From NCBI GenBank assembly GCA_015055525.1, contig SVHZ01000004.1, forward strand, positions 187 through 64,186: a stretch of 64,000 nt of DNA. Direction: 5' to 3'. Below are positions 1-64,000 of the stretch, in pieces. Positions within the stretch are counted from its first letter, which is position 1. Every line of letters starts with the position of its first letter. The position numbers were made by a program, and so were the translations under genes. The notes beneath the pieces are model-generated. The model was not told the origin of the DNA. It worked only from the letters and a program-made list of their open reading frames with translations, and did no database searches. This DNA is from Clostridiales bacterium. GTDB taxonomy: Bacteria > Bacillota > Clostridia > Christensenellales > Borkfalkiaceae.

Positions 1-19
1 CTTTTTAGTGATATTTACA

Positions 20-1243
20 TTATTCGTCAATGATTATTTTAGCAGTAAATATGCCGTTTTGGGCAGTAAAATTATACATACCGTTAAACTTTTCTGCAGT
101 AGTTATTATACTGTGTATTCCTATGCCATGCATTTCGCTTGGCATTTCTAAAAAGTTAAAATCGTCTATGCAAGAGTTTTCGCAAGTTAAAACAAGGCGC
201 TGTGATTTATGTTTTATAGTAACGCTTATAAAGGCATTAGTTTTTTTACTTTGTATTGCACCGTGAAGAGCGTTTTCTAAAACGTTAGCAACGATTTGCA
301 CAAGTTCGGGTGCAGAAATAGTTAATTCTGGTTTTACAGCCGCTGTTATTTGGGTTTTTATGCCCTCCACACTCGCTTTTTTATGGTAAACCTTTAAAAT
401 GTTGTTTACCGTTTCGTTTTCACAAAAACGCCCAGTCGTCATTGTTTCTATGCTTTCATTTTGACGGATTAAATAGTCTTTAATATCGTCAAGTTTACCG
501 TCTTTAGCGAGAGATAAAAGCATTTGATAATGGTGGCGCATATCGTGGCGGTTTTGCTTTACAATTTCCGATTCTTTGGCTTGCGCGTCAACTTGTGCTT
601 GTAAAAGTTCAGTACGAATTTGTTTTTGCTTTGCTTTAGATAACTCTACTATGTTTTTCATACTATAAAAAATAGCGATATAAGTTACGCAAAAAATAAC
701 AGTGCTTATCAAATAAATAACTGTTTCTTTATTTGTAAACGGCATTCCAATTTGGAAAACTGTCATCGTTATAAAAAGCACTAAAAACGCAACTACTATA
801 GCAAAAAATCCCCTCCAACCACTTTTTATGTACGGTGTGACTTTCTTAAACGATGGCAACATTAGAATATATAAAGCAACTTGCATAAGCGCAACGACTA
901 AAAAGGCAATTATAATATTTACAGCCGTACTTTTAATGAAAAATACAATTATATTATAAAGCATTGAAAAACAGGTGTTTACACAAGCATAACTTAAAAA
1001 TAAAAAGATTTTTTCTTGTATTCTGCCTTTGGTTGTAATTATAAATAATATAAAATGCAAAGCAAAAGATATAAAAAAGTTTAATATTGGCGTATCTACT
1101 AATAAGAAAAAGCAATAAACTCCGTAAGCAAGCCAAATTAGCGAAGTAAATAGTAAGTTAAATCTTGGCTTTGCAAAGAATATAGATGCCGCAATATGCG
1201 ATAGCAAAGTTAGTATTAAAAATACAATATGTTGTGGTAACAT
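20..1243 (-). CDS. Membrane sensor histidine kinase (GHKL ATPase, LytS/AgrC-like class that partners LytTR regulators)
   Basis: 407-aa ORF. The N-terminal ~190 aa are 5-6 hydrophobic helices, followed by a His-rich segment (NRHDMRHHYQ) and C-terminal GHKL-type motifs (NVLENALHG, HGIGIHSI). It lies 14 nt downstream of a LytTR regulator gene on the same strand. Confidence 0.8.
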   Translation of the reverse strand: MLPQHIVFLILTLLSHIAASIFFAKPRFNLLFTSLIWLAYGVYCFFLLVDTPILNFFISFALHFILFIITTKGRIQEKIFLFLSYACVNTCFSMLYNIIVFFIKSTAVNIIIAFLVVALMQVALYILMLPSFKKVTPYIKSGWRGFFAIVVAFLVLFITMTVFQIGMPFTNKETVIYLISTVIFCVTYIAIFYSMKNIVELSKAKQKQIRTELLQAQVDAQAKESEIVKQNRHDMRHHYQMLLSLAKDGKLDDIKDYLIRQNESIETMTTGRFCENETVNNILKVYHKKASVEGIKTQITAAVKPELTISAPELVQIVANVLENALHGAIQSKKTNAFISVTIKHKSQRLVLTCENSCIDDFNFLEMPSEMHGIGIHSIITTAEKFNGMYNFTAQNGIFTAKIIIDE

Positions 1244-1257
1244 TATTCTTTCTCCAT

Positions 1258-1971
1258 TTAATTAAAGTAGTTAAAGAACGCTGTCTTTAATGCTGTGATT
1301 GCGGTGTGCGATAATTTTAGTTCTTTGCCTGTTTTAATAAGCACGCTTGAAGTGGTTACTTTTTTAACGTGATTTAAGTTAATGATATGACTTCTTCCAC
1401 ATCTAAAAAAGCAATCAAATTCTTTTACCTTTTCGTAAAATTCAGTAGAAGTTATGCGAACGAGTATCTTTTCGCCGTTGCTTAAATAAATGCGCTGATA
1501 TTTGTCTTCGGCTTCTGCATAAAGTATCTCTTTCACGGTAAAATGGCGGTAGCCGTTATCTACTTTTATCACGATGCTATCGTTTTGGTGGTCTTTTACG
1601 CTTAGCATTGCCTTATCCATTGCAAAAAAGAAGTTTTCTTCAGTATACGGTTTTAATAGGTAATGCGTAGCGTTTACACCAAACGCTTCTAAAGCATGGT
1701 CTGTTGACGACGTTAAAAATACGATAGGACTTAAAACGTTTCTACTGCGAAGTTCGGTGGCAACACTCATACCCGTTAATCCTTGCATAAAAATATCAAG
1801 TAAGTACACGTCGTATTTTTCGCCGAGCTCGATTTTTTCAAGCAAATCCTTTGCGCCCGAAAAAAGTTCGGTTTCAATTTGGGCGTTTTTTTCTTGCTTA
1901 TACTTTGCAAGCAGAGTGGAAATCATATCCAAATAAATTTTTTCGTCGTCTAAAACTGCAATTTTTATCAT
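1258..1971 (-). CDS. LytTR-family response regulator
   Basis: 237 aa with an N-terminal receiver domain (IAVLDDE, DVYLLDIFM, LTSS, YLLKP) and a C-terminal LytTR-type DNA-binding region (FFRCGRSHIINLNHV). Confidence 0.85.
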   Translation of the reverse strand: MIKIAVLDDEKIYLDMISTLLAKYKQEKNAQIETELFSGAKDLLEKIELGEKYDVYLLDIFMQGLTGMSVATELRSRNVLSPIVFLTSSTDHALEAFGVNATHYLLKPYTEENFFFAMDKAMLSVKDHQNDSIVIKVDNGYRHFTVKEILYAEAEDKYQRIYLSNGEKILVRITSTEFYEKVKEFDCFFRCGRSHIINLNHVKKVTTSSVLIKTGKELKLSHTAITALKTAFFNYFN

Positions 1972-2082
1972 TTTTTATCTCTTTTTCGTTGGATTTTTAT
2001 TAAGCATATCATATTTTTGCAAGTTTTTCAATCCGTTTCTATATAACTCTGTATTTTTTGTGTCTATTAAAAAACAACGTAA

Positions 2083-2117
2083 TAAAAAAAAGAACTCAGA
2101 CGATATATCCGAGTTCT
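2083..2117 (-). terminator. Rho-independent terminator (minus strand)
   Basis: 7-bp stem agaactc/gagttct (2091-2097 with 2111-2117), followed on the minus strand by a T8 run (plus A8 at 2083-2090). It closes the non-coding block at 2128-2504. Confidence 0.6.
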
Positions 2118-2127
2118 AATTTTCTTT

Positions 2128-2504
2128 TGACCGCTTGAAAGTGCAATTTCCTATAAATTTTTAATGTTTCAAAAAATCCCTTATAGGGAACGCCTTTACC
2201 TATCCGTTTTTGTTTTGGTTGCGGGAGATTCCCCTGCTAGGGGAAATGTCACTTGTGACAAAAGGGTTGCCGTCCCACGCTAGTGGATGGGATTTGCCCG
2301 ACTAGTGTCGGCACGGGCTATAAAATAATGGTCGATTTTTATTATATAACTACGACCTTCGGGTTATTTGGTGCAAAGCACCAACGTACCGCTAAAGCGG
2401 ATACCGATCCCCTTTCGCCTATATGCTTTTAGGTTTAGTATAAACTATCTTTGGCGAAAGCGGGCTCATAGATACCAAAAGACTTAACGCTCAATCACAC
2501 CATA
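2128..2504. other. ORF-free, GC-rich, hairpin-dense block containing fragments of the adjacent tRNA-fMet (candidate structured ncRNA or integration scar)
   Basis: No ORF is listed here. The block is visibly more GC-rich than other spacers. It holds serial short hairpins with CTAG-centred loops (cccctgctagggg, ccacgctagtgg, ccgactagtgtcgg, tgtcacttgtgaca). 11 nt, ggttgcgggag (2217-2227), are identical to the tRNA 3' end at 2548-2558. 16 nt, acgaccttcgggttat (2352-2367), are identical to the tRNA anticodon/variable region. 10 nt, cgggctcata (2461-2470), are an inverted copy of the anticodon arm. Confidence 0.5.
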
Positions 2505-2509
2505 GCAAC

Positions 2510-2544
2510 AAAAAAGCACCAACCTTTTTGGTTGATGCTTTTTT
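2510..2544. terminator. Bidirectional hairpin terminator immediately 3' of tRNA-fMet
   Basis: 10-bp stem agcaccaacc/ggttgatgct with a T5 loop, flanked by an A-run and a T-run. Confidence 0.65.
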
Positions 2545-2546
2545 AT

Positions 2547-2624
<78 letters not shown>

Positions 2625-2742
2625 ATGACTTGTGCTATTATAATACTTAAATTATCAACTTTTGTCAACTGTTTTTGCTCTTTTAATAAAATATTATTTG
2701 CGTATAATTAAATCTTTTGTCGTTTTTTCTCAACAATAAAAA

Positions 2743-2763
2743 AAGAGTGGCTGAACCACTCTT
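2743..2763 (-). terminator. Rho-independent terminator of the lipoprotein gene
   Basis: Stem aagagtgg/ccactctt directly after the stop at 2769, followed on the minus strand by a T-run. Confidence 0.7.
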
Positions 2764-2768
2764 TTATT

Positions 2769-4325
<1,557 letters not shown>

Positions 4326-4578
4326 TTCCTTAACCCCCTTTATTTCTAATATAGTTAATATTCTTATTATACAATCGATTATAACCGTTGTCAAATAGCA
4401 AAAATTAGCATAAAGTTGAAAAAAAATAGCGTTTATTTAGGAAAAGACTAAACCTTTTTCGTTGGTTTTTGTTATACGCACTTTTATTATAACAGTAACT
4501 GCGTTTAATTGCAATATAAAACTTAAACACTTGAAAGTATCTCTATTTTATGTTATTATGTAAAAAAGGAGATTTAAT

Positions 4579-5352
4579 ATGAAAATTGCTATTGTTACGG
4601 GCGCTTCGTCCGGCATGGGAAGAGAGTTCGTTGTTCAAGCCGACCAAAGATATAATTTAGATGAAATTTGGGTTATCGCTCGCCGTGAAGATAGGCTTTT
4701 AGCACTTCAAGATGAAGTTACCGCTAAAATCGTTCCTATTCCACTTGATTTAACACTTTTAGAAAGCATCGATACCCTTTCTAAAAAATTAAGCGAGGAA
4801 AAACCCGACGTTAAATTACTCGTTAACGCCAGCGGGTTTGGCAAAATGGCAAAATTTACTGAATCTGACCTTAATTCTAACGCAGGCATGTGCGACCTTA
4901 ATCTCAGAGCGCTTATCTTAATTACGCAAACCGTGCTCCCCTATATAAACGAAGGCGGAAAAATTATTCAAGTTGGCTCTATGAGTTCGTTTGAACCCGT
5001 TCCCCACCTTTCAGTTTACGCAGCAACTAAGGCTGGCGTTTTAAGTTTTTCTCGCGCGCTTGCCCACGAACTTAAAAAATCTAAAATTAAAGTTTTATGC
5101 GTTTGCCCGTACTGGGTAAAAACGGAATTTTTCGGGCGCGCAGGCGAAAAGGAAAAACTTCAAAAATTCGATATTTTATACGAATCGAATTTCGTTGTTA
5201 AAGTTGCATATAAAACTATTGACAAAACTAATAAAAACTACGTTGTTCCCGGCAAGTACGCTAAACTCTTACGAGTTATGGCAAAATTTTTAAGCCACGA
5301 CTTTATGATGAACGTTATGGACAAAATGTTCAAGTATGAAAAAACTAATTGA
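4579..5352 (+). CDS. SDR-family short-chain dehydrogenase/reductase
   Basis: 257 aa with the TGASSGMG cofactor motif and the YAATKAG (YxxxK) catalytic motif. Confidence 0.85.
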   Translation: MKIAIVTGASSGMGREFVVQADQRYNLDEIWVIARREDRLLALQDEVTAKIVPIPLDLTLLESIDTLSKKLSEEKPDVKLLVNASGFGKMAKFTESDLNSNAGMCDLNLRALILITQTVLPYINEGGKIIQVGSMSSFEPVPHLSVYAATKAGVLSFSRALAHELKKSKIKVLCVCPYWVKTEFFGRAGEKEKLQKFDILYESNFVVKVAYKTIDKTNKNYVVPGKYAKLLRVMAKFLSHDFMMNVMDKMFKYEKTN

Positions 5353-6625
5353 TTATTCCCTTTTAACAAGCGGTGAAACGATAGCCGTTGCACTCTCAGG
5401 CGGAAAGGATAGCGTTTGCCTTTTGCATCTTTTGTTGTGCGCGAAAAATCAATATAATCTCACAATTAAAGCCGTGCACGTTGACCACTCTATCCGCGGT
5501 TTAGAAAGCGAGCGCGACGCAAATTTTGTGAAAGAACTTTGTAAAAAACTGAACGTTCCGCTCAAAACTTTTAAGGTTGACGCAATAGGGTTTTCCGAGC
5601 AAAACCACCTATCGTTAGAGCAAGGCGCAAGGCTACTTCGCTATCAAATTTTCGAGCAACTCTTAAACGAAGGCTATGCAGATAAAATTGCAACGGCTCA
5701 TCATAAAAACGATTGTTTTGAAACTTTGCTCTTCAATATTTTTAGGGGTTCAGGGCTTTTGGGCGCTAGCGGAATTAAAAATATAAGCGGAAAAATTATT
5801 CGCCCTATACTTTCGTTATCAAGAGAAGAAATTGACGATTATATCGAAGAAAATAAACTTCCTTTCGTTGTTGATAGCACGAATTTTGACAGCGCTTTTA
5901 CAAGGAATTTTATTAGAAACGAACTTACGCCAAAAATTTTAGAACGCTTTCCAGACGCAGTTGAATCAACGTTTAGATTTTCAAAAATAGCGGGCGAAGA
6001 AGATGAATTTTTAGCCGAATTGAGCAAGGCTTGCTTAGAAGAAAAAGACGGTGACTATCGCTTGAAACTTTCAACTCCGCCCGTGTTATTCAAGCGCGCA
6101 ACTATCTTTGCGCTTAAAAATTTAGGGCTTGAAAAAGACTATGAATATCAACACGTTTTGAGCGTTCTTTCGCTTAAAGATAGTCAAAGCGGAGCGGTTA
6201 TAACCTTACCTAAAAACATAACGGCTACAAGAGAATACGATAGCGTTATCTTCTCTTGCAAAACGGTTGAAACGGTCGCTGAAGAAATTGATTTTGAGTG
6301 TAAGACCGTAACTTTTAACAATAAAACCATAACGATTACCGACGGGGATTTAGATAAACCTTATCTCTTATTTGATAAAGATAAAATTCCGAGCGGAGCA
6401 GTTATTAGAACTCGCCGTGACGGTGACGTTTTTACCAAGTTCGGCGGTGGAACAAAAAAACTCAAAGAGTATTTTATAGACAAAAAAATACCCCTTTCCG
6501 AACGGGATAAAATTCCGCTCGTTGCAAAAGGAAACGTTGTTTACTTAATAGTGGGGATTGAGATTTCAGACCTTGTTAGAGTAGACGATAAAACGAAAAT
6601 CAAATTGAAGATAAAGATAGTTTAG
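5336..6625 (+). CDS. tilS: tRNA(Ile)-lysidine synthetase
   Basis: 429 aa with the PP-loop ALSGGKDS and a TilS-like C-terminal domain (RTRRDGDVFTKFGGGTKKLKEYFIDKKIP). It overlaps the SDR gene by 17 nt. Confidence 0.85.
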   Translation: MKKLIDYSLLTSGETIAVALSGGKDSVCLLHLLLCAKNQYNLTIKAVHVDHSIRGLESERDANFVKELCKKLNVPLKTFKVDAIGFSEQNHLSLEQGARLLRYQIFEQLLNEGYADKIATAHHKNDCFETLLFNIFRGSGLLGASGIKNISGKIIRPILSLSREEIDDYIEENKLPFVVDSTNFDSAFTRNFIRNELTPKILERFPDAVESTFRFSKIAGEEDEFLAELSKACLEEKDGDYRLKLSTPPVLFKRATIFALKNLGLEKDYEYQHVLSVLSLKDSQSGAVITLPKNITATREYDSVIFSCKTVETVAEEIDFECKTVTFNNKTITITDGDLDKPYLLFDKDKIPSGAVIRTRRDGDVFTKFGGGTKKLKEYFIDKKIPLSERDKIPLVAKGNVVYLIVGIEISDLVRVDDKTKIKLKIKIV

Positions 6626-6634
6626 GAGCAATAA

Positions 6635-8443
6635 ATGAAATTTTTAACGGGAGTAAATTATTGGGCGAGCAACGCCGGGCTTTATACTTGGCGTAACTTT
6701 GACGAAAAAGTTATTGATAAAGACTTTGAGTTTTTATCTTCTTTTGGAATAGATACTATTCGCGTATTTCCGTCGTGGGACGTTTTTCAACCGATAGAAG
6801 ACGTTCATACCGCAACCGCGTTTCCCTACCGCGTAAACGACTTGCCCGTTGAATACACTAATTTCCCTGATAGCGGACTTTCTCCGTCTGCAATTTCAAA
6901 CTTCAAAACTTTATTAAAACTCGCAAAGAAACACAACTTAAAAGTTATCGTTGCGCTCGTTACAGGTTGGATGAGCGGTAGAAAATTTATGCCAAGCGCA
7001 ATAGCGCATCTCAATCCGATAACCGACGCTAAAGCGGTAAATTTTGAGTGCAGGTTTATTAAAGACTTTATAAATGAAACGAAAGGTTTTGAACAAATTA
7101 TAGCGTGGGAACTTGGCAACGAGTGCAACGCAATGAGCCTTAATAGTGACGAAAATCTTAACGAACTTTGGCTCTCGGCTGTTTCTTCAACTATTAAAAA
7201 AGCAGACCCATCTCGCCCGCTTTATGCAGGTATGCACGGCTTGTCTGCAAACGGGAAGTGGAAACTTCAAACGCTTGGATATTACACCGACGTTCAAACC
7301 ACTCACCCCTATCCCCTTTTCACGCCGTACTGCTCTAAAGATAAGTTGACGGCTATGCGTTCTGCTTTTCACGCTAGCGCAGAAAGTTCGTATTACTCGT
7401 CCATCTCTAAAAAGCCTTGCTTGGTTGAAGAAGTTGGAACGCTCGGACCTATGTTTGCAGGGCAAGACGCCGAGGCCGATTATTTAGAAAAAGCGTATGC
7501 AACGAGTTTTGCGTCTGGCACTACGGGATTTTTATGGTGGTGTTCCTTTGAGCAAGACGTTTTTGATTTTCCGCCGTACGACGTTATCGCTATGGAGCAA
7601 ACGGTTGCTTTTGCATCAAGCAAGCGCGAACCGAAAAAATCTTTATATAAGTTAAAAGAAATGGCAAACTTTGCTAAAACTGTTGGCGATTTAGATAAGC
7701 CGAACGTTGACGCTACCGTTATTTTAACAAATAATCAAGACGAGTGGAAAACTGCTTACGGCGCTTACGTTTTGGGCGTTCAAGCAGGTTTAACCGTTGA
7801 CTTTATATACGAAAATCAAAAATTACCAAATTCAAACAATTATATTTTGCCTTGCATAACGGAAACTTGCTCTATTCCCAAAATTTTACTTGACGATTTA
7901 GTTAAAAAGGTTGAAAGCGGAGCAAATTTATTAGTTACTTATAACGGTGGTTATATCGGCAAGTTTGAAACGCTAACGGGGCTTGACGTTTTAGGAAGAG
8001 ATGAAAAGCCGACCGTTAAAAAATTCGACGGTGGCGAGATTTTATCTAACTTCAATCTTGAACTTAAACCCACCACCGCAAAGATTGAACTTTACGCGAA
8101 AGACGGAAGCGTTCTTCTTTCTAAAAATCAAGTGGGAAAAGGTTGCGTTTACTTCTTAAACGCTCCGCTTGAATACGCTTATACCGACTCATTTAACCCG
8201 GAAGACACTAACCTTTACACTTTCTATAAAAGAACTATTAAAGCGGATAACTCGCTTGAATTTAACGAAAGTAAACTTGCTGTATATCGCTACGGAAAGA
8301 CTAAAGCAATGCTTATAAACTTCTCAGACAAATCGGAGTTTATAGTTTCTAACGTTAAGATTAAAAAAGTTGTTAACGGAACGTTTAACAGCGGAGTTTT
8401 AACCCTTACTAAACCTTACGCTTATATTGAATACGAAGACTAA
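6635..8443 (+). CDS. Clan GH-A (GH5-like) TIM-barrel glycoside hydrolase with a C-terminal extension
   Basis: 602 aa. The N-terminal region matches cellulase-family proteins (GVNYW, IRVFPSWDVFQP) and carries the acid/base motif WELGNECN. Confidence 0.65.
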   Translation: MKFLTGVNYWASNAGLYTWRNFDEKVIDKDFEFLSSFGIDTIRVFPSWDVFQPIEDVHTATAFPYRVNDLPVEYTNFPDSGLSPSAISNFKTLLKLAKKHNLKVIVALVTGWMSGRKFMPSAIAHLNPITDAKAVNFECRFIKDFINETKGFEQIIAWELGNECNAMSLNSDENLNELWLSAVSSTIKKADPSRPLYAGMHGLSANGKWKLQTLGYYTDVQTTHPYPLFTPYCSKDKLTAMRSAFHASAESSYYSSISKKPCLVEEVGTLGPMFAGQDAEADYLEKAYATSFASGTTGFLWWCSFEQDVFDFPPYDVIAMEQTVAFASSKREPKKSLYKLKEMANFAKTVGDLDKPNVDATVILTNNQDEWKTAYGAYVLGVQAGLTVDFIYENQKLPNSNNYILPCITETCSIPKILLDDLVKKVESGANLLVTYNGGYIGKFETLTGLDVLGRDEKPTVKKFDGGEILSNFNLELKPTTAKIELYAKDGSVLLSKNQVGKGCVYFLNAPLEYAYTDSFNPEDTNLYTFYKRTIKADNSLEFNESKLAVYRYGKTKAMLINFSDKSEFIVSNVKIKKVVNGTFNSGVLTLTKPYAYIEYED

Positions 8444-8444
8444 T

Positions 8445-8475
8445 AAAAAAGGAACTCAACTGAGTTCCTTTTTTT
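8445..8475. terminator. Bidirectional terminator between the GH gene and MATE-1
   Basis: 9-bp stem aggaactca/tgagttcct flanked by A6 and T7. It overlaps the last codons of MATE-1. Confidence 0.7.
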
Positions 8476-9874
8476 GTGCTTCGAATTTTATTTTTAGTTT
8501 TTTCATAGCAGGGATTATTGCAATTAAATAAAGCGCAATAGTTATTACCCACGATACGGGATAAGTTGAATATATAAGCGTAAAGTTTTTGGTTAAGGCA
8601 TATATAATTTCAACGTAAATTATTCTAAAAATACAACCTGCAAATACTGCTATAAACATAGCGGTTAAACTCTTGCCTATTGCTCTTAACGAGTAACTTA
8701 GCGCGTTCATCGTTCCGCAAAGGAATAAGAAAATGCCTATTCCCATAAATCTTTGATAAGCGAAATCTAAAACGACTTGGTCGTTAGTTATTAAACCGAT
8801 AACCGGTTTTAATATAACTAGCGCGCCTAAACCAAAAGTTAAACCCATCGTAAAGTTTATTACCGTTCCTAAAATTATGGCCTTTTTCGCTCTTTCGTAA
8901 TTTTCTGCGCCCACGTTTTGACCTATTATGGTTATCAAAGCAGTTGCTACACCCGTCATAGCGTTGTTTACGTAGTTTTCTACTTGGCTTGAATACGATG
9001 CGCCAGCCATAGCAAATTCGCCAAACAAGTTAACCGTAGATTGTATAAATACGTTTGCTATTGAAAAAAGCGAACTTTGGATTCCTGATGGAATACCTAT
9101 TTTCAAAATATCAAGAAGTTCTTTTTTATAAAACTTAGCGTACTTAAATTCAAAACGAGCAACGCCTTTTGCTCTTAAAAGTTGAACGATACAAAGTACC
9201 GCCGCCACGCCTTGAGATATTACCGTTGCTATTGCAACGCCTTCAACGTCCATTTTAGCAACTACTATAAACAGCACGTTGAATAAAACGTTCAAAACAC
9301 CGCCTAATACGAGATAGATAAGCGGGCTTTTACTATCGCCCACCGCTCTTAAAACTGAGGAGTAAAAGTTATAGAGCATAACGAGTGGCATGCCGATAAA
9401 GTATATTTGAATATACTTTACTGCCATAGGAAGAACAGCCTCGTCACAATTCATTAAAATAAGCATAGGCTCGGATAAAAATAAGCCGACTAATACAAGC
9501 ATACCGCCGATAACTAAACTGAGCGGTAAACTCATACCGATTATTTTTTTAACCCCTTCATTATCGCTTGCACCAAGTTTTTTAGAAACGACAATGTTTG
9601 TTCCTATCGAAACGCCGACGAAGAAATTCGTAAAAAGATTTACGAGCGCCGTAGTAGAGCCAACGGCGGCAACCGCTCTATCGCTAACTAAAATACCTAA
9701 AACGGCAACGTCAGCCGTGTTGAACACGAGTTGCAAAACGTTAGTAAGTATTATGGGAATAGAAAAGAGAATAATTTGTTTGAACAAATTACCACTAGTA
9801 AAATCACGCTCGACTTTACCGTGAGTGCTCCTTACTATTACTTTGTGTGTGTTAACATTATGCCCCATAATCAA
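8456..9874 (-). CDS. MATE-family efflux transporter (paralogue 1 of 3)
   Basis: 472 aa and polytopic. The conserved N-terminal block GKVERDFTSGNLFKQIILFSIPIILTNVLQLVFNTADVAVLG is shared with the two upstream paralogues. Confidence 0.85.
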   Translation of the reverse strand: MIMGHNVNTHKVIVRSTHGKVERDFTSGNLFKQIILFSIPIILTNVLQLVFNTADVAVLGILVSDRAVAAVGSTTALVNLFTNFFVGVSIGTNIVVSKKLGASDNEGVKKIIGMSLPLSLVIGGMLVLVGLFLSEPMLILMNCDEAVLPMAVKYIQIYFIGMPLVMLYNFYSSVLRAVGDSKSPLIYLVLGGVLNVLFNVLFIVVAKMDVEGVAIATVISQGVAAVLCIVQLLRAKGVARFEFKYAKFYKKELLDILKIGIPSGIQSSLFSIANVFIQSTVNLFGEFAMAGASYSSQVENYVNNAMTGVATALITIIGQNVGAENYERAKKAIILGTVINFTMGLTFGLGALVILKPVIGLITNDQVVLDFAYQRFMGIGIFLFLCGTMNALSYSLRAIGKSLTAMFIAVFAGCIFRIIYVEIIYALTKNFTLIYSTYPVSWVITIALYLIAIIPAMKKLKIKFEAQKKELS

Positions 9875-11258
9875 AACCTTTTTCTTTTACACTTGACTCA
9901 ATTGAAACTTTTATTTTTTTGAGTACGCTTACTAAAACTACAAGTAACGCAACGGCAGTTATTCCCCAAGAAAGGGGGTATGCAACGAAAATTAAAGTGT
10001 AATTTTTATAAAAATCAAACACTAACTTTATCCAAAGAGTTATAACGCCAAAAGAACCTAAAAGGCTTATGATAGCGCTTATTAAACTCTTGTTTAATGC
10101 TCTTAGCGTGTTTGAAAGAACTTCCATTATTCCACACAAGAAATACGGCAACCCCACCATTAGCATTCTAATTAAAGCGTAATTTACAACTTCGCTATCG
10201 CCTGAAACCATAAAAATTGCAGGTTGGATTATAAGAGTTCCTATTATACCAGACCCTATACCGCCGATAGCAACTATTATAATGCTATACAAGATTGATT
10301 TTTTAATTCTTTCAAAGTTTTTTGCGCCGTTATTTTGGCCAACCATCGTCGTTATAGCAAGCGCTACGCCGTGAACGATACGATAAACGTAAATTTCTAT
10401 TTGATAAGCATAAGAAGAGCCTGCAACCGCTTTTTCACCGCAAGTGTTGATAGACGATTGAATTAACACGTTAGAGAAAGTTAAAAGCGCGCTTTGAACA
10501 CCGGCAGGTATTCCTATTTTTAGAACTTCTAACAATTCTTTTTTGTAAAATCTTATGCTTTTAACGTCAAGTTTAATTATCCCTTTTGCTCTTAAAAGCG
10601 CAATTAAGCAAAGCACGCTTGAAAGGCCTTGTGATACTGTGGTTGCAATGGCAACGCCTTCAACCGTCATTTTCAAAACGACGATGAAGAAAATATTTAA
10701 GATAACGTTAACAACACCGCCTATCATAAGATAAATAAGCGGACGTTTGCTATCGCCTGCCGCACGCATTATTGCCGCTAAAAAGTTATATAAAATTGCT
10801 AAGGGCGAACCTAAGAAATAAACTTTCAAATACGTAGTAGAAAGATCTATAAGCGCAGGGTCGCTTTTCATAAGTTCTAAAAAGAACCTTGCGCCAAAAT
10901 ATCCTATAATTAAAACAGCCGTGCCAAAGGTAATACCTAAAACAACGCTTAAGCCCACCACTTTTTTAACGCCTTCGCTATTTTTTGCCCCAAGATATTT
11001 TGATGCTAAAACGTTAACGCCTACGGAAACACCTAAAAATAGGCTTAATATTAAATTTACAAGAGAACTCGTTGAGCCAACCGCCGCAACGGCACTATCT
11101 CCAACCAACACGCCTAAAACGGCGATATCAACCGTGTTAAACAAACTTTGCAAAACGTTGGTTAATATTATTGGGATAGAAAATAAAATTATTTGGCTAA
11201 ACAAATTACCCTTAGTAAAATCATACTCGATTTTACCGCGAGTAGCGGTGTTTCCCAT
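9858..11258 (-). CDS. MATE-family efflux transporter (paralogue 2 of 3)
   Basis: 466 aa with the same conserved blocks (AAIMRAAGDSKRPLIYLMIGGVVNV is identical to paralogue 3). It overlaps paralogue 1 by 17 nt. Confidence 0.85.
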   Translation of the reverse strand: MGNTATRGKIEYDFTKGNLFSQIILFSIPIILTNVLQSLFNTVDIAVLGVLVGDSAVAAVGSTSSLVNLILSLFLGVSVGVNVLASKYLGAKNSEGVKKVVGLSVVLGITFGTAVLIIGYFGARFFLELMKSDPALIDLSTTYLKVYFLGSPLAILYNFLAAIMRAAGDSKRPLIYLMIGGVVNVILNIFFIVVLKMTVEGVAIATTVSQGLSSVLCLIALLRAKGIIKLDVKSIRFYKKELLEVLKIGIPAGVQSALLTFSNVLIQSSINTCGEKAVAGSSYAYQIEIYVYRIVHGVALAITTMVGQNNGAKNFERIKKSILYSIIIVAIGGIGSGIIGTLIIQPAIFMVSGDSEVVNYALIRMLMVGLPYFLCGIMEVLSNTLRALNKSLISAIISLLGSFGVITLWIKLVFDFYKNYTLIFVAYPLSWGITAVALLVVLVSVLKKIKVSIESSVKEKGFDYGA

Positions 11259-12655
11259 TATTTTTCCTCCGCTTCAAAAGTCAACTTTTTCACCATAGGC
11301 AAAAGAACCGCAAAACCAACGGCAGTAGTTACAATCCACGACACGGGGTAAGAAAGGTAAATGAGTGTTATATTTGGACTGATAGCGTTTACGACGCTTA
11401 CCCAAATAACTCTTAATATACACGCGCCAATGAGAGAAATTATCATACCCGTAAAACTCTTGCCAAGCCCACGCATAGAATAAGTTGCTATTTCCATAGT
11501 TCCGCACAAGAAATAAGGCAATCCCACGATAAGTATTCGATTAAACGCAATGGCTACAACTTCTTTATTTTCTGCCAAAACCCCAACTAACGGTTGGCAT
11601 ACTACGGCAGAAATTAAACCTAACACTATACCCACTACACTCGTTAAAATAGTCCCGTATAAAATAGTTCTTTTAATTCTTTCTTTATTTTTTGCGCCGT
11701 AGTTTTGGCTAATAAACGTCATAATAGCAACCGATACGGCGTTCATTGACGTATAAACGTACGCTTCGATTTGTTGAGCGTAAGAAACGCCCGCCATAGC
11801 AACGTTACCAAACTGATTGATTGAAGATTGAATAGTTACGTTTGAAAAAGAGAACAACGCGCTTTGAATCCCGGACGGAACGCCTATTCTTAAAACGTCT
11901 AAAAGGTCTTTTTTATAAAAACGAATATACTTGAATTTAAGTTGAACAGAGCCTTTTGCTCTTAAAAGTTGAATTAAGCAAAGCGCTGCGGCAATACCTT
12001 GAGCAACTACCGTTGCTATCGCAACGCCCTCAACCGTCATTTTCAAAACGGTTACGAAAAAGATATTCAAGCCTACGTTTACCACACCGCCTATCATAAG
12101 ATAGATAAGCGGGCGCTTGCTGTCGCCTGCCGCACGCATAATTGCCGCCAAAAAGTTATAGAGCATTACAAGCGGAACACCCAAAAAGTAAACTTGAAGA
12201 TAAGTGGTTGAAAGGTCTATAACGTTTTCATCCGACTTCATAAGCGTTAAAAAGAATCTTGAACCAAACCAACCCACAAATACTAAAACAAAACCGAAGA
12301 TAAGGCTTAAAAGTATGCTCATACCGATAACGCGCTTAGCACCTTCTTCATCGTGATTGCCAAGATGGCGTGAAACAACAACGTTAACGCCTATTGCTAA
12401 ACCTATGAAAAATCCCGTCAAAAGGTTTACGAGCGAACTTGTTGAACCTACCGCAGCAACGGCATTATCGCCAACTAATGCGCCTAAAACTGCAATATCT
12501 GCCGTATTGAAAACGAGTTGAAGAACGTTTGTAAGCAAAAGAGGCAAAAAGAATAAAAGCATTTGCTTAAAAATAGGACCCGTAGTAAAGTCCTTTTCTA
12601 TTTTGCCGTTTTTCATTAAACCTCGAATTTTAATTCGCCTTGTAAAACTGTTCAT
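11258..12655 (-). CDS. MATE-family efflux transporter (paralogue 3 of 3)
   Basis: 465 aa. It overlaps paralogue 2 by 1 nt. An alternative ATG at 12616 also has an SD, so the start is uncertain. Confidence 0.8.
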   Translation of the reverse strand: MNSFTRRIKIRGLMKNGKIEKDFTTGPIFKQMLLFFLPLLLTNVLQLVFNTADIAVLGALVGDNAVAAVGSTSSLVNLLTGFFIGLAIGVNVVVSRHLGNHDEEGAKRVIGMSILLSLIFGFVLVFVGWFGSRFFLTLMKSDENVIDLSTTYLQVYFLGVPLVMLYNFLAAIMRAAGDSKRPLIYLMIGGVVNVGLNIFFVTVLKMTVEGVAIATVVAQGIAAALCLIQLLRAKGSVQLKFKYIRFYKKDLLDVLRIGVPSGIQSALFSFSNVTIQSSINQFGNVAMAGVSYAQQIEAYVYTSMNAVSVAIMTFISQNYGAKNKERIKRTILYGTILTSVVGIVLGLISAVVCQPLVGVLAENKEVVAIAFNRILIVGLPYFLCGTMEIATYSMRGLGKSFTGMIISLIGACILRVIWVSVVNAISPNITLIYLSYPVSWIVTTAVGFAVLLPMVKKLTFEAEEK

Positions 12656-12762
12656 AATTTCCTCATCGGTTGCGTTATCAGTAATAGAATACCACCTAAA
12701 AATTTTTAACGCAACTTTTTAACCCCTAAAAATAAATTTATTATCAAATAAATTTGGATATG

Positions 12763-12792
12763 CAAAAAACGGCGGAATATTCCGCCGTTTTT
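12763..12792 (-). terminator. Terminator of glyA
   Basis: Palindrome acggcggaatattccgccgt flanked by an A-run and a T-run, directly after the glyA stop at 12794. Confidence 0.75.
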
Positions 12793-12793
12793 A

Positions 12794-14047
12794 TTAATCT
12801 TTATAGATAGGGAATTTTTCGCAAAGAGCAATAACTTCAGATTTAATTTGCTCTTTCTTTTCTTCAAAATTAAAGGTTACGTCATAGATAAATTCTGCGA
12901 TTTTTTCCATTTCTGCTTCCTTAAATCCACGCGAAGTAACCGCAGGAGTACCAATTCTTACACCGCTTGTTACAAACGGACTTTGCGGGTCGTTAGGAAT
13001 TGCGTTTTTATTTAAGGTAATGTGAACTTCATCTAAACGCTTTTCAAGTTCTTTACCCGTAATACCCGTATCGATAAGGTCAACGAGCATTAAGTGGTTA
13101 TCAGTTCCGCCTGAAACGAGTTTGAAACCTTTTTTAACAAGAGCGTTGGCAAGCGCTTTTGCGTTCTTTGCAACTTGAATTTGATATTCCTTAAATTCAG
13201 GTTTTAACGCTTCGCCAAGAGCAACTGCCTTTGCTGCAATTATATGCATGAGCGGACCGCCTTGAGTTCCTGGGAAAACCGCTTTGTCAATTGCCTTTGC
13301 ATACTCTTCTTTACAAAGTATCATACCGCCACGAGGACCGCGCAAAGTCTTGTGCGTAGTAGTCGTAACAACGTCTGCATACGGAACGGGGCTTTCGTGA
13401 ACGCCGGCTGCAACTAAGCCTGCAATATGCGCCATATCAACCATTAAGTATGCGCCAACTTCATCTGCAATTTCTCTAAACTTTTTGAAATCAATAGCCC
13501 TTGCGTATGCGCTTGCGCCTGCTAAAATAAGTTTTGGCTTATGAGCAATAGCGAGTTCTCTAATTTTATCGTAATCAAGAACTTGCTCTTCTAAACTTAC
13601 TTCGTAAGGAACGATATTAAAATATTTACCAGAGATGTTAACGGGAGAGCCGTGAGATAAGTGACCGCCGTTTGCAAGTGAAAGTGAAAGAACGGTATCG
13701 CCCGGATTAAGAAGGGCGAAAAATACTGCTAAGTTTGCGTTTGCCCCGCTGTGCGGTTGAACGTTAGCGTGCTCTGCGCCGAATAATTTTTTAGCGCGTT
13801 CTCTTGCTATTTCTTCAACCTCGTCAACGTACACGCAACCGCCGTAATATCTCTTTCCGGGATAGCCTTCGGCGTACTTGTTAGTAAGCACCGTGCCAGC
13901 GGCAAGAAGTACCGCTTCGCTAACGATATTTTCAGATGCTATAAGTTCAATATTTTCTTGTTGACGATGAAGTTCTCTTTCAACTGAAACAAAAACCTCA
14001 TTGTCTAATTGTTTAAGTTTATCAAAAAACATAATTTTTTTCTCCAA
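12794..14047 (-). CDS. glyA: Serine hydroxymethyltransferase
   Basis: 417 aa with the PLP-lysine block [14 protein letters not shown] and a conserved SHMT N-terminus ([12 protein letters not shown]). Confidence 0.95.
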
Positions 14048-14084
14048 TTTGTTTGTTTAACTCAAAGTTTGTTCAATGCTCTAC

Positions 14085-14212
14085 TTTAAGGCGTTAGAAA
14101 CAAGTATTTCAAGGCTCGACAAGTGGGGGCGGGTACAATAGACCTTTTTGGTCATTGTAATCGTACACACTTGGCAGTTAACGCAGAAATACGCCGTTTT
14201 TAACGACTTAAA
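14085..14212. repeat. Dispersed ~125-nt hairpin element, copy a (type 1)
   Basis: Starts tttaaggcgttagaaac and ends gtttttaacgacttaaa, so the ends are inverted repeats. It has the central hairpin aatagacc-ttttt-ggtcatt and an internal stem caagtg/cacttg. Its terminal TTAA supplies the stop codon (14208-14210) of the upstream transporter gene. Confidence 0.8.
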
Positions 14213-15608
14213 GGAGGGTGATCATAAGTTGGCAAGCGAGTACAACTAACACAAGCGCAATAGGATAAGTTGATGCGTACGCAGACGCTACGTCTTCAGT
14301 TTTTGAAACGTGAATTAAAGTTCCAAGAGCAGGAGTAGAAGTCATACCACCGGTAATTGAACCAAGACCGTTGAGAAGAGGAAGTTTCATAAGGTACTTT
14401 GAAATAAAGAAACCTGCAAACATAGGAACAATTGTCATAACCGCGCCACCAATAAAGCCCCAAGCAACGATTGCGCCACCAAACGCTCTGATTTGTTCAA
14501 CGAGAGCAACGCCACCTTCAAAGCCTGCGCCAAGTAAGAAGAGCGCTAAACCAAATTCACGGAGAACTTTTTTAGTTCCTTCGGTAACTTCAAGAGAAAT
14601 TTTACCGATGTGGCCAAGGTGACCGAATACTAAACACATAATAAGTACGCCACCAGTCGTTCCAAGTGAGAAACATGGACCGTTATAACCTTCGCCCGAA
14701 AGGGGGATAGTAATAGAACCTAAAAGTAAACCGCAAATAACGGCTAAACCAAAAGGCATAAAACCAAACGGTTCGCACTTGAAATATTTTGAATAATCTC
14801 TTGCGTGTTCAGTTGCGCCGATTTTAAGAAGTTCTCTTTCCTTATCCATATCAACTTTTAATAATTTAGGAAGAAGTTGAACGAATAATACAACGCCTAC
14901 AACGCCAAACGGATACGCTAAAGCGTGACCTAAAGTAATTATTGATTTAAGAGAAGGATCAGCAGCGTCAACCGCAGCAGAGAAACCCGGAGTTGAAGTG
15001 AGTGCGCCAGAAAGTACGCCAGACCAAAATTCAGGGCCGTATTCGGGAGTTAAAAGAGTGCAGATTACTGCAACTAAAGTTCCCGATAAAATAATAACAA
15101 TACCTAAAACGATATAAGTTTTGAAGTTTCTTGCTAAATCTTTGAAAAAGTTAGGGCCTGCAATAAAACCAACCGAGCCTACGAATAAAATAAGACCGAT
15201 GTTTTGAAGAGGGCTAGAAAGATATTTAACAACGGTGTGAGAAGTATCTTTAATAAGGAAAGCGTTGAGAAGGGGAACGTTTTCGGGGATAATAGTACAT
15301 AAGAAACCGAAAAGTATAGCAACTAAGAATACGCCTGCCGTTCCTAAAGTTACGCCCTTAATATCAATGCTACCAAGTAAATAACCAAGCGCAATAATTA
15401 AAAAGGCTACTACGAAAAGAACGAAAGTGGTTGAAAAGTTGAATACGTTAACAACGCCTTCTTTAACCACAACGTCGCCTACGGATTTAGGGTTAATAAT
15501 AGCGCTTGCTATACACCAACCTGCAATTAAAACAACCGCTACGATTGCAATAATAGTCCATAACAATCTGCTACTTTTTTTATTTTGATTTTCCATAATT
15601 TTCTCCAA
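14208..15608 (-). CDS. AAE-family (AspT/YidE/SucE-type) transporter, short form without central RCK_C domains
   Basis: 466 aa with two homologous polytopic halves joined by a short hydrophilic linker (DMDKERELLKIGATEHARDY). Glycine-rich helices are typical of the aspartate:alanine exchanger family. Confidence 0.65.
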   Translation of the reverse strand: MEKIMENQNKKSSRLLWTIIAIVAVVLIAGWCIASAIINPKSVGDVVVKEGVVNVFNFSTTFVLFVVAFLIIALGYLLGSIDIKGVTLGTAGVFLVAILFGFLCTIIPENVPLLNAFLIKDTSHTVVKYLSSPLQNIGLILFVGSVGFIAGPNFFKDLARNFKTYIVLGIVIILSGTLVAVICTLLTPEYGPEFWSGVLSGALTSTPGFSAAVDAADPSLKSIITLGHALAYPFGVVGVVLFVQLLPKLLKVDMDKERELLKIGATEHARDYSKYFKCEPFGFMPFGLAVICGLLLGSITIPLSGEGYNGPCFSLGTTGGVLIMCLVFGHLGHIGKISLEVTEGTKKVLREFGLALFLLGAGFEGGVALVEQIRAFGGAIVAWGFIGGAVMTIVPMFAGFFISKYLMKLPLLNGLGSITGGMTSTPALGTLIHVSKTEDVASAYASTYPIALVLVVLACQLMITLL

Positions 15609-15623
15609 GTAATATTACATTAG

Positions 15624-15656
15624 TTTAGCGTTTGGCGAAATTCGCCAAACGCTAAA
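15624..15656. repeat. 33-bp perfect palindrome (16-bp arms) in the transporter leader
   Basis: tttagcgtttggcgaa-a-ttcgccaaacgctaaa, lying 16 nt upstream (minus sense) of the transporter start. Confidence 0.9.
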
Positions 15657-15696
15657 ATTATTGTTTTGTTTTGAGCAAAGTTTATTTATCCTTCAC

Positions 15697-15822
15697 TTTA
15701 AGACGTTAGAAACAAGCTAGGCAAGGCGTTTGAGATTTTGCGGAAGGGAGCGACCTACGTGGTCGCAGGAATTTCGAAAAATCGCAAAGAACAAAGCATA
15801 GCGCCGTTTATAACGGCTTAAA
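15697..15822. repeat. Dispersed ~125-nt hairpin element, copy b (type 2)
   Basis: Near-identical to copy d (38126-38251), with compensatory substitutions in the internal stem. It ends 1 nt from the stop codon of the FrdA-like gene. Confidence 0.85.
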
Positions 15823-17430
15823 TTACATATCTCCTCTTTTATAGTTAGGCAATAATTGCGGAGATACTTTACCAGTATTTACGCCTGCTTCTTTAAGTTC
15901 TTTGTTAAAGTCAGTTACGTGAGATAAAGTAAGTTTGCCAACTTTTACAGACTTACACTTTTCACTAGCATACTTACCAGCGTTTCTACCGAATACGATA
16001 ATATCAAGGAGTGAGTTACCCATAAGTCTGTTTCTACCGTGGATACCCCCTACTGCTTCGCCTGCTACGTATAAGTTTTCAACGAGCGTAGTTTGACCGT
16101 CTGCATCGATATCGATACCGCCGTTTTGATAGTGTAAAGTTGGATAAATAAGGATAGGTTCTTTTCTAATATCTATACCGTATTTACCAAACATTCTCAT
16201 CATTGCGGGAATTCTCTTTTCGATAGTGCCTTCGCCACCGATAATTTCAATCATCGGAGTATCAAGCCATACGCCTTCGCCGTCAGTAGTCTTAACGCCG
16301 TTACCACGACCTTTACATTCTCTAATGATAGTAGATGCAGTAACGTCACGAGTTTCAAGCGAATATACGAACGCTTCACCGTCTTTATTAACGAGTTGAG
16401 CGCCGAGCGAACGAACTTTTTCAGTAACGAGCGCGCCGTAAATTTGAGTGGGTTCAGCAGCGCCGGTCGGGTGATATTGTAAAGTATCAGCGTATAAGAG
16501 TTTTGCGCCTGCGCGGTAAGCGAGAACTAAGCCGTCTGCCGTTGCGCCGTAGTGGTTAGAAGTTGGGAATCCTTGATAGTGAAGTCTTCCTGCGCCACCG
16601 GTTGCAATAATAACGGTTTTTGCCTTAGCAATTAAGATTTCGCCAGTTTCCATATTTTGTAAAACTGCGCCTGCTGCTCTACCTTGATCGTCTTTGATAA
16701 TTTCAATCGCTGCAGTAAAGTCAACAACGGGGATTCCCCTATTCATAACTTCATCACGAAGAGTTCTCATGATTTCAGCGCCAGAATAGTCTTTACAAGC
16801 GTGCATTCTCTTTCTTGAAGTACCGCCACCGTGAGTGGTAACCATCTCGCCGTCAGCAGTTTTATCGAACATTACGCCGAGATCAGAAAGCCAACGAATA
16901 GCGTCTGGTGCTTCTTTAACGAGTTTTTCAAGAAGGCAAGGTTTAGCGGCAAAGTGACCGCCACCGAACGCGTCAAGATAGTGCTGAGCAGGGCTATCGT
17001 TAGGCTTATCAGCCGCTTGGATACCGCCTTCTGCCATCATTGAGTTAGCGTCGCCAATTCTAAGTTTAGTTACGATCATAACGTTTGCGCCGTTACCGTG
17101 AGCAGTAATTGCGGCAGAAGAACCTGCGCCACCGCCACCGATAACTAAAACGTCAACGTCATAGTCGGGATTTTTAAGGTCGATTTTCTTAGGGTCAAGT
17201 CTTGACTTGCCTTGTAAAAGATCTGCAAGTTCGTGAAGAACTTTTTCACCTTTGTTAGGGCCTACTTGTAAAGTTTCGTAAGCGCCTTCGATATAGTCGG
17301 GGTGGAATTCTTTAAGAACTGCATCTTTTTGTTCAGCAGTCATTCTTGCGTGAAGATTTTTAAGTCTTTCGCTTCTTGACGCTTCTACTTTCTTTATTGA
17401 ATCAAGTTGTTCTTGAGTATATTGATACAT
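15823..17430 (-). CDS. Soluble FrdA/SdhA/TfrA-type FAD flavoprotein (fumarate reductase catalytic subunit-like)
   Basis: 535 aa with the dinucleotide fold VLVIGGGGAGSSAA, plus MAEGGIQAA, the active-site LQYHPTG and GRNRLMGNSLLDIIVFG. A ~90-aa N-terminal extension is present. Confidence 0.75.
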   Translation of the reverse strand: MYQYTQEQLDSIKKVEASRSERLKNLHARMTAEQKDAVLKEFHPDYIEGAYETLQVGPNKGEKVLHELADLLQGKSRLDPKKIDLKNPDYDVDVLVIGGGGAGSSAAITAHGNGANVMIVTKLRIGDANSMMAEGGIQAADKPNDSPAQHYLDAFGGGHFAAKPCLLEKLVKEAPDAIRWLSDLGVMFDKTADGEMVTTHGGGTSRKRMHACKDYSGAEIMRTLRDEVMNRGIPVVDFTAAIEIIKDDQGRAAGAVLQNMETGEILIAKAKTVIIATGGAGRLHYQGFPTSNHYGATADGLVLAYRAGAKLLYADTLQYHPTGAAEPTQIYGALVTEKVRSLGAQLVNKDGEAFVYSLETRDVTASTIIRECKGRGNGVKTTDGEGVWLDTPMIEIIGGEGTIEKRIPAMMRMFGKYGIDIRKEPILIYPTLHYQNGGIDIDADGQTTLVENLYVAGEAVGGIHGRNRLMGNSLLDIIVFGRNAGKYASEKCKSVKVGKLTLSHVTDFNKELKEAGVNTGKVSPQLLPNYKRGDM

Positions 17431-17444
17431 CTTTTTACCCCTCC

Positions 17445-18119
17445 TTACTTTTCAATATCTCTCGTATTGTAAAGCGCTTTTTGCTCTTCGAGAGATTTGT
17501 TCATAATGTCTGCCATGCTTTCGTCGTGCTTGCCTTCGTTGATTTCTTGAACTCTTTCAAGAAGGTGAGCGCACTCAGGAGCAATGTATTTACCGTAAAG
17601 ACGGCGAGCGAGAATTGCAACTTGCGGATGAGAAATACCAGCCGGGCATCTTGAAGAACAAAGACCGCACATAATACAGTCGAAAGATTCTTCCGCGCAC
17701 TTAGCGTATTCACCGCGTTGAGCGTAAGCTATGTATTGCATAGTTTTAAGTTCTTGCGGGCAAGCCTTAGTACAAGCGTTACAGCCGATACAACTATAAA
17801 TTTCAGGATAAAGTTGCATCATAATTTGTTCAGTAGGTTTAACCTTTTGAATATCGTAAACTTGCTTTACGAGTGGGAAGAAAGGAAGAGTTGCTACGTA
17901 CATTCCTTCTTCAACTTGTTGTTGACAAGCAAGGCAAGTTTTGAGTTCGGTTTTACCCTTAATTCTATATAAAGTTGCGCACGCGCCACAGAAGCCGTTA
18001 CGGCAACCGCAACCGCGAACGAGTTGATAGCCTGCATACTCCATAGCCTTCATAATAGTAAGACTTTGAGGTACTTCGTATTTTTTACCGAAAAAGTAAA
18101 CGTTTACCATTTTTTCCAT
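17445..18119 (-). CDS. FrdB/SdhB-like iron-sulfur subunit (2Fe-2S plus two Cys clusters)
   Basis: 224 aa with CGCRNGFCGACA, CIGCNACTKACP and CIMCGLCSSRCP. It has no CCG domain. Confidence 0.75.
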   Translation of the reverse strand: MEKMVNVYFFGKKYEVPQSLTIMKAMEYAGYQLVRGCGCRNGFCGACATLYRIKGKTELKTCLACQQQVEEGMYVATLPFFPLVKQVYDIQKVKPTEQIMMQLYPEIYSCIGCNACTKACPQELKTMQYIAYAQRGEYAKCAEESFDCIMCGLCSSRCPAGISHPQVAILARRLYGKYIAPECAHLLERVQEINEGKHDESMADIMNKSLEEQKALYNTRDIEK

Positions 18120-18150
18120 AATAGTTTTCTCCTAGTCCTTATTTCCGATT

Positions 18151-18978
18151 TTAATACTCTGAAGGAAGTTCTTCGAGTTGGTCCATACGGAATACAGGAC
18201 CGTCTTTACAAATGTATTGATTGCCTACGTTACAACGACCGCATTTACCAATACCGCATTTCATTCTAAATTCAAGCGTAGTAAATACTTGAGTCTTTTC
18301 AAATCCAAGTTCTAAAAGGGCTTGGAGTGTGAACTTAATCATTATCGGCGGACCGCAAAGTACCGCTGTTCTATCCGTAGGGATATTAACTTCTTTAACG
18401 TACGCAGGTACGAAACCAACGTGGCCGTCCCAACCGTCTTGCGGGCGGTCAATCGTAAGATATACGTTGAAGTCTTTTTCGTTTACCCACTCTTGTTGAA
18501 TTTCTTTGAAATCAACTAAATCGTCCATTGAACGTGAGCCGTAAACGATATCAACCGTACCGTAATCTTCCCTATGCGCTCTAACGTAGTTAATTACTGA
18601 ACGGAGTGGCGCTAAGCCTATACCACCTGCTATAAAGAGTAAGTTTTTACCCTTGAAGTCTTTGGTTACGGGGAAACCGTTGCCATAAGGTCCACGAATT
18701 GTGATTTGTTGACCAACTTCGGCTTGGTGAAGCCAAGAAGTTACGCAACCGCATTTCTTTATAGAAAATTCCATAAATTCGGTGTTCGTTGGAGATGAAG
18801 TAATTGAGAACATCGCTTCGCCTACGCCGGGGATAGAAAGCATCGCGCATTGACCGGGCATGTGTTCAAAAGCCTTCTTTCCGTCGGGAGTAACTACTCT
18901 AAAAGTCTTTACGTCGGGGGTGTCTCTTCTTATGTCGGTTATTACGCCGATTACTGGAATAAGCGCTTCGTTAGTCAT
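18151..18978 (-). CDS. flxA: FAD/NAD(P)H-binding oxidoreductase with C-terminal 2Fe-2S (FlxA / AsrB / HydG-like)
   Basis: 275 aa with a ferredoxin-reductase-type fold (LLFIAGGIGLAPL) and C-terminal CGIGKCGRCNVG. Confidence 0.7.
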   Translation of the reverse strand: MTNEALIPVIGVITDIRRDTPDVKTFRVVTPDGKKAFEHMPGQCAMLSIPGVGEAMFSITSSPTNTEFMEFSIKKCGCVTSWLHQAEVGQQITIRGPYGNGFPVTKDFKGKNLLFIAGGIGLAPLRSVINYVRAHREDYGTVDIVYGSRSMDDLVDFKEIQQEWVNEKDFNVYLTIDRPQDGWDGHVGFVPAYVKEVNIPTDRTAVLCGPPIMIKFTLQALLELGFEKTQVFTTLEFRMKCGIGKCGRCNVGNQYICKDGPVFRMDQLEELPSEY

Positions 18979-19996
18979 TGATTTTACCTCCGATTTTCTT
19001 AATTACTTTTACGATATTGAGTGATTGCGGGCATTTTTTAACGCATCTTCCGCAACCTACGCAACCATACTCGCCGTCGTTATTAGACGGGAAGTAGCAA
19101 AGTTTGTGCATAAATCTTTGACGGTAGCGTTGCATTTGAGTTTTTCTCGGATTTTCCGCCGCCATCTTAGTAAAGTCAGAATACATGCAAGAATCCCAGC
19201 ATCTAAATCTCTTTACACCTGCGTTAGTTTCAAAATCTCTAATGTCAAAGCATTGGCAAGTTGGGCAAACGAAAGTACAAGTTCCGCAACCCAAGCAAGC
19301 TTTAGAAAGTTCTTCCCACTCAGGTCTATCAAAGAGTTTCATAAGGTTTTCGCCCTTGAAGTCTGAAAGGTCGAGATTTACAAAGGGAAGCGCGTCTATC
19401 TTTTTAACGATTTCAGCCTTTTCATCTTCTACCTTCTTAGCATCGCCGTCTTCAAGACAAGTGAGTTTTGAAAGCAATTCGCTACCCTTTTCAGTAAGCG
19501 CTTCAAAGAACATTTCTTCATTTGCGATAGTTGCTTGAATATCGCCCTTGGGGTTTGACGCATCTACGCCGAATACTTTACAGAAACATGAACTTTCAGG
19601 ATTGTTACAAGCAAGAGTTATTACGGTAACCGCATCTCTCTTTGCCTTATACATAGTGTCAACAGGTTCGGCAAGGAACACTTTATCTAAAACTTCAAAA
19701 CTCTTAAAATCACAACCGCGAACGCCGAAGAGTACGAAAGGTACTGCTTGTTTTCTAGCGTCTTTGATTTCAATGTTTTTACCCGAAGTCTTAAACTCCA
19801 TCATATCTTCAGATTGAGGGAAGAATAAATCTTTAGCAGATTTTACGGTTTGAAGTGATTTAATATCAACGTCAACGCCGTCTTCGAATTTTTTGAAGTT
19901 CGTTGCGCCCGCAACTTTAACGGGAAGGTAAAGTTCTTGAGCGCTCGCTATTTCCTTATATAATAAGTCTAAATTCTTAATTGCTATCTTTTTCAT
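18971..19996 (-). CDS. flxB: Poly-ferredoxin iron-sulfur protein (FlxB / AsrA / HydB-like)
   Basis: 341 aa with CLGCGTCTFVCPTCQC and CVGCGRCVKKCP. It overlaps flxA by 8 nt. Confidence 0.65.
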   Translation of the reverse strand: MKKIAIKNLDLLYKEIASAQELYLPVKVAGATNFKKFEDGVDVDIKSLQTVKSAKDLFFPQSEDMMEFKTSGKNIEIKDARKQAVPFVLFGVRGCDFKSFEVLDKVFLAEPVDTMYKAKRDAVTVITLACNNPESSCFCKVFGVDASNPKGDIQATIANEEMFFEALTEKGSELLSKLTCLEDGDAKKVEDEKAEIVKKIDALPFVNLDLSDFKGENLMKLFDRPEWEELSKACLGCGTCTFVCPTCQCFDIRDFETNAGVKRFRCWDSCMYSDFTKMAAENPRKTQMQRYRQRFMHKLCYFPSNNDGEYGCVGCGRCVKKCPQSLNIVKVIKKIGGKIND

Positions 19997-20970
19997 CAGT
20001 TGTTACCTCCGAAAACTTCGCTCGGCTCTGCATCGCCTTTTGTAAAGTTAGTGAGCGGACCTTTAGACTCAGTGTCTTCACCTGCTTGATATTCGCCGTA
20101 AAGTCTATTGATATCGCTAATAAACTTTCTGTTAAGAAGATGAAGGGGAATGTGTTGAGGACAAACTCTTGAACACTCGCCACAGTCAGTACATCTTCCC
20201 GCAACGTGGAACGCTCTAATTATGTGGAACATCTTTTCTTCAAAACTATCGCTATTTGCCTTGCTTGCTATACCCGAATTATCGTTATCGAATACGCATT
20301 TAGTACAAGTACAAGCAGGACATACGTTTCTACAAGCGTTACAACGAATACAGTTTGAAAGTTGATCTTTCCAGAACGCGTATCTTTCATCGGCAGTCAT
20401 TGACTCTAACTTTTTAACCATTTCAAAACGGTCGATTGACGGAGTTCTCTTTTCGTTAATTGAAATAACTTCGTCGTAAGAAAGAAGTTTCTTTTCGCAA
20501 ACTGAACATTTACCTAAAACGATTTCGTCTTTCTTGAAAGCGTAATCTTTGCCGTTTGCCTTGATAGTAACTTCTTCAACCGTTTCAACAACGCCGTCTA
20601 CTATTTCAATGCCGTTTTCTTTAAGTTTAGAATTGTCAACTTTACCTTGGCACTCAACGCCTACCGTGTAAACGTTGTCTTTATTAATCCTGTGCTCTTT
20701 GATAAGTTGATTAAAACTGTAACTATCGCAAGGTTTTAAGAAAACTAAAATCTTGCCTTCTTTTTTAGTTTCGCCAACTAAATATTTTGAAAGGTTTGCT
20801 CCGCAAAAAGCGTTGTAAACGAAATCTTTAAGGGAATCTTCAGAAGTAAACACGCAAGGTTCAACGTCAAAACCTAATTCGCCTTTCTTCCAACCGAGAA
20901 CTCTATTTACTTCGCCCGAAGATAAAAGCGCTTTTGCTTTTTCAATCATCATAGATTCTATTCTTTGCAT
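19996..20970 (-). CDS. flxC: 4Fe-4S dicluster protein (FlxC-like)
   Basis: 324 aa with CIRCNACRNVCPACTC and CTDCGECSRVCP. It overlaps flxB by 1 nt. Confidence 0.65.
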   Translation of the reverse strand: MQRIESMMIEKAKALLSSGEVNRVLGWKKGELGFDVEPCVFTSEDSLKDFVYNAFCGANLSKYLVGETKKEGKILVFLKPCDSYSFNQLIKEHRINKDNVYTVGVECQGKVDNSKLKENGIEIVDGVVETVEEVTIKANGKDYAFKKDEIVLGKCSVCEKKLLSYDEVISINEKRTPSIDRFEMVKKLESMTADERYAFWKDQLSNCIRCNACRNVCPACTCTKCVFDNDNSGIASKANSDSFEEKMFHIIRAFHVAGRCTDCGECSRVCPQHIPLHLLNRKFISDINRLYGEYQAGEDTESKGPLTNFTKGDAEPSEVFGGNN

Positions 20971-21398
20971 CTTAAATCCTCCAAGCGTTTATTTTCTCCA
21001 AGAGATGCAACTTTGCTAGCAAAGTCGTTCATAACGGCAGAGAATTTTGCGCCTTCAGCCGCAGATACCCACTCAACGCGAGTTCTTTCTCTTTCAATTC
21101 CAAGATAGTCGAGCATACTGAAAAGTAAACTCATTCTTCTTCTTGTGTAATAGTTACCAGTCGTGTAGTGGCAATCGCCTGGGTGACAACCGCATAAAAT
21201 TACGCCGTCCGCTCCCCTTTGGAAAGCCTTTAATACGAACATTGGGTTTACTCTACAAGAGCAAGGTACTCTTATAATTTTTACTTCTGCGGGGTAAGAA
21301 AGTCTTGAAGAACCTGCTAAGTCCGCGCCCGCGTAACTACACCAGTTACAACAAAATGCAACGATCAATGGTTTTTTAGCGTTATTTATCTCTTGCAT
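20958..21398 (-). CDS. flxD: MvhD/FlxD-type hydrogenase delta-subunit-like iron-sulfur protein
   Basis: 146 aa with AFCCNWCSYAGADLAG and GCHPGDCHY, the hallmarks of the MvhD/FlpD family. Confidence 0.8.
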   Translation of the reverse strand: MQEINNAKKPLIVAFCCNWCSYAGADLAGSSRLSYPAEVKIIRVPCSCRVNPMFVLKAFQRGADGVILCGCHPGDCHYTTGNYYTRRRMSLLFSMLDYLGIERERTRVEWVSAAEGAKFSAVMNDFASKVASLGENKRLEDLRCKE

Positions 21399-23377
21399 AT
21401 CGCGTCTACCTCCGCCATAATTTGCTTGTTGCTAAATCCTTTAAGATCCATTGCGCCAGACGGACAAGCAACCGTACATGCGCCACAACCTTGACATACC
21501 GCTTCGTTAACGCTAGCAACTCTTCTAGTTTCGGTTTTGCCTCCACCGATTCTAAATTCTTTGTCAACGTAAGTGATTGCGCCGTAAGGACAAACGTTCG
21601 CGCAAACCGAACAACCCGTACAAAGCATTTCGTCAGAGTGAGAAACGCAAGCGTTACATTTAAGTTTATCTTTACTCAAAAGACCTACTACTTTCGCAGC
21701 GCAAGCACTCGCTTGAGATACCGTTTCAGGAATATCTTTCGGGCCTTGACATACGCCTGATAAGAAAATGCCTGCCGTAGGACTTTCTACGGGACGGAGT
21801 TTTGCGTGCGCTTCGGTAAGGAAGTTGTTAGTATCAATACTTGCAGTTACCATAGTTGCAATATTTCTAACCGACGGGTTAGGTTCTATTGCCGCAGCAA
21901 GTACTACTAAGTCGGAAGGAATTACTACTTGTTCATTGTTGATAAGGTCTGAGCCTTGAACCATAAGTTTGCCGTTTTCTTCGTAAACTTTACCAACCAT
22001 ACCTTTGATATAGTCAACGCCGTATTGTTCAACCGCTCTTCTAAAGAACTCGTCGTAGTTCTTGCCGGGAGTTCTAACGTCTATGTAGAATACGTGAACT
22101 TCGGTGTTAGGATATTTTTCACGAATAAGCATTGCGTGTTTAGCAGTATACATACAGCAAATCTTACTGCAATACGGCTTACCGCAACCTGACGTATCTC
22201 TTGAACCAACGCATTGAATAAAGGTGATAACCTTAGGTTCTTTGTGGTCTGACGGGCGAACTAAGTGACCATCCGTAGGACCAGCCGCGTTCATAAGTCT
22301 TTCAAGTTCAAGTGAAGTTACAACGTCGGGATAGCTTGAATAACCAAATTCGTTGAAGTTTTCAAGTGAGATAGGCTTGTAACCCGTAGCAACTACGATT
22401 GCGCCGTATTCTCTTTCGATGATTTCATCTTTTTGAGTGTAATCAATAGCGTTTACTTGACAGTTCATTGCGCAAAGACCACACTTGCCGTTTTTAAGTT
22501 TCAAGCATTGTTCAGGGTCGATGATTGCAACGTTCGGGATTGCTTGAGCAAACGGAATATAAATTGCAGGGCGCTTGTTAAGACCCATGTTGAAATCGTT
22601 AAGACCTTTCTTTGAAGGGCATTTTTGCATACATACGCCACAGCCCGTACATTTCTTTTCGTCAACGAATCTTGCTTTTCTTCTAATTTGAACTTTGAAG
22701 TTACCAACGAAACCTTTAACCGATTCGATTTCACTAAAAGTCATAATGTCGATTTTTTCGTTTTGAGCGCAATCAACCATCTTCGGCGTTAAAATACAAG
22801 CCGCACAGTCGAGCGTGGGGAACGTTTTATCGAGTTTTGCCATGTTACCGCCGATAGTTGGAGAAGTTTCAACGATGTCAACTTCATAACCCGCTTCCGC
22901 GATATCTAAAGCAGATTGAATACCCGCAATACCACCACCGATAACGAGCGCTCTTTTAATAACGGCGCTTTCACCCGCGGTGAGCGGAGCGTTAAGTTTA
23001 AGTTTTGCGATAGCGCTTCTACCTAAAACTATTGCTTTTTCAGTAGCCTCTTCAATATCCTTGTGAATCCAAGAACATTGTTCCCTTATGTTTGCAATTT
23101 CAACCATATAGGGGTTAAGACCTGCGCTTTCACAAGTCTTTCTAAAAGTCGCTTCGTGCATTCTTGGAGAACAAGAACATACTACGACGCCCGTTAAGCC
23201 GTGCTCTTTAATCGCGTTTCTAATAAGTGCTTGGCCGTTTTCAGAACACATATATTGATAGTTTTCAGAAATCACTACGCCAGGCTCTAACCTTAACACG
23301 TCGGCAACTTTCTTTACGTCAACCGTCGCTGCGATATTGCTACCGCACCAACATACAAATACACCAATCTTTTGCAT
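21386..23377 (-). CDS. hdrA: Heterodisulfide reductase subunit A-like flavoprotein
   Basis: 663 aa with the FAD fold VIGGGIAGIQSALD, several CxxCxxCxxxCP ferredoxin motifs and an N-terminal Cys-rich domain (VFVCWCGSNIA). Confidence 0.85.
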   Translation of the reverse strand: MQKIGVFVCWCGSNIAATVDVKKVADVLRLEPGVVISENYQYMCSENGQALIRNAIKEHGLTGVVVCSCSPRMHEATFRKTCESAGLNPYMVEIANIREQCSWIHKDIEEATEKAIVLGRSAIAKLKLNAPLTAGESAVIKRALVIGGGIAGIQSALDIAEAGYEVDIVETSPTIGGNMAKLDKTFPTLDCAACILTPKMVDCAQNEKIDIMTFSEIESVKGFVGNFKVQIRRKARFVDEKKCTGCGVCMQKCPSKKGLNDFNMGLNKRPAIYIPFAQAIPNVAIIDPEQCLKLKNGKCGLCAMNCQVNAIDYTQKDEIIEREYGAIVVATGYKPISLENFNEFGYSSYPDVVTSLELERLMNAAGPTDGHLVRPSDHKEPKVITFIQCVGSRDTSGCGKPYCSKICCMYTAKHAMLIREKYPNTEVHVFYIDVRTPGKNYDEFFRRAVEQYGVDYIKGMVGKVYEENGKLMVQGSDLINNEQVVIPSDLVVLAAAIEPNPSVRNIATMVTASIDTNNFLTEAHAKLRPVESPTAGIFLSGVCQGPKDIPETVSQASACAAKVVGLLSKDKLKCNACVSHSDEMLCTGCSVCANVCPYGAITYVDKEFRIGGGKTETRRVASVNEAVCQGCGACTVACPSGAMDLKGFSNKQIMAEVDAICKR

Positions 23378-23392
23378 TGTCTACTCCCTCGA

Positions 23393-23779
23393 TTATTTGT
23401 TTAATTTTCTGAACATACTTACGAGAAGTTGTTGTGGGATCGTTTCGTCAATCATTTGAGGAACGGTTTCAGCAGGAACTTTGTTTCCGCCTTGTTGTCT
23501 TATAACTTCTTGGCGAACTGCTTCAATAACGTTTGCAGGAGCAACTCCACGCGGGCATCTTTCTACGCAAGCAAAACAACTTAAACAAGTGTAGAGAGAT
23601 TTGCTGCTCAAAAGTTTATCAATTTCGCCTTTTTCTATATAAGTTACGAACTGATGTGGCTTAATATCCATATCGGCATACGCTGGGCATCTACCCGAAC
23701 ATTTACCGCATTTCATACATTTTCTAACGTCAGTTCCACTTCTTTCTTTAATGAGTTCAACTTGTTCTTTCTTTTCCAT
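23393..23779 (-). CDS. hdrC: Heterodisulfide reductase subunit C-like (4Fe-4S dicluster)
   Basis: 128 aa with CMKCGKCSGRCP and CLSCFACVERCP. Confidence 0.8.
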   Translation of the reverse strand: MEKKEQVELIKERSGTDVRKCMKCGKCSGRCPAYADMDIKPHQFVTYIEKGEIDKLLSSKSLYTCLSCFACVERCPRGVAPANVIEAVRQEVIRQQGGNKVPAETVPQMIDETIPQQLLVSMFRKLNK

Positions 23780-23782
23780 ATC

Positions 23783-24565
23783 TTACTCCTTTACGCCAAG
23801 CGCTTCGGCAAGAAGTTCCGTAAAGTAATATACGGGAACGTCACTATTGCCGTTTTCAGTAAGGTTATACATACAAAGCGGACAAGCGGTAACGATTTTT
23901 TCCGCACCTGCGTTTTTTGCCGAATCCATAACTTTACTGCTCTTTTTAACCGCTATTTCTTTGTTGGTTGCAGATACGTATGCACCACAGCACTCGTTTC
24001 TGAACGCGTATTTAACGGGGGTTGCTCCAATTGCAGTTATAAAATCTTCGATGATGCTTGGATTTTCAGGATTGTCAAACGCGAGCGTTTGAGATGGGCG
24101 AAGAAGTAAACAGCCGTAATAAGCACCGATCTTTTGACCTTTGAGCGGATTTACAACCGCCGCTTTAAGTTTATCAAAGCCAACGTAATCTCTTAAAAGT
24201 TCAAGATAGTGAATAACGTCCGTTTCGCCTTCGTAAGCCTCTTCAAGAGCGAGATAGTTGTTTGCTTTCAAACGAATATTAGCGTCGTTTTTCATATCGT
24301 CGTTCACTCTTTTGAGAACGTGGTGACAAGCAGAGCAAAGAGTGAGAAGTTTTCCGTCTTCTGCCTTTGCGCTTGCCAAAGTTCTAACGGCTGAAAGTTT
24401 AGTAGCAACTTCGTCACGAGAAACGGGGTAAACCGCACCGCAACATTGCCACTCTTTGATTTCTTCAAAGTCAACGCCTAATTTTTCAAGGCACTTTCTT
24501 CCGTATAAGTCTAAATCTTTTGCTTTAGTTTTAAGGGTACAACCCGGATAATAAGAAAATTTCAT
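23783..24565 (-). CDS. hdrB: Heterodisulfide reductase subunit B-like (two CCG domains)
   Basis: CCG motifs WQCCGAVYP and NECCGAYVS. The ATG at 24565 is preferred over the GTG at 24571 and sits 2 nt after the fumC stop (TGAttATG). Confidence 0.8.
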   Translation of the reverse strand: MKFSYYPGCTLKTKAKDLDLYGRKCLEKLGVDFEEIKEWQCCGAVYPVSRDEVATKLSAVRTLASAKAEDGKLLTLCSACHHVLKRVNDDMKNDANIRLKANNYLALEEAYEGETDVIHYLELLRDYVGFDKLKAAVVNPLKGQKIGAYYGCLLLRPSQTLAFDNPENPSIIEDFITAIGATPVKYAFRNECCGAYVSATNKEIAVKKSSKVMDSAKNAGAEKIVTACPLCMYNLTENGNSDVPVYYFTELLAEALGVKE

Positions 24566-24567
24566 AA

Positions 24568-25932
24568 TCACACCATTTGTTCAGGTTTGAACACCTTGTC
24601 AAATTCTTCCGCGCTTAAGAAACCAAGAGAAACGCACGCTTCTTTTAAGCTGATGTTTTCCTTGTGCGCAAGTTTAGCAGTTTTAGCCGCGTTTTCATAT
24701 CCGATGTAAGGGTTAAGAGCGGTTACGAGCATCAAAGAATTATATAAGTTGAATTTCATCTTTTCTTTGTTTGCCTTAATTCCAGACGCGCAGTTTAAGT
24801 TGAACGAACGAATACCGTCTGCAAGCAACTTAGCCGATTGTAAGAAATTATAAATGATAACGGGCATAAATACGTTAAGTTCAAAATTGCCTTGTGATGC
24901 GGCAAAACCAACAGCCGCGTCGTTACCCATTACTTGAACTGCAACCATTGTAAGCGATTCGCATTGAGTTGGGTTAACTTTACCGGGCATTATTGAAGAA
25001 CCCGGTTCGTTTTCAGGAATAAAGATTTCGCCAAGACCGCAACGTGGACCGCTTGAGAGCCATCTAACGTCGTTTGCAATCTTCATAAGGTCAGCGGCGA
25101 GCGCTTTCAACGCACCGTGAGCAAACACGATTTCATCTTTTGCAGTTAAGGCGTGGAACTTATTGTCCGCCGTCTTGAAAGTTTTACCTGTTAAGCGAGA
25201 AACTTCTTCCGCAACCGCAGTATCAAAACCCTTTGGAGCGTTAAGACCCGTGCCAACGGCAGTACCGCCGAGCGCAAGTTCTTTAAGACCGGGGAGAGAA
25301 AGTTCAAGCATGCCCTTTGATTTTTCAAGCATATTTCTCCAACCGCTAATTTCTTGAGAGAAACTTACGGGAACAGCGTCTTGAAGGTGAGTTCTACCAC
25401 TCTTAACGATTCCTTCGTTTTCCTTTTCTAAACGCTTGAATACTTCAATGAGCGCGTCGATTTCAGGGAATAACTTATCTTCAATTGCAATAACCGCAGC
25501 AATGTGCATTGCAGTTGGGAAAGTATCGTTACTAGATTGGCTCTTATTAATATCGTCGTTTGGATGAAGAAGTTTTTTGCCTGCGATTTCGTTACCACGG
25601 TTTGCTATAACTTCGTTGGCGTTCATATTTGATTGAGTGCCAGAACCCGTTTGCCAAACTACGAGCGGGAAATGCCCGTTGAGTTCGCCCGAGATAACTT
25701 CGTCACACGCTTTAGAAATTGCGTTTAACTTTTCATCGTCAATTTTACCTAAACGGTGGTTTGCATAAGCAGCAGCCTTTTTAAGTATACCGAAAGCGTG
25801 AGTAATTTCTCTTGGCATAACTTCTCCGCCAATTTTGAAGTTTTGATAACTTCTTTGAGTTTGGGCAGCCCAGTACCTATCTGCAGGAACTTGCATTTCA
25901 CCCATCGTATCTTTTTCAATGCGGTATTCCAT
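24568..25932 (-). CDS. fumC: Class II fumarate hydratase
   Basis: 454 aa with the signature GSSIMPGKVNPTQCE (the fumarase TQCE form, not the aspartase form). Confidence 0.9.
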   Translation of the reverse strand: MEYRIEKDTMGEMQVPADRYWAAQTQRSYQNFKIGGEVMPREITHAFGILKKAAAYANHRLGKIDDEKLNAISKACDEVISGELNGHFPLVVWQTGSGTQSNMNANEVIANRGNEIAGKKLLHPNDDINKSQSSNDTFPTAMHIAAVIAIEDKLFPEIDALIEVFKRLEKENEGIVKSGRTHLQDAVPVSFSQEISGWRNMLEKSKGMLELSLPGLKELALGGTAVGTGLNAPKGFDTAVAEEVSRLTGKTFKTADNKFHALTAKDEIVFAHGALKALAADLMKIANDVRWLSSGPRCGLGEIFIPENEPGSSIMPGKVNPTQCESLTMVAVQVMGNDAAVGFAASQGNFELNVFMPVIIYNFLQSAKLLADGIRSFNLNCASGIKANKEKMKFNLYNSLMLVTALNPYIGYENAAKTAKLAHKENISLKEACVSLGFLSAEEFDKVFKPEQMV

Positions 25933-26001
25933 AGTTTCTCCTTGTTAAGTTAAATTCTATTGAATTTATAGTCGTTTTATTTTTTCGTTTCTTTAACGGG
26001 A

Positions 26002-26949
26002 TTACACGTTAATTTGATTAATTACAGCTTTCATAGCCTCGCCAGATGCTACGAGTTTCTCAACTTCTTCTTCAGTTAAGGTAGGAGTTAAGGTCGTTTT
26101 AATTCCATCAACGCCTAAAACTGCAGGGATTGAAATGCAAACGTCTTTAATTCCGTATTCGCCTTTCATTAAAACGGATACGCAAACAACGCTATCAACG
26201 CCTGAATATAAGCACTTGCAAATGTAAGCAACCGCAGCGGCAACGCCGTTGTAAGTTGCGCCCTTTCTAGAAATGATAATTCCGCCAGACTTTCTAATGT
26301 ATTCGGCAACTTCTTCTTTATCGTAAGGTTCAATCTTTATAGAAGGATCGGTAACAACGTCAGCATACTCGTCAATATTCACGCCTGCGATTTTTACCTT
26401 TGACCAAGGAACGAAAGAAGTATCGCCGTGTTCACCTAAAACGTCAGCGTCAACTTGAAGAGGTGATACCTTATAAATTTCAGAAAGCCTTGTTCTTAAA
26501 CGCGCCGTATCAAGGCTAGTTCCCGAACCGATAATTCTGTTAGTTGGAATATTAGTAATTTTATGGAAAGTGTAAGTTAAAACGTCAACGGGGTTAGCAA
26601 CGATAACGTATAACGCATCAGGGCAAACCGCAGAAATTTTAGGAGCAATGCTCTTTAAGATGTTAACGTTGATTTGAGCAAGGTCAATTCTCGTTTGACC
26701 AGGCTTTCTTGCTACGCCCGACGTAATTATTACAATATCAGAACCTTTAGCGTCTTCATAATCGCCTGCTCTTACGATTGCGGGATTAAGGAACGGAGTT
26801 GCTTGATAAATATCCATCGCTTCGCCAAGAGCCTTTTCGTTATTAACGTCGATAAATACGATTTCCGACGCCGTGCCTTGCGCTACGAGAAGATATCCTA
26901 TTGATGAGCCTACTGCGCCTGCGCCAATGATTGTAATCTTTCTTTTCAT
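26002..26949 (-). CDS. mdh: LDH-like malate dehydrogenase
   Basis: 315 aa with the Rossmann motif ITIIGAGAVGS. The substrate-specificity loop GVARKPGQTR carries Arg (MDH type) rather than the Gln seen in LDHs. Confidence 0.75.
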   Translation of the reverse strand: MKRKITIIGAGAVGSSIGYLLVAQGTASEIVFIDVNNEKALGEAMDIYQATPFLNPAIVRAGDYEDAKGSDIVIITSGVARKPGQTRIDLAQINVNILKSIAPKISAVCPDALYVIVANPVDVLTYTFHKITNIPTNRIIGSGTSLDTARLRTRLSEIYKVSPLQVDADVLGEHGDTSFVPWSKVKIAGVNIDEYADVVTDPSIKIEPYDKEEVAEYIRKSGGIIISRKGATYNGVAAAVAYICKCLYSGVDSVVCVSVLMKGEYGIKDVCISIPAVLGVDGIKTTLTPTLTEEEVEKLVASGEAMKAVINQINV

Positions 26950-26971
26950 TTTCTTTTCTCCAATATTTTAT

Positions 26972-26989
26972 TTGTTAAATTTTTAACAA
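26972..26989. promoter_or_regulatory. Rex operator (TTGTTAA-N4-TTAACAA)
   Basis: The sequence ttgttaaatttttaacaa is a perfect match to the clostridial Rex-box consensus. It lies 22 nt upstream of the mdh ATG. Confidence 0.7.
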
Positions 26990-27216
26990 TGTTTTTCAAA
27001 ATCAAAAGCGGTAAAAGGATATAATTATCCTTATTCCGCCAAACGCAAATATAGTATAACATATATTTTTTATAACGCATAGCGTTTTTAGTAGGTTTTT
27101 GAAGATTTTTCCGAATTATTTTATAATTTTTATAAAATTATTTTACATGTGTACAATATTTTTCATTTTAGAAGGCATTGTTTGACTTAATTTGCAATAT
27201 AAATTATACTTGTAAC

Positions 27217-28428
27217 ATGAAAAATTCTAAACCGTACAACAAAATAAACCCTTTTGTTTATGGAGTTGCAAAAATTGCATCCAAGTTTTTTTGTTCTTTC
27301 AAACTGAATTTGAAACTTGTAAAGAACGAGTACGCGCCAAACGACGGGCGTAAAAAAGTTGTAATTTGCAATCATGAATCGTTTTACGATTTTATGGGAA
27401 TACTTGCATACTTAAAAGGGTCGGCGCACATAGTAATGAGCAAGACTATGCTTAGAACTATGCCGATTAAAAATTTAATAATAAAAGCGGGCGTTATTGA
27501 AAAAAATCAATTTCAAACGACGGTGCTTGACATGCGCAAAATGAAAGCGGTGCTTGACGATAATAAAACGCTCGTTATTTTCCCCGCAGGATTGATGCCC
27601 GAAGGCGGAGCGGGAACGCCTATTCCAGACGCTACGGCTAAAACTCTTAAATGGTTTGACGCCGACGTTTACGTTGCAAAATTTAGAGGAACTTTTCTCA
27701 CTAAGCCAAAGTGGTCTAAGGTTATGAGAAAAGGTAAACCAACTCTTGAAATTTATAAACTTGCAAGCCGTGAAGAACTTAACGAATTAAGCGTAGAACA
27801 CACCTTGCAACTTATAACTTCTCATCTTTATTTCGACGCGTACAAAAACAATCTCTTAGACGGGGTTAAGTACAAGCGTGGCGATAATCTTTTAGGCATT
27901 GAAAACGTCTTATACAAATGCCCGTACTGCGGTGAAGAATACTCAATGAAAGTTGTAAACTTAAACCAATTAACTTGTAAATCTTGCGGTTATTCGGTTA
28001 TAAGTGACGAAACGGGTATTTTGAAATCAAACGGAGCAAAACCGCTCGTTTATAGTCTGGTTAGCGACTGGCATCGTTTCATTGAAAAGAGCGTTTACGA
28101 AAAGGTTGCGTCCACTCCAAATTTTAACGTTTCAACGGGGGCTGACGTTTATAAAATTAACGATAAAAAACGAAAATTTGAACTTGCTGGCAGAGCGATA
28201 GTTTCGCTTGACAAGGAAAAATTTACGCTTGACGGAACGCTATATAATAAGCCGTTTTTCAAAGAGATTTCTGCAACGAAAACCCCTATTCTGCCGTCAA
28301 CTCCAGGAAAATGCTTTGAACTTCAAGACGATAACGACACGTATAGAATTTGCCCCGACGCTCCCGAAAAATCAATCGAGTGGCTACTTACGTTAAAAGC
28401 GGTTTATAAACTTTCAAAAGGGAAGTAA
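27217..28428 (+). CDS. PlsC-family acyltransferase with a C-terminal Zn-ribbon-containing extension
   Basis: Carries the HX4D motif NHESFYDF, VIFPAGLMPEG and CPYCGEE...CKSCGY. The ATG at 27217 is preferred over the upstream TTG at 27178. Confidence 0.7.
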   Translation: MKNSKPYNKINPFVYGVAKIASKFFCSFKLNLKLVKNEYAPNDGRKKVVICNHESFYDFMGILAYLKGSAHIVMSKTMLRTMPIKNLIIKAGVIEKNQFQTTVLDMRKMKAVLDDNKTLVIFPAGLMPEGGAGTPIPDATAKTLKWFDADVYVAKFRGTFLTKPKWSKVMRKGKPTLEIYKLASREELNELSVEHTLQLITSHLYFDAYKNNLLDGVKYKRGDNLLGIENVLYKCPYCGEEYSMKVVNLNQLTCKSCGYSVISDETGILKSNGAKPLVYSLVSDWHRFIEKSVYEKVASTPNFNVSTGADVYKINDKKRKFELAGRAIVSLDKEKFTLDGTLYNKPFFKEISATKTPILPSTPGKCFELQDDNDTYRICPDAPEKSIEWLLTLKAVYKLSKGK

Positions 28429-28432
28429 AACT

Positions 28433-28957
28433 ATGGATAACTTAATTTTAAGAAAGGTTAAAATAGAAGATAAAGAAGGGTTTTCAAAATATCTTGAAGA
28501 ACTCGTAAAAGCAAGCGGGTCTTTTAAGGGCGTTGAGTTTGAAGACGGGCTTAGTTTTGAAAATTTAGTTAAATATTATAAGGAAAAGGAGCAAATCCCG
28601 TTTACTAATTACTATCAAAACGAAACGCCGTTTTTTCAATACGTTATGGTGGAAAAGGACACGGATACTATCGTTGGCGCTGTGAATATTCGCCCCTTTC
28701 TAAACGAGATGTTAGATAAGAATTTTGAAGGGAATATAGGTTATTCGATAAGTTCTAACTGCCGTGGAAAAGGTTATGGAAAACTTGCTCTTTCACTTGC
28801 GATTAAGGAGTTTAGAAAGTTAAACCCCAATGACAAAATAGTGATTTGTTGCTATAAAGAAAACGTGGGATCGAGAAAGATTATTGAATCTCACGGTGGA
28901 AAACTTATAGAAGAAATCCCCGGCGTTTTAACCCCGCAAAAATATGTAATAGAATAA
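28433..28957 (+). CDS. GNAT-family N-acetyltransferase
   Basis: 174 aa with the acetyl-CoA motif CRGKGYGKLAL. Confidence 0.75.
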   Translation: MDNLILRKVKIEDKEGFSKYLEELVKASGSFKGVEFEDGLSFENLVKYYKEKEQIPFTNYYQNETPFFQYVMVEKDTDTIVGAVNIRPFLNEMLDKNFEGNIGYSISSNCRGKGYGKLALSLAIKEFRKLNPNDKIVICCYKENVGSRKIIESHGGKLIEEIPGVLTPQKYVIE

Positions 28958-28959
28958 GT

Positions 28960-28987
28960 AAAAAGCACGCAGTTTGCGTGCTTTTTT
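28960..28987. terminator. Bidirectional terminator between the GNAT gene and cysS
   Basis: Stem agcacgca/tgcgtgct flanked by A5 and T6. Confidence 0.75.
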
Positions 28988-28998
28988 AGTGATATTTT

Positions 28999-30381
28999 TT
29001 ACTTTTTGTCTATAGAATATCCATCCTTAGTATTTTTTACGATATACCCAAGTTCGCCTATTTCCGCTCTTAACGCATCGGCAACAGGCCAGTTCTTTTC
29101 TGCTCTTGCCTTTTGCATTTGCTCGGCTTTTTCGATTATTTCAGCGGGAATATCTTGTTCCTTTTTCTCTTCGATTTTATCAAGGCTTAAACCAAACACT
29201 CTATCAAAATCAAGCGCTAAATCGTAAATATCTTTTGATGCAGGCTCTTTAAGCATAGTAAAGAGAACGCCGAGAGCAGACGGAACGTTGAGATCGTCCG
29301 CCACGTCTTCAGAAAATTCTTTTTTGTACTTGTTAAGCACTTCTTCGCTCGTTTTTGCGGGCGAATTTTTGTGTTTTAATAATGATGCGCAAAGGCGTTC
29401 GTAAGAAACTTTAGCCCCGTCCATACCCTCAAACGTAAAGTTGAGTTTTTTGCGGTAGTGAGCGTTTAAGCAGAAGAATCTAAATATCATCGGCGAATAG
29501 CCTTTTTCGATAAGTTGATCGATAGTATAGGTGTTTCCAAGAGATTTACTCATTTTACCACCGTCAACTTGCATAAAGTCACCGTGAATCCAGAATTTTG
29601 CAGGGTTTTTACCCGTTAAGCCTTCACTTTGAGCAATTTCGTTTTCGTGGTGAATGGGGATATGGTCAACACCGCCCGTGTGAATATCGAACACGTCGCC
29701 AAGGTGGATTCTTGACATCGTTGAACACTCGATATGCCAACCGGGATAACCTTGCCCCCAAGGGCTAGGCCATTGCATAATGTGTTCTTTGGGCGCTTTC
29801 TTCCAAATAGCAAAGTCGTAAGGATTGCGCTTGCCGTCGTTAACTTCAATGCGAGCGCCTGCTTTAAGGTCTTCAAGCGTGTTTCCAGATAATTGACCGT
29901 AATCTTTGAACTTTGAAATGTCATAATAGATGCCGTCGTCAGTTTCATAGCCGTAGCCGTTTTCAACTAAACCTTCAACGTACTCTATCATTTCGTTTAT
30001 ATAATCAGTTGCCTTGCACACGATTTCGGGAACGCCGATATTAAGCCTACCAAAGTCTTTCATAAAAATATCGGTGTAATATTTAGCAATTTGCCAAGGG
30101 TCTTTTTTCTGCTCGCGAGCAGTTTTTGCCATTTTGTCTTCACCGTTATCGCCGTCGTCGGTAAGGTGGCCAACGTCGGTTATATTCATAACGCCTTTTA
30201 CGTTAAAACCTTCGTAGCGAAGAACTCTTCTTAATAAATCCATAAAAACGTAAGTACGCAAATTGCCTATGTGCGCGTAATTATATACGGTAGGACCGCA
30301 AGAATACATTCTAACGGTATCCGTTCCATCTAAAGTAGTAAAATCTTCTTTCTTTCTTGTTAAAGTGTTATAAAGTTTCAT
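28999..30381 (-). CDS. cysS: Cysteine--tRNA ligase
   Basis: 460 aa with the HIGH-type motif YAHIGNLRTY and KMSKS. Confidence 0.95.
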   Translation of the reverse strand: MKLYNTLTRKKEDFTTLDGTDTVRMYSCGPTVYNYAHIGNLRTYVFMDLLRRVLRYEGFNVKGVMNITDVGHLTDDGDNGEDKMAKTAREQKKDPWQIAKYYTDIFMKDFGRLNIGVPEIVCKATDYINEMIEYVEGLVENGYGYETDDGIYYDISKFKDYGQLSGNTLEDLKAGARIEVNDGKRNPYDFAIWKKAPKEHIMQWPSPWGQGYPGWHIECSTMSRIHLGDVFDIHTGGVDHIPIHHENEIAQSEGLTGKNPAKFWIHGDFMQVDGGKMSKSLGNTYTIDQLIEKGYSPMIFRFFCLNAHYRKKLNFTFEGMDGAKVSYERLCASLLKHKNSPAKTSEEVLNKYKKEFSEDVADDLNVPSALGVLFTMLKEPASKDIYDLALDFDRVFGLSLDKIEEKKEQDIPAEIIEKAEQMQKARAEKNWPVADALRAEIGELGYIVKNTKDGYSIDKK

Positions 30382-31006
30382 TTTTTTCTATCCTTTCTTC
30401 AAGTTCTTGAATTTTTTGTTTTAATAAGTTGATTTCATCTAAAACGGGGTCGCGCTTATCTTGTTCTAAATCTTGCTCTACTCTAACTCCGTTCATCTTG
30501 ATAACTTTTCCAGGAATACCAACTACGGTTGAATAGGGCGGAACGTCTTGAAGTACCACGCTACTTGCGCCGATTTTACAGTATTCCCCAACGGTAATAC
30601 CGCCAAGCACTTTCGCGCCTGCCGAAATTACCGAACCCTTTTTGACGGTTGGGTGACGTTTTTTACCTTTATCCTTACCCGTACCGCCGAGCGTTACGCC
30701 TTGATAAATTACAACGCCTTCTTCAACTACCGCCGTTTCGCCTATAACCACCCCTTCGCCGTGGTCGATAAATACGCCGGGGGCAATAGTTGCCGCGGGG
30801 TGAATTTCAATTCCCGTTTTACGCTTTGCAGATTGAGAAATAACTCGCGCTAAAAACTTAAACCCGTGGCGGTAAAAAAAGTTTGCCCTACGGTACATTA
30901 TAAGCGCTTTTATCCCCGAATATGTAAAACGAACTTCAAAACGAGTTCTAGCCGCGGGGTCGTTTTTCATAGCGGCATCAATATCTAATTTCAATTTTTT
31001 GTTCAT
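30368..31006 (-). CDS. cysE: Serine O-acetyltransferase
   Basis: 212 aa with left-handed beta-helix hexapeptide repeats (IHPAATIAPGVFIDHGEGVVIGETAVV). It overlaps cysS by 14 nt. Confidence 0.9.
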   Translation of the reverse strand: MNKKLKLDIDAAMKNDPAARTRFEVRFTYSGIKALIMYRRANFFYRHGFKFLARVISQSAKRKTGIEIHPAATIAPGVFIDHGEGVVIGETAVVEEGVVIYQGVTLGGTGKDKGKKRHPTVKKGSVISAGAKVLGGITVGEYCKIGASSVVLQDVPPYSTVVGIPGKVIKMNGVRVEQDLEQDKRDPVLDEINLLKQKIQELEERIEKNETL

Positions 31007-31082
31007 TTTATCCTTGATTATTAAAAAAGTTTATTTAATGCTTGAGCAAGCTAGGCTTACTCAAAGTTGAGTTGAAAGATGT

Positions 31083-31207
31083 TTTAAGACGTTAGTTGCA
31101 AGCATATCAAGGCTCACTTTGGCGATAGGCTGAGATAGACCTTTTTGGTCATCGAAGTCTATCGGCTAAGTAGAAACGATGATAGGCGATGTAAATAACG
31201 GATTAAA
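31083..31207. repeat. Dispersed ~125-nt hairpin element, copy c (type 1)
   Basis: Runs from tttaagacgttag to aataacggattaaa, with the central hairpin gatagacc-ttttt-ggtcatc and an internal stem ggcgatag/ctatcggc. It sits between the T-box terminator and cysE. Confidence 0.75.
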
Positions 31208-31436
31208 AAAGCGTTCTTATGCTTTAACATAAGGACGCTTTTTAGTAACGTGGTTCCACCTTAATTGGTTCTCATTAAGCGTATAACGGCGCGACCCGTG
31301 GATAATTAGTCCCCCTTAACAGCAAAACGCACTTTCGCTCTTTTTCGGCGTGGGCTTTCACCTTACCCCACTCTCTTTAGCCTTAAAATAAGTTACTCTT
31401 TCTTGCAACGGTTTAATTATTTGTAATTTTATTTTA
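31205..31436 (-). promoter_or_regulatory. T-box leader (Cys specifier) with intrinsic terminator, preceding cysE-cysS
   Basis: The minus strand shows an AGAGAG stem-I element, a gaaagTGCg candidate specifier loop, the T-box sequence aattaaGGTGGAACCACGtta, and the terminator aaagcgtccttatg-ttaaag-cataagaacgcttttttaat. A TTGCGT-17-TAAAAT promoter lies at 31431-31459. Confidence 0.8.
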
Positions 31437-31556
31437 ACATACCGCTTAAAAAAACGCAATTATTTTAACGCATTTATTTTTTTGTGTGTTAATTCCGCTT
31501 GCAAAAAATCGTTTGGTGGTATATACTAATTAAAACAAAAGTTTTATAGGTGAGAT

Positions 31557-32840
31557 ATGATAGACATTAAACTTATTATTGAAAAACCCGAAGTCGTAAA
31601 GGCTTCGCTCAAAAAAAAGGGATATGACGTTGACTTTTCTGAAGTTATCGCGCTCGATGAAAAAAGGCGTTCTCTCTTAAAAGAAATTGAAGGTTTGAAA
31701 GCGGAAAGAAACAGAGTTTCTGCGGAAATTCCCAAACTTAAAAAGCAAGGTCTTCCCGTTGAAAACATCTTTGCTGAAATGCGCGCTATCGGCGATAAAA
31801 TTACTGCCGGCGATGCTGAAATTAACGAAGTTTCAGAAAAGATTTTCAACTTTATCGCTTGCCTTCCCAATATGCCGGACGATGATTTAGTTGCAGGCGA
31901 AAAAGAAGCAAACGAAGTTGTTAAGGTTTACGGCAAACTTCCCGAATTTAACTTCCCCGTTCAAAACCACGTTGACCTTTGCGTAAAAAACGGCCTTATC
32001 GATTATGAAAGAGGCGTTAAACTTGCAGGTAACGGTTTCTGGGCGTACCGTGGTGACGGCGCTAGGCTTGAATGGGCGCTCCTTAACTTCTTTATTTCTG
32101 AACACTTAAACGACGGTTACGAATTTATTTTGCCACCGCATCAACTTTCTTATAACTGTGGTTTTGGTGCAGGTCAATTCCCCAAGTTCTCTGACGAAGT
32201 TTACTGGCTTGACGTTGACGAGGACAGAAAGAAGAATAGATTTATGCTCCCAACTGCTGAAACTGCTCTCGTTAACCTTTACGCAGGCGAAATCGTTGAC
32301 GAATCAAAACTTCCTTTTAAGTTCTTTGCATACACTCCTTGTTATCGTAAAGAGGCAGGCTCGGCTCGTTCTGAAGAACGCGGTATGATAAGAGGTCACC
32401 AATTTAACAAAGTTGAAATGGTGCAATACACTACTCCCGAAGGGTCTGACAAGGCTTTTGAAGAACTCGTTAACAAGGCTTGTTCGCTTATGGATAAATT
32501 AGGTCTTCACTTTAGGCTTTCTAAACTTGCCGCGGGCGATTGTTCTGCATCAATGGCAAGAACTTACGACGTTGAAGTTTGGATTCCATCAATGGGAATA
32601 TTTAAGGAAGTATCTTCTGTTTCTAACGCAAGAGATTATCAAGCGAGAAGAAACAACACTAGATATAGAAATAAAGAAACGGGTAAACCTTGTTTCGTTC
32701 ACACTCTTAACGGTTCGGGCTTAGCAACTTCAAGAGTGTTCCCCGCTCTTATTGAACAATATCAAAATGCAGACGGATCAATCACCGTTCCCGAAGTATT
32801 AAGACCGTTCATGGGTGGACAAGAAGTAATTAAACTTTAA
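31557..32840 (+). CDS. serS: Serine--tRNA ligase
   Basis: 427 aa with an N-terminal coiled-coil arm and class II motifs (FRKEAGS-like CYRKEAGSA, GSGLATSRV). A TTGCAA-17-TATACT promoter lies upstream at 31497-31525. Confidence 0.95.
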   Translation: MIDIKLIIEKPEVVKASLKKKGYDVDFSEVIALDEKRRSLLKEIEGLKAERNRVSAEIPKLKKQGLPVENIFAEMRAIGDKITAGDAEINEVSEKIFNFIACLPNMPDDDLVAGEKEANEVVKVYGKLPEFNFPVQNHVDLCVKNGLIDYERGVKLAGNGFWAYRGDGARLEWALLNFFISEHLNDGYEFILPPHQLSYNCGFGAGQFPKFSDEVYWLDVDEDRKKNRFMLPTAETALVNLYAGEIVDESKLPFKFFAYTPCYRKEAGSARSEERGMIRGHQFNKVEMVQYTTPEGSDKAFEELVNKACSLMDKLGLHFRLSKLAAGDCSASMARTYDVEVWIPSMGIFKEVSSVSNARDYQARRNNTRYRNKETGKPCFVHTLNGSGLATSRVFPALIEQYQNADGSITVPEVLRPFMGGQEVIKL

Positions 32841-32847
32841 TTTAATA

Positions 32848-32889
32848 AATTAAAACCCCCGACGATCCCGTCGGGGGTTAGTTTTTAGT
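32848..32889. repeat. 42-bp direct repeat copy 1 (bidirectional terminator hairpin)
   Basis: aattaaaacccccgacgatcccgtcgggggttagtttttagt. It is identical to 33801-33842 except for one loop base. Confidence 0.95.
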
Positions 32890-33220
32890 AAACGTTTTCT
32901 AAATAAACACAAAGTTTAGGTATATCGTTTTGTAAAGTGTCGAGTATAACGTTTAAGTCCGTATGTCCGTAATCGTGAACTATTCTATTCCTTAAACCAC
33001 TTATTGAACTCCAAGCAATTTCTGTGTTTTTATTTTTGAAACTCTCAGTTAACTTGTTCGAATTTTCCGCAATTTGAATAAAGCGAAAAAATATTGAATC
33101 AAGCACGGTTTCATCACTTAAAATTTGTTCTTTAGTGTATTTTTTAGATAAACCCATCAAATATCTTACGTCCACAAGTATTTTATCAACGTAATATCTA
33201 TCATTTTTTATATTATCCAT
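32885..33220 (-). CDS. hepT: HepT-like (DUF86) toxin of a type VII TA system
   Basis: 111 aa with the RX4HXY motif in GLRNRIVHDYGH. It overlaps the mntA-like gene by 8 nt. Confidence 0.8.
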   Translation of the reverse strand: MDNIKNDRYYVDKILVDVRYLMGLSKKYTKEQILSDETVLDSIFFRFIQIAENSNKLTESFKNKNTEIAWSSISGLRNRIVHDYGHTDLNVILDTLQNDIPKLCVYLENVY

Positions 33221-33683
33221 AGATTTTTACTCCACTTGAAAATATTTCATTTGTTAATTCAAAATTGTTTTTAATTTGCTCTTGATTTAGCAAATCAACT
33301 TTCTTTTTAAGTTCAATGCGCAAATCTTCAACAAGCCCAAAAAATCTTAAACCCGTTTCTTTAGTGGACACAAATAAATCAACGTCACTCGTAGGCGTTG
33401 CCTTGCCTTTTGCGTACGAACCAAACAAATAACAATAGTCTACTTTATAATTTGAAAATACGCGCACGCAAGCCTCCTTAATTAATTCAACGGTTAAAAT
33501 CCCCGTTTCTTCATCAATAAATCCATACTCGCTAAGCACTTGACACATTGCTTTATATTTAATATTTGATTGCTTATTTTCATCATTTTCATACTTTGCA
33601 TAAGTCCTACGAGTTACGCCTATTATAACCGACGCCTCTTCTTGAGACAGCCCTTTTTGTTTTCTAATATCTTTAAGTTTCAT
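33213..33683 (-). CDS. mntA: XRE-HTH fused to an MntA-type nucleotidyltransferase antitoxin
   Basis: 156 aa with an N-terminal HTH (LSQEEASVIIGVTRRTYAKYE) and the NTase motif GSYAKGKATPTSDVDLFV. Confidence 0.8.
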   Translation of the reverse strand: MKLKDIRKQKGLSQEEASVIIGVTRRTYAKYENDENKQSNIKYKAMCQVLSEYGFIDEETGILTVELIKEACVRVFSNYKVDYCYLFGSYAKGKATPTSDVDLFVSTKETGLRFFGLVEDLRIELKKKVDLLNQEQIKNNFELTNEIFSSGVKIYG

Positions 33684-33700
33684 AATATCACCTTGAAAAC

Positions 33701-33790
33701 ATTATATACGTTTTCCCATTTTTTGTCAATGCAATTGGGAAATATTTTCCCATTTATAAAAATTTATTTGGGAAATTTCTTCCCTTTTTA
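33701..33790 (-). promoter_or_regulatory. Consensus sigma-70 promoter of the TA cassette with GGGAAA operator-like repeats
   Basis: The minus strand reads TTGACA-17-TATAAT (plus 33724-33729 and 33701-33706). An inverted repeat gggaaatattttccc lies at 33737-33751, and further tgggaaa copies flank and overlap the promoter. Confidence 0.65.
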
Positions 33791-33800
33791 TACTTTTCCA

Positions 33801-33842
33801 AATTAAAACCCCCGACGATTCCGTCGGGGGTTAGTTTTTAGT
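33801..33842. repeat. 42-bp direct repeat copy 2 (terminator of the downstream lipoprotein gene)
   Basis: aattaaaacccccgacgattccgtcgggggttagtttttagt. Confidence 0.95.
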
Positions 33843-35810
33843 TTAGTTAAAAAATTCGTTCTTTTTGCCTAATTGTTGTTTAAGTTCAGCATAAGTAACT
33901 TTTTCTTTAACAACTTTTAACGTTTCAACAAAGTTTGAAATATTTGCACTTGCAACACTTAAACTAGACGTTGGTAAAGAAGGCGTAGTTGCAAAAGTAT
34001 TTTTATTCATTTCGGTAACTTCACTTGCAAAACTTGAAGAACTATTCGATTGTACAAACAACATAGGAATTTCAGTTTCAACAACCTTATATTCTGCGTT
34101 TTCTCCGCTACCCGTCTTTACAACGTAATAAACGGTTTTCATTTCAATATCAAATCTTCTTGACGTTTTAATTGTAAGTTTCGTGTTATATTTAGGCTCG
34201 AATTTATTACTTGAATTATTAACGTATACGTCGTGATGGTTTTTACTTGGAAGAGTTTCACTATTCTTTATTAGTTTTACACTATTAATTCCCGAAACGT
34301 CGCTAAGTTTTACCCAATAAGTATCGTATTCAACAAGTTTGTTGGTTTCTATAACTTCCGCTGAAAGATATTCGCCAGTTTTTGCAGAATACACTTCTTC
34401 GTAACCTTCAATAAGCAAGTCATCGCTTTCTCTTTTTGCACTTGCAACGATTGCGTAGTTTTCGTTAAAAGATATAATGGCACTCGTTTTTAATGCAACT
34501 GATTCCGCTCCCGTATATTCGTAAAAATATCCCGTTACGTTATCATCATCTCTTACAAACTCAACTTGTTTCATCGCCAAAACGCCTTTTACTGTAAGCG
34601 CTACGTTAAATTTAAGATAATCGTCACGCATTTCGTAATTCAAAATAGAGTTTTCCGAAATTTGAATTCTACCTTTATTAACGTTATTTTCAGAATCAGC
34701 ATAAAGTTCCAAGGCAAACGCGCTATTACCTACAAGCATTGTACTTTGCTTATTGTTAACCACAATTTTTATATTAAAACCAGCCACCGAACCCGTCCAC
34801 TCGTTATAGTTATCTGGGTTATCGTTCATAAAATTTTGATAAGTTGCCGCTATCGTTTCACCAACGGCAAAAACGGCGTCGAACTTTCCTAAAAGCGAGT
34901 CCATCTCTTTAACGCCTTCCCATAAAACGTACATTTGCTTGCCAATGAATTTATCATTGATTGATGACACGCTTACGTTCTTTGAAAAATCTAAAATCGG
35001 ACTATTTGAACAAGCAAGGCTTTCTGTTGCAAATGCATCTGGTAAGAAAGACCAAGGATCAGGTCTTTGCATTATTGTATCAATAACTGCTTTTGCATTA
35101 CCAACAACTTGTGAAACGCTTGTTATAGTTAACGTTGCAGATAAAGTTTTATCAATATAGTTGGGGTTTTTTAAGGTTGCAGTTGCATTATATACACCAG
35201 CAACACTTGCCTTGTTGTTTGTGTAAACAATTTGAGTGTTTTCTGGAAGGGTCCCTTCGACCGTTATAGATTTTTCAGTTCCCGTAGAAACAAAGGTTTT
35301 ACTTTCAAACTTAATGTTTGATGGGAAATTTATCTTTTTAATAGTTAATTTTGCAGAATCAACGTAAGTATTATAACCTTCCGCGCTTATGCTTACTGAA
35401 ATATTGTATTCGCCCGCATTTATAAACGGACCACCGTTTGTATAAGTTATCGTTGCTTGAGCGGGCGCTCCCGTTACGAAAATAGTATGTTCGTTGCCGT
35501 CATAATCAATCGTTAAATCATTAAACGTTATATTTGTAAACGATTCTTTCGAAGGGTTGCTCGGCTGTTCTGGGTTACTCGGTTGTTCTGGGTTACTCGG
35601 TTGTTCTGGGTTGCTTGGTTGTTCCGGATTGCTCGGTTGTTCCGGATTGCTCGGCTGTTCTGGGTTACTCGGTTGTTCTGGGTTGCTCGGTTGTTCTGAA
35701 CCCGCAGGCGGAGCGGTTTGAGAATTGTCGCTAGAGCCACCGCAAGCAATCAATCCACAAAAAGCAAAAACCGTAAGTAATAGCACTAATAATTTTTTGA
35801 TTGTTTTCAT
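33843..35810 (-). CDS. Surface lipoprotein with (EQPSNP)x8 linker and MBG-like beta-rich domains; function unknown
   Basis: 655 aa with a signal peptide and lipobox (FCGLIAC), eight perfect EQPSNP repeats, and segments such as YDGNEHTIFVTG...NAGEYNISVS...AKLTIKK that resemble MBG-type domains. Confidence 0.75.
   Translation of the reverse strand: MKTIKKLLVLLLTVFAFCGLIACGGSSDNSQTAPPAGSEQPSNPEQPSNPEQPSNPEQPSNPEQPSNPEQPSNPEQPSNPEQPSNPSKESFTNITFNDLTIDYDGNEHTIFVTGAPAQATITYTNGGPFINAGEYNISVSISAEGYNTYVDSAKLTIKKINFPSNIKFESKTFVSTGTEKSITVEGTLPENTQIVYTNNKASVAGVYNATATLKNPNYIDKTLSATLTITSVSQVVGNAKAVIDTIMQRPDPWSFLPDAFATESLACSNSPILDFSKNVSVSSINDKFIGKQMYVLWEGVKEMDSLLGKFDAVFAVGETIAATYQNFMNDNPDNYNEWTGSVAGFNIKIVVNNKQSTMLVGNSAFALELYADSENNVNKGRIQISENSILNYEMRDDYLKFNVALTVKGVLAMKQVEFVRDDDNVTGYFYEYTGAESVALKTSAIISFNENYAIVASAKRESDDLLIEGYEEVYSAKTGEYLSAEVIETNKLVEYDTYWVKLSDVSGINSVKLIKNSETLPSKNHHDVYVNNSSNKFEPKYNTKLTIKTSRRFDIEMKTVYYVVKTGSGENAEYKVVETEIPMLFVQSNSSSSFASEVTEMNKNTFATTPSLPTSSLSVASANISNFVETLKVVKEKVTYAELKQQLGKKNEFFN
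35553..35696 (-). repeat. Coding 18-bp tandem repeat x8 (EQPSNP)
   Basis: Units of ggttgttctgggttactc and variants. Another frame on the same strand gives the spurious ORF 35528..35749. Confidence 0.95.
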
Positions 35811-35837
35811 TGTTGTTTTCTCCTTTTTCCTACAAAT

Positions 35838-35867
35838 TAAAAAGTGCGCCGACTAAAGTCAACGCAC
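35838..35867 (-). terminator. Terminator-like hairpin inside the lipoprotein leader (possible attenuator)
   Basis: The minus strand reads gtgcgttgac-ttta-gtcggcgcac (10 bp, two G-U pairs) followed by ttttt. It ends about 28 nt before the ATG at 35810. Confidence 0.5.
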
Positions 35868-36054
35868 AAAAACGCAAACTCCAATCGTCGCTAAACAAAC
35901 TTACGGAAAAATTTGAAATATCAAACAACCATAAACAGCAGAATTTGCATTTTATCAAATTAATACCTGTTTACAGTATTAGCAAAAAAAGAGTATATAG
36001 TCCCATTAACTTAAAATACTCAAATTTTTCCTATTAAGTTTGTTTAGCAGTATA

Positions 36055-36083
36055 ATTATAACACAATGAAACCTTTAATGCAA
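36055..36083 (-). promoter_or_regulatory. Sigma-70 promoter (TTGCAT-17-TATAAT) giving a ~240-nt leader for the lipoprotein gene
   Basis: The minus strand reads ttgcat taaaggtttcattgtgt tataat. Confidence 0.55.
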
Positions 36084-36089
36084 CAAAAT

Positions 36090-36127
36090 AAAAAAGCGAG
36101 TTTGTTTTTACTAAACTCGCTTTTTTG
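36090..36127 (-). terminator. Terminator of rex
   Basis: Stem agcgagttt/aaactcgct flanked by an A-run and a T-run, directly after the rex stop. Confidence 0.7.
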
Positions 36128-36128
36128 A

Positions 36129-36752
36129 TTATAAACTTTTAGTCTTATAAATAAGGCGCATTAAACTCTCGCTCATATTTATATTTTCGCAAACCACGCC
36201 TCCTCCAAAATAAAGGTCGGTGGGAGCAAAGTTCCAAATAGATTTTACGCCCGCATCAACAACGCGTTTTGCCATTTGCTCGGCGTACTCTTTTTGAACG
36301 GAAATTATCGCTATATCAACGTGGTTTTTAGATAGATAATCTTCAAGTTCACTAGCATTGTAAACTTCAACGCCTAAAACACCTGATAAATGTTCCGTTT
36401 CTACGTCGAACACCGCTTTGACGAAAACGTTTTCGTCGGCAAAGCCTTTGTAACTTATAAGGGCTTGCCCTATTCTACCACCACCGATAACGATTGCGTT
36501 GTGGCGCTTGTTTATCCCCAAAATTTCTTGCATAGAGTTTTTTAGAAACTCAACGTCGTAACCAACGCCCGTTTGACCAAATCCGCCAAAGTGAGAAAGG
36601 TCTTGGCGTACTTGCGACGCGGTTATGTTGAGCGCGTTAGAAATAGTTTTTGAAGAAACCCTATCAATTTGACTATTGCACAAATCTTTTAAGTAACGAT
36701 AATATTTAGGAAGTCTTTCAATGACTCTATCAGATATTTTGTTATTGTCCAT
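36129..36752 (-). CDS. rex: Redox-sensing transcriptional repressor Rex
   Basis: 207 aa with the winged-helix N-terminus (IERLPKYYRYLKDL, ISNALNITASQVRQDLSHFGGFG) and a Rossmann NADH domain (IVIGGGRIGQAL). Confidence 0.9.
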   Translation of the reverse strand: MDNNKISDRVIERLPKYYRYLKDLCNSQIDRVSSKTISNALNITASQVRQDLSHFGGFGQTGVGYDVEFLKNSMQEILGINKRHNAIVIGGGRIGQALISYKGFADENVFVKAVFDVETEHLSGVLGVEVYNASELEDYLSKNHVDIAIISVQKEYAEQMAKRVVDAGVKSIWNFAPTDLYFGGGVVCENINMSESLMRLIYKTKSL

Positions 36753-36797
36753 TTCGATTTCCTTGCCTTTCCTTATAAAAAATGATAAAATAATTAT

Positions 36798-37058
36798 ATG
36801 GTAAAAATTTCAGCAAAACTTATAAAAAATCATAGAACGATAAAAAGCATAACTTACAAAAACGTTTGCGAATATTATAGTTCTGACTTTTATTTTCATT
36901 TAAGCGAAACTTGTAGAAAACTCGATATTGCAACCCCCGTAGTTATCAACTACCATAGGGAGAGTTACGAAAAATTTAACTTTATCAAGTTCAAGCCCGG
37001 TGACTTTATTGATAGCGTTAATTTTGACGAGTTGTTAATTGAGAATATAGACGTATAA
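36798..37058 (+). CDS. Hypothetical protein
   Basis: 86-aa ORF in a non-overlapping slot divergent from rex. No recognisable motif and no clear SD. Confidence 0.35.
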   Translation: MVKISAKLIKNHRTIKSITYKNVCEYYSSDFYFHLSETCRKLDIATPVVINYHRESYEKFNFIKFKPGDFIDSVNFDELLIENIDV

Positions 37059-37097
37059 TTTTTTTAATACTCCCCATATTAGATTTAGGGGGTATTT

Positions 37098-37307
37098 ATG
37101 AAAATTACAAGTATTATTTCTTTTGTACTCGTGATAATCGGCGCACTCGTTTGGCTTACGGTTGGCTTGTTTGGATTCAATCCCGTGTCAGCCCTTCTCG
37201 GCGCAGGCGTTATTCCTAGAATAATCTACGTTTTAGTAGGTCTTGCAGGTCTTTGGGTGCTGTTTTTCACACTTATGTACAAACCTTTTACAAAAGTTAA
37301 AAATTAA
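37098..37307 (+). CDS. DUF378-family small membrane protein
   Basis: 69 aa with two TM helices (IIGALVWLTVGLFGFNPVSALLG). The SD gggggt lies upstream. Confidence 0.7.
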   Translation: MKITSIISFVLVIIGALVWLTVGLFGFNPVSALLGAGVIPRIIYVLVGLAGLWVLFFTLMYKPFTKVKN

Positions 37308-37314
37308 GGTCGTT

Positions 37315-37812
37315 TTACGACCTTTTTTTTATGCGAGAAATCGCTAAATAAAGCGGTGTTCCCACCAAGTAAACGGCAAGCGCTTGACCTATAAAAATTT
37401 GAAGAGCGGTTATCATATACACGCCAAAACTTTCAGTTATCGCCAAAAAGGTAAACGGAATAACAATGGCGTTAATAATAACGGGGAAAATTCCGCCAAC
37501 AATAATTTTAAGCGGAACTTTCTTAATTTTCTTACCTACAAAGTAGGTAAGTATTGCCGAAACGAGCGTTGCAATCGTTCCAAAAACAATATCTAACGCA
37601 CCGTTTCCAAAAAGGTTGGCAATCAAGCAACCAACGCCTAAACCAAGTATACTTTCGGGGAAAATTAGCGGTAATAAGCAAAGCGCTTCTGAAACCCTAA
37701 CTTGAACCGCCCCAAAAGAAATGGGATATAAAGCGAGCGTTAACGCCGCGTAAATTGCACCGATAATGCCTGCTCTTGTGATTTTTTTTGCGTTTAATTT
37801 TTCCTTTAACAT
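37315..37812 (-). CDS. queT: QueT-family queuosine-precursor transporter (ECF S-component type)
   Basis: 165 aa. The block AIYAALTLALYPISFGAVQVRVSEAL...GCLIANLF...DIVFGTIATL resembles the QueT family. Confidence 0.75.
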   Translation of the reverse strand: MLKEKLNAKKITRAGIIGAIYAALTLALYPISFGAVQVRVSEALCLLPLIFPESILGLGVGCLIANLFGNGALDIVFGTIATLVSAILTYFVGKKIKKVPLKIIVGGIFPVIINAIVIPFTFLAITESFGVYMITALQIFIGQALAVYLVGTPLYLAISRIKKRS

Positions 37813-37892
37813 AATTCCTCGGTTTTTTACCGAGCGTTTTAGTATCGTTTACGCTCGGTTTTTTTAATGAAGTGTTTTCCGAAAACCTTCTT

Positions 37893-38014
37893 TTAATTTG
37901 CTATTTACTTCGTTATGCTTCGTTTCTGCTCATCGTTTGACCTTCAATGACCAAAAGGTCTATTTCAACTCAAACGTTTCGCGAGCCTTGCCTAACTCGC
38001 ATCTAGCAAATTAA
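37893..38014. repeat. Dispersed ~125-nt hairpin element, copy e (type 1, inverted orientation)
   Basis: It has perfect 11-bp terminal inverted repeats, ttaatttgcta/tagcaaattaa. Its reverse complement aligns to copies a and c (ggcaaggctcg, aatagacc-tttt-ggtcatt, agaaacg), with an internal stem cgtttga/tcaaacg. Confidence 0.75.
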
Positions 38015-38125
38015 CTACTTTGCATTTCGGCAAGAGATATTTTCGCTTTGCGAAAGTGATATTTTTTGTTAGAAACAAAAAGTTGTGGATATTTCGATGA
38101 AAACTAAGCTTATTCATCGCTCTCT

Positions 38126-38251
38126 TTTAAGGCGTTAGAAACAAGCTAGGCGAGGCGTTTGTAGTTTTTCGGAAGGGAGCGACCTTGTTGGTCGCAGGAA
38201 TTTTGAAAAACTGCAAAGAACAAAGCATAGCGCCGTTTATAACGACTTAAA
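38126..38251. repeat. Dispersed ~125-nt hairpin element, copy d (type 2)
   Basis: Aligns end to end with copy b. Its last 15 nt form the final codons (FKSL) and the stop of ORF 38237..39628. Confidence 0.85.
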
Positions 38252-39628
38252 ATATACGAATTTTTTATCTCTGCTACTTTCAACCAAGCCGGCTCTTACT
38301 AAGCATTTATACGACTTTTCGTTTTGCAAATAACATTTTGAAACGGGGGTTAAGCCCAAACTTTTTGCATAAGCGCAAATTAGTTTTACAGCCTTACTTG
38401 CAAAGCCTTTCCCCTGATATTTTTTTAATAATCTTACGCCAATTTCTACTTTTTTATCGTAGGTAAAATTATGAAGAACTACTTCGCCAAGCATTTTTCC
38501 GCCAGAAACTTCTCTGATTGCCAAACACAAGTTGTCTTTTTGCTTAAAATCGTTAAGTTGCAGATTATAAAACGCATCTTCGCTTGGAGTTTCTATATCT
38601 TTTTTATAATCGTAACCCCAATATTTATTGAGAGTTTTGTTAACGTAAAGATTATAATAATCTTTCTTGTCCTTTTGAGTAATTGCGGATAAAACTATTC
38701 CATCGCCTTTTATTACGGGGCGACGTTTTATTTTCATCGCTCTTCCCACTTCAACAAAATACTTACTTAATATTATTTCGGGCTGGTATTGTAGTTTTGA
38801 CGTTCGAAGTCCTAAATCTCCCGAATCGTCTTCTCGGTTAATATACACAACGCCCTCACGTTCACACGCTTTCAAAAACTCGTTAAACGTAGTTGGGTAT
38901 ATCCCCCTGTATTCTTTAAGGGCTTTTTCAATATGAATAACGAGAGTTCCGCCAACGTATTCGCCGATGGTAAAGGAACACGTTTTCCCATCGATTTCCA
39001 TATAATAACCGATAAAGTTTGCAACTTTTAAGTTGTTAACGAGCATAAGCGTATTTTTGAACTCGTTTTTCTCAATTCTACCGCTACTCTTGTGTTCTTT
39101 TTTGTATTCCTTCAAAAATTCAAGCACGCGCGGAACGTCTTTATATTCGAGTTTTTTGAACTTATAATTTGGATACGCTTTCTTAAACGCGTTTACGTGA
39201 TTTCTCTGCCCGCTAAACTTTTTACCAACGAGTGTTTTAAGGCGTTGATAATCGTAAATATAATCGCTAAAATCTCTATCGTATTCACTCTTTATATCTT
39301 CACCGTAACGATCTTCAAGCATTGAAAGATACTCTTCTTCAACGCACATAAAGTTTAAGGGGATATGCTTACTTTCTGCGTAACGCTCAATCTCTAAAAG
39401 CGCGCCCGAAACGTCTTTCCCAACGGGTAAAAAAAACGCGGTAAACTTGTTTTTGAAACAGCATTTTAATATGAGAGTATCGTTAAAGATAGCAAAACTC
39501 ACGTTAAACACGTCGTTCCACATATACAAAACGCCTGCGGAAATATCGCAAACTAAATACGGGCTATCTTTGGTATATTTTTGTACCCTTTTTAAGTTTT
39601 TTTCGTTAAGTAAAGTAAATTTTAACAT
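38237..39628 (-). CDS. DUF2156 (MprF C-terminal-like) domain fused to a RimJ/RimL-type GNAT acetyltransferase
   Basis: 463 aa. The N-terminal ~300 aa resemble DUF2156 proteins (DISAGVLYMWNDVF, FSGQRNHVNAF). The C-terminal part is a GNAT (LLKKYQGKGFASKAV). Confidence 0.6.
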   Translation of the reverse strand: MLKFTLLNEKNLKRVQKYTKDSPYLVCDISAGVLYMWNDVFNVSFAIFNDTLILKCCFKNKFTAFFLPVGKDVSGALLEIERYAESKHIPLNFMCVEEEYLSMLEDRYGEDIKSEYDRDFSDYIYDYQRLKTLVGKKFSGQRNHVNAFKKAYPNYKFKKLEYKDVPRVLEFLKEYKKEHKSSGRIEKNEFKNTLMLVNNLKVANFIGYYMEIDGKTCSFTIGEYVGGTLVIHIEKALKEYRGIYPTTFNEFLKACEREGVVYINREDDSGDLGLRTSKLQYQPEIILSKYFVEVGRAMKIKRRPVIKGDGIVLSAITQKDKKDYYNLYVNKTLNKYWGYDYKKDIETPSEDAFYNLQLNDFKQKDNLCLAIREVSGGKMLGEVVLHNFTYDKKVEIGVRLLKKYQGKGFASKAVKLICAYAKSLGLTPVSKCYLQNEKSYKCLVRAGLVESSRDKKFVYFKSL

Positions 39629-39660
39629 AGCAAGTTAAAAGGAAGCAACGCTTCCTTTTT

Positions 39661-40581
39661 TTATCTTATTTTTGATTGATTCTTTTCCAAAAATTCTATG
39701 ATATCGCAAATTCTATCAAGGTCGTCAGTCGTATAATAATCGATATAAATTCTACCTTTTTTATCGTTGCCGATTGCTTGAACCTTAGTTCCTAAAACTT
39801 GTTGCATACGAGAAATAAGGTCTTTAAGTTCTGCGCTTTGATCTTGCTTTCTCTTAATTTCGCGAAGTCTTTTCTTTTCTTCGGGCGGATTGAAATAGTC
39901 TTTAACTTCCCTTTCAATATCTCTAACGGACATACCGTCTGAAACGCTCTTTTTAGCAATTTTAACTTGCGCGTCGATAGGTAACGTTACGAGCGCTCTC
40001 GCGTGGCCTTGAGAAAGTTTACCGTCGGAAACCATTTTGATAACCTGCGCGTCTAAACTCAAAAGTCTAAGCGTGTTAGCGATTGCAGAACGACTTTTTC
40101 CTATTCTTTCAGAAAGTTCTTCTTGGGTAAGACCATAATCGTCCATAAGTTGTTTCATTGCCGTTGCCGATTCTATGGGGTTAAGGTCTTCTCTTTGCAA
40201 GTTTTCAATTAACGAGATTTCTTGAATCTTTCTTTCGTCGTAATCTTTAATGATTGCGGGTATCGTTTCAAGCCCAACCATCTTTGATGCGCGAAAACGC
40301 CTTTCACCTGCGATTATCATATACTTGCCGTTCTCGTCCTTATTCAAAACGATAGGCATAATTACGCCGTTAACTTTGATTGAAGACGCAAGCTCGTCAA
40401 GAGCCTTGGGGTCAAAAACCTTTCTCGGCTGAGATGGGTTTGGATAAATATCTGCTATTTTTATTTCCAAAACACCCGTTTTAATATCTTCTTCGGTTAC
40501 ACCGAAGGTCTTTTTGTAATCTTCTTCCGTTGAAGAAAAGAGTGCGGATAAACCTTTACCTAAACCTTTATTATTCGCCAT
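39661..40581 (-). CDS. parB: ParB/Spo0J chromosome partitioning protein
   Basis: 306 aa with the ParB box IIAGERRFRA and an HTH (LTQEELSERIGKSRSAIANTLRLL). Confidence 0.9.
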   Translation of the reverse strand: MANNKGLGKGLSALFSSTEEDYKKTFGVTEEDIKTGVLEIKIADIYPNPSQPRKVFDPKALDELASSIKVNGVIMPIVLNKDENGKYMIIAGERRFRASKMVGLETIPAIIKDYDERKIQEISLIENLQREDLNPIESATAMKQLMDDYGLTQEELSERIGKSRSAIANTLRLLSLDAQVIKMVSDGKLSQGHARALVTLPIDAQVKIAKKSVSDGMSVRDIEREVKDYFNPPEEKKRLREIKRKQDQSAELKDLISRMQQVLGTKVQAIGNDKKGRIYIDYYTTDDLDRICDIIEFLEKNQSKIR

Positions 40582-41350
40582 CTTCTACCTCTCCTTTTGC
40601 TAAGAATTCTTTTGTGAGTTCTTCATAAGCCCTTGCGCCTGAACACTTGGGGTCGTGAATCATTACGGGTACACCGTGACTCGGCGCTTCCGAAACCCTA
40701 ATGTTTCTCGGAACAACCGTCTTAAACACTTTCTTATCAAAGAACTTTCTAATTTCTTCGGCAATCTGCCTTGAAACTATTGCCCTTCCGTCGTACATCG
40801 TGAGCGAAACACCCTCGATTTCAAGTTTTTTGTTAAGGTGTTTCTTTACGAGTTTAATCGTGTTCATAAGTTGCGATAAACCTTCTAACGCAAAGTATTC
40901 GCATTGAATAGGAATAATTATGCTATCAGACGCGGTGAGCGCGTTTATCGTTAAAAGCCCAAGCGACGGTGGACAGTCAATCGTAATATAATCGTAATAT
41001 TTTGCAACCGATTTGATGGCTTCTTGAAGACGTTTTTCTCTATTTTTGATATAAACGAGTTCAACTTCTGCGCCGGCAAGGTCTATGCCCGCGGGCAAAA
41101 TATCAAGCCTATCGATTTTCGTGGGAATTATAACGTCTTTAACTGCCGTTTCATCAACTAAAACGTTGTAAATAGAGTTTTTAACGGCACTTTTATTAAG
41201 CCCAAGCCCCGTGGTCGCATTTCCTTGCGGGTCCATATCCACAATCAAAACTTTCTTGCCGTACTTTGCAAGGCACGCCGATAAATTAACGCAAGTGGTA
41301 GTTTTTCCTACGCCACCTTTTTGGTTAGAGAACGAAATTATTTTGCCCAT
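40571..41350 (-). CDS. parA: ParA/Soj partitioning ATPase
   Basis: 259 aa with the deviant Walker A motif NQKGGVGKTT. Confidence 0.9.
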   Translation of the reverse strand: MGKIISFSNQKGGVGKTTTCVNLSACLAKYGKKVLIVDMDPQGNATTGLGLNKSAVKNSIYNVLVDETAVKDVIIPTKIDRLDILPAGIDLAGAEVELVYIKNREKRLQEAIKSVAKYYDYITIDCPPSLGLLTINALTASDSIIIPIQCEYFALEGLSQLMNTIKLVKKHLNKKLEIEGVSLTMYDGRAIVSRQIAEEIRKFFDKKVFKTVVPRNIRVSEAPSHGVPVMIHDPKCSGARAYEELTKEFLAKGEVEDGE

Positions 41351-41364
41351 ATAAATCTCCCTTT

Positions 41365-43440
41365 TTAGTTGTTTTCGGGGTTATCTTCCGTGTTTTCAAC
41401 GGGCGTTTCTTCCGTTGAAGTTTCCTTTATTTCTTCGGCTTTAATCTCTTCAGCCTTTTCTACTTCTTTGATTTCTTCTTGAAGTGAAGGGTCTACTTTT
41501 CTAAATGGATTTTGCTTGTCAAGCCCGTCTCTTCCTTCCATAATTTTCATTATTTCTACGGCGGACTTTCCTTCCATAATCATATCAACTTCTTCTTGAT
41601 AAATAGTTTCTCTTTCGATTAAGAGCCTTGCCATATTATCAAGTTTAGATTTGTTTTCAGTAAGAAGTTTGGTTGCCTTTTTGTGAGCAGTTTTAATGAT
41701 TTTTTCAACTTCTTCGTCGATAATCTTTGCAAGTTCTTCAGAATAAGTTGCTCTCGTTTGCATATCTTTTCCAATAAATACTTGATCGCCACCACCGTAA
41801 TTTACAGGTCCGATTTTGTCAGACATACCCCACTCGGTAACCATCTTTCTCGCCCTTTGAGTGATAACGCTAATGTCGTTAGACGCGCCTGCCGAAATAT
41901 CTTTAATGATAAGTTCTTCCGCAACTCTACCGCCAAGCGTCATAGCAATATCGTCTAAGAGTTTGCTCTTTTCAATATGATTACTGTCGTTATCAGGTCT
42001 TGTCATAGTATAGCCTGCCGCCATACCTCTTGGAATTATTGAAACTTCTTGAACGGGATCGCAACCGGGAAGAAGTCTTGCAAGTATTGCGTGCCCCGCT
42101 TCGTGATAAGCGGTAATTCTCTTATCAGATTCAGTAACCACTCTGCTCTTCTTTTGCGGTCCGATAATAACTTTATTAATCGCTTCGTAAAGGTCTACGT
42201 TAGTTATAAACTTTCTATCTGCTCTAGCAGCGAGTATCGCCGCTTCGTTGAGAAGGTTAGCAAGGTCCGCGCCAGAGAAACCTGCGGTTATTCTTGCAAC
42301 TACCTTAAAGTTTACGTCGGGCGCGAGCGGTTTGTTTCTAGCGTGAACTTTCAAGATTGCCTCTCTACCGCGAACGTCTGGAACGTTAACGTAAATTTGA
42401 CGGTCAAATCTACCCGGACGTAAAAGCGCAGGGTCTAAAATATCCGCTCTATTAGTTGCCGCCATAATGATAATGCCGTCGTTTGCCTCAAACCCGTCCA
42501 TTTGAACGAGAAGTTGGTTAAGAGTTTGCTCTCTTTCATCGTTACCACCGCCAAGACCAGCGCCACGATGACGACCAACAGCGTCAATTTCGTCAATGAA
42601 TACTATACACGGCATATTCTTTTTAGCAGTAGCGAATAAATCCCTAACTCTACTTGCGCCTACGCCTACGAACATTTCAACGAAATCAGAACCGGATATC
42701 GAGAAGAAAGGAACGTTTGCCTCGCCCGCAACTGCTTTTGCAAATAAAGTTTTACCTGTTCCCGGAGGACCAACGAGCAATACGCCCTTGGGAATTTTTG
42801 CGCCGAGATTAGCAAACTTTTTAGGGCTTTTCAAAAATTCAACGATTTCTTGAAGTTCTTGTTTTTCTTCTTCAGCACCAGCAACGTCTGAAAATCTTAC
42901 CTTAACGTTTTGGTTTGGTTTTGTTTTAGATTTGCCAAAATCCATAGCCGACTTGTTAGATCCGTTAACAGACTTTGTCATTATCGAAATTAAAATTATA
43001 CCAGCAATAACAACGAGCGCCGGCATTATAAGCGAAGAAAGGAACGCGCCTTCATTAGGATCAGAATAATCTACTTGAACGCCGTGAGCGCTAAGAAGAT
43101 CTAACACCTTATCTCCAAACACAAGGCTCTCAGAACCTCTACCGTAACTTGTAGTGTATCTTTCAACGAACTTTCCGTTAACTAAAACGTAACCTGTAAG
43201 ATTATATTCGTCAACGACGATCAACTTAATAATTTCGTCATCTTTATAACCTTTAACGTTAGTGTACGAAACTTTAAGTTCGCCGTTAATTTCAGCAACT
43301 TCAACGCAAGCGTGATCTAAAAACTCCTTGGTCGTTACGTCTTTAATTTGCATGCCGTTAAGCAAACGGAAAAGCAAAAATCCACCGATTAAAATAACGG
43401 CGGCTAAAATTATCCAAATTTTGTAACTCTTTTTCTTCAT
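41365..43440 (-). CDS. ftsH: ATP-dependent zinc metalloprotease FtsH
   Basis: 691 aa with an N-terminal TM segment, Walker A GPPGTGKT, and the zinc site HEAGHA. Confidence 0.95.
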
Positions 43441-44065
43441 TATGCCTCCAAAATAAATAAATCGTAATATAAAAACGAGTGTAGACTTATTTTAGCATAC
43501 TCATTTGAAAATTTCAACGATTTCACTAAAATATTATGTTTAATTCACATAGATTATATAAATATTATAAAAATTTTATTAAAATTTTTGGAATTGTTTA
43601 TAAGCGCTAATATATAAAAATAGCGCCATTTTATTATAATACGTATTTATAAATTTTGCTACCCATTATAAAACCAAATCAATAAATACGCGTATCTACA
43701 TATAAATATATATAATTATATTATAAAATAAATAAAAAATCAAGAAAGTTATGACAAATTTTTAAGTTTACTAATAAAACTATAAAATACTGCGTTATAA
43801 TTAAAAACCGCAAAACGCGGGTTTTTATCACACAACTAACCAACCACCATAACACGCTAATATTTAGCATATTAAATAAAACTTTAACTTCAACGAATAA
43901 TAACAAACGGTACAATATGCTATCATTATTTAATTAATATCACGCACACAAAGATTGTTATTCTAAAAATTTAACAATCTAAATCAATTTATCACCATAA
44001 CTTACATTATTTAATAATATAAGAACGAGTTTTTTATCATTGTAAAATCTTTGGTAAACAAAATT

Positions 44066-44081
44066 AGTTTCACGTGAAACT
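44066..44081. promoter_or_regulatory. 16-bp perfect palindrome AGTTTCACGTGAAACT (copy 1 of 2)
   Basis: Read directly from the sequence. The same core GTTTCACGTGAAAC recurs 147 bp away. Confidence 0.6.
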
Positions 44082-44212
44082 TTTGAACCTGTTTTTGACC
44101 GTTTATATCCGCAAAATCGCCCATTTTATCGGCAATTTTGAGAATTTGAAATTTTATCAAAAGGTTCATTTATTTTCTTTGTCTACTGTAATTTTCGGTT
44201 GACAAAAATCAA

Positions 44213-44228
44213 TGTTTCACGTGAAACA
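44213..44228. promoter_or_regulatory. 16-bp perfect palindrome TGTTTCACGTGAAACA (copy 2 of 2)
   Basis: Read directly from the sequence. It is immediately followed by a second hairpin, gtacgcaaa..tttgcgtac (44233-44258). Confidence 0.6.
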
Positions 44229-44525
44229 ATTTGTACGCAAAACACCTTGTTTGCGTACGCAAATTTATATAGAATTTATGTTGTTTTTTATTAAAAATAG
44301 TGTAAAATTGCCTATTTTTTATTTGTTGCGCTACTAATTTTATTAAAAATACGCATTGTAAGCGATTTTTGTAATATAAATCGAGGTTTATGTCGACTAA
44401 ATTAAGCGGATTTATGCTCTATAATTATAAATTTGCTCTATTTTTATTACGTAGATTTCAAAATTGACTAAACGTTAATTTATAGCAAAAGAAAACGCAC
44501 CAAAACGGTGCGTTTTAATAAAGTG

Positions 44526-45251
44526 TTATGCAATTATCATATTTTGAATAAAGTCAAGTTGCATTATCCAGGAAACGAACGAATTAAATATACTGTTAAC
44601 AACCGTTCCATCCTCAAGTGTGGGCGCTAATATTGAGTTCATATCCATAAACACCGATAATAAAGTAATAATAAGCGTTGCGGCTATTAAAAATTTAAGC
44701 GCCATTAGGATAGCGCCAAGTATTCTATCTAGCGCTCCTATAATTGAAATTTTAGTAAGACCTTTGAAGATTGATTTTATAATTGCAAATATAATTCTCG
44801 TTACAATAAATATTAAAACAAAACTTATAGCAACGATTGCCCATCTTGATAAAACGTTAATAACGTCAAGTTCCCCTGCTGTTTCAATTATAGCGTTTGC
44901 TAAAATTTCATGCAAGAACGCAGGTATATTAGTAGATGCGAGCAATTCTAAAATTTCTTCTTTTGTTCCCGAAAGTAACTCATCGGTAAGCCCAAACAAT
45001 TCGCCAATTTTATCGTTTAACCACTCAACAAGGCTTGGCATAGAGTTCATAATGAAATCTGCGATCTTATCACACAAAATTACAGCAAGAACAATCGATG
45101 CCACCGATCCGAGAATTGATAAAATTTGACCTAAAAAACCTTTTATTGCGCCGAATATTAATGAAAAAAGCAATACGGCGAGTAAAACAAGGTCAATTAT
45201 AGCGACGTAAGAGCTACCAAGGTTAACAACGGCTGCAAGTGTGTTAAACAT
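44526..45251 (-). CDS. cvpA: CvpA-family membrane protein
   Basis: 241 aa and polytopic. The N-terminal block IIDLVLLAVLLFSLIFGAIKGFLGQILS is typical of CvpA. The terminator aaaacgcacc-aaaa-cggtgcgtttt follows at 44490-44518. Confidence 0.7.
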   Translation of the reverse strand: MFNTLAAVVNLGSSYVAIIDLVLLAVLLFSLIFGAIKGFLGQILSILGSVASIVLAVILCDKIADFIMNSMPSLVEWLNDKIGELFGLTDELLSGTKEEILELLASTNIPAFLHEILANAIIETAGELDVINVLSRWAIVAISFVLIFIVTRIIFAIIKSIFKGLTKISIIGALDRILGAILMALKFLIAATLIITLLSVFMDMNSILAPTLEDGTVVNSIFNSFVSWIMQLDFIQNMIIA

Positions 45252-45483
45252 TAGTATCTCCTTATGTAAATAAAATATTACTTAAACGCGTTACGCGTAA
45301 AAATAAGCGTGTTAATTTTAACATATATAAAACAGATTGTCAATACCAAAAAGACTTAACAATCGTTAAATTAAAAGTACAAAAAACATAATTTGTAATA
45401 CTATTATATTGATTTTAATAAATTTTTGCCTTTATTTTAGCGGTTTATGCAAAAAAATTATAAAAGTTGGAAATATATAACGT

Positions 45484-46017
45484 ATGACACAATTTGTTTT
45501 TAATTCAATAAATAGGAAAAATTATTCTGAAATTGCTAAAGCAATAAACGTAACGCTTGGAAAAGAAAAACCTGTAATTATATGCGTCGGCTCAGATTTA
45601 TCGGTTGGCGATAGTTTAGGGCCGTTTGTTGGAACAAGGTTAACTGAAAATGAAAATAACGATTATTTCGTATATGGAACGCTTGAAAACCCAATAACAG
45701 CAAAAGAAGTTAAAACTATAAACGAAAAAATCAAGCGTATGCACCCGTTTTCAAAAGTTTTAGTGGTTGATGCAGCGCTTGGTAAAAACTCGGAAATAGG
45801 CTACGTTAAAGTGCTTGAGGGTGGAATAAAACCGGGTTTGGGCGTTAAAAAAGATTTGCCATTAATAGGCGACGTTTCAATTATTGCAATCGTAGGAGAA
45901 TACCAGTCGAATTATTATTCTCTTTCGGGAAAAGAACGCTTAAACGCCGTGTATTTAATGGGGCAAGATATAGCAAAGGCAATAAATATTGCTTTTAATA
46001 AAGAAAAAACGCATTGA
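45484..46017 (+). CDS. yyaC: YyaC-family (GPR-like) putative sporulation protease
   Basis: 177 aa. The block VICVGSDLSVGDSLGPFVGTRL is characteristic of YyaC. Confidence 0.7.
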   Translation: MTQFVFNSINRKNYSEIAKAINVTLGKEKPVIICVGSDLSVGDSLGPFVGTRLTENENNDYFVYGTLENPITAKEVKTINEKIKRMHPFSKVLVVDAALGKNSEIGYVKVLEGGIKPGLGVKKDLPLIGDVSIIAIVGEYQSNYYSLSGKERLNAVYLMGQDIAKAINIAFNKEKTH

Positions 46018-46037
46018 TATAATCAATGCGTTAATTT

Positions 46038-46835
46038 TTAGTTTTCGTTTTTGCTATTTCCAAGGAAAGTTCCAAAACCGATTGTTTTCTTTTCAAGTTT
46101 TATAACTTCGGGTTTTTCGTTGCGATCTCTTCTTGGAGTTTTATTATTGTTTCTACGGTCTTTATTGTTTGAGTGGTTTTTACCGCTTGATTTACCGTAA
46201 AATTCAATTTCAGAGCCTTGTTTTAAGTTTTCAGGAACAACTACAACGTAGCGATTTGGTTCAACGCCTTGAGATTCCGTTTTAACTTTATCGTTATCAG
46301 TAAGGGCAGAGTGAATAATTTTTCTTTCAAACGGGTTCATTGGTTCTAAAGCGAACTTTCTTCCGTATTTAACTGCTTTTTCAGCAACTCTTAACGCTAA
46401 CGCTTTCAAAGTTTCTTCTCTTTTTTCACGGTAGTTTTCACAGTTAAGAGATACTTTTTTATATTCTTCGTTGCCGATATTAGCAGCGGCACTTGCTAAA
46501 GTTTGCAATGCGTCTAAAACTTCGCCACGATAACCGATAATAGCGGTTGGGTTAGTGGTTATAAGTTCAATTTCAATCTTAGAGTCGTTTTCTTTAACTT
46601 CGGTAGTTGCTGGGAGTTTTAATAAATCGAAAATTCCGTTTAAGAACTCAGCGGCTCTTTCACCGTCGCTTTCCTTTTTAGAAACTTCAACTTTTGCATC
46701 TTTTCCGCCGATACCTAAGAAACCTTTTTGTGGTTCTTCTAAAACCTTGATTTCTGCTTGTTCTCTTTCAATATTTAACGTTAAAAGACCTTGCTTAATA
46801 GCGTCTTCAATGGTCTTTCCTTGAAAAATTGCCAT
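46038..46835 (-). CDS. jag: Jag/KhpB RNA-binding protein (KH plus R3H) with a basic C-terminal tail
   Basis: 265 aa with a Jag N-domain, a KH-like region (IIGYRGEVLDALQTL) and R3H (ERKIIHSAL). It lies directly downstream of yidC. Confidence 0.85.
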   Translation of the reverse strand: MAIFQGKTIEDAIKQGLLTLNIEREQAEIKVLEEPQKGFLGIGGKDAKVEVSKKESDGERAAEFLNGIFDLLKLPATTEVKENDSKIEIELITTNPTAIIGYRGEVLDALQTLASAAANIGNEEYKKVSLNCENYREKREETLKALALRVAEKAVKYGRKFALEPMNPFERKIIHSALTDNDKVKTESQGVEPNRYVVVVPENLKQGSEIEFYGKSSGKNHSNNKDRRNNNKTPRRDRNEKPEVIKLEKKTIGFGTFLGNSKNEN

Positions 46836-46840
46836 TTTAA

Positions 46841-48052
46841 TTACTTCCTTTTATTTAAGTGAGAAAATCTCTTTTCTTGTTTTTCTTTTTTTTCTTTTTC
46901 AATGTTTTTAATAAATTTTACTTCAACGATTTTGTTAATAATAATAGTTGAAAGCGTACTGAAAACCGTGCTCACTATAAGATAAAGTGAGAACGATGCG
47001 GTATACATAAACGAGAATACACCAAACATAATCGGCATCATCCATTGCATCATTTTACTCGTTTGAGCGCCCGTTTGGTCAACTGATTGAAGTTCAAGTT
47101 GAGCCTTTTGCGACTTAGTCATAATAAGTTGAGAAATAAGCATTGATCCGATTGATAATACTACTAATATTAAATATCCGTTAGGTTGTTTTTTAACTTC
47201 GTCAAGCTTAGTTGATGCAAATAATTCATCATAAACTTTTCCGCCGTTAATAGAAGATTGAATTTCCGGTTGATCACAAGAACAGCCTTTTGAATATTTG
47301 AAAGTTGCGCTTTCATAAACGTCTCTAGAAACGAAGGCTTTTTTCCAAGGTAAATCTTCAATCCAAATGTTTTTTACCCATAAGAAACTATTAGATTCTT
47401 GTAAACTAAGATATTTGTCAGCCGCAGCGTCTCTCGCTTTTACGAGGGCGCTTTCAAGTTTTTCTTCGTCTATATAATATTCAACTTTATGTTCAACTTC
47501 AGGAAGAGTTTCAACCTCGATAGAGAAGTTGCCTTCTTCATCCATAACGTAGTACTTTTTAGTAACGTCTTCATTTTCTCTGATACTATCGCTATATTCT
47601 ACTGCCATTTGGTTGAAAACTTCGATTTTAGCGAAAGTAGAGTATTGAGTGAACGCAGAAATTACCACGATAAAGAAAACGAGCGTAAAAAGAGTTGGTA
47701 AACAAGATGCAAAGGTTGAATAACCTTCCTTCTTGTAAAGAGCCATCATTTTTTTAGAATAGAGTTCTTTATTGTTTGCGTACTGCTTTTGAAGTTTTTC
47801 AAGTTCAGGACGCATTCTCTCCATTCTCAAAGCGTTTTTCTTAGTGGCAACCCTTGAATAAATATCGAGCGGAAGGGGAAGAATTTTCAAAAGTAAAGAG
47901 AAAATAAGTATTCCTACCGCAATATATCCGCCAAACGAAAAATACTCGATAATATTAGCAACGAGTTTAGTTATTCCCGTAAGTGGAACGTTTTGTAAGT
48001 TCCCATCGTAAACAGAAACGGGAACTTGTGATAATAAAGTTAGTAAATTCAT
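46841..48052 (-). CDS. yidC: Membrane protein insertase YidC
   Basis: 403 aa with conserved insertase helices (YSTFASCLPTLFTLVFF, MQWMMPIMFGVFSF) and a basic C-terminal tail. Confidence 0.85.
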   Translation of the reverse strand: MNLLTLLSQVPVSVYDGNLQNVPLTGITKLVANIIEYFSFGGYIAVGILIFSLLLKILPLPLDIYSRVATKKNALRMERMRPELEKLQKQYANNKELYSKKMMALYKKEGYSTFASCLPTLFTLVFFIVVISAFTQYSTFAKIEVFNQMAVEYSDSIRENEDVTKKYYVMDEEGNFSIEVETLPEVEHKVEYYIDEEKLESALVKARDAAADKYLSLQESNSFLWVKNIWIEDLPWKKAFVSRDVYESATFKYSKGCSCDQPEIQSSINGGKVYDELFASTKLDEVKKQPNGYLILVVLSIGSMLISQLIMTKSQKAQLELQSVDQTGAQTSKMMQWMMPIMFGVFSFMYTASFSLYLIVSTVFSTLSTIIINKIVEVKFIKNIEKEKKEKQEKRFSHLNKRK

Positions 48053-48131
48053 AATATCCTTATAAAACCCAATTTTTTATTGGATTTAGATTTTTTTTAA
48101 TACAAAAAGTAAGGGCATTAAGCCCTTTTTT

Positions 48132-48371
48132 TCATAAAATCCATCTTTTTTGGTATTTACTATCCGGAACGGGATCATAACCACCCTTACTTAACGGATT
48201 ACAACGAAGAATTCTCCAAATTATAAGTAAAATAGCAATAAAAACGTTTCTCTTTTTTAATGCCTCTAACGCATACGCCGAACAAGTGGGCGTAAAAATA
48301 CAGTTAGATTTTAATATATGAGTAACGTATTTGCGATAAAATTTAATTATCGCCGTCAAAATCGTTTTCAT
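48132..48371 (-). CDS. yidD: Membrane protein insertion efficiency factor YidD
   Basis: 79 aa with CIFTPTCSAYALEAL and GGYDPVP. Confidence 0.85.
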   Translation of the reverse strand: MKTILTAIIKFYRKYVTHILKSNCIFTPTCSAYALEALKKRNVFIAILLIIWRILRCNPLSKGGYDPVPDSKYQKRWIL

Positions 48372-48690
48372 TACTTAATATCTTTCCTTTTTTAAGAGAA
48401 TATTCTAAATCTTTTCTAAATTCAAAAAAATCATAATTTTCTCTTATCTTTGGTAAAACAACTACGTAATATGGATTAACGCCCGTTTTAATAAGTTCGC
48501 GAACACTTGCCCTTATAAGTCTTTTAATTTTATTTCTTACAAACGCTTTGCCGTGTTTTTTAGATAAACTAATACCAAATTTGAAACTTTCCTTTCTTAT
48601 ATAAAGAAGAGTAAGCGATTTAGTAAAAATTCTCGTTCCCTTATTAAAAACGACGTCGAAATCTTTTTGTTTTTTAAGTCTATTATCCAA
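48343..48690 (-). CDS. rnpA: RNase P protein component
   Basis: 115 aa with the RNR-type motif KAFVRNKIKRLIR. It has a TTG start 11 nt after rpmH, and the start is uncertain. Confidence 0.8.
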   Translation of the reverse strand: MDNRLKKQKDFDVVFNKGTRIFTKSLTLLYIRKESFKFGISLSKKHGKAFVRNKIKRLIRASVRELIKTGVNPYYVVVLPKIRENYDFFEFRKDLEYSLKKGKILSNENDFDGDN

Positions 48691-48701
48691 AATTTTTACT
48701 T

Positions 48702-48836
48702 TTAAGCAGAAAGTTTATGTCTGCCTTTTGCTCTTCTTCTCTTCAAAACGTTTCTGCCGTTTTTAGATGCCATTCTCTTTCTGAAACCGTGAACTTTGCT
48801 TCTTTGTCTTTTTTTAGGTTGGTATGTTCTTTTCAT
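48702..48836 (-). CDS. rpmH: 50S ribosomal protein L34
   Basis: Not in the ORF track because it is under 60 aa. Manual translation gives [44 protein letters not shown], a canonical L34. Confidence 0.95.
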
Positions 48837-48917
48837 AATATAAACTCCTTAAAAGTTTTTGATTTTAATATAAATGCCTATCAATTATACTTATAATTTT
48901 CCTTTTTGTCAAACTTT

Positions 48918-50018
48918 TTAACCATTTATTCTCAAAGGTACTATAAGATATAAGTAATCATTTCCAGAATAAGGCTTAATTACTACCGGATTTATCTTGT
49001 TATTGAAGTATAAATTTACAAATTCATCGTCTATTGCTTTAATACTTTCAATTATGTATTTTGAGTTGAAAGAAATAGTTAAATCTTTTCCTTCAAGGTT
49101 TATAAGAACGTTTTCGTTCATTTTACCAACTTCACTTGAAGATGAAATAGTCATATAATTTTCTTTAATATCAAGTTTAACAATCTTTTTTACGTCAGTC
49201 GTTAAAACAGACGCTCTTTCAATAGCGGTTATAAGTTGATTTTTATTAACTTTTACTAAAGAAAGGTAATCTTCTTTAATAATGTTTCTATAATCTATAT
49301 AATCGCCTTCTAAAAGCCTTGAAATTAAAACAGTTCCGTTTACTTCACACATTAAAACGTTCTTTTGAATTATGATAGTTACTACTTCTTCATCTTTTTC
49401 TAAAATTCTAACTATTTCGTTTAACGTTCTGCTATTTGCAATAAACTTGAAATTTTCACTCTTTTCAATAAGTTTTTTTCTATATAAAGCAAGCCTAAAC
49501 CCGTCGAGCGCAACTGAAGAAATTTCATCTCCTTCAATTTCAATTAAACAACCTTTAAGAAGTGGTCTAGCCTCATCTTGAGAGCAAGCAAAACTTGTTT
49601 TTAAGATAAGTTCTTTCAAATCTTTTTGTTTTAATGAAAAATATTTTTCTTTTATATCTTTATTTATCAAAGGAAACTCTTCCGCTGGTAAAGTTTGAAT
49701 AAAACCTTCACTTGAACCGTAACTTATTTTTAACTCTTTTTCAAATAAAGAAAATTCTATTTCTTCTTCGTCTTCAATCTTTTTAATAAACTCTGCAAAA
49801 GTTTTACCGGGAACAACCGTTTCACCTTCTGTAAAAGTAGACGCTATGATAGTTTTTTCAATAGAAATTTCAGTATCCGTTGCAACGAGTGTTAATTCAT
49901 CGCCTTTTATTGATAACTTAATACCTTCTAAAATAGGATTAGTAGTCTTAGAAGATACTGCTTTAACAACTTTTGCAACCGCTTCAGATAATTGAGTTCC
50001 GTTCACAACGAATTTCAT
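48918..50018 (-). CDS. dnaN: DNA polymerase III beta sliding clamp
   Basis: 366 aa with three-domain clamp sequence features (NPILEGIKL, ARPLLKGC, PVVIKP). Confidence 0.9.
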   Translation of the reverse strand: MKFVVNGTQLSEAVAKVVKAVSSKTTNPILEGIKLSIKGDELTLVATDTEISIEKTIIASTFTEGETVVPGKTFAEFIKKIEDEEEIEFSLFEKELKISYGSSEGFIQTLPAEEFPLINKDIKEKYFSLKQKDLKELILKTSFACSQDEARPLLKGCLIEIEGDEISSVALDGFRLALYRKKLIEKSENFKFIANSRTLNEIVRILEKDEEVVTIIIQKNVLMCEVNGTVLISRLLEGDYIDYRNIIKEDYLSLVKVNKNQLITAIERASVLTTDVKKIVKLDIKENYMTISSSSEVGKMNENVLINLEGKDLTISFNSKYIIESIKAIDDEFVNLYFNNKINPVVIKPYSGNDYLYLIVPLRING

Positions 50019-50369
50019 ATAGATAACTCCTTTTATTTTAGATATAAAATAATAGTAATAATAGATAACGTTAAAATGTTTATAAAAAATTAAAATTCGT
50101 TAAAAATAACCATTTTATAAGAAAAAATAGAAAAAATAACGAAGTTGATAAAAAGTTAATAAAAAAATAAACCATTAATAAAGTTAAATTTTATAAACGC
50201 CGAATACTATAATATTAACATATATATTATATATAATAAATACTAAAAAATCAATAAATTTTGAAAAGTAAAAAGAAAATTTTGAAATATAAACAAATAT
50301 ATTAACATTGTTGATAAAAAGACGTTAATAAAAATTGAAAAGTTAAAAAAAATGTGATATAATCTCACT

Positions 50370-51053
50370 ATGTTTGAGATTTTGAAGATAAAAAACTTAA
50401 TAGAGAGCGAAGAACAAGAGAAAAAACTCTATGAGTTTTTAACTTTACTTAAAGAGTGGAATCAAAAATTTAATCTCACTTCTATAAAAGAAGATAAAGA
50501 AATTGAGATAAAACATTTTGAAGACTGTTTAGTGGGTGCAAAGTTTTTTCCTTATAATAAAAAAGTTGTTGAAATAGGTAGCGGTGGTGGGTTTCCATCA
50601 ATTCCCGTTATGATAGTTAGAAACGATTTATCTTTTACTTTGGTTGAATCTGTTGGTAAAAAGTGTGAGTTTTTAAGGAACGTTATAAAAACTCTTAACT
50701 TAAACGCCGTGGTAATAAACAAAAGAGCGGAAGATTTAGGAAAAGATAGCAAGTTTAGAGAGAGTTTTGACGTTGTTACTGCAAGGGCGGTTGCAAACCT
50801 TAACACTTTATCAGAGTATACCCTTCCTTTAATAAAAAAAGGCGGTATTTTCATCGCTTATAAGAGCCAAAACAACGAAATAATATCTGCTAAAAAAGCA
50901 ATTAAAATTCTCGGCGGAAAAGAGCGAGAAACTTTTAACTATTCTCTTTCAGAAAACGCTGGAGAAAGATGTTTATATATTATTGAAAAAGTTGAAAACA
51001 CACCCCCTTTATATCCGCGCGGAAACGGTAAGGAAAGGAGTAAGCCTTTATGA
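50370..51053 (+). CDS. rsmG: 16S rRNA (guanine527-N7)-methyltransferase
   Basis: 227 aa with the SAM motif EIGSGGGFPSIP. A TTGAAA-17-TATAAT promoter lies at 50334-50362. Confidence 0.9.
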   Translation: MFEILKIKNLIESEEQEKKLYEFLTLLKEWNQKFNLTSIKEDKEIEIKHFEDCLVGAKFFPYNKKVVEIGSGGGFPSIPVMIVRNDLSFTLVESVGKKCEFLRNVIKTLNLNAVVINKRAEDLGKDSKFRESFDVVTARAVANLNTLSEYTLPLIKKGGIFIAYKSQNNEIISAKKAIKILGGKERETFNYSLSENAGERCLYIIEKVENTPPLYPRGNGKERSKPL

Positions 51054-51511
51054 CGGATTTTGACTTGCAAACAACTTGTTGTTTTACCGGTCATAGAGTA
51101 TTAAAAAAAGATTTTGACGATGAAAGTTTATCTATTATTATAGATAAACTTATTAAAAACGGATACAAAACTTTTTTGGTTGGTATGGCGATAGGTTTTG
51201 ACTTAAAAGTTTTTGAAATACTTCAAACAAAAAAGAAATATAATATAGACGTTATTGCTTGCGTTCCCTGTAAAGATCAAGATAAATTTTACAATGCAAA
51301 ACAAAAAGAGCAGTATTTAGACGCTATCAAAAATGCAGATAAAGTTATATATTTAAGCGAAGAATACTTTGACGGTTGCATGCAACAAAGAAACAGATAT
51401 ATGGTAGATAATTCTTCTATTTTAGTTGCTTATATGTACGCTAAAATTGGTGGAACTATATATACCGTAAACTATGCAAAAAGACAAGAGAAAAATATAA
51501 TTTATGTTTGA
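51050..51511 (+). CDS. SLOG-superfamily DUF1273 (YpsA-like) protein
   Basis: 153 aa with CCFTGHR near the N-terminus and an overall YpsA-like layout. Confidence 0.6.
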   Translation: MTDFDLQTTCCFTGHRVLKKDFDDESLSIIIDKLIKNGYKTFLVGMAIGFDLKVFEILQTKKKYNIDVIACVPCKDQDKFYNAKQKEQYLDAIKNADKVIYLSEEYFDGCMQQRNRYMVDNSSILVAYMYAKIGGTIYTVNYAKRQEKNIIYV

Positions 51512-52040
51512 AAAATTAGCCCTTATTTCAAGTTTTATAGCGATGGCGCTCGTTGCCACGTCATATTTTGTTAAAAAGAAAGAACTATATCTTGCTTTTC
51601 AGTTTTTAGGAATAATTTTCCTTATTTTATCGCAATTTTTCTCGTTTGAGTATTTTGCTGCGGTAGGTCTTACGATAGCTCTAATTAGAACTTTTACTTT
51701 TTATATTTATGAAAAAAACAATAAAACTGCTTCTATAATATGGCCGATTATTTTTGCAAGCGCGTCTATAATAAGTTATTTAATTATAAACTTATGGATA
51801 TTAAAAACTCTAAAACCGGTTGACTTTTTATGTTTAGTTTCGTTGATACTTTACGCGTTTATATTTAGAATAAGGAACTTAAAAATAGTAAGATATTCAA
51901 TGATTATTCCAACGAGTATGAGTATTATATATTATATATTGATAAGCGCTCCAATCTTTACGATTTTCTCATATTCGTTCGAACTTATAGCAGACGTAGT
52001 TTCAATATTTAAGTATCATCTTCCAAGAAGAAAAATATAA
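51504..52040 (+). CDS. Small polytopic membrane protein (YgjV-like?)
   Basis: 178 aa with 5-6 hydrophobic helices. It overlaps the upstream gene by 8 nt. Confidence 0.5.
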   Translation: MFEKLALISSFIAMALVATSYFVKKKELYLAFQFLGIIFLILSQFFSFEYFAAVGLTIALIRTFTFYIYEKNNKTASIIWPIIFASASIISYLIINLWILKTLKPVDFLCLVSLILYAFIFRIRNLKIVRYSMIIPTSMSIIYYILISAPIFTIFSYSFELIADVVSIFKYHLPRRKI

Positions 52041-52043
52041 AAC

Positions 52044-52068
52044 AAAAACGCCCTTTTTGGGCGTTTTT
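52044..52068. terminator. Bidirectional terminator
   Basis: aaaaacgccc-ttttt-gggcgttttt, between convergent genes. Confidence 0.8.
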
Positions 52069-52071
52069 ATT

Positions 52072-53505
52072 TTACTTTAATAATTCGATTGCTGATTTTA
52101 CTCTACTAATACTTTCTTCTTTACCTAAAATTTCTAAAACTTCGGTTGCGCCACCCGGGGTAACTTCAAGACCGGTAAGAGCAATTCTTAAAACGTAGAA
52201 GAGTTGGCGAGATTTAATCTCTAAACTTTCCGCCGTTTGAGAAAGGGTTGCAAAAAGCGTGTCGTTATCAAAAGAAGAAATATTTTCTAATGTTTTCAAA
52301 ACAACGGGTAAAACCTTTTCAGCAAGAAGATAATCGGTTTTTTGTTTCTTGTTTTCATATAAAGCCTTGTCAAAATCTTCTCTCTTGATAAGGAAAGCGA
52401 TTTTTTCAGGAATTTCCGATAAAATTTCAATTCTTGACTTTATAAGTTTAGCAATTTTTTCAACGTTTAACGAGCCTATATCACACTTTTCAAAGAAGGG
52501 TTTTGCCCTTTTTATAAACTCTTCGTCGCTCATTGCTTTTAAGTATTCGCCGTTGAGCCATTTAAGTTTAACGTCGTCAAAAATAGACGGAGATTTTGAA
52601 ATTCCAGTAAGATCGAAAAGTTCAATCATTTCAGGAACGGCCATTTTTTCAGCGTTGTTTTTCGGGCACCAGCCGAGAAGGGCAACGTAGTTAATAATCG
52701 CTTCTTCAACGTAACCTTTCGAAATAAAGTCGTCAAAGTTAGCGTCGCCGTAGCGCTTAGAAAGTTTGCGCGTAGCGTCTTTCATAATAGTTGGAAGGTG
52801 AATATAAACGGGGCGTTCCCAACCGAACGCATCGTACATAAGATTGTATTTCGGTGTTGAAGAAAGATATTCCGTACCCCTTATAACGTGAGAAATCTCC
52901 ATCAAATGGTCGTCGACAACGTTTGCAAAGTTGTAAGTAGGCATACCGTCTGACTTTATTAAAATATTGTCTTCAAGATCAGAATAATCAACTTCGATAG
53001 TGCCGTAAATTAAATCTTCGTAACTGCTCTTTCCTTCAAGGGGAATATTTTGGCGGATAACGTAACTTTCGCCGTTTGCTATTCTTCTTTCCGCCTCTTC
53101 CTTAGAAATTTTTAAGCAATGTTTATCGTATTTGCGGTTGCCGTTTTCATCGGTTAAACTTTCAAGCCTTTCTTTAGAGCAGAAACAATAATACGCTCCG
53201 CCAAGGTCGATAAGTTTTTTAGCGTAACCAAGATATAAGTTTTTTCTTTCGCTTTGAACGTACGGGCCGTAATTACCGCCAACGTCAGGACCTTCGTCGT
53301 ATTTAAGACCGGAAGATAAAAGCGAAGAATAAATAACTTCGAGCGCTCCTTCAACGAATCTTTCCCTATCGGTGTCTTCAATTCTTAAAATAAAATCACC
53401 GTCGTTGTGCTTAGCAAACAAATAAGCGTATAACGCCGTTCTCAATCCGCCAAGGTGCATAAACCCCGTGGGGCTAGGCGCAAATCTCGTTCTAACTTTT
53501 TTCAT
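52072..53505 (-). CDS. gltX: Glutamate--tRNA ligase
   Basis: 477 aa with the HIGH-type motif PSPTGFMHLGGLRTA and KLSKR. Confidence 0.95.
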   Translation of the reverse strand: MKKVRTRFAPSPTGFMHLGGLRTALYAYLFAKHNDGDFILRIEDTDRERFVEGALEVIYSSLLSSGLKYDEGPDVGGNYGPYVQSERKNLYLGYAKKLIDLGGAYYCFCSKERLESLTDENGNRKYDKHCLKISKEEAERRIANGESYVIRQNIPLEGKSSYEDLIYGTIEVDYSDLEDNILIKSDGMPTYNFANVVDDHLMEISHVIRGTEYLSSTPKYNLMYDAFGWERPVYIHLPTIMKDATRKLSKRYGDANFDDFISKGYVEEAIINYVALLGWCPKNNAEKMAVPEMIELFDLTGISKSPSIFDDVKLKWLNGEYLKAMSDEEFIKRAKPFFEKCDIGSLNVEKIAKLIKSRIEILSEIPEKIAFLIKREDFDKALYENKKQKTDYLLAEKVLPVVLKTLENISSFDNDTLFATLSQTAESLEIKSRQLFYVLRIALTGLEVTPGGATEVLEILGKEESISRVKSAIELLK

Positions 53506-53512
53506 AATACTC

Positions 53513-54225
53513 CTATAAAATTTTATCTTTTATATATTCTTTGATATTTTGTAATCTATTGTCGTAAAAATAACTATACACTTCGTCGTTACTAACGATA
53601 ACGTGGTCGAAAAGCGTTACTTTGTGAAAGTTCAAGAAAGTGAAAACGTTAGCCGTTGCCTTATCGTCGGCATCTGAAGGGTAAGGAAACTTTGCAAAGT
53701 GATTGTGCATAATTACCGCAGATTTTGGTTTATATGCAAGAACGCCTTTGGTAAACGCATCAAAATCAAGATTAACGCTATTTGCACTACCGTCGTCAAG
53801 CATAGTATAACCTAAAACTCTTCGCTTTGCGTCTAAGTAAAACATATAAAAAACTTCGTGATCTAAACCTTTGAATAAACTAGTCGCAAGTTTTTAACCG
53901 AATCAATATTGTTAAGAACAATAGTCTCTTTTTTAGAATTATCTATGAGAGAGCCCATATAGTTCACTAACGATATAAGCGTTGCCGAAGTTTCGCCAAC
54001 TCCTTCAATTCTAGATAAAAGTTCGGGGCTTGCAGATAAAACGGCTTGCAAATTACCAAACTCTTTTATTAGGCGGTGGGCGACAGGATTAGTGTCCTTA
54101 CGAGGGATGGAATAAGAAAGGAGAAGTTCTAAAAGTTCGTGTTCCTTAAACGTTTCTTTTCCCTTATTAAATTTTTCGCGCAGGCGTTTTCTATGCCCGT
54201 CGTGCAAGGAATCTTTTTCGCTCAT
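53513..54225 (-). pseudogene. radC: radC-like JAB-domain gene interrupted by a frameshift (two ORFs: 53863..54225 and 53513..53845)
   Basis: The N-terminal ORF has the RadC HhH part (HRKRLREKF...ELLELLLSYSIPRKDTNPVAHRLIKEFGNL). The C-terminal ORF has the JAMM motif HNHFAKFPYPSDAD. The C-terminal frame stays open upstream to KLATSLFKGLDHEVFYMFYLD, and the two frames meet at an A5 run (plus ttttt at 53891-53895). Confidence 0.7.
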
Positions 54226-54325
54226 CTTTAGTAACATCCGTATTTTTTTATCATTGTAACACATTTTTTGCAAAAAGTTAACCATTATTATATGTATTTT
54301 TCAAAAAATAGTATATAATAAAAGC

Positions 54326-55552
54326 ATGAAACAGTATTTTAATCAAGCGATAAACGCTCTTAGCAAGTGGATTTCAATAAAAAGCGTAAAAGATACGCCT
54401 TCTTTTAACGCCCCGTTCGGCGCGGGAGTAAAAACAATGCTCGACGCCGTTTTACAAGACGGAAAAAATTTGGGTTTTGAAGTCAAAAATTACGACGGTT
54501 TTATAGGTGAGATTATCTACGGTAACGGCGACGATAAAGACGGGCTTGCCGTTTTGTGCCACCTTGACGTTGTTCCCGAAGGCGATTTGTCAAAATGGAG
54601 CGTTCCACCGTATCAGGCGACTATAAAAGACGGTTATATTTTTGGTAGAGGCGTCGTTGATGATAAAGGCGCGCTTGCCGTTTGTTTATACGCGCTCAAA
54701 AGCCTTAAAGACGAAGGTTTTATTCCGTCTAAAAAAATCAAACTCATTTTGGGTTGTGACGAAGAGAGCGGTTGGGGTTGTATAGACCATTATAAAAAGG
54801 TTGCCGTTATGCCTGAAAAAGGCTTTTCGCCAGACGGAGATTTCCCGGTAACTTACGCTGAAAAGGGAATTTATCAGGTAAAATTTACGTTTGATATAGA
54901 CGATAAAGTTGAAGATATATTCGGCGGAGATAGAATAAACGTCGTTTGCGATAAAACCAAAGTTTTATATTGTGGAAAATCTTATGATTTCACAGGCGTT
55001 TCCGCCCACGGCTCAACGCCGGAACTTGGAGATAACGCAATAAAAAAAGCGCTTGAATTTTTAGTTCAAAACAACGCTTTTAGTAAAGAAGATTTCGATA
55101 ATTTATTTAGTGGAAAACCGTTTGAAGGGATTGAAGACGAGAGCGGAAAGTTAACCTTTTCACCAAACGTAATAAAAAAAGTTGATAACAAGGTTGAAGT
55201 TTTAGTTGACGTTAGATATCCCGTTCACTATAATCTTAACGACGTTGATAAAATTTTAGCAAAGATAGGAAGTTTTGAAGTTTTAGAGTACATGGCGCCA
55301 CTTTACGTTGCAAAGGAAGGCGAGTTTGTTAAAACGCTAAACGCCGTGTATGAAAAACATACGGGTAAAGTTGCCGTTTCTCAAACGACGGGCGGTGGAA
55401 CTTATGCAAGGGCGCTTCAACTTGGCGTAGCGTTCGGCCCCGTGTTTGAAGGGGGCGCGGTTTGCCACGTTCCCGATGAGAAAATAAAATTATCTGACCT
55501 TGAAAAATGCATGTATATTTATAAAGACGCAATTAAAGAACTTTCAAAATAA
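54326..55552 (+). CDS. M20-family dipeptidase (PepV/Sapep-like)
   Basis: 408 aa with the metal ligand motifs CHLDVVPEG, VDDKG and GCDEESG. Confidence 0.75.
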   Translation: MKQYFNQAINALSKWISIKSVKDTPSFNAPFGAGVKTMLDAVLQDGKNLGFEVKNYDGFIGEIIYGNGDDKDGLAVLCHLDVVPEGDLSKWSVPPYQATIKDGYIFGRGVVDDKGALAVCLYALKSLKDEGFIPSKKIKLILGCDEESGWGCIDHYKKVAVMPEKGFSPDGDFPVTYAEKGIYQVKFTFDIDDKVEDIFGGDRINVVCDKTKVLYCGKSYDFTGVSAHGSTPELGDNAIKKALEFLVQNNAFSKEDFDNLFSGKPFEGIEDESGKLTFSPNVIKKVDNKVEVLVDVRYPVHYNLNDVDKILAKIGSFEVLEYMAPLYVAKEGEFVKTLNAVYEKHTGKVAVSQTTGGGTYARALQLGVAFGPVFEGGAVCHVPDEKIKLSDLEKCMYIYKDAIKELSK

Positions 55553-55705
55553 AAAACTCGGCATAACCGTAATAGTCGTAGGGATTTTTTAGAAACTATA
55601 AAAGGATAGCAAAATTTTTGCTATCCTTTTCTTTTTGTCTTGCAAAACACACAATTTAACAAAGTTAAGTATAGTGTGCCACACTTTTGAGTTGTATTTT
55701 ATCGT

Positions 55706-56749
55706 TTAGTCTACAAAAGTAAACGCTTCCCACGGAATATTAACGCTCTTTTTTTCGCTTAAAATTTCGTCAATATGCAAAAGTAACGGGAAATCTTCTT
55801 TGTTTAATATTCCTTTTTTAATATTTATCTTTACTGCTCTTGCTACTCTTACTGCAACTACTAACGATTCAAGTGTAACGCCGTTTAATTGGGCTTTGGC
55901 TTGGTCGATATCTAATCCTTTACCAAGCAAAATGCCAACAAGTCTCGTTCTGCCACCATAAACGGTAACGTATAAGTCGCCAACGCCTACACAAAGGTTG
56001 TTTAACGTTAGACTATTTTGAAAATCTAATAATTTATACATTTCTTTGCTTGCTTGTCCGAAAACTGCCGCTTGTGAGTTGAAGTGCAACGTATCGTCGC
56101 CAAAATTCTTTTGGTTAAGACCAATGGTTAATGCAATACCTAAAGCATAGCCGTTTTTAAGAGCAACCGCGCTTTCTATTCCCGTTATATCGGTTGTAAT
56201 ACTTACGTGGTAATAGTTGGTTTGCATAACTTCTTTTAAGTATTGTAATATTTCAAGGTTATCTCCACAAAAAGCAACTTCCGTTTGGTCATGAGCAACT
56301 AATTCGTAACTAGTGCAAGGACCACCAATTGCATTAAGCGAAAGTTTTTTGTTTATACTTTGAAGTTTATTTTTCCACAAATCAACGTAAGTCAATAACT
56401 TTCCGTCGGGCGTATCCATAAGTCCTTTTGTAACAGTAAGAACGATTGCTTTTTCAGGAATAATAGGCAAAACTACGTCTCCAAACCATTCTACGCCAAA
56501 ACTGCTAACGCCACCGATAACAACGTTTGTGTCACGCAAAGCCTCTTGTAAATCTTCGAGTTGATAAAACTTAATACCAGCTGGAAATGGTCTATCAAAC
56601 TTTGGATGTTTGTTGGTTTTTAAGCACTCATCAATAATTTCTTTATCAAGATGTGTACCAACAAGTCTTACTTCATTACCGTTTTCTCGTGCAGGGAATG
56701 CAAGCGCTGAACCCATCATTCCCGAACCTACTATCGTAATAATTGCCAT
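55706..56749 (-). CDS. NAD(P)H-dependent glycerol-3-phosphate dehydrogenase-family protein
   Basis: 347 aa with the Rossmann motif ITIVGSGMMGSALA and GpsA-like central and C-terminal regions. It is divergent from a DeoR regulator. Confidence 0.6.
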   Translation of the reverse strand: MAIITIVGSGMMGSALAFPARENGNEVRLVGTHLDKEIIDECLKTNKHPKFDRPFPAGIKFYQLEDLQEALRDTNVVIGGVSSFGVEWFGDVVLPIIPEKAIVLTVTKGLMDTPDGKLLTYVDLWKNKLQSINKKLSLNAIGGPCTSYELVAHDQTEVAFCGDNLEILQYLKEVMQTNYYHVSITTDITGIESAVALKNGYALGIALTIGLNQKNFGDDTLHFNSQAAVFGQASKEMYKLLDFQNSLTLNNLCVGVGDLYVTVYGGRTRLVGILLGKGLDIDQAKAQLNGVTLESLVVAVRVARAVKINIKKGILNKEDFPLLLHIDEILSEKKSVNIPWEAFTFVD

Positions 56750-56904
56750 AATATACTCCTTTTAGTAAATGAAAATAATTGAAACTTATTGAAAAAGTTT
56801 GAAAATTATAATATAATTATATTATGCAAAACAACTTAAAGTCAACTGCTTTTTGAAGTGGCGTAATTATTGAAAACTTTTCAAACTTTTTCACGAGGTG
56901 TTTT

Positions 56905-57618
56905 ATGACAGTTTACGAAAGACAAAATATTATATTAAATTTTTTGAAGAAACAACACTTTTCCACAATTAAAGAATTATCTAAAACTGTTTGGTCTAGC
57001 GAATCGTCCGTTAGGCGCGATATAAAAATACTCGAAAAAAAGGGGTATCTTAAACAATTTTATGGCGGAGTCATTTTATCGGGGTATGAAAACAGCGTTG
57101 TTCCAGTTGCCCTTAGAAACAATCATAACAGTTCAGTAAAGGACGAACTTGCAAAACAAGCCGCCATGCACTTTTTTGACGGAGCAAACGTATTTATGGA
57201 CGGTTCTTCTACGGTAAGACGGATTCTAAAGTATATAAACGGTTTTCATCGTATAAAGATAATTACAAACAATCAGTTAATTTTTAACGAAAATATTTCA
57301 CCTGAAATACAGGTTTATTGTACGGGCGGTAGATTTGTTCCTGAAAACAATATTTTTGTTGGACGTTCTGCAGAAAATTTTTTGAAAGGCATTAACGCAG
57401 ACTTGATGTTTTTTTCTAGCCAAGCAATATCGGAAACTGGCGTAATTTCCGATGCTTCCGAAGACGAAACTTCTTTACGACAAATAATGTTATCTCAGGC
57501 AAAAAAGAAAATCTTTTTGTGCGACTCATCTAAAATCGGCTTAAAGTATACATTTAACGTTTGCAATAAAGATGAAATAGATGAAATTATATGTGACAAA
57601 AAACTGCCTTGGGAATAA
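56905..57618 (+). CDS. DeoR-family transcriptional regulator
   Basis: 237 aa with an N-terminal HTH (TIKELSKTVWSSESSVRRDIKILEKKGYL) and a DeoR C-terminal sensor domain. Confidence 0.85.
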   Translation: MTVYERQNIILNFLKKQHFSTIKELSKTVWSSESSVRRDIKILEKKGYLKQFYGGVILSGYENSVVPVALRNNHNSSVKDELAKQAAMHFFDGANVFMDGSSTVRRILKYINGFHRIKIITNNQLIFNENISPEIQVYCTGGRFVPENNIFVGRSAENFLKGINADLMFFSSQAISETGVISDASEDETSLRQIMLSQAKKKIFLCDSSKIGLKYTFNVCNKDEIDEIICDKKLPWE

Positions 57619-57696
57619 AAACAATATACATATCCCCGTTTTAGGTTAGTTTTACAAAAAATCCCTATGTGAAGAGCAACTAGTCGAGTTTTTGTT

Positions 57697-59055
57697 TTAT
57701 TTAATCTTGGTGTAAAGAACGCAACTACAAGTGCAAGGATTTCCGCAGTTGGGGCAAGAAAACCCTTCTTTTATGCTTGACTCGTACCAATACTTTGGCA
57801 TTGTTATTTCTTCAATAAAGCCAAGGTTTTCTAAAACGGAGGCAACGTTTGTTATCCCAGAGTGTTTCCATGCGGTAGAGATAAAGCAAGTTATTCCGTC
57901 TTCTTTTAATTTTTCTATGCATTTGCCAACGAGCGCCGTTGCTATTCCCAAATGCTTAAATTCCGATTTAGTTGCAACGGTTGCAATATAGCCTATTTCT
58001 TTTGCAAACATCATATTTCTAAGTTTGTAACCTTTGCTTATCTTAACTGCATCGTCGTAAGAAATTTTTTTGTAAATGCAAAACGAAATAACGTTATTAG
58101 TCGCGTTTTCAACGGCAACGTAAAGTTCATCGCTCAAATTTTTATCTAGGGTTTTTTCAAGCCTTTCTTTTGTAAGATAATCTTCCCCAAGTTCAGCATC
58201 TGCAATCTTTATTACGCTTGCAAAATCTTGAAGAGTTGCTTTTCTTGTAGAAAAGCCTTTGTATCTACGTTTGAATATATATTTACCCGTAGTGATAGAA
58301 TTGTTAACGTTGTCGTATCCCGACCAGAAACCTTCTAAAGTGTTAGCGTCTTTGACGTTGAGAAAGAAATTGCCTATACCGTCGTCAATGTTAGATTTTG
58401 CAAAATACGTTCCAACAATTCGCTTGTTGCCGTAAATTTTTGCCCTTACGTCCCAAGCCTGAGAATCGCCAAACCAAGTTTTTCCCGTTATTCGCCCCAT
58501 AAAACTTTTCAAAACGACGGGCGCTCTTCTCATAACCACTCTGCCGTCTTCTTCGTCTTCGTAAAAGGACATATATTCACCGCTTATCTTAAAGCGTTTT
58601 CTCACCTTAACGTCGTAAACGGGAGATTCCGTTATGTGCTTTTTGCGTTGGAGCATACCGCTTAAAATTTCAAGCCGAGAAGATAGCGTTTGGTTTGAAA
58701 ATTCTATCGCTTGAAACATCCTTAAAGTTTCAAGGTCGTTTGGCATATCAACGGGGTATTCAAAACCTTCTTCTTGCAAAACGATAACGTTCAAATTATG
58801 CTCGATAGCAAGTAAAATTTCTTTATAAACCCAGTCGTTTGGCTCTTTGCATCTATCAAGAGCGCCAACCGAAAGAATTAAAACGTAGTTTAGCGAGTTT
58901 ACGAGATTGTGTTTAAGTTGCTCGTCAAAACGACCGGAACTCATACCCGTTATATCGTAAAAAGGGTTATAACCTTTGAGTTTAAGATAGTCGTAAACTC
59001 TTGCGGCAAAGTTTGCCCCGCCTATTCTTCTATAACTAATAAACGTGTCGAACAT
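57697..59055 (-). CDS. TIR domain - unknown beta-rich middle domain - GNAT acetyltransferase - Cys-rich tail fusion protein
   Basis: Start set at the ATG at 59055 (SD aaggag). The TIR N-terminus reads MFDTFISYRR...YVLILS...NDWVYKEILLA (an SxWCxxEL-like motif with Glu). The GNAT motif is EFKHLGIATALVGKCIEKL. The C-terminus is CPNCGNPCTCSC. Confidence 0.75.
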   Translation of the reverse strand: MFDTFISYRRIGGANFAARVYDYLKLKGYNPFYDITGMSSGRFDEQLKHNLVNSLNYVLILSVGALDRCKEPNDWVYKEILLAIEHNLNVIVLQEEGFEYPVDMPNDLETLRMFQAIEFSNQTLSSRLEILSGMLQRKKHITESPVYDVKVRKRFKISGEYMSFYEDEEDGRVVMRRAPVVLKSFMGRITGKTWFGDSQAWDVRAKIYGNKRIVGTYFAKSNIDDGIGNFFLNVKDANTLEGFWSGYDNVNNSITTGKYIFKRRYKGFSTRKATLQDFASVIKIADAELGEDYLTKERLEKTLDKNLSDELYVAVENATNNVISFCIYKKISYDDAVKISKGYKLRNMMFAKEIGYIATVATKSEFKHLGIATALVGKCIEKLKEDGITCFISTAWKHSGITNVASVLENLGFIEEITMPKYWYESSIKEGFSCPNCGNPCTCSCVLYTKIK

Positions 59056-59243
59056 AAATTTTCTCCTTCTAAAGTAGTATAACACGATTTTTCACTATTT
59101 GTCAAAGTGGAAGATATTATTTTTAGCGAGCGCCCACCTATTTATTGAACAGGTGCTTAAATTAAATAGTAAACGATAAAATTATTGCTAAAAACTAATA
59201 ATTATGATATAATTAGCAAATCAAAAATACAAATGAGGCAAAT

Positions 59244-61352
59244 ATGTTCAAAAAGTTAAAACAATGGTTTAGTATTCAAGTTGTAAAAAATCCAAGAAAT
59301 ATGGTGCTTGGTGCAATCTTGTTATTCAACGTTATTTTCGTTGTTTTGTCGGCGCTTATCATAAGCGCTTTGTCGCTTGACGGAACAGAAAATATGAGTT
59401 TCTTAGAAGCGGCGTTCTGCACGATTACTATGATTCTCGACGCTGGTTGTATATCTTACGTTATTGCTGATATTGGTCACTCTGGCGTGATTATAACTAT
59501 CGTGTGTTTGCTCGTTGTTTTTACCGGTATGATTTCGTTTACGGGCGCAGTTATCGGTTACGTTACTAACTACATTTCTTCATTTATTGAAAACGCAAAT
59601 TCAGGCAAGAGAAAACTTCACCTTTCAAATCATTTCGTTCTTATAAACTGGAATAGTAGAGCGTCTGAAATCGTCAACGATATGCTTTATAGCGAAACGG
59701 AGCAAAAAGTAGTAGTTTTAGTTCCCGACAGGAAAGAAGAGATTGAAAAGGAGATTGAAGAAAGGCTTTCTGAAACTATCGTTAGGGAAAACAAGGCGAT
59801 AGAAAAAGAGTTTGCGCATCTTCCCTTCTTTGCAAGAAAGTTAGCAATAAGAAAAAATCGTTTTAAGAAAAAAGTTACCGTTATTATCAAGGAAGGGGAT
59901 ATCTTCTCTTCAAAGCAATTAAGAGATATTTCTCTTGATATGGCAAGGTCTATAATAATTCTCGAAGGCGATTTTAACAATAGCACTTGCAAGTATGAAA
60001 GCGCCGAAAGAAGAAACGAACTTGGAAAAGGCAACGCTTTAACGATAAAAACGCTTATGCAAGTTGCCGATATTACCGCGGCGGAAACTTCGCTTGACGA
60101 TCAAAGAATTATCGTTGAAATTACCGACCTTTGGACTTTGGATATCGTCAACAAGATAATTGAAGCAAAACAAGTTGACGGGAAGTGCAATATTATCCCC
60201 GTTAGAATCAACCAAGTTCTCGGTCAAATTTTATCTCAATTCTGCATTATGCCAGAACTCAACGCGGTATATAGCGAACTCTTTTCTAATAAAGGTTCAG
60301 AATTTTATTCTGAAAAAACTCAAGAGTATACTGAAGAAATTTCGTTTATCGAAGGTTACTTAAAAGAACATAATCACGCCCTTCCAATAACGATAAGGGA
60401 AGAAAACGGCAATCATTTTGCTTATTACTTGGGTGAAAATAATAAAGATTTACATAGAAAAACTCACGTTAAAACAACAGATTATGCAATATCTCTTAAA
60501 AAGAACTACTGGCTTGAAAAGAGAAACGTTATAATTTTGGGTCATAACAGCAAGAGCAAATTTATTATGGCTGGTTTCCAAGCGTTTAGCAACGAGTGGA
60601 AGCGCGGAAACGAAGAAATCGTTGATATTTTAGTTGTTGATAATAAAGAAAATCTTGAAAAAGCAAATTATTACAAAGATTATTCTTTCGTTACCAATAC
60701 CGTTGAGGCGGATATTTACGATAAGGAAAAACTTGTTAAAACTATTGAAAATTACGTTGACGCGCACGCTGGCGATATAAGTATTCTTATTCTATCTGAT
60801 GATATGGCGTCTAATGATAATATCGATGCAAGTGCGCTCGTTAACCTTATCAACGTGAGAAACGTCATCGATAAAAAATTAAAAGAAAATCCTAATTTTG
60901 ATGCGAAAAAGATTGACGTTATCGTTGAAATTATCAATCCTAAGCATCACGACATCGTTAATAGTTATAGCGTTAAGAACGTTGTTATTAGTAACAGATA
61001 CGTAAGTAAAATGGTTACTCAAATTAGTGAAATGGAAGCCCTTTATAACTTCTATAACGATATTCTTTCTTACGACGAAGAAGGCGTTGACGATTATAGC
61101 AGTAAAGAAGTTTACATTAAGAAAGTTACTCGCTATTTTGATGAAGTTCCCGCTCCGACAACTGCCGATCAATTAGTTCGCGCAATATACAAAGAGTCTA
61201 TGAAACCCGATAGTGAAGGCCATATTAACCCGACAATTGCAATCGGTTACGTTGACCAAAACGGAAAAGTTATTATTTTTAACGGTGACTTATCTAAGTT
61301 CCACGTAGAACTCACAGAAAAAGATAAAATTATCTTATTTGCTTTCCACTAA
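59244..61352 (+). CDS. CASTOR/POLLUX-like ion channel with tandem RCK/TrkA-N-like cytoplasmic domains
   Basis: 702 aa with an N-terminal pore module (three hydrophobic helices and a filter-like CTITMILDAGCI). Two Rossmann-like blocks begin HFVLINWNSRASEIV and NVIILGHNSKSKFIM. A TTGCTA-17-TATAAT promoter lies upstream. Confidence 0.65.
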   Translation: MFKKLKQWFSIQVVKNPRNMVLGAILLFNVIFVVLSALIISALSLDGTENMSFLEAAFCTITMILDAGCISYVIADIGHSGVIITIVCLLVVFTGMISFTGAVIGYVTNYISSFIENANSGKRKLHLSNHFVLINWNSRASEIVNDMLYSETEQKVVVLVPDRKEEIEKEIEERLSETIVRENKAIEKEFAHLPFFARKLAIRKNRFKKKVTVIIKEGDIFSSKQLRDISLDMARSIIILEGDFNNSTCKYESAERRNELGKGNALTIKTLMQVADITAAETSLDDQRIIVEITDLWTLDIVNKIIEAKQVDGKCNIIPVRINQVLGQILSQFCIMPELNAVYSELFSNKGSEFYSEKTQEYTEEISFIEGYLKEHNHALPITIREENGNHFAYYLGENNKDLHRKTHVKTTDYAISLKKNYWLEKRNVIILGHNSKSKFIMAGFQAFSNEWKRGNEEIVDILVVDNKENLEKANYYKDYSFVTNTVEADIYDKEKLVKTIENYVDAHAGDISILILSDDMASNDNIDASALVNLINVRNVIDKKLKENPNFDAKKIDVIVEIINPKHHDIVNSYSVKNVVISNRYVSKMVTQISEMEALYNFYNDILSYDEEGVDDYSSKEVYIKKVTRYFDEVPAPTTADQLVRAIYKESMKPDSEGHINPTIAIGYVDQNGKVIIFNGDLSKFHVELTEKDKIILFAFH

Positions 61353-61356
61353 GATT

Positions 61357-61384
61357 AAAAACGGACGATTATCGTCCGTTTTTT
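61357..61384 (+). terminator. Terminator of the channel gene
   Basis: aaaaacggacga-ttat-cgtccgtttttt. Confidence 0.8.
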
Positions 61385-61464
61385 GTTGGAAAAATAAAAA
61401 ATTCAGTTTTTCTCTTTTATTATTTTTTATTATATGATAATATAATAGAGTAAAGTTAAAGGCT

Positions 61465-62982
61465 ATGAAAAAGTTATTGTTTAGTAAAATCAAAGAGTCG
61501 CTTATATCAATACTCCCCGTTACGCTACTCGTTATAATTTTGAATTTTACACCGCTTATCAATCTTGAAACGGAAGAAGTGGTGATTTTTAGCGTGTCTG
61601 CGTTGTTTTTGATTTTAGGAATAGGCTTTTTCACGTTAGGGGCAGACGTTGCTATGACGCCTATGGGCGAACACGTTGGCGCAGGTTTAGCAAAATCTAA
61701 AAAGGTAAGCCTTCTTTTAATCGTTTGTTTTGCGCTCGGTTTTCTTATTACCGTTGCCGAGCCTGATTTGAGCGTTCTTGCCGATCAAGTGGGAAGTTCC
61801 TTAATAATTTTATTCGTTGCTCTCGGCGTTGGCTTGTTTTTAATTTTGGCAATTCTTAAAATCGTTTTCAAAAAAGACCTTGCCAGCATGCTCATATATT
61901 TTTATATGGTGCTTTTTGCCTTGGCACTACTCGTTCTTGCGGTAAGCCCTGATAATTTTAAGTTAATACCTTTATCGTTTGACTCCGGTGGCGTTACAAC
62001 GGGGCCAATCACCGTTCCGTTTATAATGGCGCTCGGCGTTGGTATTGCAATGTCTATCGGCGGAAGAAATTCTAGCGAAAACAGTTTCGGTTTAGTCGCT
62101 ATGTGTTCAGTTGGGCCTATCCTTGCCGTTTTAATTTTGAGCATGATAAGCGGTGGAGATATTTCTGCCCCCAACTTAAACGACTATTTGCTCCCAAGTA
62201 ACGTTTTTTATTCAACCCTTTTAACTTTGGTTAAAACTACTAAAGACGTGGCTATTGCGCTCGGCTTAGTCGTTGCGTTTTTCTTTATAATAAACTTTTT
62301 TATACTCAAACTTCCAAAGAAGAAAATCGTTCAAATTTTAATAGGAACTGCTTTTACTTTTATAGGTCTTATAATTTTCTTAACAGCCGTTCACGTTGGA
62401 TTTATGCCAATTGGTTTTAAGATAGGAAAGGAACTTGCAAGCTCGTCAAAAATCGTAGTTACTATCGTTGGTTTTGCGCTCGGATTGATGGTTGTTTTAG
62501 CAGAACCTGCCGTTCACGTTTTGAATAAGCAAGTAGAAGAAATTACGCAAGGCACCGTGTCAAAAAAGGCTATGATGATAGCGTTAAGCGTCGGTGTTGG
62601 TTTATCAATCTGCTTGTCGGTTATTAGAATTATTTTTGGGTTTTCAATTTTATATTATTTAATACCGGGTTATTTGATTTCGTTGGGGCTTTCCTTCTTT
62701 GTTCCTAAGATTTACACGGCTATTGCTTTTGACTCTGGTGGCGTTGCGTCAGGTCCGCTCACTTCAACGTTTATCTTGCCGTTTGCAATCGGGGTTTGCG
62801 TTGCGCTCGGCGGTAATATTTTATCCGATGCGTTTGGTATCGTTGCAATGGTTGCCATGACTCCGCTTATAACTATTCAAACGCTTGGTTTTACGTCGAT
62901 TTCCAAAAAGAGATTTGCTGAAAAACTTGCGATGAGAAAGATTTTAGGCGAAGAAGACGACCAAATTATTAAATTTTTATAG
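61465..62982 (+). CDS. DUF1538-family polytopic membrane protein (internal duplication)
   Basis: 505 aa. The two halves each carry FDSGGV(T/A)(T/S)GP(I/L)T..F (FDSGGVTTGPITVPF and FDSGGVASGPLTSTF). Confidence 0.7.
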   Translation: MKKLLFSKIKESLISILPVTLLVIILNFTPLINLETEEVVIFSVSALFLILGIGFFTLGADVAMTPMGEHVGAGLAKSKKVSLLLIVCFALGFLITVAEPDLSVLADQVGSSLIILFVALGVGLFLILAILKIVFKKDLASMLIYFYMVLFALALLVLAVSPDNFKLIPLSFDSGGVTTGPITVPFIMALGVGIAMSIGGRNSSENSFGLVAMCSVGPILAVLILSMISGGDISAPNLNDYLLPSNVFYSTLLTLVKTTKDVAIALGLVVAFFFIINFFILKLPKKKIVQILIGTAFTFIGLIIFLTAVHVGFMPIGFKIGKELASSSKIVVTIVGFALGLMVVLAEPAVHVLNKQVEEITQGTVSKKAMMIALSVGVGLSICLSVIRIIFGFSILYYLIPGYLISLGLSFFVPKIYTAIAFDSGGVASGPLTSTFILPFAIGVCVALGGNILSDAFGIVAMVAMTPLITIQTLGFTSISKKRFAEKLAMRKILGEEDDQIIKFL

Positions 62983-62994
62983 GGGGGGTAGGTT

Positions 62995-63432
62995 ATGCCA
63001 AAATCTATTAAGCAAGCAATAGAAGAAAAGAAAGAAAACAAGCCTACTTCTACTAGGAAAACGAAAGTGCAACCGAGCGTTCGAAAGTTAAAAATGCTCG
63101 TAACGGTGGTAGATAGGAGTAAAACTCTGTTTTACCTTGATCTTTTAGAGCAGTTTGAAGTGAACGTTCAGTTTGTTTTATACGGAAAGGGAACGGCAAG
63201 CACGCAAATGATAAACTTGCTCGGTTTAGTCGAGGCGGATAAGTCGGCAATAATTTCTTACGTTAGAGAAGATAGAGTTAAAGAGGCGCTTGACGTTTTG
63301 AGCGAAAAGTTTTTGAAGGTAAAAAATGGCAAAGGCATAGCGTTTGCCGTTCCGCTCGATAGTATTATAGGCGTTTCAATGTATCAACTTTTAAGCAACG
63401 ATCAAACCCAAAAAGAAGGGGGTAAAAAATAA
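62995..63432 (+). CDS. PII-like (GlnB-fold) protein with a basic N-terminal extension
   Basis: 145 aa. The core MLVTVVDRSK...YGKGTAS...GIAFAVPLDSIIG fits a beta-alpha-beta PII fold. The start is uncertain, with an alternative ATG at 63094. Confidence 0.6.
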   Translation: MPKSIKQAIEEKKENKPTSTRKTKVQPSVRKLKMLVTVVDRSKTLFYLDLLEQFEVNVQFVLYGKGTASTQMINLLGLVEADKSAIISYVREDRVKEALDVLSEKFLKVKNGKGIAFAVPLDSIIGVSMYQLLSNDQTQKEGGKK

Positions 63433-63740
63433 TGAAAAAGGGATATAAGTGCATATTAGCGATAGTAAACAACGGTTTTTCCGAAACCGCTATGGACGCG
63501 GCTAAAGCGTGCGGAGCAAAGGGCGGAACGATTCTTCACGGAAGGGGAACGGCGTCAAAAGAGGCGGAAAAGATATTTAATATTTCAATTCAACCGGAGA
63601 AAGAAATAGTTATGATAATTGCAAAAACGGAATTGGTTGACGGGATATTAAAAGGGTTATATACGGCAATAGGATCGGCAACGCAAGCGCAAGGCATAGT
63701 ATTTGCGTTACCGGTTGATGAAGTTGTTGGAATTAATTAA
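63432..63740 (+). CDS. PII-like (GlnB-fold) protein
   Basis: 102 aa: ILAIVNNG...HGRGTASKE (T-loop-like)...GIVFALPVDEVVG. Its start overlaps the previous stop (ATAATG). Confidence 0.65.
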   Translation: MKKGYKCILAIVNNGFSETAMDAAKACGAKGGTILHGRGTASKEAEKIFNISIQPEKEIVMIIAKTELVDGILKGLYTAIGSATQAQGIVFALPVDEVVGIN

Positions 63741-63868
63741 GAAAAGGCAAATAAAAATTTTTAGGATAAGCCACATAAAAACGTTTGACAAGAATAATTT
63801 AATATGTTATACTCAAAAAGCGTTTGAGAAAGCGCATCGAACTTGCTATAGATAACAAGTCAAAATAT

Positions 63869-63945
63869 GGCGGCGTAGCTTAGCTGGTTAGAGCGGCCGG
63901 TTCATACCCGGCAGGTCGTTGGTTCGAATCTGACCGCCGCTACCA
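63869..63945 (+). tRNA. tRNA-Met (CAT), elongator type
   Basis: ggcggcgtagcttagctggttagagcggccggttCATacccggcaggtcgttggttcgaatctgaccgccgctacca. It forms a cloverleaf with an encoded CCA and is close to the Bacillus elongator tRNA-Met as I remember it. Confidence 0.85.
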
Positions 63946-63967
63946 AAAGCACACCGTTTAACAAGAA

Positions 63968-64000
63968 GGCCCCTTGGTCAAGCGGTTAAGACATCGCCCT
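63968..64000 (+). tRNA. tRNA, 5' part only (probably tRNA-Glu), truncated by the window end
   Basis: ggccccttggtcaagcggttaagacatcgccct matches the acceptor, D-arm and anticodon stem of Firmicute tRNA-Glu. The anticodon lies beyond the window. Confidence 0.55.

Follow-up and report, generated by a model that had tools for sequence, protein, structure and literature searches.

The initiator tRNA gene of a Clostridiales bacterium is adjoined by a GC-rich, non-coding block (2128–2546) in which pieces of that same tRNA recur, and this raises the question of whether the block is an RNA gene in its own right or a product of recombination at the tRNA. The window analysed is a stretch of 64,000 nucleotides from contig SVHZ01000004.1, and all coordinates refer to it. 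A preliminary description had placed two readings side by side: a tRNA-like structured RNA, and a scar of serial integration and excision at a tRNA-fMet att site.

The block and its pieces of the initiator tRNA

The block lies between the terminator T1 and the promoter of the LytTR response-regulator gene (1258–1971, minus strand). Its GC content is 0.39–0.52 across 2151–2500 compared with 0.23–0.29 in the flanking spacers, and the only ORFs that overlap it encode 31–49 amino acids, none being longer than 49—in agreement with its earlier characterization as GC-rich and without an ORF. The tRNA-fMet gene features one extra A in the T stem and a C1–A72 mismatch, and it is found at the syntenic position in every relative locus long enough to reach there. 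As judged by the comparison of these loci, it is the likely target (attB) of integrating elements. In the direction of the tRNA, the region is composed as follows.

2640–2668, minus strand: sigma-70-type promoter of the tRNA-fMet gene (TTGACA, 17 nt, TATTAT), matching the consensus at 11 of 12 positions and kept in relatives
2547–2624, minus strand: initiator tRNA-fMet gene, anticodon CAT, 78 nt, CCA encoded
2546–2558, minus strand: proximal 13-bp direct repeat (plus-strand TTGGTTGCGGGAG), spanning the tRNA 3′ end and 1 nt more; putative proximal att core
2506–2548, no strand assigned: bidirectional Rho-independent terminator T1, directly 3′ of the tRNA, recognized by its inverted repeat and the terminator scan
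2461–2510, plus strand: degenerate inverted copy of the 3′ two-thirds of the tRNA, in sense orientation on the plus strand
2368–2464, minus strand: module A core, 97 nt, with three hairpins, H1 (2409–2464), H2 (2386–2404), and H3 (2368–2384)
2352–2367, minus strand: 16-mer AUAACCCGAAGGUCGU, exactly matching the tRNA stretch that runs from the anticodon loop into the beginning of the T stem
2228–2351, minus strand: module B, the remainder of the tRNA 3′ half broken by two hairpin-rich insertions
2215–2227, minus strand: distal 13-bp direct repeat of the tRNA 3′ end, an exact repeat; putative distal att core
2177–2189, minus strand: terminator-like hairpin after the distal core, from the terminator scan
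2091–2117, minus strand: second terminator, just above approximately 2072, below which homology to the genome L007 resumes

The two minus-strand terminators expected after the block were thus found at the last two positions. Module B carries hairpins at 2298–2311, 2273–2287, 2248–2259, and 2231–2243 and a T-arm-like piece, GUCGGGCAAAUCCCAUC (2286–2302); loops with CTAG or TAGC, as described before, are present at 2231–2243, 2273–2287, and 2298–2311.

The block holds three exact direct copies of parts of the tRNA. The 16-nt copy (2352–2367 = 2574–2589) had been seen correctly; the copy of the 3′ end, given as 11 nt, is real but comprises 13 nt (2215–2227 = 2546–2558, the tRNA 3′ end and 1 nt more). 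The third copy, 9 nt of the T loop and stem (TGGGATTTG, 2288–2296 = 2559–2567), had been overlooked. On the minus strand, these pieces are colinear with the tRNA 3′ half, in the order AUAACCCGAAGGUCGU, about 55 nt, CAAAUCCCA, about 60 nt, and CUCCCGCAACCA; this colinearity had escaped attention as well. An inverted copy of 10 nt was known from 2461–2470 (CGGGCTCATA) and is indeed the reverse complement of 2587–2596. It belongs to the degenerate inverted tRNA copy at 2461–2510, which had not been recognized as a whole and which also contains a T-arm-like piece, plus-strand GCTCAATCACACC.

The tRNA fragments in the block are non-random. Against 2000 dinucleotide-preserving shuffles, four matches of at least 9 nt were observed compared with a shuffle mean of 0.14. 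No shuffle (0/2000) gave four such matches and none (0/2000) a 16-mer; a match of at least 13 nt occurred in 1/2000 and one of at least 10 nt in 69/2000.

Searches for a known RNA were negative. With Rfam 15 at gathering thresholds, only the window's two tRNAs match in the whole window, and at E ≤ 10 over 1950–2750 nothing above 16 bits lies inside 2200–2500, the weak matches of this permissive search falling on the tRNA or the terminators. Hence, none of the families that had been named as candidates (RNase P, tmRNA, SRP, 6S, ROOL, GOLLD, raiA, and HEARO) matches the block. ARAGORN detects no tRNA or tmRNA in it, and a scan for sigma-70-type promoters found none in it on either strand. The whole block folds only marginally better than shuffles, with z = −1.9 on the minus strand and −2.65 on the plus strand, and RNAalifold on the whole cassette yields local hairpins only, with an unfavourable, penalising covariation term. 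The mini tRNA-like acceptor that had been proposed for the minus strand is not borne out: the GUGGGA/UCCCGC pairing is missing from the minimum-energy fold, and it is unformable in the related loci L054 and L068, which have GCCGGAGA at the acceptor position and cannot pair it with CCCCGC. The reading as a tRNA-like structured RNA is not supported on these points—no Rfam or ARAGORN match, no promoter, local hairpins only, and an acceptor that is not conserved—and the block should not be annotated as a new RNA gene. For module A, a tRNA-like RNA keeps a small residual probability.

Several specific assignments were tried and rejected. Membership among tRNAs, tmRNAs, or tRNA-like RNAs was discarded on account of the missing cloverleaf and of the absence of a conserved acceptor helix closing a T-arm; a tmRNA or split tRNA, by the negative ARAGORN result and the missing 5′ acceptor strand. 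A T-box leader, prompted by an AUG segment and a GGUAC motif, has neither an Rfam T-box match nor a gene downstream. For a guide RNA of the IS110, IscB, or TnpB type, no locus has such an ORF nearby, and guides of this kind are shorter than the tRNA matches. An integron attC site was rejected for want of a conserved R′/R″ core, an ssoA with the CS-6 hexamer TAGCGT for a motif that is not kept in L054 or L068, and a small peptide in module A (MSPLSPKIVYTKPKSI) for the lack of a ribosome-binding site and a frame that is not kept in the variants.

Related loci downstream of the tRNA

TilS (5336–6625) served as the synteny anchor, the syntenic loci having tRNA-fMet upstream of SDR–TilS. Eleven syntenic tRNA-fMet loci were compared, ten obtained through TilS homologues and one, L068, from a metagenome pattern scan; a metagenome scan for the B motif with the core gave this one true homologue and one chance match. 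TilS identity to the window is 78–79% in L051, L052, and L067; 64–66% in L053, L054/L055, L062, and L073; 59% in L064–L066; 57% in L074; and 40% in L068. Near-identical contigs from several rumen and gut metagenomes (L001–L006) show no variation and hence are uninformative. A GTDB scan with the neighbouring LytTR response regulator identified as sole close relative L007, a Clostridia MAG that is the closest GTDB genome by this protein (93% amino-acid identity); its synteny is lost above approximately window position 2072, and with no tRNA there it is silent on the block. BLASTN of the block against phages and plasmids returned only 33-nt chance matches. Scans of IMG/VR gave no match to an 18-mer of A, six to a 16-mer of B, one to the H1 stem of A, and none to the inverted T-arm of the unit X described below; all seven matches are due to chance and lack extended homology. 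A homologue search with a 541-aa neighbour was swamped by collagen-repeat matches and was of no use for synteny.

The comparison shows that the DNA just downstream of this tRNA is a site-specific integration hot spot. The occupant directly after the tRNA differs among the eleven syntenic loci, and co-oriented partial copies of the tRNA 3′ part lie downstream of the intact tRNA in the window and in eight of the eleven related loci with the tRNA. The units are small non-coding cassettes, an islet with small-terminase and radical-SAM genes, and elements with a large serine recombinase. The last part of every unit is CCGCAACCA, the tRNA 3′ end copied in direct orientation, and behind it stands a terminator belonging to that unit; every small unit in the relatives begins with an inverted T-arm equivalent to that of 2461–2510. 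T1 itself is the first part of the inserted unit, and a terminator of the same type follows the tRNA in L054 and L074.

The window, L054/L055, and L068 share one architecture: terminator, inverted T-arm, module A, 16-mer, module B, and the copy of the tRNA 3′ end. In L051, the 16-mer and B are preceded by a different first module, A′, and followed by a 2.6-kb islet with genes for a small terminase, a ParB-like nuclease, and a radical-SAM protein; the 200-nt unit X comes last, and CCGCAACCA bounds each of these. In L052, X comes first, followed by the same islet as in L051 and by module A fused to an intact 43-nt tRNA 3′ half. Such a displaced half is precisely what an element that had integrated in the anticodon loop should show at its far end, and module A together with it makes a classical attR, with A as the element-side arm. 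L074 has X and then A with the 16-mer but without B. A further unit, Y (approximately 206 nt), is present in L073 and L062 and closes with 23 nt copied from the tRNA, T loop through 3′ end. L067 has no unit.

Islands with a recombinase are present at the tRNA-fMet locus of relatives, namely elements with a large serine recombinase in L053, L064, and L065, of which two (L053 and L065) also have a Mob_Pre relaxase. In L053 and L065, the last codons of the recombinase gene overlap the tRNA 3′ end, and the L053 protein ends in ...SSGCGSGI. No integrase was found in the window, in line with what had been noted: Pfam scans of 18 of its ORFs, most of them housekeeping, revealed no recombinase, and tblastn with the relatives' serine recombinases was negative. 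The relatives' small units and the terminase islet do not contain a recombinase gene either.

Segments on either side of a core recur in differing combinations. In the window, for instance, AAAACAAAAACGGATAGG comes after the distal core; in L051 and L068 it is found behind the real tRNA, and in L074 behind the core of X. Likewise, AAAACAAAAACGGAUAGGUAAA stands after the distal core in the window and immediately behind the real tRNA of L051 and L068. The order of the units differs between genomes as well (L051 versus L052). Differing combinations around cores made of the tRNA 3′ end are the signature of repeated site-specific recombination with tandem accretion.

The same holds within the small units. 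Module A is identical over approximately 80 nt in the window, L054, and L052—hosts with TilS identities of 66–78% and tRNAs that are 94–95% identical—and occurs as diverged variants in L068 and L074, which are 70–75% identical to A of the window. Module B has homologues in L051, L054/L055, and L068 and two subtypes, B1 (window and L051) and B2 (L054 and L068); B2 is 85% identical between L054 and L068, whose TilS proteins are 41% identical. The combinations found are A1 with B1, A1 with B2, A2 with B2, A′ with B1, A1 with the intact tRNA half, and A3 with unrelated DNA. The breakpoints of homology always flank the 16-mer, which therefore behaves as a second crossover core, of an anticodon-loop sublocation, the first being CCGCAACCA at the 3′ end. 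It is an att-core-like junction inside the cassette, where modules of the A and B types are swapped. As these comparisons show, A and B are horizontally mobile modules that assort independently, by exchange at the 16-mer and at CCGCAACCA, and the phylogeny of A and B is incongruent with that of the hosts.

A pure neutral scar would be an inactive, random leftover of old integrations, in which nothing but sporadic gene conversion by the neighbouring tRNA preserves the identity of the tRNA-like patches. The lack of genes, promoter, and recombinase and the degeneracy of the inverted tRNA copy fit this picture; so do the A/G position of the anticodon stem, at which the block matches the resident tRNA in six of six loci, and the downstream copy of L062, which shares the aberrant 3′ end of its tRNA. 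However, A and B are conserved over long stretches across distant hosts—about 80 nt of A at 100% in hosts with differing tRNAs, and B as given above—and their stems are maintained by compensatory changes, which is unlike neutral debris. A neutral scar is therefore improbable, and the modules appear to be more than debris. As far as the process is concerned, the earlier reading of the block as a scar left by integrations and excisions at this att site finds support in the islands of the relatives and in the block's own behaviour as a unit between two copies of the tRNA 3′ end; its wording as merely decayed does not, since the modules are conserved and horizontally shuffled.

The candidate cassette and its known counterparts

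With moderate confidence, the block is best explained as a non-coding, miniature, att-flanked cassette without a recombinase that arose from recombination at the initiator-tRNA hot spot, rather than as a stand-alone RNA gene. Relative to L051, window 2228–2558 behaves as a 331-bp recombinase-less unit between 13-bp direct repeats. In the direction of the tRNA, the cassette would comprise the terminator, the inverted tRNA copy, A, the 16-nt copy, and B ending in the distal core. T1 would be a terminator supplied by the element to the regenerated tRNA. The tRNA-like fragments would be att-core homologies at which recombinases for different sublocations of the tRNA cross over, and it is because of this role that they would be exact, colinear, and co-oriented with the tRNA. 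Williams is said to have distinguished, in 2002, sublocation classes of integrases in tRNA genes. A and B would be the conserved ends of mobile units that are exchanged at these cores. The cassette as a whole may be a miniature cis-mobilizable remnant—attP arms without cargo—that is moved or reshuffled in trans by the recombinases of incoming elements and that would offer additional landing sites at which units could accrete in tandem. The inverted repeats conserved in it would then be binding sites of recombination proteins or single-strand folds, not parts of a host RNA.

Some observations count against this explanation. Neither the window nor the relatives' small units or terminase islet has a recombinase gene. 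H2 and H3, and some hairpins of B, keep their pairing through compensatory changes, and G–U pairs such as those on the minus strand are more often met with in RNA or folded single-stranded DNA than in the arm sites of classical integrases. The conservation of B goes well past what neutrality would predict; moreover, aligned to the intact tRNA 3′ half of L052 at three tRNA-like pieces, B amounts to that half interrupted by two insertions, which is not a simple integration product. Neither a true empty site nor a circular junction was recovered.

Displaced tDNA fragments are known to mark the ends of islands (the Islander concept, PMC4383910). The loci described here resemble tRNA and tmRNA islands by having an intact tRNA followed by co-oriented partial 3′ copies with starting points in the anticodon loop, in the T loop, or at the extreme 3′ end; by an occupancy that varies among relatives; and by the 3-kb islet of L052, which ends in the intact 43-nt tRNA 3′ half. 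They differ in that the unit of the window measures only 331 bp and lacks an integrase and cargo, in that its displaced half is interrupted by two conserved insertions, and in the presence of an inverted tRNA copy.

Cis-mobilizable elements (CIMEs) are decayed elements that keep attL and attR, and they take part in tandem accretion at att sites (Pavlovic 2004; Bellanger 2011; reviewed in PMC5704250). Structurally, the unit of the window is of this kind, with 13-bp repeats at 2215–2227 and 2546–2558 and no gene in between, and the likeness extends to the tandem arrangement with other units at one target and to an order that differs between genomes. However, described CIMEs are kilobase-scale decayed ICEs or IMEs with genes, whereas the units here are 0.2–0.35 kb long, non-coding, and hairpin-rich. 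Among the tandem ssrA islands of Dehalococcoides, the 3′ end of the serine recombinase gene overlaps attL, and units without an integration module have been interpreted as CIMEs (PMC3146451). These islands share with our loci the tandem arrangement, boundaries made of a short direct repeat that derives from a structural RNA gene's 3′ end, and the recombinase overlap seen in L053 and L065; unlike them, they have tmRNA as the target and 10-kb-scale units with rdhA cargo, and no miniature non-coding cassettes are described there. Compared with tRNA-like RNAs (tmRNA, viral tRNA-like structures, and the tRNA-like domain of YrlA), the block has tRNA-derived sequence, a ...CAACCA end, and a T-arm-like hairpin, but lacks a cloverleaf, an acceptor helix, detection by Rfam or ARAGORN, a promoter, and conserved long-range pairing.

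A scar of this kind is already known, then, and what differs here is the gene-less scale of 0.2–0.35 kb, the inverted tRNA copy that starts every small unit, and the structured, horizontally shuffled cores. Mobile elements are well known to integrate into tRNA genes, and most of the finding follows from this in the ordinary way. As a worked example, it illustrates clearly how an initiator tRNA of uncultured Clostridia from the gut and rumen serves as an integration hot spot, with at least two crossover sublocations in use and small units shuffled between genomes.

Folding of modules A and B

The structure of module A was assessed with an alignment of A and the 16-mer in five sequences (R1). 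In this alignment, 95.8% of the cells pair compared with 87% in shuffles, none of which (0/500) reaches the observed value, and with 38–49% in slid controls. The covariation score is 0.279 compared with 0.108 in shuffles (0/500 reach it), in only five sequences and with palindromic protein sites expected to score alike. H1 is invariant and hence uninformative; pairs changed on both sides number two in H2 and four in H3. One stem change each in H1 and H3 gives a G–U pair on the minus strand, and H2 of L068 and L074 pairs in a shifted register that includes a U–U mismatch. In module B, some hairpins co-vary (UCCAC/GUGGG versus UCUCC/GGAGG and UUCC/GGAG), and others are lost, GUCAC in L068 and CCGAC in L054. 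The independent copies number only four or five per module, and the statistics are weak for this reason.

These stems bear on the possibility that A, B, or both encode a structured, element-borne ncRNA on the tRNA strand, expressed through terminator read-through or an unrecognised promoter, that mimics the initiator tRNA or pairs with it—for example, as a decoy for a nuclease directed at tRNA-fMet or as a regulator. The segment UAUGAGCCCG is complementary to the anticodon arm, and of this complement A keeps 10 of 10 nt and A′ of L051, an unrelated module, 13 of 14 nt. The three hairpins of A are kept in five variants with six pairs changed on both sides, L054 and L052 have a gCUUGc tetraloop, G–U pairs arise only in the minus-strand reading, a terminator follows every unit, and the A-element of L052 folds with z = −3.95. 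However, module A of the window alone reaches only z = −1.0, B folds better on the strand opposite the tRNA, and several B hairpins are lost in L054 or L068. In addition, a strong terminator separates the tRNA from the block, which has no promoter on either strand and no Rfam match; RNAalifold yields local hairpins only, with its unfavourable covariation term; and the acceptor-like helix is not conserved. The inverted anticodon piece belongs to the longer inverted tRNA copy, for which a DNA-level feature is the simpler account. Since palindromes to which dimeric proteins bind would co-vary alike, and since the sequences number only four or five, an RNA does not follow from the stems, and we consider this reading rather unlikely.

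Less likely still is that the elements using this site rely, when they are transferred or replicated, on the hairpin-rich modules folded as single-stranded DNA—as a single-strand origin, a priming site, or a structured recombination site like the attC of integrons—and that the cassette is the cis-acting end of a mobilizable element. Such a role needs no promoter, elements with a Mob_Pre relaxase and a serine recombinase are present at the same tRNA in relatives, and H2 and H3 conserve structure rather than sequence, with the bulge or mismatch of H2 being kept. One hairpin loop of the window carries TAGCGT, the CS-6 hexamer of ssoA. Yet the TAGCG loop motif is missing from the versions in L054 and L068, no relaxase or Rep gene adjoins A or B at any locus, and the BLASTN search of the block gave no similarity to plasmid or phage records.

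The att-flanked cassette stays the preferred reading, and a wider version of it can be put forward with low confidence: A–16-mer–B and its siblings X and Y may form a family of 0.2–0.35 kb gene-less, att-flanked cassettes that parasitise tRNA-fMet-specific recombinases and perhaps carry a structured RNA or single-stranded DNA module, such as an initiator-tRNA decoy or antisense or a fold for priming or recombination. If true, such cassettes would be the non-coding counterpart, for site-specific integrative elements, of integron cassettes or MITEs. Should they be actively mobilised, or encode a structured RNA or DNA, they would extend non-autonomous integrative elements to the size of MITEs and would also supply the large serine recombinases directed at this tRNA with natural att substrates of compact size.

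As a covariance model, R1 (121 positions) matches only the five known copies, at 127–149 bits, and no further copies were found over the window and 17 related loci. A 21.9-bit match at 33600–33706 was treated as chance; it overlaps the beginning of a short ORF that, in translation, looks like an Xre-type helix-turn-helix regulator.

Recombinase genes and a terminase islet at the tRNA 3' end

Large serine recombinase genes abut the tRNA-fMet gene in three of the related loci:
L053 3488-5032, large serine recombinase gene
L065 5492-7036, large serine recombinase gene
L064 5413-6942, large serine recombinase gene

In L053 and L065, the recombinase gene lies on the strand opposite to the tRNA and shares its final codons with the tRNA 3' end. 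The core, i.e. the short direct copy of the tRNA 3' end that bounds each inserted unit, is followed in these loci by the motif YTAG-N9-11-TTGAAC. The same motif occurs after the cores located before a terminase islet and looks like the recombinase half-site.

This islet of 2.6 kb is found in two further loci, in both of which copies of the tRNA 3' end flank it:
L051 4382-6971, 2.6-kb islet
L052 6230-8826, 2.6-kb islet

It encodes a small terminase (PF05119), a ParB-like nuclease (phrog_620), a radical-SAM protein (phrog_13321), and, in addition, one or two small proteins of unknown kind. No integrase gene lies within the islet of either locus, and it may represent a satellite-like or defence islet.

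Ends of the small non-coding units

Every small unit downstream of tRNA-fMet (A, A', X, and Y) opens, after a terminator, with a degenerate T-arm copy in inverted orientation, which in some units reaches as far as the anticodon arm or the D stem of the tRNA. Examples of such starts are:
L051 7238-7332, unit start with inverted tRNA copy
L073 440-470, unit start with inverted tRNA copy
L062 6900-6950, unit start with inverted tRNA copy

The opposite end of the small units is a direct tRNA copy, so that the two ends together resemble terminal inverted repeats. In L052, the inverted and direct tRNA arms form a long paired stem (z = -3.95).

The locus L062 features an aberrant tRNA 3' end:
L062 6993-7070, tRNA-fMet
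L062 6766-6790, 23-nt partial tRNA copy, 200 nt downstream of tRNA-fMet

The tRNA terminates in CCCCTGCATCCA, not CCCCCGCAACCA, which weakens its acceptor pairing. The same deviation recurs at the end of the 23-nt partial copy, which suggests duplication in place, gene conversion, or an imperfect 3' end supplied by an element.

The initiator tRNA and its CAT counterpart

The window carries two tRNA genes with a CAT anticodon, located at opposite ends:
2547-2624, minus strand, initiator tRNA-fMet, 78 nt
63869-63945, plus strand, second tRNA with CAT anticodon (elongator Met or Ile2 type)

No motifs of the block occur near the second gene. The T stem of the initiator tRNA has one additional A on its 5' side (GUG-A-GG / CCCAC, as placed by cmscan). 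All relatives examined (L051-L074) share this A, which therefore characterises the lineage rather than reflecting an assembly error. Rfam also gives a match below threshold to the Staphylococcus sRNA S774 (2605-2695, minus strand; 36.6 bits versus a gathering score of 48); it spans the tRNA promoter and the initial 20 nt of the tRNA and is probably due to the conserved tRNA-fMet 5' end within the S774 model.

Neighbouring genes and rearrangement

Between the tRNA and the neighbouring SDR-TilS genes, the window contains this gene:
2769-4394, minus strand, gene for a 541-aa protein

The protein combines an SGNH/GDSL hydrolase domain with a collagen repeat and a Listeria-Bacteroides repeat, and it matches tail-fibre-like PHROG entries. 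The gene occupies this position only in the subclade of the window, with homologues in L067, L070, and L072; in lineages outside this subclade, the tRNA lies immediately upstream of SDR. On the other side, homology to the nearest GTDB relative (L007, Clostridia bacterium HGM11431) ends at about position 2072 of the window (about 1148 in L007), just upstream of the response-regulator promoter. L007 continues beyond this point with unrelated DNA and no tRNA; a rearrangement therefore joined the two-component operon to the tRNA locus.

Follow-up and report, generated by a model that had tools for sequence, protein, structure and literature searches.

A Rex-fronted mdh-fumC-hdrBCA-flxDCBA-frdBA cluster in a Clostridiales bacterium encodes a candidate bifurcating Hdr/Flx-fumarate reductase

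Within the 64,000-nucleotide stretch of contig SVHZ01000004.1 analyzed here (the window), from a gut member of the Clostridia, we observe 11 genes, mdh-fumC-hdrBCA-flxDCBA-frdBA, that on balance probably constitute one Rex-controlled operon for a bifurcating Hdr/Flx-fumarate reductase, operating in the reductive direction from oxaloacetate via malate and fumarate to succinate. Judging from the translations, the cluster encodes a complete Flx set for NAD(P)H entry and a complete Hdr set (HdrA flavin, HdrC, and HdrB), joined by a putative fumarate reductase module of two subunits without an anchor. An earlier note on this DNA had proposed such a wiring and is partly supported: the gene content stands, while some of its labels and its view of novelty need revision.

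Gene cluster organization and conservation

Together with a transporter gene, the cluster comprises 12 co-directional minus-strand genes at 14208-26949, and the named proteins are all encoded (Table 1). The gene order and overlaps described in the earlier note are exact in the ORF layout: the fumC stop lies 2 nt ahead of the hdrB ATG, and overlaps are found for hdrA/flxD (13 nt), flxD/flxC (13 nt), flxC/flxB (1 nt), and flxB/flxA (8 nt). Pfam and NCBIfam profiles confirm the family of each gene, and the motifs previously quoted (GVARKPG, GSSIMPGKVNPTQCE, GGGIAG, HPTG, and RLMGNSLLD) are present in the translations. For hdrB the start is the ATG; the GTG called by the ORF tool (24571) sits upstream of it. 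As claimed before, an ORF scan of the cluster reveals no FrdC/FrdD-type anchor.

Table 1. Features of the fumarate reductase cluster and its surroundings (positions in the window)
Feature	Position	Strand	Evidence
AAE-family transporter, short (Asp-Al_Ex x2)	14208..15596	-	PF06826 204 bits, two stretches; TIGR01625 twice
Palindrome, perfect 15-3-15	15624..15656	.	just 5' of transporter ribosome-binding site
Repeated intergenic element, copy	15650..15830	-	hairpin (15803-15817) directly past frdA stop, through to promoter-like site
FrdA-like flavoprotein	15823..17430	-	PF00890 only, residues 93-474
FrdB-like iron-sulfur subunit (1x 2Fe-2S, 2x 4Fe-4S)	17445..18119	-	Cys motifs
FlxA-like NAD(P)H/FAD/2Fe-2S entry subunit	18151..18978	-	Pfam NAD_binding_1, FAD_binding_6, DHODB_Fe-S_bind
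FlxB-like iron-sulfur protein (AsrA / sulfhydrogenase beta type)	18971..19996	-	PF17179 Fer4_22
FlxC-like iron-sulfur protein	19996..20970	-	Pfam 4Fe-4S dicluster, residues 204-274
FlxD / MvhD-like 2Fe-2S subunit	20958..21398	-	PF02662 FlpD 185 bits
HdrA (FAD, multiple 4Fe-4S clusters), candidate bifurcating flavoprotein	21386..23377	-	NF040770 793 bits
HdrC-like 2x[4Fe-4S] subunit	23393..23779	-	Pfam Fer4_8; TIGR03290 HdrC 66 bits
HdrB-like, two CCG domains (two non-cubane 4Fe-4S motifs)	23783..24565	-	PF02754 twice
Class II fumarase FumC	24568..25932	-	TIGR00979 746 bits (cut-off 665 bits); Pfam Lyase_1, FumaraseC_C
LDH-type malate dehydrogenase, mdh	26002..26949	-	Pfam Ldh_1_N, Ldh_1_C
Rex operator, perfect palindrome TTGTTAAATTTTTAACAA	26972..26989	.	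22 nt 5' of mdh start codon
rex (redox-sensing repressor)	36129..36752	-	PF06971, PF02629

This arrangement is beyond chance, since the nine-gene core from hdrB to frdA is complete and collinear in all 58 related loci with enough upstream flank to be counted, so that the co-occurrence of frdBA with hdr/flx that the earlier note asked about is absolute in this clade. Median intergenic distances within the core range from -13 to +21 nt across these loci, with gaps of 15 nt for flxA-frdB and 12 nt for frdB-frdA. The genomes concerned belong to Christensenellaceae, "Ca. Scatosoma," and Oscillospiraceae from gut and rumen, and a relative is present in at least 565 species-level genomes.

Upstream control and the malate and fumarate steps

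The designation of the cluster as Rex-fronted is borne out by the perfect operator and by a rex gene in the window, whose product is the likely regulator of the operon. TTGTTAAATTTTTAACAA is the sole zero-mismatch Rex operator match in the window, where 0 were expected (100 shuffles). In the most closely related loci, mdh is likewise preceded, at a distance of 32 to 62 nt, by a perfect Rex box, whose conservation is limited to this closest clade (11 loci in all). Rex control fits an NADH-consuming pathway.

The mdh product clears the NCBIfam cut-offs for L-LDH and not those for MDH. It carries Arg at the Gln102 discriminator position (G-V-A-R-K-P-G), as do all 34 cluster-linked homologues (45 to 92% identity), and in an LDH-type dehydrogenase this residue is predicted to specify malate. 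Directly upstream of the core, fumC is found in 53 related loci.

Predicted Hdr, Flx, and fumarate reductase subunits

HdrA matches the bifurcating methanogen HdrA (5odc_A) over its full length with 663 bits, and HdrB, with both CCG motifs intact (two CX31-34CC...CXXC motifs), matches methanogen HdrB (8rvv_B) with 124 bits. FlxB and FlxA resemble the beta and gamma subunits of Pyrococcus furiosus SHI (9nez_B, 134 bits; 9nez_C, 199 bits).

The labels FrdA-like and FrdB-like, given by the earlier note, mask genuine departures. FrdA retains every residue of the fumarate site, and its catalytic residues H320, T322, E337, R340, R361, H433, and R468 are invariant. Yet the protein lacks the C-terminal Sdh/Frd domain (Succ_DH_flav_C) and has a conserved, novel N-terminal extension of 90 residues. 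Its FAD is read as noncovalent because an invariant Asn (N129) replaces the flavinylated His, and noncovalent FAD would favor fumarate reduction. In FrdB, C39, C44, C47, C65, and two CxxCxxCxxxC motifs are invariant, a 4Fe-4S cluster would replace the usual 3Fe-4S, and the N terminus weakly matches TfrB and SdhB. A natural FrdB-FrdA fusion (P0122) is 35% identical to FrdB across all 224 residues; the predicted FrdB model (pLDDT 49) is too poor for docking.

The best NCBIfam match of FrdA is TfrA (332 bits, where the cut-off is 718), followed by SdhA/FrdA (~283 bits) and NadB (270 bits), with no match to AprA among these profiles. The AF2 model (pLDDT 89.9) finds E. coli FrdA as its top Foldseek match and NadB at rank 49. 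Profile scores and predicted structure thus support grouping the protein with Sdh/Frd/Tfr flavoproteins and not with NadB or AprA, the two clades named earlier as potentially refuting. Both FrdA and FrdB score below every curated NCBIfam cut-off, and their substrate assignment therefore rests on conserved residues and context.

A variable transporter downstream

The AAE-family transporter had been counted as a cluster member, but it is a variable, loosely attached accessory outside the core, since it is separated from frdA by 214 nt (the only sizeable gap in the cluster, with no ORF above 27 amino acids) containing a hairpin and a promoter-like site (TTGCCT-18-TAAAGT), its identity varies from 41 to 87%, and it is absent or replaced in about one quarter of loci extending past frdA. 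The repeated element in this gap has a further copy at 38106-38254 (87% identity), and part of it recurs at 14052-14104. The palindrome nearby, absent from 89 related loci, represents an operator or, alternatively, a hairpin in the 5' UTR. As called, the ORF spans 14208-15608; the true start is probably the ATG at 15596, behind a GGAG ribosome-binding site. The protein may be a dicarboxylate exporter or antiporter, for succinate or another dicarboxylate.

Relatives and previously proposed systems

In a distant lineage (FrdA 57% and HdrA 49% identical), the genes recur in the order hdrA-mvhD-hdrC-hdrB-frdB-frdA beside kor genes, and the adjacency of hdrB and frdB survives this rearrangement. 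In addition, the single polypeptide of methanogen TfrB is tiled by the FrdB N terminus (19-94), HdrC (129-220), and the HdrB C terminus (414-487), a domain-fusion argument for a direct electron path between FrdB and HdrC/HdrB.

The earlier note knew of no characterization of this wiring in Bacillota. We likewise found no biochemical proof in the literature for any member of this arrangement, but as a proposal the wiring is already published, including for Bacillota. A "succinate operon" of the cultured succinate producer Pseudoclostridium thermosuccinogenes was put forward in 2019-2020 as encoding a fumarate reductase that bifurcates electrons (PMC7282089 and supplement). It is collinear with the present cluster with matching gene sizes, highly expressed (~2,400 to 12,700 FPKM), co-regulated, and the sole fumarate reductase candidate invoked in that proven producer (PMC7282089). 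Similar wiring has also been suggested in "Ca. Endoriftia" (PMC6315080, PMC11636981).

Alternative electron paths

Flx and Hdr could merely relay both NADH electrons to FrdBA, giving a soluble NADH:fumarate reductase that reduces no ferredoxin. Precedent is the five-subunit ABCDE enzyme of Hydrogenobacter thermophilus, a characterized soluble NADH-dependent fumarate reductase as cited in PMC13147460. In one clade, from marine Gammaproteobacteria, a related FrdBA module is paired with a NuoF-like NADH module and not with Hdr, indicating that FrdBA works without Hdr and making direct reduction by NADH plausible. The same clade makes a simple relay look costly, however: a NuoF-like subunit alone suffices there, while seven extra subunits, including a full-length HdrA, are kept in 58/58 loci here. 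A relay would also waste ~67 kJ/mol, and a group B [FeFe] hydrogenase, of a type that reoxidizes ferredoxin (PMC12578642), recurs beside the cluster (15 of 80 loci). We consider this reading unlikely.

It is improbable that the electrons of Flx-Hdr instead go to a distinct disulfide carrier, either DsrC-like or a thiol of low molecular weight, with FrdBA thiol-linked or independent and only co-transcribed. The complete CCG motifs of HdrB would allow this, DsrC is the proposed Flx-Hdr acceptor in Desulfovibrio (Ramos et al. 2015, as given in a citing paper), and the Endoriftia model permits a DsrC-like shuttle (PMC11636981). But FrdB, unlike TfrB, lacks a CCG domain to oxidize thiols, the ORF scan of the cluster reveals no DsrC-like or other small ORF, and hdrB and frdB stay adjacent when gene order changes.

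Slightly less probable still is a FrdA substrate other than fumarate (another enoate or L-aspartate), which would leave the cluster without a fumarate reductase. FrdA falls under all curated cut-offs with NadB just ~60 bits below TfrA, urocanate reductase from the wider FAD_binding_2 family is among its PDB matches, and family members at or below 48% identity (relatives at 40 to 48%) occur in unrelated contexts without Hdr. Against this, the dicarboxylate-binding and proton-donor residues are all invariant, fumC and an Arg102 malate dehydrogenase lie upstream, NadB has no Fe-S partner, and for a proven succinate producer no fumarate reductase candidate other than the collinear operon has been invoked.

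Finally, it is very improbable that HdrB and HdrC act as a type-E-like (SdhE) peripheral anchor, with FrdBA a menaquinol:fumarate reductase and HdrA/Flx separate. Among NCBIfam profiles, HdrB scores best against SdhE, the anchor of 8-methylmenaquinol:fumarate reductase (150 bits), but this is far under the cut-off of 500 and near the 141 bits for the HdrB profile (also under cut-off). The genes hdrB, hdrC, and hdrA follow one another directly and are closely packed with flx, there is no evident membrane segment, and Christensenella is described as quinone-free.

Proposed mechanism and meaning

In the bifurcating Hdr/Flx-fumarate reductase that we favor, FlxA would oxidize NADH (rather than NADPH, we infer) and pass electrons through FlxB, FlxC, and FlxD to the HdrA FAD. 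From there, a high-potential branch would lead via HdrC and HdrB to FrdB (2Fe-2S and two 4Fe-4S), the FrdA FAD, and fumarate, needing neither quinone nor free thiol carrier, and a low-potential branch would presumably reduce ferredoxin. In sum, the complex would catalyze 2 NADH + fumarate + 2 Fd(ox) -> 2 NAD+ + succinate + 2 Fd(red). With textbook potentials (NADH, -320 mV; fumarate, +30 mV; ferredoxin, -420 to -500 mV), this reaction comes to about -33 to -48 kJ/mol. Reduced ferredoxin could then be spent on H2 or an ion gradient. If this is true, fumarate reduction would give a quinone-free fermenter both energy conservation and a means of NADH-to-H2 disposal.

Gene organization of the cluster

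The twelve co-directional genes described in the earlier note are all present, and the junctions it listed are exact to the nucleotide: the fumC stop codon lies 2 nt before the hdrB ATG (24565), the hdrA/flxD and flxD/flxC overlaps are 13 nt each, and flxC/flxB and flxB/flxA overlap by 1 nt and 8 nt. Between the other genes the gaps measure 3 nt (hdrB-hdrC), 15 nt (hdrC-hdrA), 31 nt (flxA-frdB), 14 nt (frdB-frdA), 69 nt (mdh-fumC), and 214 nt (frdA to the transporter gene). The peptide motifs were likewise found in the window ORFs, every gene assignment is supported by family scans, and no ORF for a membrane anchor occurs within the cluster. What had been read from the DNA is thus confirmed, and its interpretation as a fumarate reductase wired to Hdr/Flx appears plausible, being well backed by comparative genomics. 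No tandem repeats were seen within the cluster, and an Rfam scan of the window returned two tRNAs only, with no riboswitch in the 5' regions.

Features of the cluster and its surroundings in the window, with the family evidence for each
Feature	Coordinates	Strand	Assignment or evidence
Cluster with Rex operator	14208-26989	minus	Twelve genes
Rex operator	26972-26989		Perfect match
mdh	26002-26949	minus	Ldh_1_N and Ldh_1_C
fumC		minus	Class II fumarase; TIGR00979, 746 bits, above cut-off
hdrB		minus	PF02754 (CCG) twice; both CXnCCXnCXXC motifs readable
hdrC		minus	Dicluster domain; Fer4_8 and TIGR03290 matches
hdrA		minus	663 bits over full length against bifurcating HdrA 5odc_A; GGGIAG motif and Fer4 domains
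flxD		minus	FlpD/MvhD; PF02662, 185 bits
flxC, flxB		minus	Two Fe-S proteins; PF17179 matches FlxB
flxA		minus	FAD/NAD/2Fe-2S protein; PF00175, PF00970, PF10418
frdB	17445-18119	minus	FrdB-like protein
frdA	15823-17430	minus	FrdA-like flavoprotein
Palindrome (15-3-15)	15624-15656		Perfect
Intergenic element, three copies	15650-15830; 38106-38254; 14052-14104		About 150-180 nt
rex	36129-36752
glyA	12794-14047
Three tandem efflux genes	8456-12655		MatE family
602-aa ORF	6635-8443		No Pfam match at E <= 1e-6
655-aa ORF	33843-35810		No Pfam match at E <= 1e-6
Origin-type neighbourhood	39661-53505
parB/parA	39661-41350
jag	46038-46835
yidC	46841-48052
dnaN	48918-50018

The seven Flx-Hdr genes comprise HdrA, an HdrB with two CCG motifs, an HdrC with two 4Fe-4S clusters, and FlxABCD contiguous with the hdr genes, the composition expected of FlxABCD-HdrABC. 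FlxB and FlxA are nearest to the beta and gamma subunits (NAD(P)H-diaphorase) of Pyrococcus furiosus sulfhydrogenase I, at 134 and 199 bits.

By HMM, the mdh product would be named an L-lactate dehydrogenase, passing TIGR01771 and NF000824 but failing the MDH models. Position 102 is an established specificity switch between LDH (Gln) and MDH (Arg), and here Arg (GVARKPG) stands in place of Gln102 and is kept in all 34 cluster-linked homologues, down to 45% identity. Because this Arg is conserved, we take the protein to be an LDH-clade enzyme that would act as an oxaloacetate reductase, and automatic annotation would likely misname it L-lactate dehydrogenase.

Elsewhere in the window, glyA is immediately followed by three efflux genes of the MatE family in tandem, and the two large ORFs listed have no Pfam match. 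We also observe an origin-type neighbourhood with very low G+C content (27-28% at 48-52 kb); no dnaA-sized ORF adjoins dnaN among the window ORFs of at least 150 aa.

An atypical fumarate reductase pair

The FrdA-like protein shares with complex II-type flavoproteins FAD_binding_2 (PF00890; 246 bits, residues 93-474), its only Pfam match, and the catalytic residues; it lacks their Succ_DH_flav_C domain (PF02910; no match, the alignment stopping at about residue 495 of 535) and the covalent 8-alpha-histidyl FAD. Compared with solved SdhA/FrdA structures and 21 relatives, the catalytic set is invariant (H320, T322, E337, R340, R361, H433, and R468, that is, the HPT His, Thr-Glu, Arg, proton-donor "RD" Arg, "HY" His, and "NRL" Arg). 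The histidine that binds FAD covalently in SdhA/FrdA is an invariant Asn129, and the FAD is predicted to be held non-covalently; FrdA/SdhA proteins with non-covalent FAD support fumarate reduction and not succinate oxidation. The family also has a 90-residue N-terminal extension, peculiar to it, with conserved H43, P44, G57, N59, and G61, which finds no Pfam match and no sequence relative in the PDB (best E 0.09). The AF2 model is confident throughout (pLDDT 89.9, pTM 0.89), the extension included, and its fold is matched by Foldseek to Escherichia coli FrdA first (1kf6_A), then to Mycobacterium smegmatis Sdh1 SdhA and flavocytochrome c3 fumarate reductases.

The FrdB-like protein carries Fer2_4 and Fer4 domains, with an SdhB-type CxxxxCxxC...C 2Fe-2S motif and two complete CxxCxxCxxxC motifs, all invariant. 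The second of these has all four Cys and would therefore bind a 4Fe-4S cluster where classical FrdB has 3Fe-4S, so that the 2Fe-2S, 4Fe-4S, 3Fe-4S series of complex II-type Fe-S subunits is not reproduced. Likeness to SdhB, FrdB, and TfrB is limited to the N-terminal domain and lies below the cut-offs (Fer2_3, PF13085, 20.8 against 27; TIGR00384, 36 against 88; TfrB, 43 against 385). An AF2 model of this subunit from a 14-sequence alignment was unusable (mean pLDDT 49). A natural FrdB-FrdA fusion of 727 aa (protein P0122; related locus L085, 5250-7433) was found in a gut MAG; no hdr or flx gene lies in the roughly 5 kb upstream of it, and the contig ends just downstream.

Conservation and alternative partners

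Relatives of the flavoprotein were found in at least 565 genomes in a scan of one genome per species. The best 80 of them (76-96% identity) are MAGs from gut and rumen that bear the labels Christensenellaceae, Clostridia, Ca. Scatosoma, Oscillospiraceae, and Ruminococcus, so that an uncultured gut bacterium of Christensenellales type is the most likely source of the window. We placed the window's proteins on these loci. All 58 loci with enough upstream flank hold the nine-gene core (hdrB-hdrC-hdrA-flxD-flxC-flxB-flxA-frdB-frdA) complete and collinear, with median gaps of -13 to +21 nt; fumC lies directly upstream of it in 53 loci, and about 35 have an LDH-type gene upstream of fumC. Co-occurrence of frdBA with hdr/flx, on which the earlier reading depended, is thus absolute within this clade.

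In 15 of the 80 loci the cluster has a group B [FeFe] hydrogenase gene (TIGR04105, up to 579 bits) close by, either directly after frdA (L018, L030, L034, L037, L048, L049, L050, L068, and L070) or within a few kb (L014, L031, L041, L044, L059, and L062); tblastn found none in the 64-kb window. Hydrogenases of this type reoxidise ferredoxin in gut bacteria (PMC12578642).

More distant relatives show other partners. In L084 (57% identity to the window in FrdA, 51% in FrdB, 49% in HdrA, and 40% in HdrB), the order is altered to hdrA-mvhD-hdrC-hdrB-frdB-frdA, downstream of a four-gene 2-oxoacid:ferredoxin oxidoreductase (kor). In marine Gammaproteobacteria (L081-L083, 9366-12891; 48% identity), frdB-frdA is translationally coupled to a NuoF-like gene with Complex1_51K and NADH_4Fe-4S domains, and no hdr or flx gene was found in these loci. 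This trio is a candidate three-subunit NADH:fumarate reductase, apparently undescribed. Since the NuoF-like subunit is of an NADH-binding kind, the coupling argues that the physiological donor of FrdBA would be NADH, supplied by interchangeable input modules. The FrdA-like family numbers roughly 2,300 representatives at E < 1e-30. Those examined at 48% identity or less occur mostly in contexts unrelated to Hdr, and we therefore confine the functional inference on Flx-Hdr and FrdBA to the Hdr-linked clade.

Rex operator, transporter, and intergenic elements

The label "Rex-fronted" holds: a perfect clostridial Rex operator (TTGTTAANNNNTTAACAA) precedes mdh as TTGTTAAATTTTTAACAA, the sole perfect match in the window (0 perfect matches in 100 shuffles of the window), and the window also encodes rex itself. 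Fermentative genes that consume NADH typically carry such operators. Only the 11 closest loci keep the site; upstream of mdh/fumC in more distant loci, a search for TTGTTAA and TTGTGAA half-sites with up to 2 mismatches gave nothing convincing, so that Rex control may be clade-specific or the operator may have diverged.

The transporter, a candidate member of the AAE (aspartate:alanine exchanger) family, has two Asp-Al_Ex (PF06826) stretches (204 bits), is about 90 residues shorter than AspT/YidE, and gave no match to the central TrkA_C pair of AspT/SucE/YidE. A weak hairpin and a promoter-like site stand before it, as does a perfect 15-3-15 palindrome; its identity among loci varies from 41 to 87%; and about a quarter of the loci extending past frdA lack it or have another gene in its place. 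These features mark it as accessory and outside the core. The palindrome, TTTAGCGTTTGGCGAAATTCGCCAAACGCTAAA, precedes the ribosome-binding site of the transporter gene by about 20 nt; it was found in none of 89 related loci and may act as an operator or form a 5'-UTR hairpin.

A repeated intergenic element occurs three times in the window, its two long copies being 87% identical; the 22-mer core CTTGTTTCTAACGYCTTAAAGT has 3 occurrences against 0.01 expected. Each copy combines a short hairpin just after a stop codon, a second hairpin (GCGACCA..AGGTCGC), and a promoter-like end. Partial copies appear elsewhere in related genomes (L001, twice between mdh and fumC; L004; and L005), and there is no Rfam match. 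It may serve as a terminator-promoter cassette, or it may be a small mobile repeat.

Comparison with known systems

A bifurcating fumarate reductase was reportedly proposed for Pseudoclostridium (Hungateiclostridium) thermosuccinogenes in a 2019 preprint by Koendjbiharie and van Kranenburg. The "succinate operon" of this species, consisting of a fumarate hydratase, seven Flx-Hdr genes, two fumarate reductase genes, and a small hypothetical gene, has been proposed to encode such an enzyme (PMC7282089). The earlier note knew of no characterisation of this wiring in Bacillota; its novelty needs tempering, because the arrangement has been proposed there before, although our full-text literature search found no purification or assay of a Flx-Hdr-FrdBA-type complex. 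Expression of the P. thermosuccinogenes operon is about 2,400-12,700 FPKM and shifts about four-fold with CO2 supply, and the inhibition of succinate formation by H2 fits ferredoxin coupling (PMC7282089). The two operons share the fumC - Flx-Hdr - frdBA order, the phylum, and the proposed mechanism, the likeness resting on gene order and size. They differ in the downstream gene (a 250-nt hypothetical rather than an AAE transporter), in the Rex box and upstream Arg102 mdh, neither of which is documented for P. thermosuccinogenes, and in that the latter is a cultured thermophile, whereas the window comes from uncultured gut or rumen Clostridia.

Gene sizes in P. thermosuccinogenes (from coordinates in the supplement of PMC7282089) and in the window
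Gene or block	P. thermosuccinogenes (nt)	Window (nt)
frdA	1603	1608
frdB	676	675
hdrB	784	783
fumC	1366	1365
Five-gene flxA..hdrA block	5348	5227

FlxABCD-HdrABC of Desulfovibrio vulgaris reportedly has the same seven contiguous subunit types and is likewise proposed as an NADH-oxidising flavin-based bifurcating module (Ramos et al. 2015), with DsrC as the proposed high-potential acceptor; the window cluster has no DsrC, carries FrdBA instead, and runs in the order hdrBCA-flxDCBA. The reductive TCA clusters of "Ca. Endoriftia persephone" and Thioflavicoccus mobilis place tfrAB with flxABCD-hdrABC and korABCD, also with a bifurcation hypothesis (PMC6315080, PMC11636981, PMC13147460). L084 resembles this layout (kor - hdrA - mvhD - hdrCB - frdBA), whereas the window differs from these autotrophic Gammaproteobacteria, in which kor genes are interspersed. 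In Endoriftia, tfrAB is not co-expressed with the rest of the cluster (PMC11636981).

Proposed mechanism and alternatives

The operon encodes an Arg102 MDH for oxaloacetate to malate, FumC for malate to fumarate, FlxABCD for NAD(P)H entry, a full HdrABC, and an anchor-less FrdBA. In the proposed scheme, FlxA would oxidise NADH, and FlxB, FlxC, and FlxD would carry the electrons to the HdrA flavin, from which one branch would run through HdrC, HdrB, FrdB, and FrdA to fumarate while the other would reduce ferredoxin. With textbook potentials of -320 mV for NADH, +30 mV for fumarate/succinate, and -420 to -500 mV for ferredoxin, the reaction 2 NADH + fumarate + 2 Fd(ox) -> 2 NAD+ + succinate + 2 Fd(red) releases about 33-48 kJ/mol, a yield comparable to known bifurcating systems. 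The energetic logic is that of MvhAGD-HdrABC and Bcd-EtfAB, both characterised, although here NADH would enter via Flx rather than H2 via Mvh, and the acceptor would be fumarate rather than heterodisulfide or crotonyl-CoA. That FrdBA and Hdr/Flx act together is argued by the unbroken synteny in the clade, the rearranged order in L084, the FrdB-FrdA fusion, the NuoF-like partner, the hydrogenase neighbour, and methanogen TfrB. This single polypeptide is tiled by the N terminus of the window's FrdB (19-94), by HdrC (129-220), and by the C terminus of HdrB (414-487), so that modules of these three types are covalently joined beside a fumarate-reducing flavoprotein in one known enzyme. We consider it probable that Flx-Hdr is functionally coupled with FrdBA; that electrons also bifurcate to ferredoxin is an evenly poised proposition at best.

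The strongest rival is a relay from NADH to fumarate that does not bifurcate. Its model, FrdABCDE of Hydrogenobacter thermophilus (Miura et al. 2008), is said to be a soluble fumarate reductase of several subunits, linked to NADH, free of a membrane anchor, and proven by biochemistry; no bifurcation is reported for it. That enzyme reportedly has five subunits against nine in the window, and no HdrA, MvhD, or Flx set.

Next comes a thiol/disulfide shuttle. Methanogen TfrAB, a thiol:fumarate reductase, is likewise soluble and quinone-free, and its TfrA is the best-scoring curated family of the FrdA-like protein. The FrdB-like, HdrC-like, and HdrB-like (CCG) parts that TfrB unites are separate proteins in the window; the FrdB-like protein has no CCG domain, and both subunits score below the TfrA and TfrB cut-offs. 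The FrdA-like protein (332 bits against 718 for TfrA) also differs from TfrA in lacking the C-terminal domain and having the N-terminal extension, and its donor would presumably be NADH via Flx-Hdr rather than CoM-SH/CoB-SH.

A third possibility is that the FrdA-like protein acts on a substrate other than fumarate. Besides TfrA, the SdhA/FrdA models (about 283 bits), NadB (270), and flavocytochrome c (215) all score below their cut-offs, and the protein therefore belongs to none of these families. Set against the aspartate oxidase and APS reductase clades that the earlier note had named as tests, it sides with the Frd fold, NadB ranking only 49th structurally and AprA giving no match. We rejected NadB on its score (270 against a TIGR00551 cut-off of 453) and on the Fe-S partner gene 14 nt upstream, which is fused to the flavoprotein in P0122, whereas NadB is a stand-alone flavoprotein lacking such a partner; AprA was rejected for lack of any match in the NCBIfam scan. 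A type-E-like quinol enzyme is the weakest alternative, the cluster lacking the membrane anchor subunit(s) and quinone site of complex II-type enzymes.

Returning to NADH-driven, Flx-Hdr-linked fumarate reduction, we can extend it more tentatively, at somewhat less than even odds: FrdBA may be a portable, quinone-independent "terminal fumarate reductase cartridge" mounted on varied NADH-input modules, the Flx-Hdr version being a truly bifurcating NADH:fumarate/ferredoxin oxidoreductase in hundreds of uncultured Christensenellales/Oscillospirales species. Its traits would be the Asn-for-His non-covalent FAD, the N-terminal extension, and the all-4Fe-4S FrdB, and its inputs would be Flx-Hdr in gut Clostridia, Kor with HdrA-MvhD-HdrCB in another lineage, and a NuoF-like subunit in marine Gammaproteobacteria.

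Significance

A specialist is unlikely to be surprised by the idea itself; what deserves attention is the prevalence of the cluster in health-associated gut taxa under uninformative annotation. New here are its wide occurrence among uncultured Clostridia of gut and rumen, the unusual features of FrdA and FrdB and the natural fusion of the two, the partnerships with NuoF-like and Kor-Hdr modules, the LDH-type MDH with Arg102, a Rex control that is probably clade-specific, and the hydrogenase as a recurrent neighbour. At least 565 species-level genomes carry the cluster or a relative of its flavoprotein, many of them Christensenellaceae and Oscillospiraceae of human and ruminant guts, and the key subunits are publicly annotated only as "FAD-binding protein" and "4Fe-4S dicluster domain-containing protein." Metabolic reconstructions that trace H2 and succinate in these habitats probably miss this route, because the annotation is vague and searches seek frdABCD.

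The bifurcation hypothesis is directly testable, since the cultured relative P. thermosuccinogenes strongly expresses its operon. If the complex bifurcates, fumarate would be added to the short list of high-potential acceptors, crotonyl-CoA and heterodisulfide among them, whose reduction drives that of ferredoxin, and for quinone-free Clostridia succinate fermentation would become a means of conserving energy and of feeding H2 production. Should the Flx-Hdr version prove truly bifurcating, health-associated gut fermenters could dispose of NADH as H2 and gain energy from the reduction of fumarate with no respiratory chain at all.

What the first reader, a model, noticed from the sequence alone, without database searches (positions are those of the whole stretch)
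15697..15822. Family of five ~125-nt intergenic hairpin elements with conserved ends and compensatory stem changes (REP/MITE-like or a novel structured RNA)
Copies: a 14085-14212, b 15697-15822, c 31083-31207, d 38126-38251, and e 37893-38014 (inverted). All begin TTTAAGRCGTTAG (e: TTAATTTGCTAG) and end with its complement ..TAACGRCTTAAA (e: TAGCAAATTAA), so the outer stem covaries in copy e. All contain CAAGGC near the 5' side, AGAAAC on the 3' side and an apical GACC-loop-GGTC hairpin. The middle stem has a different sequence in each copy but always pairs: a caagtg/cacttg, c ggcgatag/ctatcggc, e cgtttga/tcaaacg. Copies b and d are near-identical, but the stem differs by a double compensatory swap (b GA..TC, d AG..CT). 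A purine-purine mismatch is kept in the outer stem (A.G in b, G.A in d). There are two subtypes: a/c/e share AATAGACC-TTTT-GGTCAT, and b/d share GGAAGGGAGCGACC...GGTCGCAGGAATT. Four copies share a CAAAGT motif about 20 nt upstream. Retention of pairing despite sequence change argues for selection on structure rather than recent copying alone.
Basis: seen in the sequence. Interest (0 to 1): 0.7.

Follow-up and report, generated by a model that had tools for sequence, protein, structure and literature searches.

The report
Hairpin repeats anchored at stop codons
The five 125-base hairpins are real members of a large, undescribed family of repeated DNA elements in gut Christensenellaceae-like bacteria. 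The elements sit on the stop codons of genes and almost always face the same way, so they look like a mobile element that spreads by an unusual route.

Summary
All five copies exist at the stated coordinates. A covariance model built only from copies in other genomes recovers them at 106-120 bits and finds nothing else in the window. No Rfam family matches. A pattern scan plus model search found more than 150 further copies in about 34 Christensenellaceae/Clostridia MAGs from herbivore guts. Across 136 copies, 89% of pair cells are standard pairs (30-39% for slid controls) and 36 of 39 pairs show double changes, although typical copies are only about 62% identical.

New findings:
- The 3' end of the 'TTTAAG' strand lies on the TAA stop codon of a gene on the opposite strand in 56 of 81 arrays. 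About 9% is expected for random non-coding TTAA sites.
- Cross-species empty sites show insertion at the native T-TAA stop.
- Orientation is polar: 51 versus 6 arrays, and 94 of 101 copies lie on the C-rich strand.
- The better-folding, G.U-rich, purine-rich strand is antisense to the genes.
- Arrays are polar and contain one-sidedly truncated older copies.
- No transposase was found nearby.

Verdict: this is a new non-autonomous mobile palindromic repeat, like a MITE or REPIN, with unusual stop-codon targeting and strand polarity. How it moves is unknown.

The parts
14085..14212 (+). Copy a, full hairpin unit. The TAA stop codon of the Asp-Al_Ex permease gene (minus strand, 14208-14210) lies inside its terminal CTTAAA.
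14057..14084 (+). Tail on the side of copy a away from the gene (TTAA + CTCAAAGTTTGTTCAATGCTCTAC). It lies between the hairpin and the glyA (SHMT) start.
15697..15822 (+). Copy b, full hairpin unit. The stop codon of the FAD flavoprotein gene (minus strand, 15823-15825) abuts its 3' end.
15673..15696 (+). Tail of copy b (GAGCAAAGTTTATTTATCCTTCAC).
31083..31207 (+). Copy c, full hairpin unit. Its terminal TTAAA overlaps the U-tract of the T-box leader terminator on the minus strand, so it sits between that leader and cysE-cysS.
31044..31082 (+). A 5'-arm fragment of an older copy (GAGCAAGCTAGGC) followed by the tail (TTACTCAAAGTTGAGTTGAAAGATGT), upstream of copy c.
   Evidence: (comparison with L067 mini units)
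38126..38251 (+). Copy d, full hairpin unit. The last four codons and the TAA stop (38237-38239) of the LPG_synthase_C/GNAT gene (minus strand) are encoded inside it.
38103..38125 (+). Tail of copy d (ACTAAGCTTATTCATCGCTCTCT).
37893..38014 (-). Copy e, a full hairpin unit in the minority orientation and not at a stop codon. It is absent from the orthologous spacer of L077 and L003.
31208..31412 (-). Context only, not part of the element: the T-box leader and its terminator, directly upstream (in gene sense) of copy c.

Best explanation
The five hairpins belong to a previously undescribed family of non-autonomous mobile palindromic repeats in Christensenellaceae-related Clostridia. In kind they resemble MITEs, REPINs and ERIC elements.

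A unit is a roughly 125-nt imperfect hairpin, usually with a tail of about 6-25 nt on one side.

Shown here:
- Units sit at T-TTAA-A sites that coincide with the native TAA stop codon of a gene.
- Nearly all have one polarity relative to gene and replication direction.
- They pile up into polar arrays. The intact copy lies next to the stop codon, and older, one-sidedly truncated copies lie further away.
- Orthologous sites in different species carry unrelated subtypes.
- The hairpin is maintained through massive sequence change.

Inferred:
- New units arrive repeatedly at the TTAA next to the stop codon and push older copies outward, where they decay.
- The element is recognised as a folded single strand by an enzyme supplied in trans. 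The folded strand would be the one reading TTTAAGRCGTTAG, which lies on the leading-strand template and is antisense to the genes. The enzyme could be a tyrosine HUH transposase (RAYT-like) or a recombinase, but it has not been identified.

Once in place, the unit is necessarily transcribed as the 3' end of the upstream mRNA. It may be tolerated there, or mildly useful as a 3' hairpin.
For: The models found 136 + 17 copies in about 34 MAGs and metagenome contigs. None were in IMG/VR.

Structure: 89.3% of cells are paired against 70.5% in shuffles and 30-39% in slid controls, and 36 of 39 pairs show double changes. Median identity between copies in one genome is only 62%.

Mobility:
- Empty orthologous sites exist. 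L114 and L117 read ATT TAA, while L115 reads ATT TAA followed by two copies. L024 is empty where L078 is occupied, and L036 is empty where L087 and L075 are occupied. L112 carries an intrinsic terminator where window copy a and L111 carry the element.
- The site of copy d carries unrelated subtypes in the window, L003 and L077, and copy e is lineage-specific.
- Pairs of copies at different loci in one genome are 95-97% identical.

Stop-codon anchoring: 56 of 81 arrays end within -17 to +3 nt of a stop codon, and 29 arrays sit at exactly -6. About 9% of non-coding TTAA sites lie at stop codons.

Polarity:
- Arrays antisense to both flanking genes outnumber sense arrays 51 to 6, p = 6e-10.
- GC skew along the reading strand is negative in 94 of 101 copies, including 28 of 34 in convergent and 6 of 7 in '++' contexts.
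- Every contig with two or more loci carries its copies in one orientation.

Strand asymmetry:
- G.U pairs number 214 and A.C pairs 55.
- The reading strand is more stable in 115 of 123 copies, median -6.5 kcal/mol.
- A strain variant of copy d has two stem changes that keep pairing only on the reading strand.

Polar decay: 73 fragments keep the 5' part and 9 keep the 3' part.
Against: - No transposase, integrase or reverse transcriptase occurs in the window. None recurs among 661 ORFs flanking copies in other genomes. The mobilising enzyme is therefore purely inferred.
- Same-species metagenome contigs show no presence/absence polymorphism at sites c, d and e.
- TTAA belongs to the terminal inverted repeat, so a true target-site duplication cannot be told apart from the element's own ends. 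The base outside TTAA also covaries.
- The better-folding strand lies on the leading-strand template. This is the opposite of the rule for IS608-type single-strand transposons, as I recall it.
- Orientation relative to genes and orientation relative to replication are confounded.
- All empty sites are cross-species comparisons at 57-87% protein identity.
- The sevenfold excess at stop codons has no demonstrated mechanism.
Confidence: 0.6

Rival explanations
1. Host-selected cis-acting mRNA element. The hairpin, read in gene sense directly after the stop codon, would act as a 3'-end stabiliser, a processing site or a terminator substitute. Selection for that role, rather than insertion specificity, would explain the position and orientation.
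For: - The position in gene sense is exact: the element starts at the stop codon in 69% of arrays.
- Many copies lie between co-directional genes.
- Occupancy of a site is conserved across species, although subtypes differ.
- Empty relatives carry simple hairpins or terminators at the same place.
- REP and ERIC elements are reported to alter the stability of upstream mRNA (PMC3184786).
Against: - Structure is optimised on the other strand. In gene sense the G.U pairs become A.C mismatches (214 versus 55), and the fold is weaker in 115 of 123 copies.
- No U-tract follows the hairpin on either strand.
- In the window the native hairpin downstream of copy b is retained.
- Copy c lies in a 5' leader after a T-box terminator, and copy e lies upstream of a gene in the opposite orientation.
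- Arrays and decayed copies are typical of selfish spread.
Confidence: 0.2
2. Ordinary MITE moved by a DDE transposase of an IS family that duplicates TTAA or YTAR. Insertion orientation would be random at first. The observed polarity would arise later, because copies whose more stable strand lies on the lagging-strand template (or in the mRNA) are deleted or deleterious.
For: - The elements have terminal inverted repeats, TTAA at both ends, and a single TTAA at empty sites.
- They are small and non-coding.
- The target context T-TTAA-A is palindromic.
- Internal-deletion 'mini' copies are consistent with palindrome instability.
Against: - A 51:6 and 94:7 polarity is very strong for a purely post-insertion filter.
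- No IS with matching ends was seen in about 0.8 Mb of flanking sequence.
- Conserved asymmetric internal loops, purine-purine mismatches and G.U bias go beyond what a transposase needs at its inverted-repeat ends.
- The excess at stop codons is not predicted.
Confidence: 0.12
3. Multi-copy structured RNA read from the TTTAAG strand. It could be a family of small antisense RNA genes convergent with gene ends, or an RNA that spreads through reverse transcription, like a SINE.
For: - G.U pairs, purine-rich loops and conserved internal-loop motifs (CAAGGCUCG and GCAGUAAC; AAGGGA and AGGAA in the b/d subtype) are typical of structured RNA on that strand.
- The RNA 3' end ...CUUAAA could pair with the target TTTAA. 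This is my inference.
Against: - No conserved promoter lies upstream and no terminator downstream.
- Fragments are 3'-truncated 73 to 9. Target-primed reverse transcription would give the opposite pattern.
- No reverse transcriptase is nearby.
- There is no Rfam relative.
Confidence: 0.05
4. attC-like recombination sites of an integron-like system. The folded strand antisense to the ORF would be recombined by a tyrosine recombinase.
For: The geometry matches my recollection of attC and VCR sites:
- imperfect palindromes of about 125 nt that begin at or overlap the ORF stop codon;
- conserved ends, a variable paired middle and conserved unpaired bases;
- the functional strand antisense to the ORF and on the leading-strand template.
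Against: - The flanking genes are housekeeping genes in conserved synteny (glyA, cysE-cysS with its T-box, parAB), not cassettes.
- The core-site order is reversed: GTTAGAA lies at the 5' end and TTATAAC at the 3' end, rather than RYYYAAC...GTTRRRY.
- No integrase was found.
- Tandem copies occur with no ORF between them.
Confidence: 0.03

Closest known systems
REPINs (REP doublets forming hairpins) mobilised by RAYT tyrosine transposases, described in Pseudomonas and enterobacteria (PMC3116915)
   Same: - Non-autonomous, about 100-130 nt, and fold as one long hairpin.
- The two ends are highly conserved, while the middle is poorly conserved but keeps pairing through compensatory changes.
- There are hundreds of copies, which persist in a lineage.
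- Singlets, doublets and clusters all occur.
- The proposed single-strand intermediates are asymmetric and leave remnants.
   Different: - There is no GTAG or CGTC tag.
- The ends are AT-rich TTTAAG.
- No RAYT gene was found.
- The host is a Firmicute-like Clostridia lineage.
- Strict anchoring on stop codons and replichore-wide polarity are not among the REPIN features I know of.
ERIC (127 bp, enterobacteria), Correia/NEMIS (Neisseria) and RUP (S. pneumoniae) MITEs (table in PMC3184786)
   Same: - Imperfect palindromes of 100-160 bp lying in transcribed regions near the 3' ends of genes.
- Terminal inverted repeats flanked by short AT-rich target repeats.
- They fold as RNA hairpins.
   Different: - There is no sequence similarity.
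- The target is TTAA at stop codons rather than TA.
- Orientation bias is extreme.
- Structure is optimised on the strand antisense to the genes.
bcr1 repeats of the Bacillus cereus group (about 155 bp)
   Same: - A Firmicute interspersed repeat flanked by a 5-bp AT-rich direct repeat.
- Its distribution is not conserved between strains.
- Compensatory changes maintain an RNA-level structure.
   Different: [quoted passage not shown]
- There is no reported stop-codon anchoring or polarity.
- The sequences are unrelated.
Integron attC sites and Vibrio cholerae repeats (VCR, about 125 bp); from my own knowledge, not tested against a library
   Same: - Similar length.
- Structure is conserved rather than sequence.
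- Unpaired bases are conserved.
- The site starts at or overlaps the ORF stop codon.
- The active strand is antisense to the ORF and lies on the leading-strand template.
   Different: There are no cassettes, no integrase and no RYYYAAC/GTTRRRY arrangement. The flanking genes are syntenic housekeeping genes.
IS200/IS605 family and their miniature derivatives (PATEs); from my own knowledge
   Same: - Strand-specific and linked to replication.
- Recognised by structure.
- They insert next to a short AT-rich motif.
- They tolerate G.T pairs and mismatches in hairpins.
   Different: - Those elements have two separate subterminal hairpins, not one end-to-end hairpin.
- Their active strand lies on the lagging-strand template. 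Here the better-folding strand lies on the leading-strand template.

Membership tests
MITE (non-autonomous derivative of a DDE insertion sequence) | Short (<300 bp), non-coding, with terminal inverted repeats | tested here: met
   Units are 122-128 nt. The ends TTTAAGRCGTTAG and CTAACGYCTTAAA pair with each other.
MITE (non-autonomous derivative of a DDE insertion sequence) | Target-site duplication flanking each copy, with a single copy of the target at empty sites | tested here: inconclusive
   TTAA lies at both ends and once at empty sites. However, TTAA is also part of the inverted repeat, and the next base outward covaries.
MITE (non-autonomous derivative of a DDE insertion sequence) | A parent IS with the same ends in the same or related genomes | tested here: inconclusive
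   None was found in the window or in about 0.8 Mb of flanks from 34 MAGs. Whole genomes could not be scanned.
REPIN / REP-RAYT system | Two inverted conserved end modules separated by a poorly conserved spacer that keeps hairpin pairing | tested here: met
   See the conservation profile and the covariation counts.
REPIN / REP-RAYT system | A RAYT (Y1 HUH transposase) gene flanked by the repeats | tested here: inconclusive
   No such ORF is in the window or recurs among 661 flanking ORFs. Complete genomes were not available.
REPIN / REP-RAYT system | A GTAG or CGTC tetranucleotide tag at the end of each 20-40 nt REP palindrome | tested here: not met
   The ends read TTTAAGRCGTTAG. There is no GTAG or CGTC tag at either end of the consensus. 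The criterion comes from the abstract of PMC3733652.
Any Rfam RNA family (release 15) | Covariance-model score at or above the family's gathering threshold | tested here: not met
   At gathering threshold the window gives only two tRNAs. Permissive scans over copies c, d and e give nothing credible on the elements.
Integron attC site | R''/R' core sites RYYYAAC ... GTTRRRY at the two ends of the palindrome | tested here: not met
   Each arm reads GTT-NNN-AAC (GTTAGAAAC and GTTTATAAC). The order is reversed relative to attC.
Integron attC site | Arrays of promoterless cassettes next to an intI integrase | tested here: not met
   The flanking genes are syntenic housekeeping genes and a T-box leader. 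No integrase was found.
IS200/IS605-type miniature element (PATE) | Separate subterminal hairpins at the left and right ends, with the active strand on the lagging-strand template | tested here: not met
   There is one end-to-end hairpin. The better-folding strand lies on the C-rich strand, i.e. the leading-strand template, in 94 of 101 copies.
Intrinsic (Rho-independent) terminator | GC-rich stem-loop directly followed by a U-tract | tested here: not met
   No T-run follows the hairpin on either strand. The scan flags only a weak local 6-bp hairpin inside one arm.

The most novel reading that the evidence does not exclude
The family may be a new class of single-strand hairpin mobile element in Firmicute-like bacteria. 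An as yet unidentified enzyme would recognise the folded strand, with its conserved purine-purine mismatches and internal loops, and would couple insertion to the T-TAA stop codon of leading-strand genes in a replication-polar way. Successive insertions at the same stop codon would push older copies outward, like a conveyor belt.
Probability: 0.2. Interest if true: 0.85.

Novelty: new variant of a known kind. Interest (0 to 1): 0.62.

Why it matters
- **A new way of choosing a target.** If the element really targets stop codons in a strand- and replication-polar way, that is a mode of target choice not described, to my knowledge, for bacterial repeats. It predicts an undiscovered enzyme that acts on folded single strands.
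- **Annotation and assembly.** The family is abundant. There are five copies in 64 kb here, and many MAG contigs end in a copy. It therefore probably breaks assemblies of Christensenellaceae-like genomes and alters the C-termini and 3' UTRs of housekeeping genes, for example the last four codons of the gene ending inside copy d. Annotators would benefit from a model for it.
- **A case study in structure conservation.** Copies are about 60% identical in sequence but about 90% paired. The family can be used to ask how selection, or a copying mechanism, keeps a palindrome folded.

Tried and rejected
- **Known RNA family.** Rfam scans at gathering and permissive thresholds found nothing on the elements. 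They did reveal a sub-threshold T-box leader next to copy c.
- **5' leader or riboswitch of the downstream genes.** Rejected: four of the five copies are antisense to the flanking genes, and the anchoring is to the stop codon of the upstream gene.
- **Intrinsic terminator.** Rejected: there is no U-tract.
- **Own promoter in the conserved upstream 'CAAAGT' region.** No sigma-70-like site was found and conservation is only about 50% per position. The region behaves as a tail or decayed unit.
- **Phage origin.** The single pattern hit in IMG/VR is not an element.
- **Associated transposase.** All-against-all clustering of 661 flanking ORFs gave only housekeeping families. Pfam annotation of the window ORFs found no transposase, integrase or reverse transcriptase. 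A search for distant arm pairs found only partial units beside full ones.
- **Retro-element (target-primed reverse transcription).** Disfavoured: truncated copies keep the wrong end, 73 to 9.
- **Strain-level polymorphism.** Same-species JGI and ENA contigs have the same spacer lengths at sites c, d and e. Model and pattern searches of a subset confirm the same copies there.
- **Orientation flip across the replication origin.** The 20 kb to the right of the origin in the same species holds no copy, so this could not be tested.
- **Exact look-up of SHMT.** Nothing was found.

Full report
**1. The observation**

They align end to end with 75% mean column identity. Read as TTTAAGRCGTTAG..., each folds into a single long imperfect hairpin of -41 to -50 kcal/mol, with z-scores of -4.7 to -8.4 against dinucleotide shuffles. 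RNAalifold predicts 39 pairs, and 19 of them show compensatory changes among just these five copies.

Small corrections are that d has CGAGGC rather than CAAGGC, and b and d have AGAACA rather than AGAAAC.

A covariance model built from the five copies finds them and nothing else in 64 kb. A second model built only from 136 copies in other genomes recovers all five at 106-120 bits. The complementary strand scores 18-24 bits where it scored at all, which was for three of the five copies. Rfam has no matching family.

**2. A large family in one clade**

I scanned one genome per species for the degenerate 5' motif. All but three were MAGs labelled Christensenellaceae or Clostridia, from yak, sheep, goat and roe-deer guts. 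The three exceptions were chance matches with no model hit.

The model found 136 copies in the first 100 loci and 17 more in later loci. None were found in viral contigs. Same-species metagenome contigs carry the same arrangement as the window.

**3. Structure is conserved while sequence is not**

On the 136-copy alignment, 89.3% of pair cells are standard pairs. The figure is 70.5% for column shuffles and 30-39% when partners are slid by one to three columns. Double changes occur in 36 of the 39 pairs. That alignment was fitted to the model and so leans towards the structure, but the margin over the controls is very large.

Copies within one genome are a median 62% identical, about the same as copies from different genomes. 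A few pairs at different loci reach 95-97%.

Conserved sequence lies at the ends (TTAA, TAG, ATAAC) and in unpaired or loop positions: CAAGGCTCG, GCAGTAAC and the apex. At least two subtypes persist across species, an a/c/e type and a b/d type with GGAAGGGAGCGACC...GGTCGCAGGAATT. Each shows compensatory variation of its own.

**4. The two strands are not equivalent**

On the strand reading TTTAAG there are 214 G.U pairs against 55 A.C pairs. That strand folds more stably than its complement in 115 of 123 copies, by a median of 6.5 kcal/mol. It is also purine-rich (A 33%, G 25%, C 17.5%).

A strain variant of copy d carries two substitutions in one stem strand. They keep pairing only on this strand, through G.U.

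**5. Position and polarity (new)**

In the window, copies a, b and d lie antisense to co-directional genes. Their 3' ends sit on the stop codons of the permease, FAD-protein and LPG-synthase/GNAT genes.

Across all loci, counting arrays rather than copies:
- 51 arrays are antisense to both neighbouring genes and 6 are sense (p = 6e-10).
- 30 arrays lie between convergent genes and 3 between divergent genes.
- In 56 of the 81 arrays that face a gene end, the 3' terminus is within -17 to +3 nt of that gene's stop codon. In 29 arrays it sits at exactly -6, meaning the TAA lies inside the terminal TTTAA.
- Only about 9% of non-coding TTAA sites in the same sequences coincide with a stop codon.
- The opposite end of the element never abuts a stop codon.

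Cross-species empty sites agree with this picture:
- L114 and L117 read ...ATT TAA followed by unique sequence. L115 reads ...ATT TAA followed by two copies and a mini copy.
- L024 reads GAT TAA AAATATT. L078 has the same codons followed by a unit.
- L036 reads TTT TAA AAAGG, while L087 and L075 are occupied.
- L112 has ATG TAA plus an ordinary terminator where the window and L111 carry copy a.

The target context is T-TTAA-A. Copy c shows that a stop codon is not obligatory. It begins in the TTTTTTAA at the end of a T-box terminator, upstream of cysE-cysS.

**6. Polarity follows the replichore**

GC skew of the surrounding 8 kb, read along the TTTAAG strand, is negative in 94 of 101 copies. 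This includes 28 of 34 copies between convergent genes and 6 of 7 of the exceptional copies that are sense to their neighbours. Every contig that contributed two or more loci carries its copies in one orientation, over distances up to about 190 kb.

The window itself contains a GC-skew minimum and a 28% GC stretch near 50.2 kb. Nearby genes are dnaN, rnpA, yidC, jag, gidB and parAB, so this is probably the replication origin. All five copies lie to its left, where genes run on the minus strand.

The better-folding strand therefore lies on the leading-strand template. Gene direction and replication direction are largely confounded and I could not separate them fully. The 20 kb to the right of the origin in the same species holds no copy.

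**7. Arrays and decay**

Many loci carry tandem full copies separated by about 4-6 nt, or a full copy preceded on the side away from the gene by partial units.

A profile search found 139 full copies and 86 fragments. Of the fragments, 73 keep the 5' part of the TTAAG-reading strand, with ends clustering at model positions 35-43 and 61-77. Only 9 keep the 3' part.

Fragments are followed by a tail of 16-25 nt, often AACTCAAAGYYTATTCAAYGCTCT, and then by the next full copy. It is weakly co-inherited with the hairpin subtype at non-orthologous sites, and it appears to be included in the L078 insertion.

Orthologous sites carry unrelated subtypes in different species, and L027 retains only one arm plus a tail at site b.

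The simplest reading, which is an inference, is repeated arrival at the TTAA next to the stop codon, with older copies displaced outward and eroded. I have no explanation for the one-sided truncation. It does argue against target-primed reverse transcription, which would leave the other end.

**8. What it is**

The weight of evidence points to a non-autonomous mobile repeat: hundreds of dispersed and tandem copies, empty sites, turnover of subtypes at a site, near-identical paralogues, and decayed copies.

Its closest known kinds are REPINs and the ERIC, Correia and bcr1 type of hairpin MITE. REPINs share the conserved ends, the poorly conserved but paired middle and the proposed single-strand intermediate.

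It fails specific membership tests:
- It has no GTAG or CGTC tag.
- No RAYT gene or parent IS was found. The search covered only the window and flanks.
- It lacks the attC core-site arrangement, cassettes and integrase.
- It lacks IS200/IS605-type end architecture, and its better-folding strand is on the 'wrong' template strand for that family.

The polarity and strand asymmetry make a single-strand intermediate the most economical mechanism, but that step is inferred.

Two alternatives remain open: a host-selected role as a 3' hairpin in the mRNA, and a conventional DDE MITE filtered by selection. An independent RNA gene or a retro-element is unlikely.

**9. Verdict**

This is a new variant of a known kind of element. 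It has three unusual and unexplained properties: anchoring on stop codons, replichore-wide polarity, and structure optimised on the strand antisense to the genes. These properties justify moderate to high interest.

Noticed in passing
window 31228-31412 (-), terminator to about 31205: A T-box leader upstream of cysE (hexapeptide transferase) and cysS. It scores 77 bits (E 7.6e-17), below Rfam's gathering score of 93, so a default scan misses it. Copy c is inserted between its terminator and the first gene.
   Followed up: partly
window about 50000-50400: Probable chromosomal replication origin. The cumulative GC-skew minimum falls here and the surrounding 4-kb window is 28% GC. It is flanked by dnaN (48918-50018 -), rnpA, yidC and jag on one side and gidB (50370-51053 +) on the other, with parAB at 39661-41350. 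No dnaA was seen among the window ORFs I annotated.
   Followed up: partly
window 15624-15656: A 33-nt hairpin (TTTAGCGTTTGGCGAAATTCGCCAAACGCTAAA; 15 pairs in the scan) between copy b and the permease start. It is conserved in L027, and unrelated simple hairpins occupy the same spacer in more distant relatives. It may be an operator or an intercistronic RNA hairpin.
   Followed up: partly
window 32838-32889 and 33791-33842, flanking 32885-33683: Two 90%-identical GC-rich terminator-like hairpins (AAAACCCCCGACGAT[C/T]CCGTCGGGGGTTAGTTTTT) bracket a HepT-like RNase and MNT nucleotidyltransferase/HTH toxin-antitoxin pair. This may be a small inserted module.
   Followed up: no
window 8456-12655 (-): Three tandem ORFs of 465-472 aa show repeat families at 1370-1417 nt spacing. 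Only the third (11258-12655) was checked, and it is a MatE efflux protein. This looks like a local gene triplication.
   Followed up: no
window 3987-4152 within ORF 2769-4394 (-): A run of 9-nt repeats encodes a collagen-like triplet region in a protein that also has GDSL-lipase and Listeria-Bacteroides repeat domains.
   Followed up: no
window 35536-35714 within ORF 33843-35810 (-): Seven 18-nt tandem repeats lie inside a 655-aa protein with an MBG domain. The number of repeats may vary between strains.
   Followed up: no
L127 (same species as the window), copy d: A strain variant of copy d differs by two substitutions (T to C and A to G) in the 3' strand of the middle stem. Both keep pairing on the TTTAAG strand through G.U or G-C, and would be mismatches on the complement.
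   Followed up: partly
window 53513-54285 (-): radC appears as two adjacent ORFs: UPF0758 N-terminal domain (140 aa) and RadC JAB domain (110 aa). This could be a split gene or a frameshift. The same split is called in the same-species contig L133.
   Followed up: no
window 57697-59085 (-): A 462-aa protein combines a TIR domain with a GNAT acetyltransferase domain. It is a possible defence-type gene.
   Followed up: no
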